DNA of 64,000 nt, from positions 37,014,001 through 37,078,000 of the forward strand of contig OZ076412.1 in the NCBI GenBank assembly GCA_964187785.1, given 5' to 3'. Below, piece by piece: positions 1 through 64,000 of this stretch. Position 1 is the first letter of the stretch. Every line of letters begins with the position of its first letter. The notes beneath the pieces are model-generated. The model ran no database searches, was not told where the DNA came from, and saw nothing but the letters and a program-made list of their open reading frames with translations. The DNA comes from Amphiscolops sp. MND2022 (Eukaryota). The position numbers and the translations under genes are program-made.

Positions 1-1467
1 CCTTTTCAACTGTCTCAAACCACCCAAAGATTTTTTGAACCGCCACCCTTGATCAAATGCCAAAAACAATAAACCTTTTCCTGAAAGGTGAAAGTGTTGG
101 GTTTAAATAGTTCTTCGAAATGTTAATTTCTATGCTTCCCTTTTGATGATGATTTTTGTTAATGTTGTTGAGTTGAAAAAAGCAAAGCGCGTTGATCAAA
201 TAAATTAGTCGAAAAGTAGCGTTACCGTTAAACGACTTAAACCAAATCCTTGTTTCAACCACTCAATTCCACTAAAAGATATTGTGTTTTACGTATTTAC
301 AATTTCCTTGAAGCCGCAGAACGTTTCTGGCGAAACAGCTTGAAAACAGCATGATGATCCCTTGCGAAAGTAGCATGATGAATTGATGAGTACTTGTGCT
401 TGTATTTTGTACGGTATTACGCGATTTGTATAAAACAGCATTTGCGGTAGAAACAGCAGATGTAATATTATTCCTCAAAACAGCACATGCGGTATTGTTG
501 ATAAAACAGACTAAGCAGTTAAATGATTAAAACACATTTGGAACCTTCACTAAAACAGCATGTTGTTCACATTAAAAAACAGCATAATGGAACTCTGCGT
601 GACAGTACTGAATTATGTGGTTTTCATAAAACAATATTTGAAGGTTTATATTAGCAGGCAGCTTTATTTACATTTTATTCCGCATTATTAATCCGCTATC
701 ACGGTTCAATTTTTTGATTTTTAGGGACTTGATGTAAAATTTATTTTTACCTTCTGAACCTTGATTTTTGACGTTATGCTGATACAAGTAAACTCAATGG
801 TCACACAGTACAGTCACCCAAATTCGTTAAACAAACTTGCAGTATCCAAATCTTATAGTTTCTCTTTCTCTCAGATATCATTTTCAATTTAATTTCACTC
901 TAATTCTTTGAAAGTCAAAGATTTCCTCTCCCCACACTATTTTCATCATGGGAAACAAAAGAACAAGGCGTTCAAGGAGATAAGAATCTCAGTCTTCAGA
1001 CAGAGAAGACACCTCCTCAGAAACAAGCTTCACATAATGTTTTGAGAATGTGAACAACATCTTTGACAGGAAGTTAGGGGGCGAATTAGAACCTTCACAA
1101 ATCAGGAAAAATTTTTTTTCAGAGATTGGCTGAGGAAAGCAACACTAAAAGGTCACAGATTGAAGAGAAACTGAAAGGTAAATTTGATGAATTACTTTAT
1201 GAATTCAGAGCAAATCGAAATACCAACTCTACTAGTGGAGAAGGGGATGCTGAGAACAACAGGCTTGGTCCTTCTAACTCAGAAAATCAACTTCTCAGGA
1301 GAAAATTCGCTCTCTGAAATCGATATAGACAAAATTCAGGATAATCACTTCCAGTCTTCAGATAGGAACGAACTAAGACATCCATCTAAACTCCTTTGGG
1401 AGTTGTAAATGGGACTTTAGACGAAATTTTCATAATTAATGGAGATAGACCTGAGCCAATTATCACA
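1..1467 (+). repeat. Old Gypsy 5' LTR remnant (begins before the window)
   Basis: Colinear similarity (roughly 70-80% by eye) with 27580-29080, including AAAACAGCA-rich U3 and a decayed Gag-leader frame (MGNKRTRRSRR..); ends in CA at 1466-1467 directly followed by the PBS-like TGGTGGCAGGA. Confidence 0.7.
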
Positions 1468-4137
1468 TGGTGGCAGGACCTACCGAGAACATGAGACAAA
1501 GTTCTAACAAAAATCAAAAAAATTTTATCCCCGAAAACGGTGGTACCTACGAACAAAATTGAACGACACCTAGAACAAGAAGTGGAGCTCAATGAACGCC
1601 CAACGAAAACACAATTGACTGTTGTAAAACAACAATCTAGCTCTCAAAAAGCCAAAAGACTGTCACAAAATACAAAAACGAAAAATAAAACTCCAAACAC
1701 AGTCCCCAAATAGAATCTTCAAACCAATGTCGATTTTGCAACGACAAAAGCCACATAGCAAAAGAGTGTCCAAAACTTGCAAAACGACAGAAAATGGACA
1801 AAGTGCACCAAAATTTTCTCATTGTAACAACCCTGGTCACAAAGAACTTTACTTTGGAGCAAACTTGGAAAATCGTCCACCGAAATGGACACTCACAGAA
1901 ACTCAGCAAAAACTCACTGAAGAGTATAAAAAACCAGTAAACCCACGAAACTCAAACTTTTGACATCGAAGATATAAACTAAAAAAGCCACGCCTTCAAT
2001 CAAAATCGCCATCAAAACGAAATCAGTAGATGGCTGGCAGCACCCACTGAGTGTAAATCCCATAAAAACTATACTGGAAAACGACTCAACGACTGCGAAA
2101 TCACAGTTTCCAACACCTGACACCCATTGTGAGGACCTGTATGAAAATTATGAATTTTACAAGGACGCCCCAGATAAGTATATTTTACGACAAACTTTCG
2201 AACCTGAAAGAGAACAAGAAACACAAAACCAACACCCTACAACTTCACAACATCAAGAAACAGAAACTGAACGCCTGAATCATTAATTTATATCAACAAC
2301 CTCAACTGACGATGAACGCATGTCAGACTTCTTGTGTCGAACCATGGCCCCATATTGAGTTTGATGGTCCGAAATCCAAAAAACTATTCAGTGGAGTATT
2401 GGATTTATCAACTTCTATCGGAACTACATTCCTCGTTTGTCAGAAAATCTATCGCATTTCATCAAATTATTCAAAAATTGTCACAATTCCGGATACCAAA
2501 CACGGTTTTGGATAGTTTCTTGAAGTATACCAACAAATGGAAAAATCACCCACTGAATGAACCGATAAAGAACAAACAGCACATCTTGATGACTGATGCC
2601 AGTTTTACAGCAGCTGGATATGCTATCATGACCGAGCGCAATCCTAACCAATGATTTCAGCCCAGAAGAAAAACCTATGCCCCGATTGCTTTTGAGTCCA
2701 CAATATTCAATCCAACACAACTCACAATGTCCATATACGCCAAAGAATTCTTTATTGATCATTTTGCATTTTCTGAAATTGGACAACTAAAGAGGGAAAT
2801 ACTTTTCCTGTTATCGTTTTTACAAATACCCGATCGTACACAGGCTTCTTTCAAATCAAAACGACTCCACCACTCCTCTGGAACGCCTGTACTCCGGTAT
2901 AATTTCGTCATAGCACTGCTAAAAACTTCCGATGAGGAGCAAAAGTTAACCAAACCGAAAAACTTGAACAAACGAAACGACGTTACAACAAAAGCAATCG
3001 AAATCAGTAAACAGTCCATTGGAGTTGCTAAGGATGAACTCATCTACATGGTTCCTGAAGAATAACAACTGTCGGAAGCAAGAGTAACATTACGTAAAAC
3101 ACCAAAAACGAAAACTCACAGTGACCCAGAAATGTAGTTTCAGTTCTAGAGAACTTCCATTATCCCATGGCAGGTACAATCAACTATAGATAAGGACACT
3201 TCAAAGACAACGCAAAAATCCGCTCAGAACAGAATTTTGATGAACTTCTACTCAATCGTCGAGCCAAAATCGAAGGCGAATCTTACAATGCAACCGAATT
3301 CACACAGAACTACTGATACAAACACTATCTGCAAATAATAACCCGGAGTGAAATCGAACAAGATGTTCTAACAAGAAAAGACTACGATGATATGGGTATG
3401 ATCTCACATTACCAAATTCTTTTACCCAAACGAACAACTCCTAGATGAAATCCAATATACCCTCCATGGGCATAACGCGAACCATCCATGAATCACCAAG
3501 ATGGTCCAAGAAGCAAGACAGAAAAACTTCCACCCATGCATTGCAAAAGAACATTCGAACATAACATGGGAACAAGATGTAAAATGTGATATCAAAACAA
3601 ACGGATCGATAGCGACCTACGGAACTATTCAACTGTCCCGAATGTGACCTCGGTCCAGACGATTTCTTGCATATGGATATTTTTCCGGATCATTCCCCAA
3701 GTGGAGGATATGACAACATCATCTTTGTTCGTAAACTTGGCACAAACAAAACGCAACTTCTTCACCGTATTAGATTGCAAAAATTCCCCCCCTGCTAGCT
3801 CCTCTTGCTAGGTCCATAGATGACCTATATGCCGGCACTTGGGACACCAACTCTGGATCTAGTCCAACTGATTCGGAACTGAAGACATGTGATCAACAAG
3901 AGGGCACAGTTTCACGCAAACCTACTGCTCAATCCGAAAGATACCATAACTTTAAAAAACAGTGGTCGGATCCCAGCAGGACAACCTCAAAATGTCGAAA
4001 AAATGAAAAACATGACCCGATACCAGAAACCTGATGCACAAGAATTTGAAGATATTGTAATTACAAGAAGTGAAAAGTAAATGTAAAACTTAGGTCCAAA
4101 CCCTAACCCTAACTAGTCAGATGCATATGGATATTAA
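1468..4137 (+). pseudogene. Degraded Ty3/Gypsy gag-pol (internally deleted, many stops and frameshifts)
   Basis: PBS-like 1468-1478; zinc-knuckle relic (HCNNPGHK..YFGANLENRP, compare CYSGANWANRP in the young gag); RNase H relic ILMTDASFTAAGYAIMTE and MSIYAKEF; integrase-region fragments 3200-3800, all paralleling the intact pol at 8892-14978. Confidence 0.8.
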
Positions 4138-5788
4138 AAACACAAATCAAGGGACTCAAGATTGAAAGATCTTAAGTTTCTGATATTTTGACAGAAAATA
4201 CCAAAACACCAAATCATACTTAATCAGCCTGATGGGAGTACAGGACATGATAACAGAAATGAACGCGACATGAACAGATAAATACATACAAAAAACTACA
4301 AAATCAAGGCAAAAAGTCAACCTGAAATTGGATGAATTTCATTTTGTCCAAAATATTCCTTCTTTATGAAACGATTTTTGGAAGAGTCAGGTTTAAAAAG
4401 AAATAAGAGATGTGTTTCTGAGACAACCAGGGATACTGTAAGGACCGGAGCTCCGAGAACAGGGATTTGGTCTTAGACTTCCCTGAATGACTGAGACCGG
4501 ATTGGATCGGTGTTACAGCAACAAACTTCGAAGACGATCAAGCAGCACTCAATTCAGGCTGTTTGGGGCTAGTTTGACTTGTAGCCATTTGCCTCTCTTA
4601 CTCTGTCATTGAACAAGTGTTGCGGGAAACCAGGCGGTTCAAAAGAAATTGGTGTCGGGAAGAACACGAAGATGTTACACCCCAGACTGAAAACGAGCTG
4701 TCGTCGAAAAGAGTCCTTCCTTTCACCAACAAGGAGAAGACAGCAGCAACTTTACGTGGGTTAGGCAAATAACCCATGAACGTTTGGAACCACGATCAAA
4801 GAGGACTGCACACTACTGACACAGAAGTCAAACTCGCGAATATCAGAGGACAATTTAGGTAAATTAACAGTATTTTTTTCAAAAAGAAAAACAAAAACTT
4901 TTCTAAATTTTCAACAAAAAAACTGAACCTAATTCAATGGATACCAGATGTTTCACAATACTATAGAGCCATTGTTCTTGGACCAGAAAAACACAAAGTT
5001 GCTCTGATTCATAACAATCTGTCTGCTCTCTGTGGCGAATCACACGTTCGTCTAAAATTGACATCCCTTGAAGCACTTTGGATTTTCAGAGGCTATGTTT
5101 CAACAAGAAGAAACAAAAGGTACTTCAAAAACGAGTGTTAGTTCCACAAAGTGACCAGAGGTGGGTGTCCTACTTTCGCCAACTTGACCAGCAAACTCAC
5201 TATTCTTTAGAAACTCGGAGGGAGTTTTGAGAGGGAGATCACGCAGAGAGATCAATTGTCAAAAACCTATACCAGGCCGGAATGTCTCCAACGAATGAGT
5301 ACGGCAAGATGGTCCGAAATTGGGTACACGCGAAAGTGGCGACAGCGATGTAGATGCGGAAGCGTTCGGTCGAAAATCTTTTGAAAGCGGAACGATCTGA
5401 CAAAATTTAACTGACACCCGACAAGAAGCATGGAAAAGGAATGCAGAAAGAAACCATTAATGTACAAGGACATTTCTGATCAGGAATAATTTTGCTGGAT
5501 TAGTTTTGTCCTTGTAAATATTTTGTCAAGGCTTCTGTGCTAAAAACATACGATTGAAAGAGAAAGAAACAGAAATAATAAGAAGAATTAAACAGGGATT
5601 TATTTCTTTCAAGTGCTATTTAAACGCCTTGAGACCATCAGCGAGCGGCAAATGAGAGGCAACTCTAGCCCAATTCTGAGAGAGCTGTTCAAGGTTCACA
5701 ATGGAATCTTCATGGCAGTGTTCAAGGTCAATGATGGCCTGAAACAAAACAAATACTCAAAAAAACAGCATTTCAGCATCTCATTATA

Positions 5789-7995
5789 TGTCACAGCCCC
5801 ACTTGAGCTGTGAGTATTGCAGCAGAATCAACCCAGTCTTCGAAGAATAAATTAGGAAATGGAAAAGGAGAAATGAAAACAGAAAACCAGAAAACAATCA
5901 GTTCAATCCATACAACCTGAAATAATGGCGCTAAATAATATAATAATTAGAAGAAATTATATATTAATATTTATGTAGTTATATATACTTACATACAGTG
6001 TACTAACCGGTATAAAGCTACTTGTGCAGTTAATAGTATTAATACGGTGCTATATAATTAATAGTAATACAATCACACCGCTCAGTAAGCGGCCTGAATG
6101 AATAATGGCGGAACTGCGGCCTGGCAGCCGGCCTGAGATATGCGCAGTGAAGCGGTGGCCTGGCGAGTGGCCTGAGAATGAAAGTGCTACGAATCAATCT
6201 CTAACACTAATTATGCTATTTTGTGAATACATGTAAACCTGTTGATGCGTTAAACGAGTATTAGAACAACGTTATACATGTAATTGTCCATATAAACAAG
6301 TATTGGAGCTAACTTTGAAATACCGATATACTGCGGCCCAGGACATGGCCTGAAATGTAAATCTATAAAATCCATTGTAGAAATGGAAATTGTTAATGTT
6401 AATAGTGATCGTTTCTGCTCCTAATGAGCCTACCAATCAATGCCTGCAATCTCAAAAGATGCCTGAAGATAAAGAATGAAGTATGATGCTATTTTTACAG
6501 ATAAACCATGTTCAAGTGCTAAATGAAGTAGACCGCGGCCTGAGACACGGCCTGAAATCTATTCTGACCAAATCCATCCTGGAATTGGAAATATCGATCC
6601 CCCTAACCATTTCTCCGCTCTCGCGAGGGAGCAGTGACGTAACACATACAACAGTAAGCGATATTGATTGATTGCATGCAATGTATGATGATTTTAACCA
6701 TGTAAATGCAGTATTTAATTTGAGAACGCCAAGCTGCGGCCCAGACCTTGGCCTGGGATTAAATGTTCGATTTAATTTGTTTAATCTCCATAAATGATTT
6801 GTGTTGCCTTGTTTAGAGTTAATTTCCACTCAACTAGATTGGGAAGAGACTCGAACCGTATTTTCGAGTTGATTCTAATCACTGAATTGTTTGTTGTTGA
6901 TATAATTAATCATTATTTTTCGGGAAATGATTTTATTTTGCCTCAACCGTTCCAGACCTCAGCCTGGGACCGAGCTTTCCCATTTATACTCGAATTTGTG
7001 ATTTTTAAGCTCTCATGAGTGAACTTTATGAGCTAATTTGTATTTCTTATTAAATAATCATCTCGCCGTGCAATATTTGAACCAAATTAATTCGGGAAAT
7101 TCTCATTTTCCCAATTTCCAATTTGTTGCTTTGTTCGATCATTTCGCTCTTTGGGCGTGCGCAGTGACTAATTTTTTTTCACACTTTGTTCAGTTTCGGC
7201 GTCTTGAAAAGGCGGGAGTTGGAGGTGAAGGGAAGCGGAGTCGCAACTCAGACAGGAAGTGGACGCGTGCTTTCCTCGGAAAGCATGAACAAACTGAGAG
7301 TCTGAGTTCGACAAAGCGGAACTGAACTTCCTGTTTCTCCGCCTTGGAGGGACGCCGGGCTGAATGAAGTGTGAAGGTGGTGCGGATTTTTCCCCGCTTC
7401 ACGTGGGTGAAAAGTATATATACTTTGGAAAATTGAATAATTTCAGTGAATAATAGTCTTGATAATTTCAACAAGTTGATAATTTGACAATTTCGTTAGA
7501 ATCTTGAAATTCAATAATCGCTCGTTGTAAAACAACTTTGCTTTTCACTTTGAAAATACAATTGAAGATTAAAAAACCTCAATCTTTTCCCTCATCTTCT
7601 CGTTGGATAATCTCGAGCTTATAAATCTTAAACCTGGAAAATGCCTGAAAGATCCTCTAAAAGAAAGGCCAGGAGAGATTCAGTGACTAGTTCACTAGGC
7701 GAGCCAGAAGCAACCAGTTTAAGAACTGAAAACGTTCCCAGTATTTCCGACCGAGACTTCTCTGAGCTATCTGAGAAAATTGAAAAGTCAGTGACCAGAA
7801 GGATAAAAGATGCTGAAGTTGGACAGAGGGAGATTTTGAAGATGATCGAGAATTTATCCTCAAAAATAGATTCACTGTCCGGTCAACCGCCCAATTGTGA
7901 AAACCTCGCCTTAGATCCCGACGAGATCGAAAATCAAGCCTCAACATCAAGGCCATCCATACTGAACGAGTTGCACCCATCACAGGGTCAACACA
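5789..7995 (+). repeat. 5' LTR (2207 bp)
   Basis: Starts TGTCACAG, ends CAACACA, followed by TGG of the PBS; direct repeat of 19918-22122 with about 5 substitutions and two 1-bp indels seen by eye. Confidence 0.97.
7250..7450 (+). promoter_or_regulatory. Putative LTR core promoter
   Basis: ETS-like CAGGAAGT sites (about 7253 and, inverted, about 7324), E-box CACGTG (about 7400), perfect 16-bp palindrome AAAGTATATATACTTT (7411-7426) containing a TATA box, Inr-like TCAGT at 7443-7447 about 30 bp downstream; ATTAAA at 7568-7573 as a possible poly(A) signal in R. Confidence 0.5.
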
Positions 7996-9210
7996 TGGTG
8001 ACAGGAGTGTTCCCCCAAACAGAAGTGCCGCCCCGATCATCAAGCCTACCGCCCCCCAACCAGAAATACCCGGACCACATAGTGGAAAAGCTACTAGAAT
8101 CGCTAAAGAACGTAACCCAACAAAATATCGGGCTCCCTAGACTGCCAAAAGCGATGTCAACAACAATGCCTACTTTCAAAGGTAAAAATGACAAGTTTGA
8201 ACACTTCGAAGACCTTTTTATGACTAGCCTCAAAGTGTATCCCAACATATCCGAAGAAGAGAAAATACACTATTTTCATTCCTTACTCAGGGATGACGCC
8301 CTGCAGACATACCGCAATATGACCGACACAAACCGTGCCAGCCTGGAGGACATCATAGCAACCTTCAGACGACGATATGTCCGCCCCCAATCTATCGCAA
8401 CAGCCCGCTGCAAATGGAATCAGCTCTATTTTGACCCATCCCAACAAACTTTTCAAGATTTCTTGGAGCAGTATCAAAAACTGGCCCAAGAAGCATACGG
8501 AGATGACGCCCCCAAGTTCATTGAGACCTCCTTCTACGCCAAAATGCCGACCCACCTAAAACGAGTGCTAAACCAGGCAAGGTTAGAAACTGAATCGTAC
8601 GAAATGATGGTCGAGCACCTAGAAAGAGAGATGGAGCTAAACGGACTGTTGGCACCAAACGAGAGCAACATAACAGGAGTGCACCAAATTGACGTGCAAG
8701 ACCCACAACAAGCTCCGAACCCCCCCCCCCCCCAAACCGTCAGGACCATGCTACGGATGTGGGCAATCCGGCCATGTTGTCAAAAATTGCAGAAAAGTAG
8801 CCCGCGAAGCTCGCAATCGGGGTAACAGAGTGCCCAACAAAATAGTTAACCCATGCGAAACCTGTGGCAAGAAAAGCCACACAACTGAAGAATGCTACTC
8901 AGGCGCCAACTGGGCAAATCGACCACAATGGTGGAAAACCCCCAAGGCCACGTCCTCAAACAGCATACCGCTACCGCCACAGTCACAAGGTCAGTATGCC
9001 AAAACCAATTTACCAGTGACCCAACCGCCATATCAAAATCAAACAACCAGCCAAATGGGCTACCTACCTCCTCTTTCAATGACAACCCAACCCCAAACCC
9101 AAACTCAGTACCACAACCAGACAACTGGCCACATGGGATTCATACCTCCCGCGCAAGTGACTACCCAACCTCAAACTCAACCTCAAAACCAAACCCAGTC
9201 AAAAAACTAG
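7641..9210 (+). CDS. gag: Gag (capsid-like domain plus two CCHC zinc knuckles), interrupted by a 1-nt frameshift in a C14 run at 8720-8733
   Basis: ORF 7641-8825 has the MPTFKGKNDKFEHFEDLF...YFHSLLRDDALQ capsid-like region; ORF 8689-9210 continues with CYGCGQSGHVVKNC and CETCGKKSHTTEEC (CX2CX4HX4C). Confidence 0.9.
7996..8009 (+). promoter_or_regulatory. Primer binding site, tRNA-Leu-like
   Basis: TGGTGACAGGAGTG abuts the LTR end; 13/14 match to the complement of the metazoan tRNA-Leu(CAG) 3' end as I recall it (TGGTGTCAGGAGTG). Confidence 0.8.
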
Positions 9211-12200
9211 CTTTGCCACATCTTCAGTTTGGGGAGATTGTCGAAACCCGACATTTCACAACATCAGAACCCCCAAATACCTACGACCACGAAGAAAATG
9301 ACGAGCGACATGAAGAACCATCTCTCGACTGGCAGCGAAGATGGCAGATTCACAAGCTCAACAAACAAAATAGACAAAACATGACTAAAAAGGACTACCC
9401 CCAATGGTACCTTGACAATCCAACCGACTACAGTACCCCAAAACGACCACTACCCGAAAGTACTGCCCCTGAAACCTACATACATGACCCTGACTACAAC
9501 TGTGACCCCTACCACAATCCCAAAATCTACGACCAAACGACTCTAACCTTTAAACAACGAGAGTGTACGCCATTTGAGGAATTTATCAAGAAAACTGGGA
9601 TGAATATCTCGACAGAAGCACGTCACAGACCGAAGACCGTTCAACCAGTCCCAGAGTACGACCAGGACGCGGAAAAAGTGTCAGAAATAATAGTCGACGA
9701 GCTGACTAACAAACCCAAGTCCATACTCAAAGATCACGGATCACAAACAACGGCTCCACAATCGCCACCAAAAAACCAACCAGTTAACCCAATCAGAGCC
9801 GGAAGAATACGATCCCCAACAATGGACGTGGCACCCGACTGCCACCAACATGAAAATCTCACCGGCAGGACCACGACTGAAGCCGTGGACCTGACACAAA
9901 CCACAACAAACACGGAGATAACAATCTCCACACCGCAAACAAGGAGAATAAAAAGGTCTCTACTCCTAGAGCCTCTCTCCTACAACGAGGCGTCGTCCTC
10001 ACTCTCCTCCCCAAGAAGTCAGTCCGCAAATGAAGTCGAGGACCCTCGACCCATTACGACTGACGAAACGAACATGCAGTCTGAATCCCTACCCGGTGAT
10101 GCAAACAGCACACCACCCCAGGACGTACCTAGGTCCTACCCCAACGAACAGGCTGCAGAATACCCGAATCAAGATTATTCAGGCAGAGGGACACGAGCCC
10201 CCCTCTCTTCTAACACCAGGCAGTCCGAAAATGAGACCGAGAACCCTCGTCCCATTACGATTGCCGCAACCAACATGCAATCTGCATCCCCCTCAAGTGC
10301 TGTAAACGACACACCAACCCAGGACGAACCCCAGTCCTACCCCCTGGCGCAGATTGCAGAATACCTCACAAGAGACCCAATCACCAAAGAGGAATGCATC
10401 CCAATCTTCTCAGCGGTGACTCTTAAGAAAAAGAAGAAGATGCTATTCGCCCCAATGGACTTCCAGGACCTGACCCTGGACGCCCTCATTGACTCTGGAG
10501 CGCTGGTCAACTGCATCTCCGAAACCGATTACAACAAAATCCTTCAGATGTCCCCCAAGGACATAGTCAAAGAAATGGAACCGCCCCCGTTCAAACTCCA
10601 AGTCGCAAACGGCGACATTGAAGCCCCCACCAAAACAATAATCCTCCAATTTGAAATAGGGGACTGGAACTTCAAAGAGACGTTCATTGTTGCAAAACGA
10701 CTGACAGGCCCAATACTTGGCCTCACATTCCTGAAAAACAACAGCGCCATTCTGGATGTAAGCCAAGGCCTACTCCACTTCCCCCATCTAACGTACTCAA
10801 TTGAAACCGACGAGTACACCCGCAACCGAAAGATGTACAAAGTACAAGTAAAGAATCCAATCACCATTCCTCCTGAAACAACCCAGACAATCACCGCCTA
10901 CACAGACATAACGTCTACCATCAGCACAACCGGTGTCATCAACCCAGCTACCAACCATTGTAGCGGTGACCCCTTAGTAGTAGCCAGCTCAATATCTACA
11001 GCCTCCAACAGGAAAATTGAGGTAAGGGTGACCAACACTACCCCCACACCCTACACAATAAAAAAGAACACGACGGTTGCTGAATTCAAAATTATGTCGC
11101 CCGAAGAAGCCAAAGAGCTCAAACCGCTCAACACCGCAGCACTAAAAGTGCTCACGGAGGATGACTCAGAAGATGCGATACTATACATCAACGAACTCCT
11201 GAAAACTTCGGACCAACCTTCCCAGAGTCAAAACTTTTGGTTCCCCACACCAGACAATCCTGGCGACCCTAGTACCCACACGCCGATTCAAAGCAGAATA
11301 CTGAGGGAAATCAAGGAACTGGAAGAGATCCAGAAACTGGACCCCAATAACAATGCTGAAGACCGAGAGGCATTCCTCAAAAACTTAAAATGGGATGATT
11401 CCCAATTAACAGAAAATGACCAAAAAGACATTGAGGAAATCTTGATAGAGTTCAATGACATTTTCGCGAGGCACAGACTAGACATCGGAATCAACCACGA
11501 CATTAAAATCAAGCTCACGCCAAAAACAGACGACCCAGTCTACTCGCAAAGCCTGCCTTGCCCCATTAACTTGAAAGAGGACTTGACAGTGGAACTGGAA
11601 TTAATGCATTACTTCGGGATTATAACAACCCTCCCGTTCAGCAAGTATGCCAGCCCGATTTTCTCTCAACGAAAGCCGAACGGCCGCCTACGGCTCCTAG
11701 TAGATCTCAGAAAGATCAACAACCTGATTTCCGATGATTACATCAATAACAATCATCCGGTCAGCACCCTAACGGACGCGGCACAACACCTCGCTGGCAA
11801 GAAGTTGTTTTGTAAGCTTGATTGCTCACAAGCTTACCACGTACTGCAGATGGCAGACCAGAAGTCAGTCCAACTCCTAGCTTTCAACTTCGCCAGCAGG
11901 ACGTTCGCGTACCTCAGGCTGGCCCAGGGACTGAGCCGCTCACTGTCATCCTTCTCAAGCTTCATGAGGGAGTATCTGGACAAAGCCATAAAGGCGGATA
12001 AATGCGCCCAATACGTGGACGACATTGGAATCGCCACAAACACTCCTGAAGAGTTGAAAAACAATTTGAGAGAGGTCTTCCAATGCATCCGCGCCGCAGG
12101 ACTCCGGCTCACAATGGCGAAATGTCAGTTCGGCGCCAAGGAAGTCGAATTCCTTGGGCGGACGATCTCCCCATCAGGTGTAGCACCCCAGAGCCACAAG

Positions 12201-14978
12201 ATACAGAAATACCTGCAAACACTCAAGTTCCCCCGAACGAAGAAAGGACTTCAACGATATATCGGATTTGTGAACTATTACAGAAATTACATTCCTCGAT
12301 TATCCGAGAAGATTGCCCCTTTCCACGAACTCATCAAATCTGACAAGCCTGCCAAAATCGACCAAGAGCTCATAGCAAACTTTGAGGCCATCAACAAGTC
12401 CTTAGACAACGCGTGCGGGCTCTGGCTCAAACAGCCGCTGCCAAACCGGCAGTATGTCATGATGACTGACGCCAATTTCAAGAACGCAGGATACGCCTTA
12501 ATGACCGAAGAGGACCCAGAACAGAAACTCACCTCCGCCAAGAAAACCTATGCTCCTTTGGCATTTGGATCTAAAACTTTCTCTCCGTCACAATTGAAAA
12601 TGTCAATTTATGCCAAGGAGTTTTTAGCCATCTATTTCGCCTTCATGGAGTATAGTCACATCTTGTGGGGTTCCTCCAAGCCAACCATCGTCCTAACAGA
12701 CAATAAATCAGTCACAAGGTTTTTTCAAACCAAAATGATTCCACCCTCCCTGTGGAACGCTTGTGATTTCGTGCTCCAATTCCATTTCAAAATCGCCCAT
12801 GTGCCAGGAAGGATGAACACGGCGGCAGACTTCCTCTCCCGATTGGACATCAGTCCCAAAGAAAAAGTCCTTCTCCAAATCAGAGAAGATATCCAGACAA
12901 CACCCATCCAAGTGAACATCCAATCCTCAGATATACATGAGGAGGACCAATTTTACTTCTTGCCAGAAGACGATTCCGAAACTGAAGAAGACATCTGGGA
13001 ACGCAAACAGCGTGCCCGAAAGAAAATCTATAACCCCCAAGAACAACCAACCGATACTCAAACTGATACGACTGAACCAAAACCTCAAACGGAGAATCTA
13101 CCCCTGGTTTGCAACAGCATCCAAGACCCGGAACAGAAACAAAGGCGCCAGCTATACAACGAAAACAGTTTTCCACGCAGCCTCAGACCACACCAGGACC
13201 AGGACCCTGTCCTCAGAAATCTCAAGCTCAAAATATTGAAGGAACCGTACGACACCCAACTCCTCAATGACGACCCCAGAGCAACGAAGTACCTAGCCCA
13301 AGAAGATAGGATCATCATCAAAGACGGACTCTTGTATAGACAATATTTTGGGGATACTGGGAAAGTCAAATATTTACAAGTGCTGCTCCCCCAACAACTG
13401 GTCAACGAATTCATACACCACCATCATGGCAAATATGGAAGACACCCGGGCATAGCCAAAACCATTCAACAATGCCGCGAGAAATACTACTACCCAGGAC
13501 TTGCCGCCCGGATAGCCAACCATATCTCACAGTGTATGGAATGCGCCCAAACAAAGCGGACACCCAATAGTACCATCACACCACCACTAATCGACATGTC
13601 AAAAATAGCAATGGGACCCGAAGACGCACTCCAGATGGACATAGTCCCCTTCGATGACCCATCAGGAGGTTACACCGCAGTCATTACAGCAATGGATGTC
13701 TTCTCCAGGTACCTATTCGCCTACAGTGTCGCTAGAATCGATACCAGAACGGTCACCAGAGTCCTAATGGACATCATCACCAGACATTGCTATTTACCCA
13801 CGACAATCATAACGGACAAGGGATCCCAATTCATATCAGAAGCGATGCAACAAACCACCGCTGCACTGGGAATCCAACTGAAACACGCCACCACGAAACA
13901 CGCCCAGACGATCGGCATCCTGGAGAGGACCCACGCCTCCCTGAAGGAAAGCCTCAAAATAATGACAGGGGAACGGCGCACGATGTGGCATCAATTTCTA
14001 CCGATGGCGGTATTGAATTACAATACCTCATACCACACATCACTAGGATGCGAACCCAGCAGAGTGTTTCACGGAAGAGTGCCCTACAATGTACTCGACC
14101 TGAAATATGGACTCAAGCCACAGCCCCCTACCCCAATCAACCACGAGATAGCTGAGGGAGTGTTACAACAAACACAACAGATCCTCAACCAAAGCCAGCA
14201 AGCTCTGATGCAGGCCTATGTCCGTCATAAACGCTATTATGACAGAAAGGCATCAGCAAACCCACTGGTAGTAAACGACTACTGCTATGCATTGCATCCA
14301 AAGGCGCATAGCCAAGCGACAAAACTGCCGTTTCGGGAATACCTTTGGACGGGACCATATATCGTGGTCAAAACCCTACCCAATAATAACTATTTAATCC
14401 GGAAACTCCAAACGAACCTCACCCAAATCCTGCACAGAATCAGACTACGACCATTCGCAAGCAGCCACAAACTGCCTGACATCTCAGTTGCGCCTAAAGA
14501 TTTCCAGCAGGACACCGAAGTGCCTATACAGCACGATGACCTTTTCGCAATGGCTTGGCAGGAACTTCATCAAGAACACCCTACCCACCCCGCAAATAGT
14601 CAGCCACCTGAACCAGAAGTAATACCCCAAGCACAGGAACCAGATAATGACCCAACATACCCCAGCCCTTCGAACCCCGACCCAGAGCATGGACCTGGAA
14701 GCAGTAATAACCACCCAGGAACCCAGACAGATGACCCAGACCTAGACACTGAAGATGAACCCGAAGATTGCCCACCCGTTCCTAAATCCCCCCGAAAATC
14801 TCATTACAATCTCCGACGAAACCCAGCTTCAAATTGGAAACCAGATTTCGCATACTATAATGCAGTAGAAATAAACTCCGAAAATCCCGCAATTCAAAAC
14901 GAAGGCCTGGGCGACGGCCCAGAAATACAGATCCTAGCAGACCTCGGCCCAGACGGGGGCCCAAGATCAGGAAATTAA
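8892..14978 (+). CDS. pol: Pol polyprotein (protease, RT, RNase H, integrase); probably translated from the frameshift at about 9201
   Basis: Uninterrupted 2028-codon ORF: LIDSGA aspartic protease; YVDD RT; MTDANF/KEFLA/TDNKS/AADFLSR RNase H; HHCC zinc motif; LQMD..ITDKGSQF..ILERTH DDE integrase; WTGPY motif. Confidence 0.97.
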   Translation: MLLRRQLGKSTTMVENPQGHVLKQHTATATVTRSVCQNQFTSDPTAISKSNNQPNGLPTSSFNDNPTPNPNSVPQPDNWPHGIHTSRASDYPTSNSTSKPNPVKKLALPHLQFGEIVETRHFTTSEPPNTYDHEENDERHEEPSLDWQRRWQIHKLNKQNRQNMTKKDYPQWYLDNPTDYSTPKRPLPESTAPETYIHDPDYNCDPYHNPKIYDQTTLTFKQRECTPFEEFIKKTGMNISTEARHRPKTVQPVPEYDQDAEKVSEIIVDELTNKPKSILKDHGSQTTAPQSPPKNQPVNPIRAGRIRSPTMDVAPDCHQHENLTGRTTTEAVDLTQTTTNTEITISTPQTRRIKRSLLLEPLSYNEASSSLSSPRSQSANEVEDPRPITTDETNMQSESLPGDANSTPPQDVPRSYPNEQAAEYPNQDYSGRGTRAPLSSNTRQSENETENPRPITIAATNMQSASPSSAVNDTPTQDEPQSYPLAQIAEYLTRDPITKEECIPIFSAVTLKKKKKMLFAPMDFQDLTLDALIDSGALVNCISETDYNKILQMSPKDIVKEMEPPPFKLQVANGDIEAPTKTIILQFEIGDWNFKETFIVAKRLTGPILGLTFLKNNSAILDVSQGLLHFPHLTYSIETDEYTRNRKMYKVQVKNPITIPPETTQTITAYTDITSTISTTGVINPATNHCSGDPLVVASSISTASNRKIEVRVTNTTPTPYTIKKNTTVAEFKIMSPEEAKELKPLNTAALKVLTEDDSEDAILYINELLKTSDQPSQSQNFWFPTPDNPGDPSTHTPIQSRILREIKELEEIQKLDPNNNAEDREAFLKNLKWDDSQLTENDQKDIEEILIEFNDIFARHRLDIGINHDIKIKLTPKTDDPVYSQSLPCPINLKEDLTVELELMHYFGIITTLPFSKYASPIFSQRKPNGRLRLLVDLRKINNLISDDYINNNHPVSTLTDAAQHLAGKKLFCKLDCSQAYHVLQMADQKSVQLLAFNFASRTFAYLRLAQGLSRSLSSFSSFMREYLDKAIKADKCAQYVDDIGIATNTPEELKNNLREVFQCIRAAGLRLTMAKCQFGAKEVEFLGRTISPSGVAPQSHKIQKYLQTLKFPRTKKGLQRYIGFVNYYRNYIPRLSEKIAPFHELIKSDKPAKIDQELIANFEAINKSLDNACGLWLKQPLPNRQYVMMTDANFKNAGYALMTEEDPEQKLTSAKKTYAPLAFGSKTFSPSQLKMSIYAKEFLAIYFAFMEYSHILWGSSKPTIVLTDNKSVTRFFQTKMIPPSLWNACDFVLQFHFKIAHVPGRMNTAADFLSRLDISPKEKVLLQIREDIQTTPIQVNIQSSDIHEEDQFYFLPEDDSETEEDIWERKQRARKKIYNPQEQPTDTQTDTTEPKPQTENLPLVCNSIQDPEQKQRRQLYNENSFPRSLRPHQDQDPVLRNLKLKILKEPYDTQLLNDDPRATKYLAQEDRIIIKDGLLYRQYFGDTGKVKYLQVLLPQQLVNEFIHHHHGKYGRHPGIAKTIQQCREKYYYPGLAARIANHISQCMECAQTKRTPNSTITPPLIDMSKIAMGPEDALQMDIVPFDDPSGGYTAVITAMDVFSRYLFAYSVARIDTRTVTRVLMDIITRHCYLPTTIITDKGSQFISEAMQQTTAALGIQLKHATTKHAQTIGILERTHASLKESLKIMTGERRTMWHQFLPMAVLNYNTSYHTSLGCEPSRVFHGRVPYNVLDLKYGLKPQPPTPINHEIAEGVLQQTQQILNQSQQALMQAYVRHKRYYDRKASANPLVVNDYCYALHPKAHSQATKLPFREYLWTGPYIVVKTLPNNNYLIRKLQTNLTQILHRIRLRPFASSHKLPDISVAPKDFQQDTEVPIQHDDLFAMAWQELHQEHPTHPANSQPPEPEVIPQAQEPDNDPTYPSPSNPDPEHGPGSSNNHPGTQTDDPDLDTEDEPEDCPPVPKSPRKSHYNLRRNPASNWKPDFAYYNAVEINSENPAIQNEGLGDGPEIQILADLGPDGGPRSGN
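9201..9207 (+). promoter_or_regulatory. -1 ribosomal frameshift slippery heptamer A_AAA_AAC
   Basis: Correctly phased in the gag frame (TCA AAA AAC TAG) immediately before the gag stop; the pol frame is -1 relative to it. Confidence 0.8.
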
Positions 14979-15316
14979 TGTGGCCCCAGGCTCTAACCTG
15001 GACGGCCGATCTACAACTGAATCTCAAATCTCCTCAATCTACAATGGCTTATCACTCTCTCACTCTACGACTTGGATGAAAACAATACAGAGGCTAAATA
15101 CTAAATTGAATAACCCAGTGGAACACCGAGCTGCCTCAATTTTTTCTCTTTCGCTCCATACTACCAGAGCATAACAATTTTTTCTCCTTCTCTTTCTCTA
15201 TAATAACGGAACCGACTGGCGGAACACTACAACATCAGAACAATGGGTATACAATAAAGAAACAACAAAAGAAAATAAATCAAAGCTATTCATCATAGTG
15301 TAGTTTCAAACAGTCT

Positions 15317-18300
15317 TCAACAAGATTTCTCTTGACGGGACCCTTTTTTTGACCCTGTTTTCCTCTTCCGCGCCGACGAACTTGTAGAGGCCTGTAATGC
15401 ATCGGATACTCCAGCTACAGAAACAGCTTCAGCAGCAGACGTGGTCCCAGATTGCAAACCACGCGATGATCGCCCATCAGCCATACGGGACCTCCACCCC
15501 TCGACTTGACCAGTGTAATAAGCTGTGTAACAGCGAAACAAACTTTCAAAAATTTCTCTCCAGTCATGACGACTAATATCGGTGAACGGATCAAAGGAAG
15601 TGCGCGACAGGAACTGATGCCCCACAGGCAAATTAGTCTTTAACTCTCCCAAACACTCCACGGTCAGCAATTCATTTGAGACGAACTTGGGATGGAGAAC
15701 AAATGACTGCACCGCACTGATCCCTGAACGAATTACAGACGCAGGAAGACCAACTCCGCTACTTGAAATCTCAACAGGAGGCATAGCACTTGGCCCAGGA
15801 CACACAATAACTCGCAATAGGCGCACCACTTGCTTGACATGACCCCGACATTGATAAATGTCACTAGCTTCCAAGAACTCGAACACGTCACAAACCTGGG
15901 CAGGATCAGAGGACCGGCGACGCAGATCCACAACCAGAGATTTGAATTCATTTACAGATGCCTCTCGATCAACGCCACTCAGGAAGCTAGCATCCTGTAA
16001 ACAACTCACCAGATCCTGAAACAATTCCACCACGTACTCAGCATCTCCACACAGCAGCATATCCACACTCAAGCAGCTGAGAGAACGGGCCACACGGGAA
16101 CTCGAATATGCTGAAGACCCAAGGTGTTTCAACAACTCCAACAAAGAACCCTGGCACTCACGCAGGAAAGTGCGGCGAGGAGCATCATCAAAACCCCGCA
16201 ACGCCGTCACGATGCTGGGCTCAGACTGCAGACATTCCCCAGCGGTAACATTCGCCCAATTGGTCAGAGGCTGATCAATATACTCGAACCAATTATCCAC
16301 GGACGGCAGCTGACTAACCTTTTTTACCTTGCCCAAAAGACTCCAGTAAAAAAAGCAAAAGTCAGTAAAATTGCGGCACGCGTAATCCCGAATCTTTGGA
16401 TCCAGCTGCCGTCTGAAATTTGACCTGTAGCAAAGTAACACAACGTGTAAGAAGGCGAATAGCGGCAAGACCAAACGGTCAGCACACAGAAGAGAATCCA
16501 TATCCACAATAGTCGTCGACTTCTTCATTAACAACACATTGTTGGATAAACACAGCTTCACGTCAGCCCAGTTATCCAGAAGTTCCTGCAGAACCTCACA
16601 CAAGGACTCAAAAGGCACGACTCCAGATTCCAGACACAAACGTAACTGGGGCAGATTCAACAACCACGCCTGATGGCGCACCCGCTTGAGACGCTGAACC
16701 AAGTACTCCAGAGCCGAGAACGGATCCACAGACCCCACACACACAATACTAGACTCATTGATGAGACGACGCAACAAATCTGGATTAAAACTCACAGCAA
16801 CAACAGGGACTGGTCGGCCCACTGCCCGAAACCAATCGATATAACCGTTAAACAGAACAGGAGGACAGTCCATAATCGCCGCAGGTCCTTGACTGGTTGA
16901 CACAAGGGACAGTACACGCGCTAAACAACGCATCTCAGCCTCACAGGATGTCTCACTATGCTCTTCATCACAAAGGTGCACTTCTCGCAGACAGTCATCG
17001 GGGCAGCATCGGACGATACACCTCACACCGGAGTATGAAGACTGCAGCGCCAAGCTAAACGGGCCGTCCCCAAGCCATGACTTTACGCGACGAAGCACAC
17101 GCGGATAAAGAGTCTGCACCAAGACCACTAAGGTCTCAGTCTTACTCCAAGTGACTGAAGCGTATGGACTCTCAACTGGCAAGGTAGTCCGGAACTGATT
17201 CCACAGCCGACGCAGGAATAGCTGGGACCCACCACTTTTCAGCAGCTCCAATAAGCATCCCACAAGAGTGGTCGGGGGCACATTAGATGGGACGCCAACA
17301 AGTGCATCTACTTCATCTTCGACGAACTTGTTCATACGACCCAATACCACAGGAGGAGTTTCCTCAATCTCGGCACGTTGTTCAGCGGTCAGGTCAGCAA
17401 CTCGGATGGGATCGAACTTCTCAGTATAAATCACATCCTCATGGTCGTAACGGTACCGACGATCTTTGAGGTAATGACCCTTACACTTGAAGTGCCTCCA
17501 GATTCCTCGTGGACCCCGGGATAGAAAGGAAACATCTTTCTTGCAGATCGAGCAATTGAACCCATTTGGACCCTTATCATTCCGCCGGCTGACAAACAAT
17601 CGGGGAATCGCATGGTCACTCATGGCTTTCGTCAACACGTGACGCTCCGTCCGCTTCCTTGATCGATCTTCATCCCGAGCCAACAGTTTAGCCTTCTTCA
17701 CCTCTAAAGGATCCAGAACACGACCAGGATTGTTGACATCGATGCCCTTCCCTTTCAAAAGACGAGACAACTCTTCAAATTCTAAACACAACACCAAGGG
17801 GCTAAACAAGTAACTACATACCACAACTCTTCATGCAGACAATCAAAAGATAGTGGCAAACAAAACCATCCCAAAAAAAAATCGCAACAGTCAGGAAAGC
17901 CAAGCAATAGAATAATAACAACACCCTTACGTTTTGACAGGCTCTTCGTCTCTTTTAAAACTTCCGTCCGTTCAGCTCGGGCAGCACTTCGGGCCAGCAT
18001 CACACACTGCGCCGCGGACATCACCATTGGCGAACCAGGAGGAACTGTATCCAGGCCAGCTGATAACAAATGAGCAAATTTAACAACACCGCGAAATGAG
18101 GCTAAACTACCACACAAAGAAATCACACAACACGGAGATGACACAAACAGTTCAATGAACATGAAAATTTCAACGTACCTTTTTCCCAGTCATTGTAAAC
18201 AACTGAGGCCTCCACCCCAACAGCGGCTCGTGCATGTTGAGTCCTGCCACGCTTGGACGACTCTCCGGGGAGTTCAGAGACAGCATCACTGACAGGGGCA

Positions 18301-19157
18301 GGAGTATCAATCGCCGCCTCGCACACAAACACGTCACTGTCTTCAGAAGACCCAACCCCCGGTCCAGGTTCTGCTCCAGTAACTGTAATACAAAATGAAG
18401 TATGACTAACAAGAAAATGCAGAACAAGTGTCCCTAAAAGCAACAAATGAACCCATTTCATCTACACAACACCCGAAGAAAGAGAGCGAATACCTACTTT
18501 CAAGAGTCCGAGAAGCAGAAATCATGGGGGGCATGTAGTCATCTCCTGAACTGTCATGAGCAGATGGCAACTTGGAAATGGAACCAGAGATGACGTCAGC
18601 CAACCGAACTCGCTTTGCCGACTGCACACTAGTGGTCGACAACTCCCGACTAGCCCTTGGTTTCTTCTCCCGCCGGGACTTTGTACTATGGGTCGGGACA
18701 TAATCCTCATCAGACCCATCATCGCTAGCTACAGAAAGTAGATGAATAGAACGCGTTCGACGAAACCTAGGAAGGGCTGGCCACCCATTAATTTCTAGAA
18801 AAGATTACCTTTCTTCCGTGCCAAGTAGTCAATGTCATGGCGTTCATCACTGGTTGCCGAATGGAAAGACCCAGTTGCAACATTGCTCGCATGTTCTTCA
18901 ACGCCGTCATCATCAGAAACTGCTTTTTCACCAAAGCCTGGCACATGCAGTTCTCCGTGACCAACAGAGACACCAGCTTCCTCCTGATTGCCTCCACCAC
19001 TCGCCTCTCCACTCTCATCATCACTGCCACCTCCACTAACTCTCTCCCCAACACGCACCACTGATCCCACGACAGACTCTACTTCTGCCTCACTCTCCTT
19101 CAGACCGACTTCCTGACTTCGACACAGCACAGCATTATCCTCCTCGGTGGAGCTCAT
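15317..19157 (-). CDS. Five-exon antisense accessory gene of the retrotransposon; predicted 1125-aa zinc-finger protein derived from a hAT transposase
   Basis: Exons 19157-18809, 18728-18498, 18382-18179, 18059-17931, 17781-15317 (3378 nt); all four introns GT-AG and phase 1, joined frame open. Zinc finger CSICKKDVSFLSRGPRGIWRHFKCKGH and hAT-like blocks GDGPFSLALQS, ELLDNWADVKLCL, VARSLSCLS. Confidence 0.8.
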
Positions 19158-19379
19158 GTTTCAAACTTGTCTAAAAATAACAAACCATGAAAAATTCAAA
19201 GAAGATGTGGCGTAAAACAATGGAATTATTAATACTAGAAGTTATCTACTATATAAGGAGAGTTGTTCAGTCTGCCAGCTGAACAATTCATGGAGTTGAC
19301 ACAAACCGTGTGAACAAATTTTCCAAGCGAAGCAAATCAGTTGTACTGAAAACTGATTGACACTCAGCTTGCTATTATA

Positions 19380-19979
19380 ATGAATCATCCCATTTCAAAT
19401 AACCAAGCAGACGAAGACGTTTTTATTCTTGAACGAGATCAACAGCCAACACCGACTGAACAAAGGCCCAGTACTCCACCGCCTAATTATCGTTTCATCA
19501 ACCCAACGCAGCCTGCTATTGTTTATGAAATAGTCAAGACGGAAGACATACACGTAGTCCTTGTTCACGAACAACCAATTGCGAACGCAATTAACGTTGA
19601 AAATGAACAAGGAGTAATACGAAGGTTCACCACAGATAATCCGGTTATCCCAGATGACGAATTCATGAGCCCCATCAGACGATTCAATCAAGAGGACCAA
19701 AATAGCCCTGATTATTTTGTCGACAGCCCTATGAGCTCAATAAGCGAGACCGACAGCAGCTCAGAAGGCTACTGGTCAGGCAGCAGTTGGGAAAGCAGCT
19801 CTTCATGGCGATCATACGATTCAATGAGAGATGACCTCACCACTTTGTTTGATACACCGATACGATCCATTTCCCAATTTCTCCTTCCTGAGGGAACTGG
19901 GCAACGAAGCCGAGGACTGTCACAGCCCCACTTGAGCTGTGAGTATTGCAGCAGAATCAACCCAGTCTTCGAAGAATAA
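19380..19979 (+). CDS. ORF3, 199-aa sense ORF of unknown function crossing the PPT into the 3' LTR
   Basis: ATG-initiated open frame, acidic/Ser-rich, ends HLSCEYCSRINPVFEE; a relic with a similar CxxC..INP end crosses the LTR start of the older element at 27501. Confidence 0.55.
   Translation: MNHPISNNQADEDVFILERDQQPTPTEQRPSTPPPNYRFINPTQPAIVYEIVKTEDIHVVLVHEQPIANAINVENEQGVIRRFTTDNPVIPDDEFMSPIRRFNQEDQNSPDYFVDSPMSSISETDSSSEGYWSGSSWESSSSWRSYDSMRDDLTTLFDTPIRSISQFLLPEGTGQRSRGLSQPHLSCEYCSRINPVFEE
19890..19917 (+). promoter_or_regulatory. Putative polypurine tract (imperfect)
   Basis: GAGGGAACTGGGCAACGAAGCCGAGGAC, 21 of 28 purines, immediately before the TG of the 3' LTR. Confidence 0.45.
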
Positions 19980-22122
19980 ATTAGGAAATGGAAAAGGAGA
20001 AATGAAAACAGAAAACCAGAAAACAATCAGTTCAATCCATACAACCTGAAATAATGGCGCTAAATAATATAATAATTAGAAGAAATTTTATATTAATATT
20101 TATGTAGTTATATATACTTACATACAGTGTACTAACCGGTATAAAGCTACTTGTGCAGTTAATAGTATTAATACGGTGCTATATAATTAATAGTAATACA
20201 ATCACACCGCTCAGTAAGCGGCCTGAATGAATAATGGCGGAACTGCGGCCTGGCAGCCGGCCTGAGATATGCGCAGTGAAGCGGTGGCCTGGCGAGTGGC
20301 CTGAGAATGAAAGTGCTACGAATCAATCTCTAACACTAATTATGCTATTTTGTGAATACATGTAAACCTGTTGATGCGTTAAACGAGTATTAGAACAACG
20401 TTATACATGTAATTGTCCATATAAACAAGTATTGGAGCTAACTTTGAAATACCGATATACTGCGGCCCAGGACATGGCCTGAAATGTAAATCTATAAAAT
20501 CCATTGTAGAAATGGAAATTGTTAATGTTAATAGTGATCGTTTCTGCTCCTAATGAGCCTACCAATCAATGCCTGCAATCTCAAAAGATGCCTGAAGATA
20601 AAAATGAAGTATGATGCTATTTTTACAGATAAACCATGTTCAAGTGCTAAATGAAGTAGACCGCGGCCTGAGACACGGCCTGAAATCTATTCTGACCAAA
20701 TCCATCCTGGAATTGGAAATATCGATCCCCCTAACCATTTCTCCGCTCTCGCGAGGGAGCAGTGACGTAACACATACAACAGTAAGCGATATTGATTGAT
20801 TGCATGCAATGTATGATGATTTTAACCATGTAAATGCACTATTTAATTTGAGAACGCCAAGCTGCGGCCCAGACCTTGGCCTGGGATTAAATGTTCGATT
20901 TAATTTGTTTAATCTCCATAAATGATTTGTGTTGCCTTGTTTAGAGTTAATTTCCACTCAACTAGATTGGGAAGAGACTCGAACCGTATTTTCGAGTTGA
21001 TTCTAATCACTGAATTGTTTGTTGTTGATATAATTAATCATTATTTTTCGGGAAATGATTTTATTTTGCCTCAATCGTTCCAGACCTCAGCCTGGGACCG
21101 AGCTTTCCCATTTATACTCGAATTTGTGATTTTAAAGCTCTCATGAGTGAACTTTATGAGCTAATTTGTATTTCTTATTAAATAATCATCTCGCCGTGCA
21201 ATATTTGAACCAAATTAATTCGGGAAATTCTCATTTTCCCAATTTCCAATTTGTTGCTTTGTTCGATCATTTCGCTCTTTGGGCGTGCGCAGTGACTAAT
21301 TTTTTTTCACACTTTGTTCAGTTTCGGCGTCTTGAAAAGGCGGGAGTTGGAGGTGAAGGGAAGCGGAGTCGCAACTCAGACAGGAAGTGGACGCGTGCTC
21401 TCCTCGGAAAGCATGAACAAACTGAGAGTCTGAGTCGACAAAGCGGAACTGAACTTCCTGTTTCTCCGCCTTGGAGGGACGCCGGGCTGAATGAAGTGTG
21501 AAGGTGGTGCGGATTTTTCCCCGCTTCACGTGGGTGAAAAGTATATATACTTTGGAAAATTGAATAATTTCAGTGAATAATAGTCTTGATAATTTCAACA
21601 AGTTGATAATTTGACAATTTCGTTAGAATCTTGAAATTCAATAATCGCTCGTTGTAAAACAACTTTGCTTTTCACTTTGAAAATACAATTGAAGATTAAA
21701 AAACCTCAATCTTTTCCCTCATCTTCTCGTTGGATAATCTCGAGCTTATAAATCTTAAACCTGGAAAATGCCTGAAAGATCCTCTAAAAGAAAGGCCAGG
21801 AGAGATTCAGTGACTAGTTCACTAGGCGAGCCAGAAGCAACCAGTTTAAGAACTGAAAACGTTCCCAGTATTTCCGACCGAGACTTCTCTGAGCTATCTG
21901 AGAAAATTGAAAAGTCAGTGACCAGAAGGATAAAAGATGCTGAAGTTGGACAGAGGGAGATTTTGAAGATGATCGAGAATTTATCCTCAAAAATAGATTC
22001 ACTGTCCGGTCAACCGCCCAATTGTGAAAACCTCGCCTTAGATCCCGACGAGATCGAAAATCAAGCCTCAACATCAAGGCCATCCATACTGAACGAGTTG
22101 CACCCATCACAGGGTCAACACA
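19918..22122 (+). repeat. 3' LTR (2205 bp)
   Basis: Direct repeat of 5789-7995, followed by the TTATA target duplication. Confidence 0.97.
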
Positions 22123-22127
22123 TTATA

Positions 22128-22900
22128 CAAAATAAAAGCATAAACTATGTTGCGTTAAAAGGAATTCCGAACACAGCATTGGATGATCCGCAGCATAGCA
22201 TACAGCCTAAAAATGCGGAGTATGCTGAAATTGAAAGAAAACAGCATGACGTAAGAAAACCTATAAGGAAGTGCACAAACAACAATGCGATACTAGCATG
22301 CTGTGTGAAACAGCGCGGTATGTGATTATGCATGTACCCGAGCTATAACGAAATCCGATTGCTGCTTTGGAAAAAAACAACATAGGTGGAAAATTTTAGG
22401 CTTTTTAGGAAGAAAAACAGCACAGTGGAATTATTTTATGATGTTTTGAAAGAAAAACAACGTGGTGGAATGATTTTATGCTGTTTTTAATGACAACAGC
22501 ATAGTGGAATGAATTTATGTTGTTTTGAAAAACCGCATAGCGAAAAATTTTGTGCTGTTTTGGAAAATAACAACATGACAGTATATTTGTATGCAATTTT
22601 CAACAGAAAACAGCTCAATGGATGAAGATGAACCCGTGGAGTTTCTAGAAGAAATCATCACTGAATGCGGTTGTGCGGATTCCAGAAGAAAACAGTATAC
22701 CGGATGGGCCTATGCGATTTCTAAAAGAAAACAGCATAGTGGAATGATTCTATAATACATATTTTAGCAGAAAACAGCATGACGAAGTTCAGAAAGCTTA
22801 GCAAAAAATTTATATTTTATGCAGATTTTCGTATGACGTGAGTATTAAAAAATATCACGAAGTCCTACAACAAATTATGCTGTACAATTAGGTTTTCCGA
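22128..22900 (+). repeat. AAAACAGCA-rich U3-like LTR remnant that hosts the young element (left part about 5280-5783)
   Basis: At least six dispersed ACAGCA motifs in the same orientation as those in the old LTRs at 1-640 and 27780-28120; continuous across the TSD. Confidence 0.55.
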
Positions 22901-22934
22901 ACTCAGCTTGAAAGCAAAAATGACACTATGACAC

Positions 22935-24860
22935 GTCCTACTACGACACCATCAATCCCCAGCAGAGAATCAATTGAGGTATCTTGTTAGGTACATTGAG
23001 GAAATAACTGATCTTTGAGGAAAGAATCTTCTTAGCTGTAAGCAGCGTGATGGGAAATTCCGCGAGACACAGGTACTTATGTACATTACCGGACCAAAAT
23101 GCAACGACGACACGTGAACCTTTGTCATAAGTACTGAGCTGCAATGAACACTAACCGGGCTGACCTTTAAGCCATCGATTCACGGAACATGTAGACGAAA
23201 ATACCATACAATTTATCACAGTTATGTAAAAAAGACAAAAAGATCAGTTCAAGGTCTTGAAAAAGAGCACTTACAAAAACAAGTTCTAGTTTCCAATCAT
23301 ACTGCGGCACCTTGGTTGCTCCTCGAGATTCTGGACGTAAATTTGTCCAAAGGTTGGTCAAGAGTTTCAAGTTTCCGTCATCGGTGCAGCTAACAAAACT
23401 CGTATTTGGGAACACACACAACAACTAAAGATGTAATACGTCAGTATCCACAGGAAGCTCTCTTTGCCCAGGTAACAAATAGCACTCACACAGAAAAAGA
23501 GCTGGAGGAAAATTCAATTCGGATCTTTTTTGCGCTTCGTCCAAGGCAAGACCAACAAGTTCATCCGCATCAAGTCCAAATGAAGGTAACTCCGGCGTTT
23601 CCAATCGGATTCGATGTTCTCGTTTCAGATGGGCATCAGTTGGGTAATGAAAACCAATCTCTAGAGAACCTTATCTCTTCATTCAATGTGACAAACCCTG
23701 CAACGTTACTCATGGGTATTCTGGTCAAAATCTACGGGAGCAGTTGGACAAAATTTGAACACAGGGCTTCCGGAACATTTGTTCGGACAATTGCAATCGT
23801 AGTCTGGGCCGTTTTTGTGCTGAGTTTTGTCTATCTGTCTTTTGTCTATTCACTCCTCCTTGGTCTACTATAAGATATTCTCAGTCGTCTCCTACATGGA
23901 GAAGGAAGAGACACTTCTCTTTGCGCACTCGTGAATGGAGTTAAGATTGGAGTCACTGAGCCTACTGGGCACAATTCCGTGGCAGTCGTAGGTCTAGTGA
24001 TGGTTATTGGTGTGGTAGAGAGCTGCTCCAACGTACTAGAACGTATAGTAGAAGTAGCTTCAGTCACGAGAACACTTTTAATTGCCGTTCTAACTCCGTA
24101 AGGTCTGAACTGGTAACATAATCAGGATTAGGAAGCATTTGCATCCGTGGAGGCGCAACAAAAGTGTGGAAATTTTCTGTATCTGGTTGGGAGGAACCAC
24201 GTTGCATTGTCTGAATAGTGAATCCAACAGAAGGAGTCTCATTAAGAATGTCAATGGAGTGGTCAAGGATGCTGGTAATTTCTGAAACCCCGTGAGCAAC
24301 GATGTTCTCCTTCTCCCCATTTTTGGCATTGAGCCCTAATGGTGCCCCATTGTTAGGTGCTTTAGAAGAAGCTGCAATACCGGTTGTTGAGTCCAGGAAA
24401 GTAGCAACTCCGATAGGAGATCAAACGATTTGATCGAGACTTCTACCCCTTCCAAATGAGTGTTTGTTTTCGTCTGTGTGTACGTGTGCATCAAGATCTT
24501 CACGAACAAATGAATCACGCTCGGGGTACAGTGAGGGCGAGAATTGTCGAAAGGTATAAGCAGTGTTAGTGCTCCAGAGGAATAAGAAACTTGCACCTGA
24601 GTCGAAATATGGAGATCAAGAGGAACTGAAACACGAAAGAAATCGAAAATATAGAAAACGGAAATCAGTTTGAAACGGAAGTTGTCTTAACAAAATTTTG
24701 TGAACCTGATCAATTAACACTCTGAATACTAGAGTACTCGCCAGAACCCATTCACAAATTGAAGCAGGGAATCCGAAATTGAATCTGTGATGAGCTACTG
24801 TGAAATGCAATTTTGTTTATCAATTGGAACATGAAATTCACAAAAACTTGTGAGAATTAA
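22935..24860 (-). pseudogene. Decayed antisense accessory ORF of an older Gypsy element (Ser/Thr-rich, Cys-rich and hydrophobic segments)
   Basis: Long nearly open minus-strand stretches (SPIGVATFLDSTTG...TELERQLKVFS; DYDCNCPNKCSGSPVFKFCP; IFLQLFFCVSAICYLG) and a polypyrimidine-CAG acceptor near 24625; position mirrors the antisense gene of the young element. Confidence 0.4.
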
Positions 24861-25383
24861 TACGAAATTAGATACCTAAACGTTTTCTAACAATATTGAA
24901 TGGATGGAAGCATAAAAACAAACCTTTTGTGGGAGGCTCAATCACCTCTTGTTGTCCAGACAACTTTCCCCCTCACAGTAGAAGAATAAAAATTGCGAGC
25001 AAGAAACAGCAAAGCAAAGTAAGGTCGCAATGACCAAGTCGCCAAAACGATTGGCATATTAAAGGAAGCTGTAAAAAACAAAAGAAAATGAATGTAGTGA
25101 ATTGAATAGATAATGCTTACTGTGAAGATTGATTAATGTATGATTGGATCGAAAGATCGACAAAAGAAGCGAAAAAAAAGACGATGATTACGTTGGAATT
25201 TTTAAAGATTTGATACAATGATTTTAATGTAAATAACGAAGCAATGATGAAGGCGTGGCGATTAACAGAAAGGCGATGAAGCATATAGCTGACGTCGGTT
25301 TGGAAGCGTTTGCAATCTATATCGATTCAGATTGCTTATATGGATGCTCAAAGTTTGGAATAATCTGCCAAAATTACTAAGCT

Positions 25384-25827
25384 GTATACGGCGGATTCCC
25401 AAAGCGTCGAATATTCAAAGCGTCGAAATTTTGCAAGCTATTCATCGCGTCGAAAAATAATTATTGAATGCTTCTGATTGTTTGAAAATTGAAATCGGAA
25501 AGAATTAATTTTGCTGATTTTGTGTGCTACACAGCGTCGAACTAATTACGATAACGTAGTCAGCTATGTTCACATACTCCTAGTGCCCTAAATGCAGGAG
25601 CGAAGCGAAGCGGAGCGACGTGCCATGTGGCCATGCCTCATTGTTGCTACTTGGCAAAGGGAGCGAAGCGACCGAGCCATACAACAAAAATGCAAACCTC
25701 TTAAAATAATAACCTGAAAATAATCGCTGATATGGAGTTTTTCGACGCAATGAATAGCTAACTTTAATTTCGACGCTCTGAATACTTTCGTTTAATTTCG
25801 ACTCAATGAATAGCCTCCGCTGTATAC
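25384..25827. mobile_element. MITE with subterminal repeats
   Basis: Inverted termini GTATACGGCGGA / TCCGCTGTATAC (11/12) with repeated GCGTCGAA motifs in opposite orientation at the two ends. Confidence 0.6.
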
Positions 25828-26679
25828 GCGCATTTCTCATATAAGCGAAACTTGTGATATTGAACAGAACGGCTCAACACAGTACAACCATCACAATATG
25901 CGGAATCACACAGAAAAAAGCATAATTGATGCTGCGGAAATTGATACAAAACTTCACAGCGGTCCCGCATTGTATGCGGAGAACTCCATAAAGCAGCAAC
26001 ATACTATTATGCAGAAATGAATGAAAAACAGCATAAAGTTTTATGTTGCTAATGAGTGAATTTATGATGCAATGTGATGTTTCAGTGAACAGCATATGAT
26101 AAGAATCACTACTAATACTGCTGTATTATCTAATATACATTGAAGAACATATGAATGAAAACTCACAACCTGGACGAGATGAGTAATACAATAAAGTGTA
26201 GAAAGCATTCACTTTAGAAATCTGAATGAATTCGTGAAGCATTTGATTTTGAGCAATTGAAATTAATCAGATGAAACACGAAAACATGGATATCGAACAA
26301 AAAAAAATTGAATAGAAAACTTCTGAAACCGATGATTGTTTATATGTAATTATTATTTTCAGCGGTGCTACCACCCTCAAATTGTTTGATGAATTACCTG
26401 AAAAATCAAGAAGCCAGGTGATTCAAGATATTTTTTGATGCAATTTGCAAGGAATCCCCATAAACCTATAAAAGTCAAGAGAACCTCGCCATTTAAGTCT
26501 AATCACTCTTGATTATTTACTTTTAATTCTCAATTGAGTTGTAAAACATTATCTTTAATCGTTTCAATTTTTTGGCCTTCTGAAGCTTGGCAAGCTGTAT
26601 ATCAATACAAAGTGAACACCACATTACGCAACCGAATTACCAATGTAAATGAGCCGATGACAACTTGCCCTACTCTAGA

Positions 26680-27629
26680 ATTACTCATTTTCTCTAGCAG
26701 TTCTGCAGAAGAGTTAACTTTGGAGCCTTCTCTCTTCCTGAACTAGATGGCAGATTCAGGGTGGCCTTAACTACTTTCCGTGATAAGCCCACAGCTTTCA
26801 TAGGGGCAGTGGAGACTTGATTGTTCCTGATCAATGATGCGACACAGGATAACTCCGGACAACACATAGAGACCAGGGGTTCAAACATCGAAACCGAATC
26901 AATGGATCTCCTAGATGGGGTGTCCGATGTGTCACCACTCACCTTCGTTGGGACATCCAATGATGAGGCAGATCCCTTGTACGGAGCAAGTTTCGCAAAC
27001 GTAGAAAGAAACTCCTATGGGCGCCCAAATTAAAGAGTTTCAGCGACCATAGGTGGGGAGACCCTCTGTGAATCCTGTTACAATACCGAGCGACACGAGT
27101 GCATTTACCACTGTCATGCCTACATTGCAGGAAGCCCCGGAAGCACTGAGACGTCAAATCCCACAAGCTAGTTGCCTCCCCATGCCAGTTCTTTTCTATC
27201 CAAAAAGTTGGAACAACATCAGGAATGGACAAGCAGAACAGAGCGCACCAATATCCATGATGCAACAAGAGCCGATCCACGGTGAGCCTGTCTTCCAGAT
27301 GAATCCTTCAGTGTGACGGAGATGGCAGGGTACTGATCAGGGTGTAATAAAAATTTTCAACCGATTTGCTGTGGAAACTCCAATCCCTTACGTCGCCTGG
27401 TTTGAGTCACCCGCAAGACACCATCAGGGATCGAAACGTTAGGTCGAAAGCGTTTGTGGACGACTTCGGAGCGTTGATCTGCTTCAAAATGATGCTCGAC
27501 TGTCGCCAGGCTCCCCTTGCGACATGTCCGGTGTGCAGCACAGATGATGAGATCAACCCTTTCAAGCCTGCTAAAACCACCCGAAAAGTTGTTAAACTGC
27601 CACCTTTGACAAAATTCCATAACAAATAA
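26680..27629 (+). pseudogene. Decayed ORF3-like frame of the older Gypsy element
   Basis: Consecutive broken ORFs 26821-27033, 27053-27316, 27366-27629; the last crosses GAC|TGTC (LTR start) and contains CPVCSTDDEINPF, like CEYCSRINPVF of the young ORF3. Confidence 0.5.
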
Positions 27630-29080
27630 ACTTCTCCTTAAACTTGAAACGTTTGGTTTAAAAATGTTGTTCAAAATGTTCTAATTCCTTTGTTTCTGTT
27701 TTGATAATGAATTTTGCTAATGTTGTTGACTTGAAAAGACGAAAAGCGCGGTGATCGAATCAATTAGTTCTAGGAGAGATTTTGTGTTGCATATTAAAAT
27801 TTCTGTGGAGTTGCAGGTCGTTTGTAGCGAAATTTCGCAGAAACCACTTGAAAACAACATGATGATCCATTCAGAAAGAATCAATATGAGTTAATGAGTA
27901 CTTGTGTTTGTGATTCAATGTATTATGCGGTTTGTACAATACAGCAAATGCAGTAGTAACATATGCCGTTTTGTTGATAAAAGTCTATATGCAGTAGTAT
28001 GATTAAAACCACATATGCAGAACCTTCACTGAAACAGCATGTTGTTTTGATTAGAAAACAGCAAAATGAAGATCTGCGTGACAGTGCTAGTGCATTTTAC
28101 TGAATTATGCGGTTTTCATGAAAGAGTATCGGCAGATTTGTGATAGCAGGCGGAATAACTTGCATAATGTTCTACATTGTTCAGCCGCTACCAAATGTTT
28201 CGGCGCTACCAATTTTTTGGCGCTATAGTTAGACCTTCTAGGGAGGTGATGAAAGGTGTATTTTTGACTTCTGACCCTTAATACAGGACGTGATGATGAT
28301 TTGAGTAAAAATGTCGTGCTACCAAAAATAGCGTCCAATAAAACCAGTTGGGAAGAAACCTTTGAAATCAGTGTCCCGCACATTCCTTCAAAAAAACACT
28401 CACATAGTACAGTCACCCTGGTTCGTCAAACAAGTTTGCAGCATCTAAAACTAACAGTTCCTCTTTGCGTGAAACAACAACTTTTTTTGTGAATTTTCAT
28501 ATTACTCTGTTTCTTTGAGTTTCAACGATTTTCGCGCCCAACACTATATTCATCTCGGGAAACAAAATAAATAGGCGTTCAAGGAGAGTAGAATCTCAGT
28601 CTTCATACAGAGGAGAAAAGACCTCAGAAAAAAGCTTCACACGAGGTAACGCGACTTTAGTTTCAATTTCTCAGGAACTTAGGCAGCGAAATAACAGATT
28701 TTTTACAAATCAGTAACGAAATAGAAGTAGTTTTTCAGAGATCTACAGTGCAAAGCAACACTAAAACGTCACAGATTGAAGACCAATTGAACAGTAAACT
28801 TGAAGAAAAATTTATGGAAGTCACAGCATATAGAAATAACAACTCAACAGGTGAAGAGGGGATGCTGAGAACAACAGGCCTGGTACTTCTAACTCAGAAA
28901 ACAAGTTTTTCAGGATAAAACATCGAATTCTGAAATCGATGACGAAAAAACTCAGGACAATCACTTCTCGTCTTCAGATATGAACGGACTAAGACATCCA
29001 TCAACTTTGGGAGTTGTATATGAGACTTTACACGAAACTATCGTAATTAAATAGGATAGACCAGAAGCCGAATATCTTAA
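27501..29080 (+). repeat. Old Gypsy 3' LTR remnant
   Basis: Starts TGTCGCC after GAC (same junction as the young 3' LTR); colinear with 1-1467; not followed by a PBS. Confidence 0.65.
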
Positions 29081-29084
29081 TATA

Positions 29085-30320
29085 TGATTGAGGGTATGGT
29101 CAGCCTCTGACTTTAAACGGTCCGTTCTGGAATCATAAATGGCCCAGACTATGACCAAACTGAAACAATGTTTTTTTGCCGTGAGGTGCATCAAAATGCG
29201 GTTGTCCAGTTGGTGAAAAATTTTAAGATGTTGAGAACTTTTCTAAGCTGAATGGAACGCTGCAAGAGAGTCATGTTTGACTTTCTGGAGATCCGAAAAT
29301 TGCCTTACAGGTCTCAACCCCCCCGTAAAACTTTTACGGGAGTTAACAACAAATCCGCCATTCCTTAGTTAGCTTAGTTGAAACTGCGTGAACTTTTTAC
29401 ATGCTGCAGGCCTGAATGCAGGGGAAAACTTTTTATGAAACCCAGGAACGTCAGTGAAGTTCGGATGGTAAATCAGGTAGAATTACACTGAAATTTTCAC
29501 TAATGCAATTAAATTTGAAAATCAATTCCACTTCACTACCGTCACAATAACTTTGTATTACCACTTTGTTTTCTCAATTTCTCATCTGATGTGATTGCCG
29601 CTTCTCAAATTTTACACTGACATGACGCTAATAGGCATTTCATTACACGACTGAAGTTATTTGCATTAAATTAGCGGTGAAACTGATCTTAACTTATTTG
29701 CTTTTGAAAGTATAACTGCTGCCTGATGAAACCTGCAAAACTTCAATGCTTACAATTTCCGCCGAAACTTTGGTGAATCTTTCAAGCAGCTTGATAAAAG
29801 CTAGAAACAACAGGGAAATAATTCCGCATGGACGTTTTCGTAAGAGTTTCAGAAATTCATATTAAAAATCGCTAGCAACATAAAAGCACGAGAAAAATTT
29901 CAAGCAGTTTCAACAAATATAATCACTAACTCTTTTGGTACAGCAGAACCGACTTTTCAGTGTGACTTCTGATCCTCTCGAGTACAACTACCGATATTTC
30001 AGCAAAAATTCCAAAAACTGATGTTTTCAGTTTTGTGACTGTATTAGCACTTTGGTTGAGGAATATCTAGTAATTTCTACAGTGTATGCGTTAATTGATT
30101 ACGCAATATTATTTTTCTATTATGGCTTCAGACTGACCATACTCTGAACCAAATATGGTACCGTCTATGGTGAGCCTGTAATAATTAGTGAAAATCGTGT
30201 TGATCAAAATATGGGCCATTTATGGAAACATGTTAATCATTGACTGAACCATATATGGCCCAAAGTATGGCCAGCCTGGAACCAGCATTTCGTTAATATG
30301 GCGGAGTATGATCAACCTGT
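29085..30320. mobile_element. MITE/foldback family fragment (related copy at about 38900-39420), interrupted by another repeat
   Basis: Terminal GAGTATGATCAACCTG (about 30305) is the reverse complement of CAGGTTGATCATACTC (about 38912); both copies share ATCATAAATGGCCCAGA and GACTGACCATACTC blocks. Confidence 0.5.
29390..29930. repeat. Dispersed non-coding repeat family (other copies at about 47390-47935 and 50900-51440)
   Basis: Shared TGCAGGCCTG..TGCAG, CTCATCTGAT, TTCTCAAATT and CAGCTTGATAAAAG blocks in the same order. Confidence 0.6.
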
Positions 30321-32173
30321 TTTTGTATGTATTACGATACAAATGTCGCAACGAACTAGCAAGATCTTGCTAGTTCGAATAACAGCCAATAAAAGCGAGT
30401 TCGTATTTCAGACACGCGTTACGTAATTTGCTCGTTACACTGTGTGATTTGGCGTTACGCCTACTGATCAAAACACAGTAAATGACTACTTTACACTCTC
30501 TACAATTACGTACTTTGACTAGTTTCCACTTCACACACGAATGGAAGCATCGTTTGGAGTTATTTTTACTCATGGTGTGTACCAACTTTTTGATTGGTTC
30601 CCACTTGTCTCTATTACGCTCAATGATCACAATCCGCAATTCCTGATTACACTGCGCATCACAATTGGCAATGAACACGATGCACTGTTTGACTAGAATA
30701 CGATTCGCTCTCGTTTGAACGCACTAGAAGTGAAAGACTTTTAAGGGAGATTTTGTTGACGAAGCTTTGAAAGAACTGGAAGCAACACTTCTTGCCAACA
30801 AATTTGACTATGAATATCGAGAGTGTAGTCGTTATACAAATAAACAACATTGGGATGTTTGCCCTGTAAATGAATGTTTCTCTGCCCAATAAAATATTTC
30901 ACAATCTGTTGTTTTTCTAAAATATTGCAGTACAATAAATACAATATATTTATTGCTGAAATTGAATCAAACAATATATTTTCCTAAAAAAATATATGTT
31001 TAAATACAATATTTCACACCCCTGGACATAGTGAAAGAGATCCAGTTTTTCATTATCCGCTTTTATTCTTCGGTACTTTTTGAAATTTTGCAATAATTGT
31101 GTTATATTTTTGAAACGTGCAATAATGAGTATTTATTTCATGTTGCATGTCATTCTCATCTATTTATTTTTTGTTCAAATACTATTGCAATATACATTTG
31201 GCATCCCTCCTTTTGACGTCATTGATTAGAAGTAGAAACCTTTCGACCTTGAAATTCAAATGATTGTCTGCTGCAGCATTTTTGCAACAGGAAACATTTT
31301 CGTCATGAGTCCAATGCAATATAATTTAAAACTGTCACTGTCATATAAATACATACAGTAGCGTTCTAGAATATCGCCACCTCATTGCTTAAAATGACAT
31401 AGTTCAAAACCAAATATCTCGTAAGCTGTCACGAATACAAAAATTTGCCAACTAGAAAATTTTCGTAGAATTTTATCTAGTTTACAAAAATGTTCGTTTG
31501 AAATTTGTCACAAAAATTACAAAAGTTAGAAAATGCAAATTTTAGAAAATTTCAATTGAAGTTTTAGTTTTTTCGAATGTACATGTACTCTTTTAATATC
31601 TTTTAACGTCAATAATGAAACAATGACGTCATACGGTAGCTACCAGATTGCTTCATTGTTGCTGGTGCGACACATGCAAGTTGCTTTAGCTCTGTTCTTT
31701 TCTGATTGCGTAATTGATTAAAACCTTTAAGTCATAAAAAAGCAATTAAGCCCACGTTAGCCAAAACCTTTTTAGGCTTCAAAAGAGGATCTTTCTTTTC
31801 TGTTCACTTTCTTTGCTGACATTTTTAATCCTGTACACGAGAGTATCTTAAATCTTTTTCAATCAAAACGGTGCTTCTTCTGATTTGAAACCACGTGCAA
31901 TATGAAATCATAGAAATGTTCTTCCGTCAACATGTTCAACACAGTGTGAACTGTAAGCCAATGCAATGCTGAAAATGATGGGAAAAAAGGAAAATAGTCT
32001 GATGGAAGAGAGAAAGCATCTGCTCCAAGAATGAACAAGAATGAAAAATTATAATATATCGCCGTCATTAGGAAGGGGGAGTATGTAACTCGGCTGACAT
32101 TTCATTCAAAACTAAAAACAAGATTGGACAAGAATGTAGTTTCAAATTTTCAGATGTTTTTTCGTGCGGTGCT

Positions 32174-34140
32174 CAAAGGTTATCAAAAATTAATTTCGCA
32201 ACCGAAAATCAAATATTCGGCGAAAAATTCATTGCATTTATATATAACGACAAATCAATTAATTGGGCCAAAATGAATTGGAATTAATTGCACGACAAAC
32301 TAGTCTTTTGTCCCAGTATTTTTTGTTCAACCTAAAGAAGAACTGCATTTTCAGATTTGAAGGATACAGCCTGTTTGAAATAGTTTAAGGAATATCCAGA
32401 AAAGCTAAAAAAATCTTTCGACTAGATTAGAGGTTGGCAAGGGGAATTTGGTATACGTATATTGCGACTCATTCTTTGACGTTTCAAGTTTCCGACGTTT
32501 TAAAATGGTAAAAGCAAAAGTTTCCTCCGAACAGGGACTTGATTGAGTTTGATTCATCATTGGTAGTTTCAGTGACTCAGTTTCGAATACTTCGATCTCA
32601 TTCATTTTTTCTTCTTGACCATTCTCAATTTTTTTTACAAAAGCAGACTCTAAAGTTGGCGAGTGAATTATTTTTGACAAATACTAATCCATAATGGGGT
32701 AATTCTTGCAACATTCTTCAAAAGGAGTTTTCACATCCGAAAGATACTATTTCCAATCCTTCAGAGATACTGTTATCGAGTTAAGAACCTTCATATCCTC
32801 CAAAAAAGAGGCTCGGTGATAACAATTGTTCAGTGCATTTAATATCCCCAAACCCATCTTCATACACAAAACTTTTCAACTCCATAAACCGATCAATTCT
32901 CCCCACTCTGGTTACCAACAATAAGATCGTTTCCATGCTGGGAATTGGTGTGATTTAATAAAATTTGTTCACCCATGATTTTGTTTCTGGGAAAGTTTTC
33001 TTTTCCGCAGTGGCAAATCCATTTGTGATCTTCTTCGTTTCCTATTTTGAAAAACTCTATGCAAATACCTTTAGCCGAAGACACGGAATCTATAACAAGT
33101 CAGCAGAGAAGATGTAGTGGTATACACCGCAGCCAGAGTTGGAATTAATTCACGCTGTTAAATTCCCGCTAATGCACTTATGAAAATCACAACGTTATTT
33201 TCATAAAATGTTCCAATCGAAAACAGTGGCAATGAATGTGAATTATCTCCATCCCTGGCCGCAGCGTGTGGAAAGGCGTATACAGTAGTGATTTTTCTAA
33301 AAGCAACAAAAGGCAAACCTCAAAATCGAATATCTCTAAAACAACAGCGATTTTTGAGAAACAATAAATGTGAAAGTTTCTTAGATTTTTATCTAGTTTA
33401 CAAATATGTTTATTTGAAGATTATGCGATGAAAATTGTAGAAATTACGATAGGCCGTTTTTAGCCAAATTTAGGTCAAAATTGTGGTTTTTCTCAACTTT
33501 TGCTCAAAGTGTTTGAAATATTTTTTGTTCAATTGACCCCCTGATTTAACTGAAGCCCCTGATATGTTTTGATTTAGAAATCATCTTGAAATCGTAGAAA
33601 AAATTCGCTGTAAAATTAGACTTTTACGAAAATACATGTATTAGGATATGATTTTGAAGTTTAACAACTTAAAACAAGCCCATACTAATGCAATTTAGAA
33701 TATTTTAGAGAAAAAATTATATTGTCAGATTCGAAATGTTCGGGAGAATTTTTCATCTAAATTATTTTAGAATCAAAAAATTGTAAGTGGGTTAAAAACT
33801 CAAAAAACTAAAAAAAATGATGTTTTGGAAATCGCTCTCGACCAATGAAATGAGCGCGTGAGACCTTGATAGGCCAATGAGATTTGTTTATTTGCTTCTA
33901 TAATCACTTTTGTACACACAGGTTTATTTGTTCACGCGTTAATGCCTCTCATTTAAACAAGCAATATCGCCTGGACGGCCAGAAGTTATAGCCTATAACT
34001 TTGATACAATTACATTGCAATCAATTGGCTAACGTTCAATCAATTAATTGTAATTGTAAAAAGCCAAAAATCAATAACCAAATAATTGATAGCATTTAAT
34101 TGGAAATGTAATTCGTCCAATTAATTTTTGATAACCCTTG
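32174..34140 (-). mobile_element. hAT DNA transposon, non-autonomous deletion derivative
   Basis: 22-bp TIRs CAAAGGTTATCAAAAATTAATT / AATTAATTTTTGATAACCCTTG (21/22); 8-bp TSD GCGGTGCT / GCGGTGTT; relic BED finger (WICHCGK...LNHTNSQH) and hAT C-terminal PLPTSNLVERFF on the minus strand. Confidence 0.85.
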
Positions 34141-34336
34141 GCGGTGTTGGGCCTTCTGGTCAAGGTATTCTGAGAAACTTTTAGGATTTTCGATTCTACG
34201 ATCTTTAACAGTAGAAACCCCCGTGTAACCTTTAATCATTTTTTTCTAAATTTTAGAGAATAATGATATTGTTTTAAGACGTGCATGAAATTATTTTTCA
34301 AATTCGTCCATTAAAGTTGATGAGTTTTGTTTCCAG

Positions 34337-34572
34337 GTGCTAACGGGGATTACGATGATACTCATAGTGTTGTCAATCATTGGGTTTTGCTTGGAGACTC
34401 ATCCTTTGCGATACTGGTCGTTTGATTTTACATTAGAAAAGCTATTCAATTCTGCCGCCACTTCACAAATTTCCCAAAACGATCAAACCTCACAGTTTCC
34501 TTCACAAGCGACGTTTCGAGCAGAAAACAAAACTTCTGCCGGCGATGTGACCGAATCTTTGTTTGATACAGG
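34337..34572 (+). CDS. KCNC: Kv3/Shaw potassium channel exon: S1 and S1-S2 linker (donor position uncertain)
   Basis: TTCCAG acceptor, then VLTGITMILIVLSIIGFCLETHP (S1 with the conserved FCLETHP); phase-2 GT at 34573 (alternative phase-2 GT near 34407). Confidence 0.8.
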
Positions 34573-35489
34573 GTTGGGAATCTCGGGAAGTTTTACTCTA
34601 GTTGAAAAAAAAACGTCCCAAAACAAATAATTTACTATTTCATTTGAAATTATCCCAAAAAGTCCATTTCAGAAGTTGTTGGGCACAGAACTTGGGGTTC
34701 AGAATTAAAATGGCCAGAGAAATAGCCTTATGTGAATTCACATCAAAAATCGTTCTTATACCTATCTATACCAGAAGAAATGATATTTAGCGGGAAGTGT
34801 TCATTGATCATAAAACGTTCGCTTTTGCTGCAAACAGATCTCGTGCTCAAGTCCATATTCAGTCCCTTTATCTCGCGAAAAATGCGAAAAAGAGCACCGT
34901 CTGACAATCGAGATGTTTCAAATGTTTTCAAACAAGAACTGTTTTGTCTTGTTAGTAAACCAACTAATGGAATGGATTACTAACTGGACAACTAAGTGGA
35001 TGGATGTAGAATAACTGGATGTAGAATAGATGACGATGCTGGGTCACCAAAAACTAACTGGATGTAGAATAGATCACGAACTTTCAGTGAAGTATCTTTC
35101 TTTGACGATATTAGCTGTCGCTTGACCTTACTGATGGGAATTCCGAAAAAAATATCACGATACTACAGCACTGCTTATACTATTCCATCATGTGAGAAAA
35201 GGAATTATCCTAGAAAGGAACTTGCACTAGCAGCGCAGTGGCACCGCGTGTTATTATTCGAGATTGTAAGATGCGTGTAAGACTATGAACAGGAAAGAAT
35301 AGCTTCTCGTCCTCAACTCCAGTATATACTGGTATATAATATTAGATATTCGGCTGTATTTGTTGCCGTTGGCTAACGTTCAAAACTCTGGGCTATTTAT
35401 TCCGTGAAAACTTTCAGAGAATTTTGCCATGAAGTTCTAGAATTACATAAAAAGTGTTGGCAACTGAGAAAGTCAAGGTCCCAACTCTG
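34569..35489. mobile_element. Possible hAT-type MITE occupying almost the whole Kv3 intron
   Basis: CAGGGTTGGGA / TCCCAACTCTG inverted ends (10/11); no clean TSD. Confidence 0.4.
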
Positions 35490-35506
35490 TTTTTTTAATA
35501 ACTAAG

Positions 35507-35855
35507 TTTCTCCGGCGTGGTTTCTACTTCGACCACTTCTACTTCCCATTCCACAAACGATCATCAATCTAAGCTCAGGATGACAGCCCTGTTGAATGTC
35601 AACGACCAAATTTGCTCCGTTTGGTTCACGATTGAGTTCCTTGTGAGAATATCATTTTGCCCCAATAAAAAACTGTTTTTAAAAACATGGATCAATATTG
35701 TTGATTTATTAGCAGTTATTCCATTTTACTGCCAAACTGTTTTCTACTTACTTACAATCGACCACTCAGAAACGTTTCTACGCTTCATTGAGATCACCAA
35801 AATCCTACGAATAGTCAGGGTTTTCAAGCTGGTCCGGCATTTCATTGGACTGAAG
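35507..35855 (+). CDS. KCNC: Kv3/Shaw exon: S2, S3, S4
   Basis: Phase-2 TAAG acceptor after a poly-T tract; ICSVWFTIEFLVRISFCPNK, NIVDLLAVIPFY, KILRIVRVFKLVRHFIGLK; ends at AAG|GC donor. Confidence 0.9.
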
Positions 35856-35856
35856 G

Positions 35857-36171
35857 CAGGGTTTTCTAAAACTCGTTTTAATGGTCAAAATTCATTCGGA
35901 TATACATCTTTGGAGTAATGAGAGTCAACATTTAACTGCTGTCATAATGACAACGTCTTCGTTTTGTCGAATAGATTTTGTTCTTTCTAAAAAGAAAACG
36001 TTTGAAATCGAAAACTCGTGAACCTAAACAAACCTAAGGACCTAGCAATTAGACATAATATTTTATTTTCGTTCAGACCTATTTTTTTTCTTGAAAAAAA
36101 CTGACCACAACAACCATTTAGTTAGTGATGGAAATCGCGGCTGCAATGAAAGGAAATAATAGGAAATCCTG
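35857..36171. mobile_element. 315-bp hAT-type MITE forming the GC-AG intron 35856-36178
   Basis: TIRs CAGGGTTTTCTA / TAGGAAATCCTG (10/12); 8-bp flanks ACTGAAGG / CCTGAAGG (7/8). Confidence 0.65.
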
Positions 36172-36178
36172 CCTGAAG

Positions 36179-36380
36179 GTGCTTGTACACACACTGAGAG
36201 CGAGTGCGAAAGAACTGCTGCTGTTGATAGTCTTCCTGGTGATGGGGGTGATAGTGTTCTCTAGCCTCATGTACTATGCAGAGGGCTTCGGTCACGTGAC
36301 CAGTGCAGTCAACTTCAACAATGAGTTCGACACCATCCCAGCCGGATTCTGGTGGGCTCTTGTTACCATGACTACTATAG
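36179..36380 (+). CDS. KCNC: Kv3/Shaw exon: S4-S5 linker, S5, pore helix
   Basis: [35 protein letters not shown]...[16 protein letters not shown]; canonical G|GTCAGT donor. Confidence 0.95.
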
Positions 36381-36612
36381 GTCAGTTTTCCGCTTTCTGT
36401 GCTGTTTTCATGGATAATTAAAGCAAACTGTTTGTTATAGGTATATATGAACAAACTCAGTTCTGAACGATCATTTTATTTGATGGCTGATATAGTTAAC
36501 TACAGATAAATTGTGCCACGCATGCATGTTTTATTGGAAAAACTGAAACCGGAAGAAATCGAATGTGAAAGACTCCGTTTATGCCAAAGTGCTACAGTAT
36601 CATGAAATGATA

Positions 36613-38742
36613 CACTATGGTACCAAAAAGCTAAGTACAGCTGAATTTTTTGAATTTTTTTCAAGTCAAAAAAAATGAAAACATTTGTGAACAATTTCAA
36701 TCAGTTACCGGAAGTTGTGCTTCGAAAATGGTTAAACCGCTTGATTCATTTTTGGTTTGCAAAATTGTTACTCTTCGCGAGATTGGGTTATCTTACAATC
36801 AAATCAAAGAGAAATTGGGTTTGAAGTCACGATCAACAGCACAGTCAGCTTACAAGCGCTTTTTGAAAACCAGTTCTTATTCTCCAAAAAAACCACCAGG
36901 AAGACCGGAAAAACTTAGCAAAAAAGACAAAAGATTAATTATAAGAAGCGTCAAAAACGATCCCAAAACTACATTACAAAGAATCAGGGTAAAGTATAAT
37001 TCTTTTGCAACCTCAAAAAGTGTCTCAAGATCTACAATTCGGCGAGTTCTGAAGAAGTATGGGCTAGTTTCTAGAGTGGCGGCTAAAAAATTTCAGCTCA
37101 ATAAAAAACAACGAACAACGAGGAAAAAATGGTGCTTGCGAATGTCCAAGAAGCCGCTCGGTTTTTTGTCCAGCCTTGCACTCACTGAAAAAAGTACATA
37201 GTAAAAAATTTTCAATTTTGGGAAGGAAAATCATACACAGAGTCATACACAGAGTCCGCAAATAGACGAAAATTTTCAGCAAAAAAATCGGAAATTTTCG
37301 AAAAAAATCTCAGTTTCGGAATTTTCCTAATTTTTTTATCGCAACACCAAACGGCCCCTCCTACAAACTTTTCGGCACTGTGAGACAATTTTTTCTCAAC
37401 ACCAAAGGGTCTCCCTTCGAAATTTTTCGGCACTGTGAGACAAAAAAATCAAAAATTTAGAAAAAAAATCGAAATTTTCGAAAAAAATCTTCGAAATTTT
37501 CCCAATTTTTTTCACAACATTTCACAATAAGAATGCATTCTTTTATTTTTGAAACCTTCCAATTACGGCCTTGAACTGAAACAAAATCCATGCATGAATT
37601 TTGGAATTTTTTTCAAAATTTCGATTTTTCGAATATTTCATTTTTTTTTGTTTCACAGGGCCGAAAAAAATTCACAGGGTGACCCTTTTCTTCTGTTTGC
37701 GAAATCGTCTAAAAACACGGGACAGCCCTGGGGTGGAACCCACAATCTTTGGTGTCAAAAGTGAGAATTCAACCGGCTGCGCCAAATCTACTTGAATTCG
37801 AACAGTTAAAAGCGGCGACTAAAAAAAATAAATGTCATTGTAATAGTCGGGCACTTTTTGATATAAGCGCCGACTAAGAACCGTAAACAATCGGGGAACA
37901 GCGTAAGTCGGTGACCTGCTTAAGCCTCAAATTTATCGACAAAGTGTTTCAACTTTTTCTGACTTTTTCTTTTGTTTTTTATTATCGCAGATTTTTGTAG
38001 TACTCTACTTTTGCTATTCTTTTTCTCATGAAGTTTTACATAATAATCTTGGCTGGATGGAAAAGGATTCTGGGAAAATGTGGTTTTCACTGATGAAACT
38101 CGTGTGCGTCTGAACAGTGACGGTATTGTAAGAGTTTTCCGAGAAAAAGGATCGCGTTTCCACTCAAAAAATATTCAAGGGCAGAACACTGATAAACGCT
38201 CGCTTATGTTCTGGGGAGCTATTCGATCGGATGGCAGGAAGATGCTAATTAGATGCCCGGCAACACTCAATAGCAGCGGCTATGTCGAAATTCTTGAAAA
38301 GTATGACAGAAATTTGCACCTACCGGACATTGTTTTCCAGCACGATAATGCCCCAATTCACAGAAGCAGAGAGGTTTCCAACTATCTAAGTGAAAAGAAG
38401 TGGGATGTGCTCGAATGGCCTCCGTATAGTCCTGATTTGAACCCCATGGAAAATATTTGGGCTATACTGAAGAAATCCCTGCAAGGACAAACTCTAACGT
38501 GGGAAAATTTGGAAGAAACAGTGATTGATATTTGGAACAATATCAGTCCCGAAATTATCCGAAATATGTACGCATCTTATGAGAGTCGCCTCGTAAAAAC
38601 TATAAAAAACGATGGAAATATGATTGGTTATTAGTGTGTTTGTCTCCTAATTTGATTATATTTTTTTTCTGTTTAAATTTCAAATTTTCCTCTCAGTTTT
38701 TAAAAATTCAACAGGTGTACGTAGCTTTCTGGTACCATAGTG
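36613..38742 (+). mobile_element. Tc1-family DNA transposon (DD34E); transposase split by a 905-bp insert
   Basis: TA on both flanks; 31-bp TIRs CACTATGGTACCA... (28/31); N-terminal HTH part 36728-37160; catalytic part 38066-38634 with FTDE, QHDNAPIH, SPDLNPMENIW (34 residues between D and E). Confidence 0.92.
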
Positions 38743-39429
38743 TATTTACTCTCACGCATGATAACGCATGAAACATCAAGCGGAGGAATTTTCTTTAAAA
38801 TGAAATAGTGTATACTTTCAGTTAAATCATACTTCATTGCTTTGTGTAAATTTGGATCATCAAGGTTCAGTTTGGGTCCATCGAAACAGTACAGTCCCGG
38901 GTTTCCCAACCAGGTTGATCATACTCTGATCATATATGGTATCATGCAAATCATACAATTTTTTTCTATGATCTTACAATGATCAATCTGGAATCATAAA
39001 TGATTCAGAGTAAGGTCAACCTGGAACCATAAACTTCTATGGTCCAGTCTGAAGTCATAAATGGCCCAGATTAGGATCAAACTGCAATCATATTTTTTTC
39101 CAAATGCGGTTTGATGTGACATGCACTTTGAACAAAAATTTTCAAGTATTGAGATTCGCCAGCTTTATAGGCCGAGCCACATTCGACTTTTTGAATCTGC
39201 GAACGATACCTTGCAGGTCAGAACTCAGTTAAACTCTTAGCGGAGCTGAAAACAAACTATATTCACTAACTGGACCATAACAGTTGGTTTATGATTCCGA
39301 CTGACCATACTCGCACCATATATAGTTCGGTCTATGGTGAGCCGGCAATGTTCAACGAAATCATGTTGATCATAATGTGGGCCTTATATGGAAACAGGTT
39401 AATTTTCCATTCTAACATGGCTAGTTGAC

Positions 39430-40370
39430 GACGGTTAGTAAGGCACCCATCCGAACTGATGCATTCGTATGGGTGCCAAGCGCATCACATGAATCTGTTT
39501 GCTAAAGATTTTAGTACTAAACTCATGAACCCTATTGACCGAATTCTCAATGTTATAAAACACTTGCGATTACATCATACACAAAGTGCACTTCTCCGCC
39601 AAAACAACATACCACGTCCTCCTCTACCAACTGAGACTCGTTGGAACTCAGTGTCTGACACGTTACAGTTTTTTGTCGAACAGTGGCTGATTTGGGCGGT
39701 CGTTGTCAATGCAATAATGAGGCCTAGTGATCCGATATATCCCACTATGGAGGATATTCAATTGAAACTCACTGCTGCTGACTTATTGGAAACATCCAAG
39801 CCTCCTGCAAAGCCCTAGATGAAGTGCAGAGCGATTTATGTTTCATTGGAGAGTGTTATCAGAGATGTTACAATCTGAGAAATAAAACACCAGGGCAGTT
39901 TGCTGAAATCACTTGTCAGAGATATGAAAAAGCTGTTCAGGAAAACCCTGTTATCTTTGTCGCAAATCTTCTTGATCATCGTTTTACTGGCAACAATCTT
40001 GATACAGATGATGTGTCAAATGCTCTCAATTACATCAAAAATGTCCATGAGAAAATAGTTCCAGAAGTTATGAAGTTCGTGTCGAAGACCCATCCTTACA
40101 CCTTACTTCGAGGGGACTTTCTAAGATGATCATCCTGTGTCGTGGTGGAAATCTGGAGTCAAAATGGGTTTCGATCAAAATCTTGCAAAAGATGCAATTT
40201 CGTTGGTGTCCGCCGCTTCCTCTTCAAGAGGCTTGGAACGCTGTTTCTCTACGCTGGGAACCTTTTACGGAAAGCTGCGAACATCGATGGGCATTGAGAA
40301 GGCCGGAATTTATGTACCGCCAAATAAACAAGAAGTGATGGAATTGCTTCGTGAAATGATTTGATTTTGA
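39430..40370 (+). pseudogene. hAT transposase C-terminal relic
   Basis: CQAHHMNL (CxxH), PTETRWNS and AASSSRGLERCFSTLG..KLRTSMGIEKAG motifs across three broken ORFs. Confidence 0.8.
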
Positions 40371-41249
40371 TGTTATTTTTTTAACACTTTAAACTAATTT
40401 ACATGTTTTTTATTCTAACTGTTTTAAACTGTTAAAAGTTTTTTCAACTAACAACTTAACAGCGACGAGTTTCAGTTGCAATTAGAGTTATAAAATGTTG
40501 CAATTTGATTGGTTGTTAGTATTAATTCGATGATAATTTCACTTGAACTCATAACTGGGGAGATTAAATTGGTGGGGGGGTATATCTAGTTTCTTCAAAT
40601 CTCTGTTCTCTATAGAGAATTCCATCTTGTTGAAAAGCATCAAATCGATGTTCAGTTTTGATAAAAGTTTTGATTCATGTTAGCCCAGTAAACATAAGGA
40701 AACACATGAATTATAAACACGCTAAGTACCTAACTTTGTTGCTCAACTATGTGGCTACCAGTACCTAACCTTCCAAATTTTTATGTTTTTAGTCGGTTTT
40801 ATATAATAAAAGAGCCCGACTATTACAGTCACTCGTTTTTAATCGGCGCTTTTCTTGAAAAGAGCCGACTATAGTCATTGCTTTTCATCAGTGTCTTTTA
40901 AAAAAATTTCAATACATCTGAAGTGACCAAAATAGTTCTACCAAAAGTTCTACAAAAATTTAAATATCACCTGTTGGCAAAGGGAACTGGACCAAAAAGG
41001 TTCTTACTTTTACCGTGTAACATACATTACTGGGCGAGACTAAACGGTCTCTCTTCCAGTTTCTTTTTCGGCATGGTGCGACTTTTCTTCGAAATTTTTT
41101 TCCATCAAAGGGTCTCCCTTCAATTTGTTTTGGCGTTTTGCGACAGAATGGATGTTGTGAACGGATGCTGCGAATGGATGTCGTGTCAATTGTGAGACGT
41201 TTTTCAAATGCATTTTTTCAATAGAAAGTTCCCCAATTTACCAATACTT

Positions 41250-42300
41250 TGACATTTTGAAGTCCTTTTGCTAATTTTGAGCCTTAGATATTGCGCTGAC
41301 TTGGGCCGGCCTCGGCTTGTTTCTTTAGGACAGAATTGAGACGAAATTTTTCAGTTTGCTCCACTTAAAGTATGACTGGAAATGCATCTAAAGTATTGCA
41401 AAGGGACCCCTTTTCATTTTTACTTTTTGAACGTAATATACAATACCGGACGAGACCGAAGGGTCCCCCTGTAATTTTTTTCGACCATATGAGACTTTTG
41501 AAAGTTTTGAAAAGTCTCTAAAGGGCCGGCCCCTTCAGATTTTTGATATTTTGAAACCAATTGGATGTTCAATAACCCAGAGGGTCCACCTTTTTGCATT
41601 TTTGGCACTATGAGACCGTTTCAAAATTCTGATTTTTTTGTGAAATTAGGTTTTCAGTCGACGCTTTTCGTAGAAAACGCAGACAATAGTAGTGACTTTT
41701 CTTTTTTTCGAAGACCAGCGAAGTGACAGATTTCATAAGTTTTATAAGTTGACTTGAACTAACACTAAATGCCACACTACTTCTACTGGCACTTGAGATA
41801 GAGGTTAATTTGGCTTTTTCGAGGTCCCCTTTTACATTTTTTGGCACTATGCGACTTCCCGGGACCAAAAAATTAAAAAAAATTAGACAATTTTTTCTTC
41901 AATTTTTTCCTCATGCGGTACTGTAGAAGAGAATACTTGACACTTTGAAGTCCTTTTGCTATTTTTGAGCCTTAGATATGGCGCCGACTTGGGCCGTTCC
42001 CGGCTTGTTTTTTTAAGACCAACGAAGTGACAGATTTTATAAGCTTTATAAGCTGACTCGAACTAACACTAAAGGCCACACTACTTCTACTGGCAATTGA
42101 GTTAGAGGTTAATTACGCTTTAATGATGTCCCCCTTTACATTTTTTGTCACTACGCGACTTCTCGAGGACCAAAAAAATTTGAAAAATTCCGTAATTTAC
42201 AATTTTTTCTACATGCGGGTACTGTAGAAGAGAATACTTGACACTTTGAAGTCCTTTTGCTATTTTTGAGCCTTAGATATGGCGCCGACTTGTTTCGATA
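41250..42300. repeat. Non-coding repeat with two ~300-bp tandem units (41710-42009, 42015-42295) plus a partial copy
   Basis: TTTTGAGCCTTAGATATGGCGCCGACTT block occurs three times; units end in a GCCG-TTCC-CGGC hairpin plus TTGTT, loosely Helitron/HINE-like. Confidence 0.6.
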
Positions 42301-43149
42301 TATATTCACTTTTAACACATTTGTTCGAACTTTTGCGTTTCATACGAACTTTACTGCGTTTTCCCAAAGCATTTACAAATGAGGCCGAAGTTCGAAAACC
42401 AGCAATTTCATTCGTCCCAGCATGAAACCTTTAGGTGTTTCCACACTTTTATGTAAATTTGTCATTAAAAGACGTCCTGAGCATGCTTTAAAAACTTGTG
42501 GCACCAGTCGTGTTGAGCTAACGTCACCAAAAACGTCCAGAATAGGAAAATTTCAGCCATTTTCTCCAATAAGAAACAGCAGTTGTCTCTTCTAAAAAGC
42601 CTACTGGATACCGAGTTCAGTCGTTTTTGAATGTTCACACCATTCAAACCCACCAAACAGCTCGAAAGTTTTTAAAAAATTGCATAAAAAGTCAAAAACT
42701 TTTTCATTTATGGGTCTAATTGGGGTTGTCGATCTAGCTCGGGAACTGCAAAAATCTGCATTGCTTTTGATTTTGCTGGAACTCACTGAACATTAAAAAT
42801 TTGACAATTAAGGTCGGAACGAAAATTCCGTTTTCGAGTAAAGTTTTTTTGAAAAAATTGCGAACAAATTCGTCCGATATCTTTTTGAACCACAAACAGT
42901 TACAGTTTCTGATCTTTTCGATGTTTTTTTGACTAATCTCAATGATAGGTCCCTAAAAAGGTCAAATTTGGCAAAACGTTTGACGTTTTGGACTTTTCGC
43001 GGTCAATTTAGAAGCATTTTCAACAAGTACTGCAAAGATGTATTCGAAAAGCCTACTGAAAGACGAATATGATCTTTAGCGAACATTTCCAACATTCTGA
43101 CACCTAATTATTTCGGAACAGTTTACAAAAGTCTACGGTCAGCCATTTG

Positions 43150-46100
43150 TTGAATCTATCTATGGAGGAAAAAGTGATGTTCAAGGTTTAACTTTCAATT
43201 GTTTAGTGCGCCGGAGAATTCGATTTGGATTTCTTGTCCCGGTTCCGTTTTTGTTTTCAATTTTCCGCTTTCATGTTTCGGTAATTGAGTGTTTGAAGTT
43301 CTTACCCGATGCCATGAAGGCCACGCAGTTTTTTGTTTTCTTTGTCTTTTGAGATGTTCTGCCATCAAAACATTTTGGCTTCGTTGTTCCGACATGACCG
43401 CGGAGCAGCGTTTCTAATAAATGTTTTCTCGATTCTGTGGGTACGACGATTCTATCGTCGTTGAATGTGAGGTTGCATTATTCTCCATTTTTTTGAAAGC
43501 CATTCGGTATAATTCTGGTGCCGTGTTTTTTTGACTCGTCTCATGGCGTCTCCAACAAGGTTGAGCTCGGCGTCTGTGGTGGACTTTGCTATCAGAGTCC
43601 TAAATCAAGCATGAAGTTGAACTCGGCCTTTTTGATTGTTTCTTTCGTGGCCTTCTTGTCTGAATAAAATGGGCTTGCTTCGCTTCTGTTTTGGAACTTT
43701 TCCGGCCTACAATGGGAACGTTGTCACCTCGGATTATTGGGTTTTCACCTTTGCGTTCGTTTTCTTCGATGGTCTTCTGTTGTTGTTCGTCATCTTCCTC
43801 TATCCTTTCTTCCAGTGGCTGGAATCCTCCGCCGAACGTGTTCGCTCGTTTTAACAGTCCACCGTCAACCTCTGTAGTCTCCTCTTGGCTTCTTTTCTTC
43901 TTTTATTTGGTCCCAAAGTGACCCAGGTTCACCTTTGGACGATGAGGTCGAACCTTCCGGTCGGGAAAACTTTTTTGATTCCATCAGTGTCAATTTTCTG
44001 GGCGTTTTGCCTTTTCGTCTCAATATCTCTTCAATCTCAGCTGTTGCTCCCAGTGGAAGTAATCGTTATCCATTTCTTTTCCTAAATAAAAGGTAAATTT
44101 GTGCTGTAAATTGACTTTTGTTTCGGATTCTGGTTTGGAATTTCCGTTTTAAACTTTTCTCAGCGTTCAATCGATGTGGTTTCAACTTGTTTGCAACGTT
44201 TGTTCACGTCTAGATTTTTCTCGAATGTTCTTTTCCGATTTGATTGGTTATGTTTTGTTTCGGTCGTTTCATTTCCAACACGTTATTTGATTTGTGCACG
44301 AATAGTAGTACATATTTAATGTTTTTTTTTCGGCTGGTTCTGAAAGGATGTTAATTACTTATTGTTCGTTGTATACATTTTCGACCACCGCTTTCTCTAC
44401 AAGTTTTTTACTCCGTTTCAAACTTTTCGCGGCGTTTAATCGATGTGGTTTCAACTTCTTTGCAATTTTTGTTCACCTCTAGGTTACTTTCAACTGTTTT
44501 ACTCCGATTTGATTGGTCAAATTTTGTCTTGGTCGTTTCATTTTTTCCGACGCGTTATCTAACTGGTCAACGAATAGTGGTCCGTATTTGATATTTACTT
44601 CAGCTTCTTCTGAACAGATGTTGAATACTTATTGTTCGTTGTATACATTTTCGACCGCAGCTTTTTCTACAAGTTTTCTACTCAGTAAGTCGGTGAACTT
44701 TTATTACTTCCTGCGATGTGTTGGATGGCCTTGTGAAAGTATTCAAGCCGATCTAGCCATCTAGTTAACCTTGCGCTACATTGTCTGTTGCATCGGTTCC
44801 TTTTAACATTGATTGAAGTGCCTGGTGGTCTTTGAAAAGAAAGACTTTTTGTCCGTATAAGAAAAACCGGAACTTTCCTAAGCCCCATTTAACTGCCAAT
44901 AAATCCAATTTTCCGATTCAGTAGTCTTCCGCTTTCATTCAGATATCTGCTACCGAATGCTATCGGTTCTATTTCTCCGCCAGATTGTTTTTGGCCTTAT
45001 GTTTTTCTGAGTCGGGTTGCCTGCGTCGGGTGTTATATTGTTTTCTCTGTCATTAGCATAGTGAGTTAGGCATGGTTCTCCAGTCAACTGTTTTCAATGT
45101 TCCAAATTTCTTCTCGTTCACCCCGTCCCCATTCCACTTCGAGTTATCTTTAGATTTTGTCGTAGTCCTTCAGTTCTTTCCGATAAACTCGGTATTTTTT
45201 TCCGAGGACTTGTATTCTACCCAGAAATGATGTTCAATTCATTTTGGTTCTCTGAGTGTTGCTAATCTAGGATGACTTTTACTTTTTCGGTTTAATTCCT
45301 TGTTCATCAATGTCGTGTCCCAGCTATTTTGTTTTAATCAGAAAATCATCGGATATTGTTCCGCTTGCTCGGAATTCGGCGTCCGCAACACTTTTCAGTA
45401 CGTCGAAAAATTGCTTCTCATCTTCTGCTCGGTCTTCTTTGGTTACGACTACTGTAAAATCCAACCAAGCTGGTGTAGAGTATTCCATTGTCCAACTAAC
45501 CGGGTTTCCTTAGTTCATCTCTTTTTCTACTGACTGCTCCTTGGAGGTGTAGTGGAGTTGGTCTTGATTTTGTTTATCACTTATTGTAGTATTGTTCTTG
45601 ATAAATCCGGAAACTTCTCAATCAATCGTCTCTTTCCTGATTGGTTGTTCTCGTGCAATTGGATGTTTCTGATTGTTAAGTTTCGTTTCGTCAGCCAGTT
45701 TATTACGAGTAACGGCGTTATGTAATTTCTTCCGGTGATTAGTACCCGCAACTTTTGTTTGTTGTTTTCGTAGTGGATGTCTGCTGTTATCGTTCCTCGG
45801 AATTACACTTCATTTCAAATTTTACGTTGATTTTGAAGTTTCCTTTTCTGTATCTTGGTTTTTTAGCGTACTTTTGACCCCGGCATCAAAGCTCCCGGTA
45901 TAGAACTTTTTTTTCGTATTTATTTTGTTGAATCATTTCGATTGTTTTCCTTAGTTCGAATTTCTTTTCTTTCATCAGTTTGTCTCGGAGTTTCGTATCC
46001 GTAATTGCAGGCATGAAACTCGAGATGAGTAGTTTTCGGCTGACACTCCTTCCAATGAGCATTCTTTATCAATTTCCAATATTCTACATTAGAAGTCTTC

Positions 46101-46330
46101 TGGTGATTCGGTTTCTCTCTGAGGAGTCCAAAAAGTCTCCTTGGTTGTGGTTTGCGGTCCTTTACTGGTACGAAGTATTCGTCGATCAATCGGATGTAAT
46201 CCTTTACTGCTAATTTAAACGGGCTCTGTTTTATCACCGTGCGTCTCATCTGGTATAATGATTTTGGGCCGCTACCCCATATGAAATCTTTTCGCTTTCT
46301 TTGTTGGTCCAACCGTTTTGTGTAATTTCA
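43150..46330 (-). pseudogene. Degraded Ty3/Gypsy gag-pol of a different family
   Basis: Gag relic DFIWGSGPKSLYQM; RNase H-end relic RLTRWLDRL..QHIAG; integrase relic EIQIEFSG; ~270-bp internal tandem (44157-44690). Confidence 0.65.
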
Positions 46331-49300
46331 ACCACTGTATCAATTCTATGTTTTCTTGTAATTTCTTTCTCGAAAAATTTTGAGCCATTGTTTTGGTGTC
46401 AAAATTTTTCCTCGTCCGATGTGGACTTCAAAATCAGTACTTTAATTTGTTTCGCTTCTGGTCTCATCTTTTTTGTTCTGACAAAAACTGTATCAATATG
46501 TATTAAGGATTGCTGAGTGCGCAATTTTCGATAGGTTGCTTTCAGAAAAAGAAAAAAATACTTTGTTAAGAATTTCTCTTCAGTATTTTGCCGACCAAAG
46601 TATATAGTACCAAAATTCAGTATCAAATGAATTAGCAGCCCACTGAGATTATAAATACTATGTTTACCAACATAAAATAGGTCACAAAACATAATTGTCA
46701 TTTGATAATAAAGTGGTGTTGGCTGACAAATTTTTCGAATGAATCGGTTCCGTATGTCAAAAAAGATTTGATGGTTGCTATTTTCCGCCCACATATAATG
46801 GAGGAGGAAAATCATAATCTGTGTTGCGTTTTGTTCCACAAAATCCGCCAAACTTCCACTTACTCAATTCACTAAAGTCTAGTCACCATGGCGCATTTGG
46901 TAGTGCGTCTTCCTGGCAAACAAGAGGTCGTGGGTTGGAACACGTGGTGATGCGTTTATTTTTAGCGAATAGATCTCGGTGCTTAGCTAGCGTGTTGTTT
47001 TTTTGTACTGTGACTTTTTTGGAAGTATTAATAACGGGCTTTTTGATACCTTTGAATGAGGGAAGTCGTATTCAAGTCTTCAGATCTTTTTGGCAATGTG
47101 CGACGTTTGTCTCGAAAATTTTCTTTTTTCCAAAAAAGTCCCCCGTGGTTCGTGCTACATGTACATTATAGAGCCTTTTCAAAACCAAGGTTTCAAACCA
47201 AACATTTCGATTGTCGGATATTTCCCGTGGGAATAAAAAATTCTTTGAAGCAAAATTTGTTTTGCTCCTGATTTGAAGCACTTTTTGAATAAGATTCGTT
47301 TAACAAAAACTCGAATATTTTATCAAATACATATAATACAATGCTAAAGTTTTAGTAGGCGAACACTGTGGAAGCCCAGCTGAGATTGCTGAAACTTTTT
47401 ACTTGATGCAGGCCTGCATGCAGTGTAATTTCTAATAAAAACAGAAAATTCAGTAAAGTTCTTGTAGTGAATCTTGTAGAATTAGACTGCATTTTCCACA
47501 ATTAAAATCAAATTTGAAAATGTTTGCCCTTTATTCACGGACACAATAACATTGTGTTTAAAAATTGATTTCTCATCTACTCATCTGATTTAATAACGTC
47601 TTCTCAAATTGGACGCTGAAGTTGGCGCCAGTTTGATGTTTACTTTGTGAGTAAGTTGATTTGCAAAATTGGCGGCAAAATAGTTGACGTCTCAGCGGCA
47701 TTTGAAATTAGGACCAATTCATAATGAAATTTGCAGAACTTCATGGCTTGAAATCGCCGCCAAATCTTTGATGTTTCTTTCCAGCAGCTTGATAAAAGCT
47801 TGATTGCAACAGATTTTACCGCAGGTAAAGTAACCCTAAGACTTTTAAAAAATCTTTATAAAACTTGCTGGAAACTCTGAAAAGCATGTAAAAAGTTCAA
47901 GCATGTTCAGCAAGGTAGATAATCTGTGCCTTTTTGCGGCGTTTAATCGATGCGGTTTCAACTTCTTTGCAATTTTTGTTCACCTCCTGGTTACTTTCGA
48001 CTGTTTTACTCCAATTTGATTGGTCAAATTTTGTCTTGGTCGCTTCATTTTTTCCGACGCGTTATCTAATTGGTCAACGAATAGTGGTCCGTATCTGATA
48101 TTTACTTCAGCTTCTTCTGAACAGATGTTAAATACTTATTGTTCGTTGTATACATTTTCGACCGCAGCTTTTTCTACAAGTTTTCTACTCAGTAAGTCGG
48201 TGAATTTTTATTACTTCCTGCGATGTGTTGGATGGCCTTGTGAAAGTATTCAAGCCAATCTAGCCATCTAGTTAACCTTGCGCTACATTGTCTGTTGCAT
48301 GGGTTCCTTTTAACATTGATTGAAGTGCCTGGTGGTCTTTGAAAAGAAAGACTTTTTGTCCGTATAAGAAAAACCGGATCTTTCCTAAGCCCCATTTAAC
48401 TGCCAATATATCCAATTTTCCGATTCAGTAGTCTTCCGCTTTCATTCAGATATCTGCCACCGAATGCTATCGGTTCTATTTCTCCGCCAGATTGTTTTTG
48501 TCATTATAATTTTCTGAGTCGGGTTGCTTGCGTCGGGTGTTATAATGTTTCTCTGTCATTAGCATAGTGAGTTAAGCATGGTTCTCCAGTCAACTGTTTT
48601 CAATGTTCCAAATTTCTTCTCGTTCACCCCGTCCACATTCCACTTCGAGTTATCTTTAGATTTTGTCGTAGTCCTTCAGTTCTTTTCGATAAACTCGGTA
48701 TTTATTATCCGAGGATTTGTATTCTACCCAGCAATGATGTTCAATTCATTTTGGTTCTCTGAGTGTTGCTAATCCAGGATGGCTTTTACTTTTTCGGTTT
48801 AATTCCTTGTTCATCAATGTCGTGTCCCAGCTATTTTGTTTTAATCAGAAAATCATCGGATATTGTTCCGCTTGCTCGGAATTCGGCGTCCGCAACATTT
48901 TCCAGTACGTCGAAAAATTGCTGCTCATGTTCTGCTCGGTCTTCTTTGGTTACGACTACTGTAACATCCAACCAAGCTGGTGTAGAGTATTCCATTGTTC
49001 AACTTACCGGTTTTCCTTAGTTCATCTCTTTTTCTACTGACTGCTCCTTGGAGGTGTAGTGGAGTTGGTCTTGATTTTGTTTATCACTTATTGTAGTATT
49101 GTTCTTGATAAATCCGGAAACTTCTCAATCAATCGTCTCTTTCCTGATTGGTTGTTCTCGTGCAATTGGATGTTTCTGATTGTTAAGTTTCGTTTCGTCA
49201 GCCAGTTTATTACGAGTAACGGCGTTATGTAATTTCTTCCGGTGATTAGTACCCGCAACGTTTGTTTGTTGTTTTCGTTGTGGATGTCTGCTGTTATCGT

Positions 49301-51441
49301 TCCTCGGAATTACACTTCATTTCAAATTTTACCTTGATTTTGAAAATTCCTTTTCTGTATCTTGGTTTTTAGCGTACTTTTGACCCCGGCATCAAAGCTC
49401 CCGGTATAGAACTTTTTTTCGTATTTATTTTGTTGAATCATTTCGAATGTTTTCCTTAGTTCGAATATCTTTTCTTTCATCAGTTTGTCTCGGAGTTTCG
49501 TATCCGTAATTGCAGGCATGAAACTCGAGATGAGTAGTTTTCGGCTGACACTCCTTCCAATGAGCATTCTTTATCAATTTCCAATATTCTACATTAGAAG
49601 TCTTCTGGTGATTCGGTTTCTCTCTGAGGAGTCCAAAAAGTCTCCTTGGTTGTGGTTTGCGGTCCTTTACTGGTACGAAGTATTCGTCGATCAATCGGAT
49701 GTAATCCTTTACTGCTAATTTAAACGGGCTCTGTTTTATCACCGTGCGTCTCATCTGGTATAATGATTTTGGGCCGCTACCCCATATGAAATCTTTTCGC
49801 TTTCTTTGTTGGTCCAACCGTTTTGTGTAATTTCAACCACTGTATCAATTCTATGTTTTCTTGTAATTTCTTTCTCGAAAAATTTTGAGCCATTGTTTTG
49901 GTGTCAAAATTTTTCCTCGTCCGATGTGGACTTCAAAATCAGTACTTTAATTTGTTTCGCTTCTGGTCTCATCTTTTTTGTTCTGACAAAAACTGTATCA
50001 ATATGTATTAAGGATTGCTGAGTGCGCAATTTTCGATAGGTTGCTTTCAGAAAAAGAAAAAAATACTTTGTTAAGAATTTCTCTTCAGTATTTTGCCGAC
50101 CAAAGTATATAGTACCAAAATTCAGTATCAAATGAATTAGCAGCCCACTGAGATTATAAATACTATGTTTACCAACATAAAATAGGTCACAAAACATAAT
50201 TGTCATTTGATAATAAAGTGGTGTTGGCTGACAAATTTTTCGAATGAATCGGTTCCGTATGTCAAAAAAGATTTGATGGTTGCTATTTTCCGCCCACATA
50301 TAATGGAGGAGGAAAATCATAATCTGTGTTGCGTTTTGTTCCACAAAATCTGCCAAACTTCCACTTACTCAATTCACTAAATTCTAGTCACCATGGCGCA
50401 TTTGGTAGTGCGTCTGCCTGGCAGACAAGAGGTCGTGGGTTGGAACACGTGGTTATGCGTTTATTTTTAGCGAATAGATCTCGGTGCTTAGCGTGCGTGT
50501 TGTTTTTTTTGTACTGTGACTTTTTTTCGGAAGTATTAATAACGGGCTTTTTGATACCTTTGAATGAGGGAATTCGTTTTCAAGTCTTCAGATCTTTTTG
50601 GCAATGTGCGGCGCTTGTCTCGAAAATTTTCTTTTTTCCAAAAAAGTCCCCCGTGGTTCGTGCTACATGTACTTTTTAGAGCCTTTTCAATACCAAGGTT
50701 TCAAACCAAACATTTCGATTGTCGGATATTTCCCGTGAGAATAAAAAATTCGTTGAAGCAAAATTTGTTTTGCTTCTGATTTGAAGCACTTTTTGAATAA
50801 GATTCGTTTAACAAAAACTCGAATATTTTATCGAATACATATAATACAATGCTAAGGTTTTAGTAGGCGAACACTGCGGAAGCCCAGCTGAGATTGCTGA
50901 AACTTTTTACTTGCTGCAGGCCTGCATGCAGTGTAATTTCTTATAAAACCAGAAAATTCAGTAAAGTTCTTGTAGTGAATCTTGTAGAATTAGACTGCAT
51001 TTTCCACAATTAAAATCAAATTTGAAAATGTTTGCCCTTTATTCACGGACACAGTAACATTGTATTTGAAAAATGATTTCTCATCTTCTCATCTGATTTA
51101 ATAACGTCTTCTCAAATTGGACGCTGAAGATGGCGCCAGTTTGATGTTTACTTTGTGAATAAGTTGATTTGCAAAATTGGCGGCAAAATAGTTGACGTCT
51201 CAGCGGCATTTGAAATTATGACCAATGCATAATGACATTTGCAGAACTTCATGGCTTGAAATCGCCGCCAAATCTTTGATGTTTCTTTCCAGCAGCTTGA
51301 TAAAAGTTGATGGCAACAGATTTTACCGCAGTAAAGTAACCCTAAGACTCTTAAAAAATCTTTATAAAACTTGCTGGAAACTCTGAAAAGCATGTAAAAA
51401 GTTCAAGCATGTTCAGCAAGGCAGATAATCTGTGCCTTTTG
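44429..51441. repeat. Tandem duplication of a ~3.5-kb unit (44429-47935, 47936-51441)
   Basis: ORF-track pairs recur at an offset of 3505-3507 (44513/48020, 45920/49425, 46399/49904); only a few percent divergence by eye. Confidence 0.95.
46882..46951 (+). repeat. tRNA-derived SINE head or tRNA pseudogene (second copy 50387-50456)
   Basis: GTCACCA/TGGTGAT acceptor-like stem, GCGC-ATTTGGTA-GTGC D-arm with A-box, degenerate B-box GGTTGGAAC, loop CTGGCAA; anticodon and T stems broken. Confidence 0.5.
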
Positions 51442-51899
51442 AGTATAAAAACTGAAGTTCAAAAAGTTTGGAAACAAACGCGGCTGAGAAATTAATTCTT
51501 TAAAATGTCCCATGTGGTATATGAGCGGATCCTGTGATGTGATGTGAGTTGATCATCCTACATGGAGATATTCCGGTTTGATTTTTCCACTCATTCGATA
51601 TCAGGTTCAGAGACTATTGCATATTTGAAAGGCCCATGGAGTCTGTTAGCGCAATGTACACGATTATTTGCAAAATACTACATCTATACCATATTTAATT
51701 ATTACTATTATTGTTTTTTTTCATTCTATTTTACTCCACTTCTATTTTACTTGGGACTATTCGCAGTTTTGTTATATCAATGTTCTGTTTATCAACGAGA
51801 AAATGGATTGGCCGAGACGGAGTTGACGCATTATCAAGCGTAAACCCTTAACTATATCTACTTGAAATGGAGTTATTTGACCATAACAATTTGTGAACA

Positions 51900-54400
51900 T
51901 CTTCACGCCTACCCTTGAGGTGGATAACTATGATTTGTAAACAATCGTGCATGACGGTGTAGCGGCAAGCCGAAAAGTTCCATTCATGAAACTTTTGGAC
52001 GTATCGGGGCAAATCACTGGAGAATCTGCCGCTGAAACTGACTTGCCGGGAAATCGCTCTATCCGATCATTTCGCGAAACTACTAAAGAGATCCATTCTA
52101 ACTTCATTTCCTATGGAGAAAATTTGCCCCAAATTCATGATTGCAAAAAAAATAATACTAGATAAATTCAACAAAGAAAAACTGTTGTTTGAAACAGAAG
52201 ACTCCGATGTACACTCATCTACTGACTCAGTTATCTACGAATTCATCGACGAGGACACACTCTCCGGTGACAGGCAATCTGATTAGATTACTGATACGGA
52301 AGAACCGGTGAGAAGAGTGGAGACGCAATTTGTGTCGAGCTAACTGTTGATCCGAGGCAGAGTAATTACACTAGCCAACGACGTGGACGCGTCATCCATG
52401 CCCGGCCCCAGTTTTAGTAGATTAATCGGAACGTGACCCTATAACTCAGCTGGGAGTGCTTCGACAAAACGTGTGCTATGCGCTGTCTGAGTGGGGTCCA
52501 AAACCCAACAATGGGCAGAGAGTAGAGCTGTGCAGAACCATGATTCCAGTACCAGACACTCCCATGTTGCCCACTCCTCACGAGAGAGGCCCAGTATTGG
52601 AAACGCCGGTCACTCAGACTGTATAACGAACATGGAATCGCGTTCCTGATTCAAGGCTCGAAACCGTACGACGACGTGAGCGCTGGGAGGTACACTGGGT
52701 GCCTAGTATTCGGTAAATCGATTGAAATAACTAAATCAGAATATGTAGGAGAAATCATTAGACAATCTATACCGAGCGGAGCGGAGCGGCCCACGCGAAG
52801 ATGTCTTGAACCTTAGAAGGGAGGCGTACTTAGCAGGACTAAACACGGGTTCATTCTTGTTCATACCACCCGCAGTGTCTCAGGCTGCCGCCGGTGATGG
52901 CATAAAATACCCAACCTGTACTGGAAAACGAGGAGTTATCCCAGGAGCGCTGCAATCGAACAAGAGCGAGCTGTAAAGTTATACGCAAACAAATTCAAAG
53001 GCGCGAAAGCGCTTTTACGGCGATCATTTTATATGCTACTCTTGTGCTGTACTATACTTTTCAAGTTAAGGCTAGTTGACCAAATGTCGCTTGTGCTTAT
53101 TTGAAAGCTAGGCAAATGAGCGGTTCCCGCGGAATAGGCATTGTTAGTTGGTTGTTGTTAGCAGGTTAAATATGTTGTATTTGTAAGTAATATGTAGTCA
53201 GATGTTGGGCTATTACTCTGAAGTTGCTAAATACCTTACTTTTTGCTAGAGTAGCTTAGGTTGTCATGTTTACATGCATTACCCGGACTAGGTTAAAATA
53301 CAGGGTTGAAAAGGTGCTATAGATTATCACCTGTTAGAACGCCTAGGAAGGTTTTCTCACACCTTTTTACAAATACCTGATACTTAGTGACATTCCTTTG
53401 CAAGGTACGTGTGTACCACGTGCCTAAGCATGTTGTTTGCATCTTTAAGATGACCAATAATCTTCGGCGCTTTGATTTTTGCTAAAGTATGAATGATGAT
53501 TGTAGTCAGGTGCTGTTTTTAGCTCTCATATCCACTTGATCAGCTGTTTTTAATATCTTCGAACTGTAAATTATGAATGTCATTCTGATGGAAGTATACA
53601 TACCTTAACTGCTTCTCGAAGCAAACAAGATAAGTAACTTCAAGAAGGTATACTCGCTTATGAAACTGAACTTTTCTGATTCAATTAAAGTGTTTCCAAT
53701 TGGGCTTTTTATGCCTGTGACTAGGAAGCAAAAGAGTAAAGCAATGCGGTCCAGAGGAGCGGACATTGTCTGACTTGGAAAAAATTACTTTGATAGTCGG
53801 TAGTTTGCCCTTTGAAAGAGAGGAAAGTGATTGTAATGATCTAACTCGTAGACCTGATAGCCAAAGTTGTGAAAATTCAGCTGAACGCAATTCCTATAGC
53901 AACTCAAACTCTAGAGAAAATGAGATTAAGGGACTTGCTGGAAATGGACACTCAACTAGCGAAATTGGTTCAAATAACAGTTTCAATCGCCTAACTGGGG
54001 AAATCTATCAGAGATTAACACAGGAAATGAACGGATTGATGGATAGCTTTAACTTAGAGATCCAAAGGGCAATGAATGTGGCCATCAACGAGTAAGTTTT
54101 TTCTTCAATACAAGCTTCCTTCAGGGCTTTGAATGAACAAACAACTGAACGTGAGGGAAACGCCCGGCGTGAGAGATCGGAACGAATATCCAAAAATGCC
54201 TTCAGGCACAACATCAGGTTTAGCAATAGAGATGAGCGCCTCTTTGATCCAAATTTTAGTGAAGATCATGAGGATTCACATTACTGAGGACACACATGAG
54301 GACACTTTTCAGTTGAAAAACTCTTTTCGATAAGTAAAGGTTATGTCGGAAGGTATTACAACTGTCCCAAATTGGAGACGACACGAAATTTTTCTGAAAA
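51900..54400 (+). mobile_element. 3' part/LTR relic of another Gypsy family
   Basis: Decayed coding-like sequence followed by a Gag-leader-type frame (MPVTRKQKSKAMRS..SDLEKITLIVGS..RLTQEMNGLMDS) comparable to the LTR-encoded leaders at about 950 and 28560. Confidence 0.4.
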
Positions 54401-55749
54401 GAATAAGTTATACAGTTAAAAGCAGCTTACATGTCTTATCAGATGATCATGGAAAGCGTTCTGTGGCTTCGAACACTGAGTTAACAAGGAGTGTTTTGGG
54501 AAAGTATCATTATGTTTAAAGGTGTGGAGTATTATTTTAAGAATATGTGAACCATATTAACAACCGTGTTGAACAATTTCATGTAAAAGATGACACCTAC
54601 CTACTGTACTTTACCTAGTTACCTAGTTACCTTCTGTAGTTATATGTTCTCTGTGCTTGATTCTCAGCGCTTCATCTGACGTGGATATTTATGTAATTAT
54701 TTCCACAAACTTTTCATTTTTCAAAAACAAGTTACAAATTGCCCAGAATCAATCGTTAAGAGGCAGAAACGTGAGGTCATCCTCCCCAGGAAATTGTTCA
54801 ACTTAAGCATCAAGATAATTTCTAAAACAGCCCCCTTCCTTTATGTTCTCTATGTGGTCTTGTTTGAAATTGATACAACATTTACACTAAAGCTTGCAGA
54901 TTAGGTCATCTTTTCGAGATACTTGTTCGAAAAACGGACGTCATGACGTCACTGCAGTTTTCAGTTTTTGCGTTTTTCAAATTTTCTTTTTCTTCAGGAA
55001 ATTCGGAGTTAAAAATCGAAATGGTAAGAGCGGGAATGAGATTGTTCACAGTCAAAGAGGCGTCTCGTTCTTTTTGTTTGCTAATTGCTTTTTTAAGTCG
55101 TCCGTGGCTATGGATTCATCTTCATTTAAAAAGCTTCATAAAACAGAACCAAGCAATCAATTTGTGGCAATTACTGGAATTGTATTCCACCTGGCTTTTC
55201 ATTTCACCGTTCCTGAACCTCGCTTCTCAAAAACACCTGAAATCAAATTTAATGTTCTAACTAGGTTATTTTTGATTTCATTGTCCTTTTTCTTATAAAT
55301 TAGGACGATGCCACGTGAACAAATTTGATGACCAGTTTGTTAAATGTTCATGATTCTGAACTACCACAAAGAAAAAATGCAGTGTAGAAAAGATTGGAAA
55401 CTTTGCATTGCATCAAGTTTGAGAGAGAATTATTGTTTAGAAAGATGAATAGAGAAGTAACTGAGAAGCTGATAGGAAACTGGCACCATTGTCATTTTTC
55501 TCGACATTAATATTCGCAAAGACAGCAAACTTTAGGCTATAGCATTTCGTTGAGTAACGACGTTATTCCAAGAAGTCACGTCTTTCATATCAATATATTT
55601 TCCAAAAAATCGAAGTAACATTTCATATGGATGGAACGATCTGGGTACGTTCAAATAATCAAGTTCTGTGAGAAATAGATAATGTTGTAAATTATTCACT
55701 ATTTAAGTTCTGTAAAAATAGATAATGTTGTAATATATTTACTGTTTAG

Positions 55750-56070
55750 GTTACGGCGACAGTGTGCCTAAGACTTGGAGTGGAAGAATCATTGGGGCAC
55801 TGTGTGCTATCAGTGGTGTGCTTACCATCTCACTCCCAGTTCCGGTGATCGTGAACAACTTCACCCTGTACTACAACCACGCCCAGGCGCGACTCAAGCT
55901 GCCAAAGAAGAAGAGGGCAGCCAAACTGGCAGCTGCAGCCCCCGCCTTCAAAAGTCTCCAGCAGCTGACTATGGTACCCCTCTTTCTGGACGGAGGGGTG
56001 GCACAGTTCAACAGGACTGACGCTTGCGGCGATACAGGCAACCAACAGAATGACGATGCTCATAGCAATT
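55750..56070 (+). CDS. KCNC: Kv3/Shaw exon: selectivity filter YGD, S6 and proximal C-terminus
   Basis: TTTAG acceptor in phase 1 completes TMTTIG-YGD; [50 protein letters not shown] is typical of Shaw/Kv3; T|GTAAGT donor. Confidence 0.95.
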
Positions 56071-58657
56071 GTAAGTTTGCTCCTCGAATTCAAAAAATAT
56101 TCAGCTTGAATAGTTGATTTGTGCTTGAATAGGTGTTTTGTTACAAGCTAAGCAATGATCTTTTTTATAAAAGTTTACTAACTTATTCAACCTTCTGGTC
56201 TTTCTGAAAAATTGCTAAATATTTAAAACTTAGGTGAAGTTGTTTTCAACCTTCTCAAAATAAAACAATTTTTTGGAACTTCTCAAATGAACATAAAGCT
56301 TTTATAAAAAACAACTCAATAACTTAATGGGAAGAATGGCTAAGAACTTTACGTTAACGACATTATTGCTTGCTTCACTGGGTGTTCAAAAACAACTTAC
56401 ATCGAAACAGTGGCAAGAACTCTGATTTTGTTTTCTGTTCTGTCACAATGAAAGGGATTCAAAACGGGCCACCCGATTAAATGGATAATGGGACAAATAT
56501 GACAGCTTATGGGAGACTTTTAAGAGGTCACGATATCAAAGAAATTTGTGACCATATGGGTTGAATAATTCTTCATCATTTATGACATGAAGCGTACTTT
56601 GGTTGAAAGGCAAGAAATACGGCGTCGTTTTTGAGGTGTGAGATTACACAGAGCATGGTAAATTAACATTTTGAAGTGTATAATTGGATGTCAAGATGTT
56701 CATTATTTTTGTGGAACTAGTGCCCACCAAGAATGCACTGAAAGCCTCATTGGTCCCTTTATGATGCCGCGGCTACTGCAAATATAGTCCAATTACTATG
56801 ATCGGCCGGTACAGTACCCGAAAAAAATTCATGTACATAGCAGAGTATCAAATGCAACCTCACTCTATAGCACCCCCTATTTCTGTTCTCAACACAAGAT
56901 TTACCAAAACGGACGCTGAAATTTCGTTAAGATAAATTATGTATGAGCAAAGAGAAAGAAATGAAGAATATATATAATAAATGTATCTATTCGTCAGTCA
57001 ACTGACCGGATAAAAACGAAAATGGAATAGCAAATCGACGAAGTTTTAAAACTAAAGTGAATACTTTTTCAATTGAATTGAAGCATTTCAAATGAATGCA
57101 TTTTAAAAAGTTATCGATCGTTTTTTTTGTGCGTACGAAAACGATGTGTATGTTTTTAAGGTGGTTCTCACAATGCGCACAAAGTCAAACGTGAAGAAGA
57201 AACAGGTGCTAGTTATTCGTGGTTGCCTCAATTGATCGCTGTCTTCCAAAATCAAATCAATTAATTTGATTATTTCGAGCAATTCAAAGCTTAGGCTGCT
57301 CAAACAACTTTCAGTGCCGCCTGCTCAGTAATACTTTGAAGTTTATTGTTCAAACTGATTGAGCATTTCAAATGTCTCTTCTCTTTTTAAGAACTTCACC
57401 TTTTGGGTACAGGACATGCTTTAATAAAATGATGAAACAATCCATGGTTAATTTTCTTTACTGGCAGATTTTTATGAAAAACGGGTTGTTGAAATCATCT
57501 GATCCTTTAAGCATTCAGTGGCAGAAAAAGTTCCAATCGTGCAACGCACCGTAAAAAAACTACCAGTAAAAACAACAATACCCAGTGAAACAAAAAGAAG
57601 AGGAGGAGAGGGAAGAAAAAGGTACGATGTTTCTTCCCTAATACAGCACATGGACAGTTAATGAAAATGATATGGAGTTCTCGGATATTACAGTTTTGAA
57701 AGTTGGAAATTTTGGGCTGATTGTTAAACACTGCAATTTCGATTTTTGGTCAAGGTTTAAAATTTTTGCGAGTGAGTGACAATGGCAAATTAGTTTGTAG
57801 TCAAGTCCCTCCAACGGCATAGTGGACAGTAAGCGAGATATAAAAGCAGTAACGGCAATGCTGATGTTTTAGTCAGCACATTTTTTGAGAAAGGGTGTCG
57901 GACTATTACGTTGACAAGTTCTTTTTTACCTCTTGCAGATTTCAAGCCTGAGTTCTAAGGTGTACTTCACGAGACCAACGCTTTTCATGGCTTTACCGTA
58001 TCGTTGACACCACAGTGCTCAAGGAAAATGCAACAATAGATAAACAGAAAATTTTTATTTACCTAAATCTAAAACATTGACAAAATTTAAACCATGTGAA
58101 GAGGGTAAAAGTTGCGCAAATATAAGAGCTATCGATATAAACAAACTCACCAATCACTAAAATTAGTTATACCTTTTCAGAGGAGGTGATTACAATTGTG
58201 ATTTTTCCAACACCATAAGTATGATATCGATAAGAAAAATGATATCATTTCTTAAATCGGAAGGAGAGTGTTCCGTGTAGCAACCTTCTGCCTTCAGAAC
58301 AGCTTGAAATTGGTTGGGCATACTTGATATAAGGTTTTGGCAGGTCCATTCCGGTATTTGTAACCAACCTTCAAGAGCTCATGAATACTTTTCGAAGGCT
58401 CAGCATACACTGTGTTTCAAGGCATTTCAAAGATGCTCGCTAGAATTTTGAAAAAAGTTACCGGAGCATTTTGAAAAAAGTTACCGGAGCTGGCCGGCGA
58501 AAAAGATTCAACAACACCATGAAATCTTCTGCCTGGGATCAAGTTTCCTGAAACATATATACGGGCACAATATAGCCCCGAAAACAACTGTTCACTCGTA
58601 CCCAGGATCAAAAACAATTAAGAAGATAATGACAGTTCGCAACTAGCCCAAGAAAAA

Positions 58658-59248
58658 ATGAAGAATGTAATACTACAAGACGGAACAAACTCCATCTCAT
58701 TCGAGAAGGGTAAAACAGTAGATGAACTAATCGAAGAACATGCTGAACTAATTGAAATCATTAAGGACAAGTTTGACCCCGAACGAATTCTGGTAATGCA
58801 AGTGCCACCTATACTGAATCAGCCGGAAAAAATCCAACGAATTGAAGCGTACAACACCAAGCTGAACGAATTTTACTGCGAAGACAACAAGGTCATCGTG
58901 ATACTCATCTATGATGAACTCAAGGCACAACCAATCTTTGAAAACTATTACTGGGATGCAATTCATTCTAACAAGTCATTTGGAATACCTTTTTTCGTAA
59001 ACTCAATTAAAAGAAAACTTATTCCTTATTTCACTTTCAAGAAAATTGAGTGGCATACCTCACGTACAGTCTCCTTTAGGAGCATGAGGTATGTTGGGAA
59101 AATTTCTCAAGGAAAATTTAGTAATACCAGAAGAAATAACTATTCATATCAAAAATTTTACAACCAGACCTTTCACACCAGAGTACCCAAGAATTCTTTT
59201 TATGAGCAACAATACTATGCTCCTTTCTATAACCATCACCCGTATTGA
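58658..59248 (+). CDS. LINE ORF1, SGNH/esterase-like domain (probably 5' damaged)
   Basis: VILQDGTNS (block III GxN) and YWDAIH (block V DxxH). Confidence 0.65.
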   Translation: MKNVILQDGTNSISFEKGKTVDELIEEHAELIEIIKDKFDPERILVMQVPPILNQPEKIQRIEAYNTKLNEFYCEDNKVIVILIYDELKAQPIFENYYWDAIHSNKSFGIPFFVNSIKRKLIPYFTFKKIEWHTSRTVSFRSMRYVGKISQGKFSNTRRNNYSYQKFYNQTFHTRVPKNSFYEQQYYAPFYNHHPY

Positions 59249-59291
59249 TGCAGTATTGATATTTTTGTTCCGATGAAGCGCTATATTTTAA

Positions 59292-62270
59292 ATGATGATG
59301 AAACTTTTGATTTTACAAATCACAATATCGATTGCAACTCCAACATTAAATTTCATGCTTCAAGAAAATACTGATGGGTTGAAACATAAATGGTCTCACC
59401 ATGTGAGCCACCAGTTACCAAACACTAAACCTCATTATTGGGACCACCTAGTGCTACTGATCCGCGCTGGTGACATAGAACAAAATCCCGGTCCATGCCG
59501 AAAATACAAGTTCATTTGCGAAACCATTCTCCAAAATAAACACAAAATTAAATATGTTAATATTAATTGTCAAAGTTTGACCCAGAAACGAACCCAAATT
59601 GAAACACTCTTAATATACCGTGTACGGTTTCACTGAAACATGGCTCAAAGATCACGACCATGTGAAACTCTGGGAATTGAAAACAGACCATTTTGAAACA
59701 TTTCGAAATGACAGAAAAACAAAAAAAGGTGGAGGGATTATCCTCCTAGTGCCAAAATCTTTACATCCGAAAGAATGAAAAGACCTCAATCATCTAAATC
59801 AGAAGGTATTTGAAAGTCTATGGGTTGAATGTAGCCTGAACAACAACTCATCAATGAAACGAAAACAACTTATCAATATCAGTTACAATCCACAAAAGTC
59901 TCTTACTGATGCTTTTCTTGAAGAACTATCTAGTGTATCGACTATGCAGTTGTCGAGAATAAACCCATCACGTTGATGGGTGATTATAACATCAACTATC
60001 TCAACCCCACAGAGAAACAATGCCTAGACACAATTACAGTCCCTTATGGTTTCCGAATATTAAACACATCAAGCCCGAAAAGAATATAAAATAACTAAAA
60101 ATCGTTAATTGACTACATTATTACAGACTTACAATCTAATGAAAACTTTGAAACCATGGTTTGCGATACGCCGCTTAGAACTAGAAAAAACACGGACTTT
60201 GATCATTCAGCTACCGTTTGTATAACTGATATTCAAATGAAATCAAAAAGCAAAGCACTTATAAAAGAGATATTCAACAAATCAAACTACAACAAATACA
60301 CAATATGCGATGTAATAAGTCGTAGTAATTGGGGAATTTTTTTACAATCAAAGCTGCCCCAAAGGAATGTTTACTATTTTCACACAAAATCTTGAAGATG
60401 CTATAAAACAGTGTGTTCCAAAAAAAGCGTTCATAAGAAACGACAAAAGCAACCTTACAATCCACGAAAACTGGGTCAGCCAACAAACAAAAACTTTTCC
60501 GAAAATTAGATAGAAGTATGCACCCTACTGATCAAACCTACTTATCACTTAAACGAGTCTTCCTTGAAAACCTCGAAGCAAACCGCCTTGAAGATCGAAT
60601 AGCAATTTCAACAACCTGACTACTGAAAAGGTCAAATGGACCTAAAGAACTGTTTCGGCGACCATGTAACAGACCAAAAGTAAACTGCAAACCTACTGAA
60701 TTTTCTGTTCTCAAAATCAGGGGACTATATGGGGACTGCTAGACCTTACGATCTGCCAACAGTACACGAAACAAAAATCACAAAAAAGTATTATCGTTTC
60801 AACCTATCAGTTTTATGACTGCAAAAAACAGCTATTATGTCTTAATAAAAATAAACATATAGGACCGTGTAGATTCCTGCATGGGTTCTGAAAGACTGTA
60901 GAAACGTCATTGCTGAGCCCCTTTGTTACCTAATCAATGCCTTCATCAAAAAAGGAAAATTTCCGAATCATTTGAAACACGCTTTGGTAACTCCTATTTA
61001 CAAAAAGGGAGACAGAGAAGACCCATGTAATTATCGACCCATCTCAATAACCCCTGCCTTATCAAAAATTTTTGAAAAAGCTATAAGAAAACAAATGAAT
61101 GATTATCTGGAGGAAAATCAGTTATTAAGCGAGACACAGTTTGGTTTTCGAGCACGTTTTTCAACAACCGATGCATTACTTTTTGCTACTGAAACTATCA
61201 GGAAAAAGTTAGACGATGGCGAAAATGTCGCAGCAGCTTTCTTGGATTTATCAAAAGCTTTCGATTCCATCTCGCATGAAATCTTGTTAAATAAATCAAA
61301 GCAATATAACTTCGACCCGATGTCAATTTCGATGATACGAAGTTTTCTTTCCGAAAGGTACCAAAAAGTAACCCTTCCCAACTGTCACTCAGATTGGATA
61401 AAACTATACCAAGGTGTTCCTCAAGGAACCGCACTCGGTCCATTAGTATTTAACATCTACGTTAATGATATGCAACATGAGGTTCAAAATGACTGCAATC
61501 TTTTGCAATACGCAGATGATACCATGGTGTTCAAATCAGATAGTCATATCCTCAATGCAATAGCCTCACTTGAACAAAATGTGAAGAAATTATTATTCTT
61601 TTTTGAAAGTCACCGGTTGACCATCAATGCTGGCAAGACTGAATTTATAATTTTTTGTAGAAAAGCAAAAACCGATTCGATGAATAAACTAAAACTCAAA
61701 GTTCATAACCAAGTTTTTTCGGCATTTTCTAATGTGAAATATCTCAGTGTTTACCTAGATCAAAACCTAAACTACTAAATCGAGATCAAAAATATCCTCC
61801 GCAAGATGGCACTGGGAATCAAAAGTCTGTACTCTGTACGAGACATATTCCCCCAAAAAACCAGGAAATTGCTTTTAAACGCCCTATTGGTGAGCCACTT
61901 GCACTACTCAGCTATCTTACTCAGCGGAATTTCAGAAAACTTTCTTACCACTTTGGAAAAACAGTTAAATTGGGGAATGAAAACATGTGTTAACTGTTTA
62001 AAATATGATTATTCCTCAGATCTCAAAATTCAGCATAATATCCTTCCAGTCCGATATCTCTTCCAATACAAAAATGCCAACTTCTACAGGAAATGGAAAA
62101 ACAAAAAACTTCCGGCTTTTGCAGGGAAAATGAAATTTCCTACCGGTGACATAAGATCTCACTACGAACCAAGAAAGTCTACTTCAACATCCAATGCAAA
62201 ACTGACTTTCTTAAGAAAAGCTTTTTCAATAAAACAGTACCCATATGGAACGAGTTACCTGACAAGCTAA
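59292..62270 (+). pseudogene. LINE ORF2 (2A-like peptide, APE endonuclease, reverse transcriptase), disrupted
   Basis: Fragments 59292-59636, 60156-60395, 60972-61778, 61806-62270; DIEQNPGP at 59472-59495. Confidence 0.88.
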
Positions 62271-62569
62271 AAATTGGGAAATGTACCTACATAACAACCA
62301 AAAAAATATCAAACAATACTTCTTAAACAAATTGTAAGCCAAAAAGACGAATATGGGAAAAAGTGTTGGAGTGAATATCGCTTTCGATAGATTAACTGTA
62401 TATTTTGCAAAACATAATGATACTCCTACCTCTCTCCTACTTCAATTTTAAAAAAATGTTACAAGACTGTAAAGACACTGCCTTCTGAAAATAAATTACT
62501 ATTTTTTGTCATTTAATAATGAAGGAAATACAGTGTTTTTTTATTAAGGTGTGACCATGTCCGAGACCA

Positions 62570-63290
62570 GTCCATTAGCGAGGCCTTGTTTTCACAAAAT
62601 CATTGTTCAAACAACCCGGATGTATGGGTCAAACCGTTATCCTGCCGGCAAATAGCTGTTTCAAGATCCATGTGTTGAAGACGTTCACCGTTCCGAAAAC
62701 ATCTACGCTGAGAAGTGCGCAAAAAGATAACAGTATTTGCTGCCATCTTTTTTACAGACTTGTCCCACTCCTCGACTCCATGCCAAGTCATGCAGTCCCA
62801 AAACATTCAACTCTCGCCTCTTTACTTGGTCGTTGCGTGCAGATTGTTATCTAGCAAAGCACTATTGGATTTAGTTCAGGTCCACTGTTTCTCATCTGGA
62901 CCCATTGGGTTAGGTTTCGTCTCGTCTCATTAAACTGTTCTTTTGTCCAATAAGCTTTTTTCCAAAAAGTTTATTCGGAGTTTCTGATGTCGTTGATGTA
63001 ATTGTGGTTTCATCTTTTTCCTGATGACTTTAACACCTGCGCGTCTAAGTACTCTGCGGATGTTTTCATGACGCACCAGCTGACCAAGGGTTTTTCTATC
63101 TCGCGAGACGCTGAGACAGTGTTTGTGTTTTCGAACCACTTTTTGTCTGTCAAGTTCCTTCAAAAGGCTTCCTGCTCGTGGCTACGGCACATTATTTCCA
63201 AGGTTCTTTCGCATCCTCGATACTGTTTGATGACTAACTCTCCACATGAAACCCCTGTTTCAATGGGCTTACTATCAAGTTTTTGATGTG
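62570..63290 (-). pseudogene. Tc1-like transposase relic
   Basis: IRRVLRRAGVK..KKMKPQL, MFWDCMTWHGV and RQDNGLTHTS (degenerate QQDNAPxH). Confidence 0.7.
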
Positions 63291-64000
63291 CGCTGGTATT
63301 TTTCAACCTGCGAACAAAAAGTCACTTGATTGTGTTCTTAAGGTAAGCTTCAAAATGTTTTCATTTTTCAAATTACCGAAAACTAAGATCTATTAGAACT
63401 TTTTTCATCACGCAAATTTGTGAAAAGGCGTGATGAAAAAAAAGAAGCAATGGTTTGTATCCGAGTGCTCCTTGAGGTCAAACCGCTCAAATATTGAAAA
63501 CAAAAAACTCCAGTAATTGGTGAAAATTCCTCTATAAAAATACTTTATCAATTAGTGACTTTTTGGAGTTAGGATAATCTGTTGCTATATTTTTATGAAG
63601 TACTGTGTATGAGACTAAAAGGTGCTTTTCGGAACTGTGCTACTTTTTTTCCGGACTTTTTATCATTTCACCAAATGTCTCCTATTTTTTCATGTTTTCA
63701 GTTAAGGCAATTAAATTCACTTTTTTGGAACTTCGTGAGCTTTTTCGGGACAAAAATGTCACTAAATTTGTTCTTCTTTGATGTTTCCAGTTGAGAAATC
63801 CCTTTTCCGATCACAGGAGGCGCCTTTTGGGCTTTTTTGATTCTCTCACTTTAAAAAATATTAAAAACGGCCCTGAGCATCCTTAAAACCCTTTGCGTTT
63901 GTTGAGGTTTGAGCGGTGCGCCCTCGTAAGACGTTTTAGAATTGTTTGCAAAACTAGACGAAGTATTTTTTGAGCCCGAAGAATCCCAGCCGCCCTTGGA

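Follow-up and report, generated by a model that had tools for sequence, protein, structure and literature searches.

A Ty3/Gypsy retrotransposon clade of an animal genome carries an antisense multi-intron gene with a predicted hAT transposase fold

Extra open reading frames (ORFs) lying antisense in LTR retrotransposons were described decades ago, yet neither their origin nor their function is established. Retroviruses have antisense genes as well; that of HTLV-1 encodes HBZ, which is spliced and is a small bZIP protein, and several hAT proteins have been domesticated by their hosts (ZBED/DREF, DAYSLEEPER, FAM200/GTF2IRD2). The closest described systems are the antisense ORFs located between pol and the 3' LTR of plant Gypsy elements (aORF-3R: Grande gene23, RIRE2, Retand TRP28 and PvRetro13), together with the fungal Boty (PMC7264820; PMC11963269). 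These ORFs are present in most copies, and that of Grande has its own promoter and a nuclear protein; their function is given as unknown, with a regulatory role proposed (PMC7264820, PMC11963269). In the available text of the same papers a nested-transposon origin is rejected because no similarity to other transposable elements supports it, and the Retand paper never uses the word 'intron'. Animal LTR elements likewise carry extra cargo, as in bdelloid Vesta and Juno (ORF3; GDSL, DEDDy), planarian Burro and Oikopleura Tor (env). Extra cargo ORFs are common to several element lineages (PMC5408684), one is expressed from an internal promoter (PMC4402516), and the text available from these sources (PMC5408684, PMC6431247, PMC4402516) mentions no such ORF that is antisense, has several introns or stems from a DNA transposase. 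Our literature search, whose scope left aside Repbase, supplements and most papers behind subscriptions (Steinbauerova 2011 among them), listed no paper on an LTR element whose cargo gene is antisense with several introns or derives from a hAT.

The window analysed here (the whole stretch of 64,000 nucleotides) contains a gene with the position and orientation of an aORF-3R: it lies antisense between pol and the 3' LTR, and in 33 of 34 loci, four of them at 22-46% identity, the opposite strand carries an integrase directly downstream. It differs from the aORF-3R in its animal host, in its four to six or more spliceosomal introns, in the length of its product (1125 aa) and in an origin that the predicted structure allows to be identified as hAT; neither the TRP28 nor the PMD domain of Pfam was matched in 91 aligned members at E 0.1. 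HBZ is comparable in that an LTR retroelement encodes it antisense, as an accessory protein with a regulatory role in the nucleus (PMC11963269), whereas the window gene has 1125 aa, several introns and a predicted transposase fold, and resides in an element of the non-enveloped type. An env-like ORF3, sense-oriented and acting in membrane fusion, was ruled out, the gene being antisense and its predicted fold matching a transposase.

The enclosing Ty3/Gypsy element is real and very young. Its LTRs (5789..7995 and 19918..22122, plus strand as for all element features) run from TG to CA, are 99.7% identical (5 mismatches and 2 gap positions) and are flanked by the target-site duplication TTATA (5784..5788 and 22123..22127). 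The 2.2-kb 5' LTR is abutted by a putative primer-binding site beginning with TGG (7996..8013) and contains the start codon of the gag ORF (7641..8825; DUF1759 2e-7, Retrotrans_gag 5e-4), which runs across the primer site; in the window copy the gag frame is broken at a C run (8720-8733) and the zinc-knuckle (nucleocapsid) part occupies a separate frame (8674..9210). The pol ORF (8889..14978; 2029 codons stop to stop) encodes protease, RT, RNase H and integrase in the Ty3/Gypsy order. The sequence just before the 3' LTR is purine-rich, with no clean polypurine tract. These features bear out the proposal of the sequence-only reading that the gene is carried antisense inside an LTR retrotransposon. 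The clade has a very high copy number and many subfamilies in the host genome; the search for RT relatives gave no clade name (119 of the 120 listed were unnamed and one was a 'hypothetical protein'). Rfam matches and tRNA genes in the window numbered 0.

The gene runs on the minus strand from 19157 to 15317 and comprises five predicted exons and four phase-1 GT-AG introns, giving an open frame of 1125 aa with one terminal stop: the coding part of exon 1 (18809..19157, 349 nt; rich in Gly and Ser and acidic, with 26 D/E among 116 aa); intron 1 (18729..18808, 80 nt; donor GTAATC, acceptor TAG); exon 2 (18498..18728, 231 nt); intron 2 (18383..18497, 115 nt; GTAGGT, CAG); exon 3 (18179..18382, 204 nt); intron 3 (18060..18178, 119 nt; GTACGT, CAG); exon 4 (17931..18059, 129 nt); intron 4 (17782..17930, 149 nt; GTAAGG, TAG); and exon 5 (15317..17781, 821 codons), which encodes a zinc finger, a hAT-like core and a basic tail. 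The introns have 37-43% GC versus 50-57% in the exons, and each contains a stop codon when read through from its donor. Every coordinate that had been proposed from sequence for this five-exon structure was reproduced. The further acceptor proposed at 19171 is also present, with AG in 29 of 30 aligned rows (absent in L013); it is a candidate either for closing a 5' UTR intron, for which a weak candidate donor lies 79 nt upstream, at 19249, in 10 of the 10 rows printed, or for trans-splicing, which would make 19171..19249 (minus strand) a candidate outron.

The splice dinucleotides were kept at 230 of 232 positions in 29 other aligned copies (the losses being in L010 and L014), which makes the intron model more than chance. 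The intact lineage representatives vary in exon length only by multiples of 3, as their introns do not, and a relative with 46% identity (L033) shares all four phase-1 introns, its frame being open over 1174 aa. Divergence between lineages was strongly purifying (dN/dS 0.06-0.24), in line with the dN/dS < 1 named as a check in the earlier proposal, and dN/dS was below 1 in each exon taken separately (95% upper bounds 0.08-0.57); in the comparison of the window with L024 it was 0.082 at dS 1.66 (0.15 in exons 1-4, 0.06 in exon 5). At the level of single copies the same proposal fared worse, frame-breaking decay having been named as evidence against it: stops or frameshifts occur in 18 of the 29 copies, and near-identical copies show dN/dS of 0.43-0.51. 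Because the divergence between lineages is so strongly purifying, the breakage of single copies is ordinary decay after insertion. The clade is strongly supported as old and its antisense gene as kept by purifying selection, and the alignments support a genuine spliced antisense gene carried by a Gypsy element. The same proposal had read it as a true host-like spliced gene; the spliced antisense gene stands, and capture of a host-like gene does not, given the predicted hAT fold and the absence of an element-free copy among the 34 loci examined (a non-random sample).

The N-terminal third of the predicted protein is acidic; a CCHH zinc finger follows, then the predicted hAT-transposase fold and finally a basic tail. 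By eye, basic NLS-like stretches are seen in exon 2 and at the C-terminus. What is new here is the AlphaFold model (pLDDT 88.1), which matches the Hermes hAT transposase; a single-sequence prediction (pLDDT 39.7) was unusable. All 11 top Foldseek rows shown were Hermes, with modest E-values (3.8e-4). The VIA structure comparison gave Hermes a Z of 12.9 over 402 residues (rmsd 5.8; next 6.4), and in a further superposition Hermes reached up to 14.0; unrelated folds scored 6.1 or less. The only BFVD match under E 0.001 was a hAT-domain protein, and Atlas neighbours, a lead only, include hAT/ZBED clusters at 0.87-0.89. The superposed region (15677..17182, minus strand; Hermes 133-609) comprises an RNase H-like core with a helical insertion, preceded as in Hermes by a zinc finger, and the superposition extends over about 400 residues. 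The link to hAT is structural only: Pfam had nothing for the window protein, the PDB sequence profile search nothing under E 0.3, and profile comparison with two hAT ORFs of the host genome and 120 relatives, restricted to the ZBED-like hAT subgroup, a probability under 1%; the C-terminal dimerisation domain of hAT proteins likewise went unmatched in these searches. The zinc finger (17474..17554, minus strand; C76, C79, H96 and H102 of the exon-5 translation) is BED-like by position and spacing, has no match to Pfam zf-BED, is well modelled outside the coverage of the fold search and keeps its ligands in 36-38 of 37-38 rows.

In contrast to hAT transposases, the window protein lacks a sequence-level match, conserved catalytic aspartates, CxxH and inverted repeats, and it carries about 300 extra acidic N-terminal residues. 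The catalytic residues of Hermes are D180, D248 and E572 (PMC6027215). In the window protein, where the order of strands, the register of motifs and the ranges of the alignments, but no residue-by-residue match, gave the equivalent positions, the first aspartate (246) corresponds to R/Q/K/E and the second (303-304) to R/L/Q, with a G after it in 25 of 26 rows; for the third acid the picture is ambiguous (columns 665-672, about half acidic in a redundant row set), no C or H is conserved at 326-336, and the putative equivalent of Hermes R318-W319 is a conserved W at 372 with no preceding R. Two of the three catalytic acids and the CxxH motif therefore appear to have been lost from the modelled fold. 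Constraint is tightest in the putative DNA-binding part of the protein (residues 60-235, 94-97% identical across lineages); residues 236-330 and 661-770 are 73-86% identical in the four more diverged copies and 85-92% in L011.

The antisense gene is accompanied by a second accessory ORF (19380..19979, plus strand), placed head to head with it and entering the 3' LTR. It encodes an acidic, Ser-rich protein of 199 aa with no Pfam family; the search gave 150 matches, an Atlas search gave no usable match, and dN/dS was 0.07-0.24 for diverged pairs. The 222-bp spacer between the divergent start codons contains, in a conserved block, a TATA-like box (19250..19256, plus strand; 9 of 10 rows printed). 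Beyond it, the 3' LTR carries five same-strand pairs of GGCC(T/C)(G/A), 12 bp apart within the pair and starting at 20247, 20286, 20464, 20665 and 20866 (20247..20883, plus strand), which recur in the 5' LTR. These pairs are spaced by about 200 bp within the first kilobase of the LTR, hence near a cDNA end; 1-5 of them were found in 16 of 16 other LTR ends tested and none in the rest of the window, the pattern having been fitted after sight and the LTRs tested being related by descent. The pairs are candidate protein-binding sites.

The antisense gene has been swapped as a cassette, introns included, between lineages of the element; the LTRs of these lineages mostly share 55-75% identity. The approximate limits of the swapped cassette are 15090..19190, from the 3' UTR to the 5' acceptor of the gene, and three cargo alleles were found on one backbone among 34 assignable loci.

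The likeliest reading, which we hold tentatively at slightly below an even chance, is that a DNA transposase was domesticated by the retrotransposon and serves it in the nucleus as an accessory factor, which would probably bind the element's own LTR. An ancestral hAT transposase gene would have inserted into the element in antisense orientation and been retained there after losing its ends and its chemistry. Its introns, which lie antisense and so would not be spliced from the genomic RNA, would be copied by reverse transcription, and the intron-bearing cassette could move between co-packaged elements by template switching. Transcription from an internal or LTR-borne antisense promoter, followed by splicing in the host fashion, would give a protein that is imported to the nucleus, oligomerises like hAT proteins and binds through its zinc finger to the paired short repeats of the LTR; the bound protein would keep the LTR promoter open or active as a transactivator or anti-silencing factor. 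Precedents for such binding are the BED fingers of Hermes, which bind short subterminal repeats via multimers (PMC10368747), and the VANC proteins, which bind repeats within their own elements (PMC5735166). By analogy, VANC of VANDAL (MuDR) and TnpA of CACTA, accessory proteins of DNA-binding or anti-silencing type that the elements themselves encode, resemble the window protein in their proposed accessory action on short repeats of the own element (PMC5735166); they differ in belonging to DNA transposons, and the VANC fold is MAIN/PMD-like (PMC13547354). A fuller version, of which we are a shade less confident, holds that the catalytically dead hAT protein binds nucleosome-spaced repeat pairs, keeps the LTR active and forms with the second, divergent ORF an accessory module whose alleles are swapped between backbones, helping to explain the very large expansion of the clade. 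A host factor could equally bind the LTR repeat pairs, and cassette swapping across diverged LTRs argues against tight pairing within each lineage, unless the target is the motif that these LTRs have in common.

The strongest alternative, unlikely as we judge it, places the protein at the integration step: the dead hAT scaffold would bind cDNA ends, repeats or chromatin and escort or tether the pre-integration complex, with a part in importing it to the nucleus, protecting its ends or choosing its target. Holding transposon ends is what hAT folds evolved for, and the position of the repeat pairs near the cDNA end and the NLS-like stretches suit this role, as does the nuclear-import or regulatory role proposed for plant antisense ORFs (PMC7264820); however, the long acidic N-terminus and the site spacing of about 200 bp fit chromatin or transcription better, and the cassette moves between backbones with differing integrases (RNase H-integrase dN 0.06, window versus L011). 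More doubtful still is a protein decoy, in which mixed oligomers would poison a host hAT-derived repressor or silencing factor or block competing hAT transposons with no binding to the LTR. The host genome does contain hAT elements (150 PF05699 matches, two intact-looking ORFs), and repeated allele replacement on one backbone resembles an arms race, but neither the two hAT transposases of the host nor their profile resemble the window protein in sequence, which makes mixed oligomers doubtful, and overall dN/dS is purifying, not diversifying.

A function of the protein in the service of the host, or to the harm of hosts or cells that lack it, so that the element prospers as a carrier and the job is not on the element, seems improbable: the copy number and the many subfamilies would suit it, as would a pol-less unit with an intact antisense gene (L016), whereas the broken copies and the dN/dS among near-identical copies are as expected if selection acts on the elements that replicate and not on loci of the host, and the non-random sample of 34 loci contained no element-free copy. 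We regard as very improbable an active nuclease or recombinase with a rearranged active site, acting for instance in LTR-end processing or element excision. The whole fold is under strong constraint and conserved residues exist elsewhere in it (tryptophans 372 and 404; acids 215, 282, 465, 473, 611 and 618), yet neither of the strand ends that bear the hAT aspartates has a conserved acid, CxxH is absent, and conservation in the first half of the core (residues 236-330) is among the lowest of all folded parts. A hAT transposon that nested there recently, or a neutral passenger that does nothing for the element, which common nested insertions and the many broken copies might suggest, is already contradicted and hardly credible, since the cassette ends show no terminal inverted repeat (none over 9 bp exact) and no 8-bp duplication, position and orientation are the same in relatives at 22-46% identity, and divergence between lineages is purifying. 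The inverted-repeat scan gave 13 short imperfect pairs, none closely framing the gene, and the nested transposon was rejected on this ground.

If domestication by the retrotransposon is correct, the window gene traces an antisense extra ORF to a probable source, a hAT transposase that has visibly lost its chemistry; it also offers a conserved, putatively DNA-binding module together with candidate target sites, and because all of these sit in one element the function is directly testable. One transposon class would have been domesticated by another, and the domesticator would be a retrotransposon and not the host as in ZBED/DREF and the other domesticated hAT proteins. For annotation based on ORFs, such genes fragment and may be annotated as host genes.

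The clade also indicates that an element replicated through RNA can maintain a complete gene with several introns over long periods. The argument that introns survive when antisense had been made beforehand, and as it predicted they outlasted long replication and transfer between lineages. Antisense introns are nevertheless not permanent, because two further introns of distant subfamilies are absent from the window lineage; the intron tree comprises 18 of 61 candidate rows after redundancy filtering and is midpoint-rooted, with intron status in the P rows read from the protein only and P0250 scored as intron-bearing though its frame runs through the site. The copies thus form a natural series for studying intron loss and gene exchange within retroelements. 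Among minor observations, two sense-strand poly(A) signals were observed in the 3' gap versus 0.4 expected, and the window contains Shaw/Kv3-like channel exons, which indicate that the host is an animal.

The antisense gene runs on the minus strand from an ATG at 19157 to a stop at 15317, with five exons, 1125 codons, no internal stops and four GT-AG introns of 80, 115, 119 and 149 nt, all in phase 1; the gene model proposed from the sequence alone was reproduced exactly in coordinates, intron sizes and frame. GC content in the window copy was 37–43% in introns compared to 50–57% in exons, and read-through from every donor meets a stop. The part of the protein encoded by exons 1–4 is acidic and rich in Ser/Gly, whereas its C-terminal end is basic. 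The placement of the gene antisense inside an LTR retrotransposon was borne out: the Ty3/Gypsy element has LTRs at 5789–7995 and 19918–22122 (5 mismatches and 2 gap positions between them), a TTATA target duplication on both sides, a primer site beginning TGG directly after the first LTR, and pol domains ordered protease, RT, RNase H, integrase.

The gene is under purifying selection and its spliced structure is conserved. The genome holds at least 41 DNA matches (39 of 535 candidates scored) and at least 55 protein matches (55 of 12,007 scored), grouping at about 98–100, 87–89, 80 and 70–72% identity; four remote homologues used as queries gave at least 95, 97, 142 and 51 matches, in partly overlapping sets. 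Splice dinucleotides were intact at 230 of 232 positions in the 29 other copies aligned. Among intact lineage representatives, every difference in exon length is divisible by three (for the L024 group, +6 in exon 1), while intron lengths differ by +5, −4, +7 and +6. In the distant locus L033 (46% identity), an open 1174-aa frame is likewise assembled across four phase-1 GT-AG introns at matching sites, with exon lengths differing by +33, −36, −15 and −3 nt from those of the window. The dN/dS was 0.082 against L024 (dS 1.66; exons 1–4, 0.149; exon 5, 0.062) and 0.133 against L016, with bootstrap upper bounds of 0.08–0.57 for single exons; the remaining two minus-strand frames of exon 5 gave 1.6 and 2.7, with many stops. 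Both splice-site conservation and dN/dS below 1, suggested by the sequence-only reading as checks, were thus observed. That reading regarded frame-breaking decay in sister copies as evidence against the gene; 18 of the 29 copies are indeed broken by stops or frameshifts, and dN/dS among near-identical copies was 0.43–0.51, but considering the low values of the diverged lineages this looks like decay after insertion, with selection acting on the replicating lineages. From the conservation we infer that the gene is spliced.

The antisense position is fixed: among 34 loci analysed for context, top matches and not a random sample, which leaves room for element-free copies, the integrase end sits immediately downstream of the gene, on the other strand, at 29 of the 30 close loci (at L016, which departs from this, LTRs and gag are present but pol is missing) and at the four distant ones (cargo 22–46%, pol 44–59% identical). 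Three distant subfamilies (L031, L032, L034) carry two extra introns inside the region that is a single exon 5 in the window and L033. Intronless rows nest among intron-bearing rows in an 18-row tree (midpoint root, one row mis-scored, intron status from protein alone for most rows), which suggests that these introns were lost in the window's lineage.

The element of the window is a recombinant, and the cassette was transferred between lineages. Identity to L024, L025, L026 and L029 is 92–100% in pol, LTR and the second ORF (head to head with the antisense gene), but 62–81% between about 15090 and 19190, the cassette from the 3' UTR to the 5' acceptor of the gene; L011 shows the reverse pattern (90–96% within, mostly 55–90% outside). 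Synonymous distances were 0.07 in pol and 1.83 in the gene from L024, versus 1.09 and 0.17 from L011, and three trees agree with this pattern. The introns moved with the cassette (88–96% identical to L011, 52–85% to L024), the pattern that template switching between unspliced genomic RNAs would produce, a mechanism treated in the available text of PMC13317346. The 37 loci with a second ORF at least 93% identical to that of the window carry three cargo alleles, assigned by eye from coordinate matching: 10 window-type, 20 at 80–81% and 4 at 71% (the other 3 have no allele call). Further mosaics were seen: L014 and L021 resemble the window (85–90%) around 19500–20100 only, and the pol of L019 is closer (86–94%) than that of the other copies in its group.

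The protein gave no Pfam match. Its AlphaFold model (91-row alignment; mean pLDDT 88.1 for residues 1–770 of the exon-5 translation) strongly supports a hAT-type fold, which the protein in all probability adopts: the best 11 Foldseek rows are all chains of the Hermes hAT transposase (lowest E 3.8e-4 at probability 1.00); in a VIA-align comparison with 48,161 chains, Hermes scored Z 12.9 (rmsd 5.8 over 402 residues), ahead of ISCth4 (6.4) and of RAG1 (6.0), which falls among unrelated helical folds that did not exceed 6.1; a further structure comparison gave six Hermes entries at Z 12.9–14.0; the sole match with E < 0.001 in a viral structure library was a hAT-domain protein; and the Atlas gave hAT/ZBED clusters at 0.87–0.89, a lead only. 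The predicted hAT link is remote and structural, since hhalign against genuine hAT transposases of this genome plus 120 relatives gave a probability below 1%. Catalytic positions were mapped by strand order and motif register from Hermes motifs and key residues (available text of PMC6027215): where the first aspartate would be, the rows have R, Q, K or E; in place of the second, R, L, Q or similar precedes a glycine conserved in 25 of 26 rows; the CxxH motif is absent from the aligned rows, and the glutamate position is ambiguous. Loss of the canonical hAT active site is strongly supported and very likely. A CCHH finger (C76, C79, H96, H102) is nearly invariant, and residues 60–235 have the highest identity of all segments (94–97% versus five other-lineage copies). 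The product is probably hAT-derived, yet no hAT element, because it shares the predicted fold of hAT transposases but tested negative for catalytic site and terminal repeats. The earlier interpretation as a real spliced antisense gene in a Gypsy element stands, and the fold goes beyond it in pointing to a DNA-transposase origin.

In the LTR a 6-bp motif recurs in five pairs, the two members 12 bp apart and on the same strand (pair spacing 39, 178, 201 and 201 bp), a pattern fitted after the fact; each of 16 further LTR ends tested has one to five pairs, the remainder of the window has none, and shuffling gave 0.004 per shuffle. In the last three repeat units the motif block is 57–80% alike versus 27–37% for the remainder. 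Antisense orientation would shield the introns, since it is the strand opposite to the gene that is packaged as RNA; donor-like sites numbered 1 on the packaged-RNA strand versus 11 on the gene strand, though a strict acceptor pattern ran the opposite way (4 versus 0). By analogy with the BED fingers of Hermes, which bind subterminal repeats (PMC10368747), and with VANC, which binds repeats in its own element (PMC5735166), we tentatively infer a nuclear protein that would oligomerise and bind the LTR repeat pairs, keeping the promoter active. This candidate LTR target is directly testable. Action at the integration step seems unlikely, and a protein decoy rather doubtful; a host-directed role is improbable, residual catalysis highly improbable in a protein with such substitutions at the aspartate positions, and neutral carriage scarcely credible for a gene under purifying selection.

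In position and probable regulatory role the gene resembles the extra antisense ORFs that Retand/Grande elements carry in plants. It has no domain in common with those ORFs, and the available texts (PMC7264820, PMC11963269, PMC6317226, PMC5418596) report no similarity of the plant ORFs to other transposons. Extra cargo has been described in animal Gypsy elements (PMC5408684, PMC6431247, PMC4402516), but in the available texts none of it is given as antisense, multi-intron or transposase-derived. No closer precedent appears in the available texts of PMC13547354, PMC12477816, PMC11410931 and PMC9911081, and no description of such a gene was found in the literature covered; Repbase, subscription papers and supplements, outside this scope, could hold one. 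To the known antisense accessory ORFs of LTR elements this case adds one with host-style introns and modular exchange, whose probable origin in a DNA transposase can be recognised.

The second ORF (19380–19979, +; 199 aa, acidic) diverges from the antisense gene, with 222 bp between the two start codons, and runs into the 3' LTR; the spacer between both starts includes a conserved block with a TATA-like box. Its dN/dS was 0.07–0.24 in diverged pairs, and it has 150 genome matches (65–100% identity, most stop-free); no family or Atlas match was found. Acidic ORFs occupy this position in L031 (617–3, −), L032 (6630–7301, +) and L034 (6539–7000, +), each with a hydrophobic-then-acidic stretch, which we take to resemble a SUMO-interaction motif.

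gag begins inside the 5' LTR: its start codon and some 118 codons occupy 7641–7995, so that the frame continues across U5 and the primer site, and the 3' LTR holds the same coding start. A 14-base C run at 8720–8733, which may be a mutation or an assembly error, breaks the gag frame in the window copy; gag and zinc knuckles match in a single frame in L016 and L023, the latter without most of pol. L016 (1–9849) is a tandem or non-autonomous form: an 8.0-kb pol-less unit (LTR, gag, intact antisense gene, second ORF), followed by another LTR with the start of gag (99.3% identity across 1833 bp). Two sense-strand AATAAA signals at 15253 and 15274 (+; 0.4 expected) fall in the short interval that separates pol from the antisense stop and could mark where a shorter gag-pol RNA ends; none occurs inside the antisense gene (1.9 expected).

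Elsewhere, the window includes host voltage-gated potassium channel exons (35502–35915, 36122–36418 and 55734–56114, +; best match Shaw/Kv3, E 7e-23), which indicate that the host is an animal, with Tc1/mariner transposase fragments (HTH_Tnp_Tc3_2, DDE_3) between them at 36635–38634 (+); a reverse-transcriptase fragment at 60873–61778 (+; E 2e-38), probably a decayed LINE; and a tandem duplication of a 3.5-kb unit at 44423–51440 (97.4% identity).

Follow-up and report, generated by a model that had tools for sequence, protein, structure and literature searches.

A Shaw/Kv3-type voltage-gated K+ channel gene in the window (the whole 64-kb stretch of DNA analysed here) is interrupted in its S4-S5 linker by a 323-nt segment that is bounded by a direct repeat and by an inverted repeat abutting it, that is absent from orthologs and paralogs, and whose removal in silico as a GC-AG intron restores the conserved protein. 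The whole chain of events, in which a transposon would have given rise to this intron and the intron would be spliced from the mRNA, is the reading that we modestly favour. The insert is probably a further case of the transposon-derived intron gain that is already known from other organisms, with its closest animal parallels in Fritillaria and Daphnia.

The channel gene and its surroundings

Part of the channel gene was recognised on the + strand of the window, in the form of four exons:

34337..34600, + strand: exon for S1 and the S1-S2 loop, 3' end approximate, located by tblastn with P0007, P0187 and P0257; acceptor AG at 34335-34336
35507..35855, + strand: exon for S2 to S4, with the last residues ...RHFIGLK, start approximate; candidate acceptor AG at 35505-35506
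36179..36380, + strand: exon running from VLVHTLRAS to TMTTIG, which encodes the S4-S5 linker, S5 and the pore helix; donor G|GTCAGT at 36381
55750..55904, + strand: exon for the selectivity filter (YGD) and S6, the coding sequence running on past 55904

Throughout, W denotes the window gene, L001, L003 and L004 are its orthologs from other ENA samples, and L005 is a paralog from the window's genome. DNA homology to L001 extends to about position 34580 in the S1 exon and begins by 35536 in the S2-S4 exon. Both central exons match the Pfam domain Ion_trans, the upstream exon up to profile position 116 and the downstream exon from position 118, and on the Kv3.1 structure 7phh the upstream exon is aligned up to residue 332, with the second residue of the downstream exon aligned to residue 334. 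The best PDB matches of both exons are to Kv3.1 (KCNC1; E=6.6e-22 and 2.2e-17), structures of Kv1 and Kv2 matching at 1e-14 or weaker and Kv4 also falling well behind. The gene tree places W within the Shaw family, and the named homologs of the paralog are KCNC/Shaw proteins (50% for Symsagittifera; 44-57% for vertebrate, cnidarian and echinoderm Shaw, by cluster names). For a spectrin-repeat ORF of the window's genome, named relatives did not exceed 24% identity. When the N-terminal parts of five Shaw proteins were used as tblastn queries, no credible exon for the T1 domain (BTB_2) came up in the part of the window that precedes the recognised exons (34 kb), and the T1 domain may lie further upstream. 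The protein collection searched contained no annotated or transcript-derived full-length protein of the window gene.

The exons of W contain neither stops nor frameshifts and have at most two lineage-specific amino-acid changes in 159 codons. Compared with L001, 15.5% of the coding bases differ, and 60 of the 74 nucleotide differences fall at third codon positions, almost all of the differences being synonymous. With three replacements in 159 codons, dN is 0.011 and dS 0.8-1.5, which gives a dN/dS of about 0.01. Because dN is low and most differences from L001 lie at third positions, the window gene is seen to be under strong purifying selection.

Most introns of the gene are ordinary GT-AG introns with long bodies filled with transposable elements (TE), and the one that separates the pore exon from the S6 exon (36381-55749) is a TE-filled intron of 19.4 kb. 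A 2.14-kb Tc1/mariner element with HTH_Tnp_Tc3_2 and DDE_3 ORFs lies 230 nt downstream of the S5-pore exon (window 36610-38746). Its 157-aa ORF is found in identical form on 71 contigs of the same assembly, and the copies sampled are 99.2-99.9% identical, some of them being internally deleted; judged by these copies, the family is very young and probably active, and transposons in general are plainly active in the window's genome. Further into the same large intron, a string of + strand ORFs (window 39291-40364), the last part of which (40137-40364) matches Dimer_Tnp_hAT (PF05699) at a sub-threshold E=0.14, is probably a decayed remnant of a hAT transposase, and a search for its ends found none. 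The intron also holds a pair of repeats of about 3 kb (window 44423-47400 and 47930-50908) that are 97.6% identical, each copy with a 150-aa ORF on the minus strand, in a region of strong AT skew. On the other side of the recognised exons, an LTR retrotransposon occupies approximately 6000-22000 of the window, its pol ORF being 2028 aa long (8892-14978) and a further ORF, in antisense, 835 aa (15317-17824).

Ends and splice register of the insert

The upstream exon ends with ...CAT TTC ATT GGA CTG AAG at 35855 and the downstream exon starts with GTG CTT GTA CAC at 36179, and reading on from 35856 into the insert leads to a stop after 20 codons. The insert consists of the following parts:

35856..36178, + strand: putative GC-AG phase-0 intron of 323 nt, the removable segment, which parts the K codon from the V codon in the S4-S5 linker
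35857..36171, + strand: element body, 315 bp, from CAGGGTTTTCTA to TAGGAAATCCTG
35849..35856, + strand: left copy of the direct repeat, ACTGAAGG, with a final G that opens the GC donor
36172..36179, + strand: right copy of the direct repeat, CCTGAAGG, the source of both the AG of the acceptor (36177-36178) and the opening base of the exon
35854..35868, + strand: left arm of the terminal inverted repeat (TIR), 13/15, from a repeat search; 12-nt version at 35857-35868
36160..36174, + strand: right arm of the TIR, from the repeat search; 12-nt version at 36160-36171

The first-pass annotation had claimed that the protein junction HFIGLK|VLVHTLRAS is restored only by removing 35856-36178, and both the reading frame and the colinearity of the exons with Ion_trans and Kv3.1 agree with this. 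The ends that it had described were reproduced. The 315-bp element has imperfect TIRs, CAGGGTTTTCTA matching the reverse complement of TAGGAAATCCTG at 10/12 positions, and these can be extended to 13/15 (15 nt at 87%). The flanking 8-bp duplication matches at 7/8 positions and is exact over 7 bp only, namely the 7-mer CTGAAGG at 35850-35856 and 36173-36179. A direct repeat of this kind permits eight splice registers, and plausible ends are found only in the register that runs from GC (35856-57) to AG (36177-78). In this register, as had been claimed, the donor GC is composed of the G of the duplication and the C of the element, the right copy provides the AG of the acceptor, and one copy of the duplication together with the element makes up the removable segment.

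The splice sites themselves are weak. The acceptor lacks the polypyrimidine tract of the gene's other introns, as already noticed in the earlier annotation: pyrimidines make up 36% of the 25 nt that precede it, compared with 52-72% at the gene's other acceptors. The U1 likeness of the donor AAG|GCAGGG is only moderate. In the predicted RNA fold, the TIR arms pair into a 15-bp terminal stem, which closes the intron and would bring both splice sites together; the stability of the whole intron is unexceptional (z = -1.4), and the terminal stem alone stands out. Tandem repeats were not found in the region. Inside the element there is also a weak canonical pair, AGG|GTTTTC (GT at 35861) and AATAG|G (AG at 36161-36162), the use of which would leave 21 in-frame nt encoding AGKSCLK.

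The frequency with which such ends arise by chance was estimated from a design in which the reverse complement of the left TIR, with at most 2 mismatches, is followed by the target-site duplication (TSD), with at most 1 mismatch. Among 578,776 20-mers from both strands of about 290 kb of the window's genome, the design was matched only by the real right end, and the TIR test alone was passed by one of the 5,592 AGG-ending sites in these 290 kb, which is the real site. When the 64-kb window was scanned for TSD/TIR pairs with the same loose thresholds, at all positions and for lengths of 100-1000, nine matches were obtained, and the count of the TIR pattern in the window was not above that in shuffled sequences. 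Since the design match is unique and the free scan of the window gave nine matches, the chance per fixed intron is about 1e-5 or less, a figure that is strong for a single intron; many thousands of introns were surveyed, and hence it is not overwhelming alone.

The insertion site and other introns in related genes

A phmmer search with the S2-S4 exon returned two near-identical ORFs. The first, P0001, is the window's own exon entering the insert, and its contig in ERZ25074608 and the window share 100% identity along 6.4 kb. The second, P0002 (97% amino-acid identity), reads through the junction unbroken and then enters the next intron; it lies on L001, a 51-kb contig of assembly ERZ26859043 that carries the closest ortholog. 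Where the window has CTGAAGG, the element and again CTGAAGG, the target occurs once in L001 (...GGATTGAAGGTACTT...), with no insert, the empty site there reading TTGAAGG. The paralog L005 of the window's genome (P0151, 57% at the amino-acid level) is uninterrupted at the insertion site, as are its ortholog L018 (P0007) and the ortholog L004 (ERZ25878734), and many Shaw ORFs from large genomic contigs likewise have the junction unbroken. ERZ26859043 carries both L001 and L018, and the presence of both paralogs in one sample fixes the orthology of both pairs. The expectation that related genes would lack the insert was thus borne out in L001, L004, L005, L018 and many Shaw ORFs, and the segment is very likely a lineage-specific insertion or gain. 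L001 is deeply diverged from the window species, with a dS of about 0.8-1.5 in the channel gene and above 1.8 in the paralog, so that the comparison gives no evidence of recent gain.

At the identical boundary, AAG|GTG, L003 (ERZ25071359) has a canonical GT-AG intron of 665 nt (L003:9369-10033), in which neither similarity to the window insert nor end repeats were found. The first-pass annotation had named a shared intron position as an observation that would speak against its reading. Such a position does exist in L003, but the intron there is GT-AG and unrelated, and the phylogeny favours an independent gain. A maximum-likelihood tree built on the 159 codons that the genes share has the topology ((W,L001)94,(L003,L004)88), with the paralog clade as sister and with outgroups that are intron-less. 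On this tree, the same-site introns of W and L003 require two gains, as against one gain and two losses, which favours independent gains in W and L003 as the more parsimonious reading.

The cost of the other reading can be stated more fully. An old intron, present in the ancestor of W, L001, L003 and L004, would have been lost precisely in L001 and in L004, and the end repeats in W would be due to chance. Such a history would account for the position of the L003 intron exactly at AAG|GTG; animals commonly lose introns, and the species are deeply diverged (dS above 1). It is nevertheless improbable, for it takes three events on the tree instead of two, it joins the introns of W and L003, which are without similarity, and it would have a 7-nt repeat and a 13/15 TIR either persist or arise by chance at neutral sites, neither of which is expected. 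Extended to all six lineage-specific introns of these genes, it would require many more losses.

These introns, six in number with that of W, lie in the conserved core of the Shaw genes of four species, and three of them have non-GT donors (GC twice, both times in the window's genome, and GG once, in L004). Besides the intron at AAG|GTG, L003 has a further GT-AG intron at HFLK|RW (6564-9184). The L004 ortholog, which is otherwise intact, contains a 577-nt GG...AG segment (11860-12436) that must go between ASAK and ELLLL, 11 codons beyond the insertion site of the window; this segment contains a foldback repeat with another copy at L004:2973-3145, and no homology was found between it and the window insert. 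An additional GT-AG intron of L004 lies at FLR|FIE (10339-11753). The paralog L005 has three introns that are missing from its ortholog L018 (sample ERZ26859043), namely a 792-nt GC-AG intron within the S6 PVP motif (L005:10590-11381), inside which lie direct repeats about 100 bp long and a pair of CAGGGTT... motifs, and two further GT-AG introns (about 9340-9990 and 11489-13451). No convincing TE end signatures were found on the introns L003 A, L003 B, L004 A and L005 S6, and nested repeats alone were seen in L004 B and L005. Judged from these gene comparisons, an all-loss account of the lineage-specific introns would need far more events than gain. The L003 protein also carries an insertion of about 50 Ser/Thr/Gly-rich residues in the S5-pore loop.

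Probable source of the insert, its predicted splicing and parallels elsewhere

The origin that we propose begins after the split from the L001 species, when a short non-autonomous DNA transposon with terminal inverted repeats, and with an end sequence and a duplication length like those of hAT elements, would have landed in the coding exon of the S4-S5 linker and duplicated the target CTGAAGG. With AGG at the end of the duplicated target and C at the start of the element, the left junction would read AAG|GC and the right junction AAG|G. The spliceosome would then remove the element and one copy of the duplication as the 323-nt GC-AG intron, by which ...GLK|VLV... would be restored.

A transposon as the source of the insert is fairly likely from the structure of its ends, and the labels "MITE family" and "hAT" are tentative. 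BLASTN searches (word size 7) with the 315-bp element covered the window, ten random 20-kb loci with the abundant Tc1 ORF, the paralog locus and three loci from related species. The claim that the element is a MITE was not substantiated by them: no second copy was found in the window and 11 other loci, which amount to about 290 kb of the window's genome (about 225 kb of it outside the window) and to a tiny fraction of a genome with pieces above 40 Mb, from which a low-copy family would escape. In 54 kb from related species there was no match beyond chance.

The TIRs of hAT elements are short and begin with YARNG, and their usual target preference is nTnnnnAn. The termini of the window element (CAGGG on the left and, reverse-complemented, CAGGA on the right) fit the first of these patterns, and its duplication does not fit the second. 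The hAT-like elements in the window's genome have 8-bp duplications and CAG...CTG or TAG...CTA ends. One of them, a 355-bp hAT-like MITE at L012:13583-13937, has the 8-bp duplication GTCGATGG / GTTGATGG, and its TIRs are CAGGGTTTTGTC / CAGAGTTTTGAC; it also has subterminal TTAGCG repeats of the kind seen in genuine MITEs. It begins with the same 9 nt, CAGGGTTTT, as the window element, and no internal similarity was found between the two. The earlier assignment to hAT has in its favour the CAGGG terminus, the repeat of 7-8 bp and the presence of CAGGGTTTT in one MITE. The duplication is exact over 7 bp only, and a matching autonomous hAT was not found in the sequence sampled. Compared with hAT MITEs in general, the window element has the duplication of about 8 bp, the CAG termini and the small size (315 bp), and it differs in the shorter exact repeat and in that neither sibling copies nor an autonomous partner were found.

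A different source has been described in Daphnia, where introns are ascribed to staggered double-strand breaks that were repaired in an error-prone manner, filler DNA being captured. In that case the direct repeat would be the footprint of the break and the TIR a coincidence. A short direct repeat does flank the insert, a related copy is absent across the approximately 290 kb sampled, and the unrelated intron at the identical site in L003 follows a pattern reported for Daphnia (PMC4202315). From filler DNA, however, a 13/15 inverted repeat abutting the direct repeat would not be expected; the TIR test is passed by a single one of 5,592 AGG-ending sites, the real one, and the termini CAGGG/CAGGA resemble those of hAT-like elements of the window's genome. 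We consider break repair an unlikely source and infer transposition instead.

Removal of the 323-nt GC-AG segment from the mRNA is suggested by the restoration of the frame in silico, and the spliced junction is predicted to join ...GGACTGAAG directly to GTGCTTGTA.... The protein databases searched yielded no transcript-derived protein of the window species. In two other genes that are intact, the paralog L005 and the ortholog L004, a GC-AG and a GG-AG segment, respectively, need to be removed, which suggests that such junctions are used in the group.

If the transposon had inserted and were retained or imprecisely removed, the gene would be a pseudogene of recent date or an allele with impaired function or none. 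Several features would suit this: the donor and the acceptor are weak, read-through meets stops after 20 codons, the exons of the T1 domain were not found in the window, and the paralog could buffer the loss. An imprecise route is also at hand in the internal GT at 35861 and AG at 36161-36162, which would leave 21 nt and add AGKSCLK. Against it, all four of the exons seen are intact; the dN/dS is about 0.01, and lineage-specific replacements number two at most. In the assembly of the window sample, no P0002-like joined ORF was found that would represent an allele free of the intron. The intact paralog has a lineage-specific GC-AG intron of its own, and the intact gene of a related species needs the removal of a GG-AG segment. 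Homologs do not differ in the length of the S4-S5 linker, and a 7-residue insertion would thus hardly be tolerated. Retention or imprecise removal has, on this balance, a low probability, and precise splicing of a transposon-derived segment is the reading carried forward here.

Introners are non-autonomous DNA transposons that create introns, and they are described for Micromonas, Aureococcus, dinoflagellates and others (Gozashti et al., 2022, PMC9860276; review PMC11282704). According to the figures of the same sources, they bring or co-opt GC/GT donors and take the AG from the duplication, GC/GT donors being found in Micromonas IE1 (PMC11282704 Fig. 2; PMC9860276 Fig. 2). In animals, very few cases are reported, copepods being mentioned in PMC9860276. 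Like the window insert, introners combine a short TIR element with a duplication, have to be spliced out as the element plus one copy, derive their splice sites partly from the duplication or insertion site, and are absent from orthologs. Unlike it, they are defined by families of near-identical introns in many genes, whereas the window element is known from a single copy; the window insert is further set apart by its animal host and by its split donor, with the G from the duplication and the C from the element. Of the introner mechanism claimed for the insert, the TIR/TSD ends, the derivation of the candidate splice sites from the duplication and the element, and the empty orthologs were confirmed, and family copies were not found in the approximately 290 kb.

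Oikopleura has G*-AG introns. For another appendicularian, Fritillaria borealis, MITE-derived non-canonical introns are described in the summary of that work (Henriet et al., 2019, summarised in PMC11282704). Like the window lineage, Fritillaria and Oikopleura have TIR/TSD insertions at species-specific intron positions and tolerate non-GT donors; the window insert differs from the Fritillaria introns in being GC-AG instead of AG-AC or AG-AT, and the introns of its gene are mostly GT-AG. Among the new introns of Daphnia pulex, 48% are parallel gains at homologous positions and the repeats of staggered breaks are common, and these neointrons are ascribed to double-strand-break repair, not to transposons (PMC4202315). 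The Daphnia introns and the window insert have in common that they are lineage-specific in an animal and carry short terminal direct repeats, and the pair of W and L003 parallels the frequent gains of unrelated introns at one site. Terminal inverted repeats are not a feature of the Daphnia neointrons, whereas the window insert has a 13/15 TIR abutting its direct repeat.

To our knowledge, most animals seldom gain introns, and the traces of how a gain came about are as a rule lost over time. In this strongly constrained ion-channel gene the footprints of the event are still readable, in the duplication, the inverted ends and the empty site of the ortholog. The small Shaw family to which the gene belongs has six lineage-specific introns in four related species, among them a putative parallel gain at the same site and three non-GT donors. 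It is conceivable, though on present comparisons rather doubtful, that the lineage is going through a phase of active intron gain, with DNA transposons being converted into introns after insertion into coding exons; some of these introns would have non-GT donors (GC-AG, GG-AG) and some would arise repeatedly at one proto-splice site. If true, such a phase would be an animal counterpart of the algal and dinoflagellate introners, and the Kv3 intron would be one case among many. If splicing and sibling elements are confirmed, these genes would offer a tractable animal system for the conversion of transposons into introns and for the tolerance of the spliceosome towards weak or non-canonical sites.
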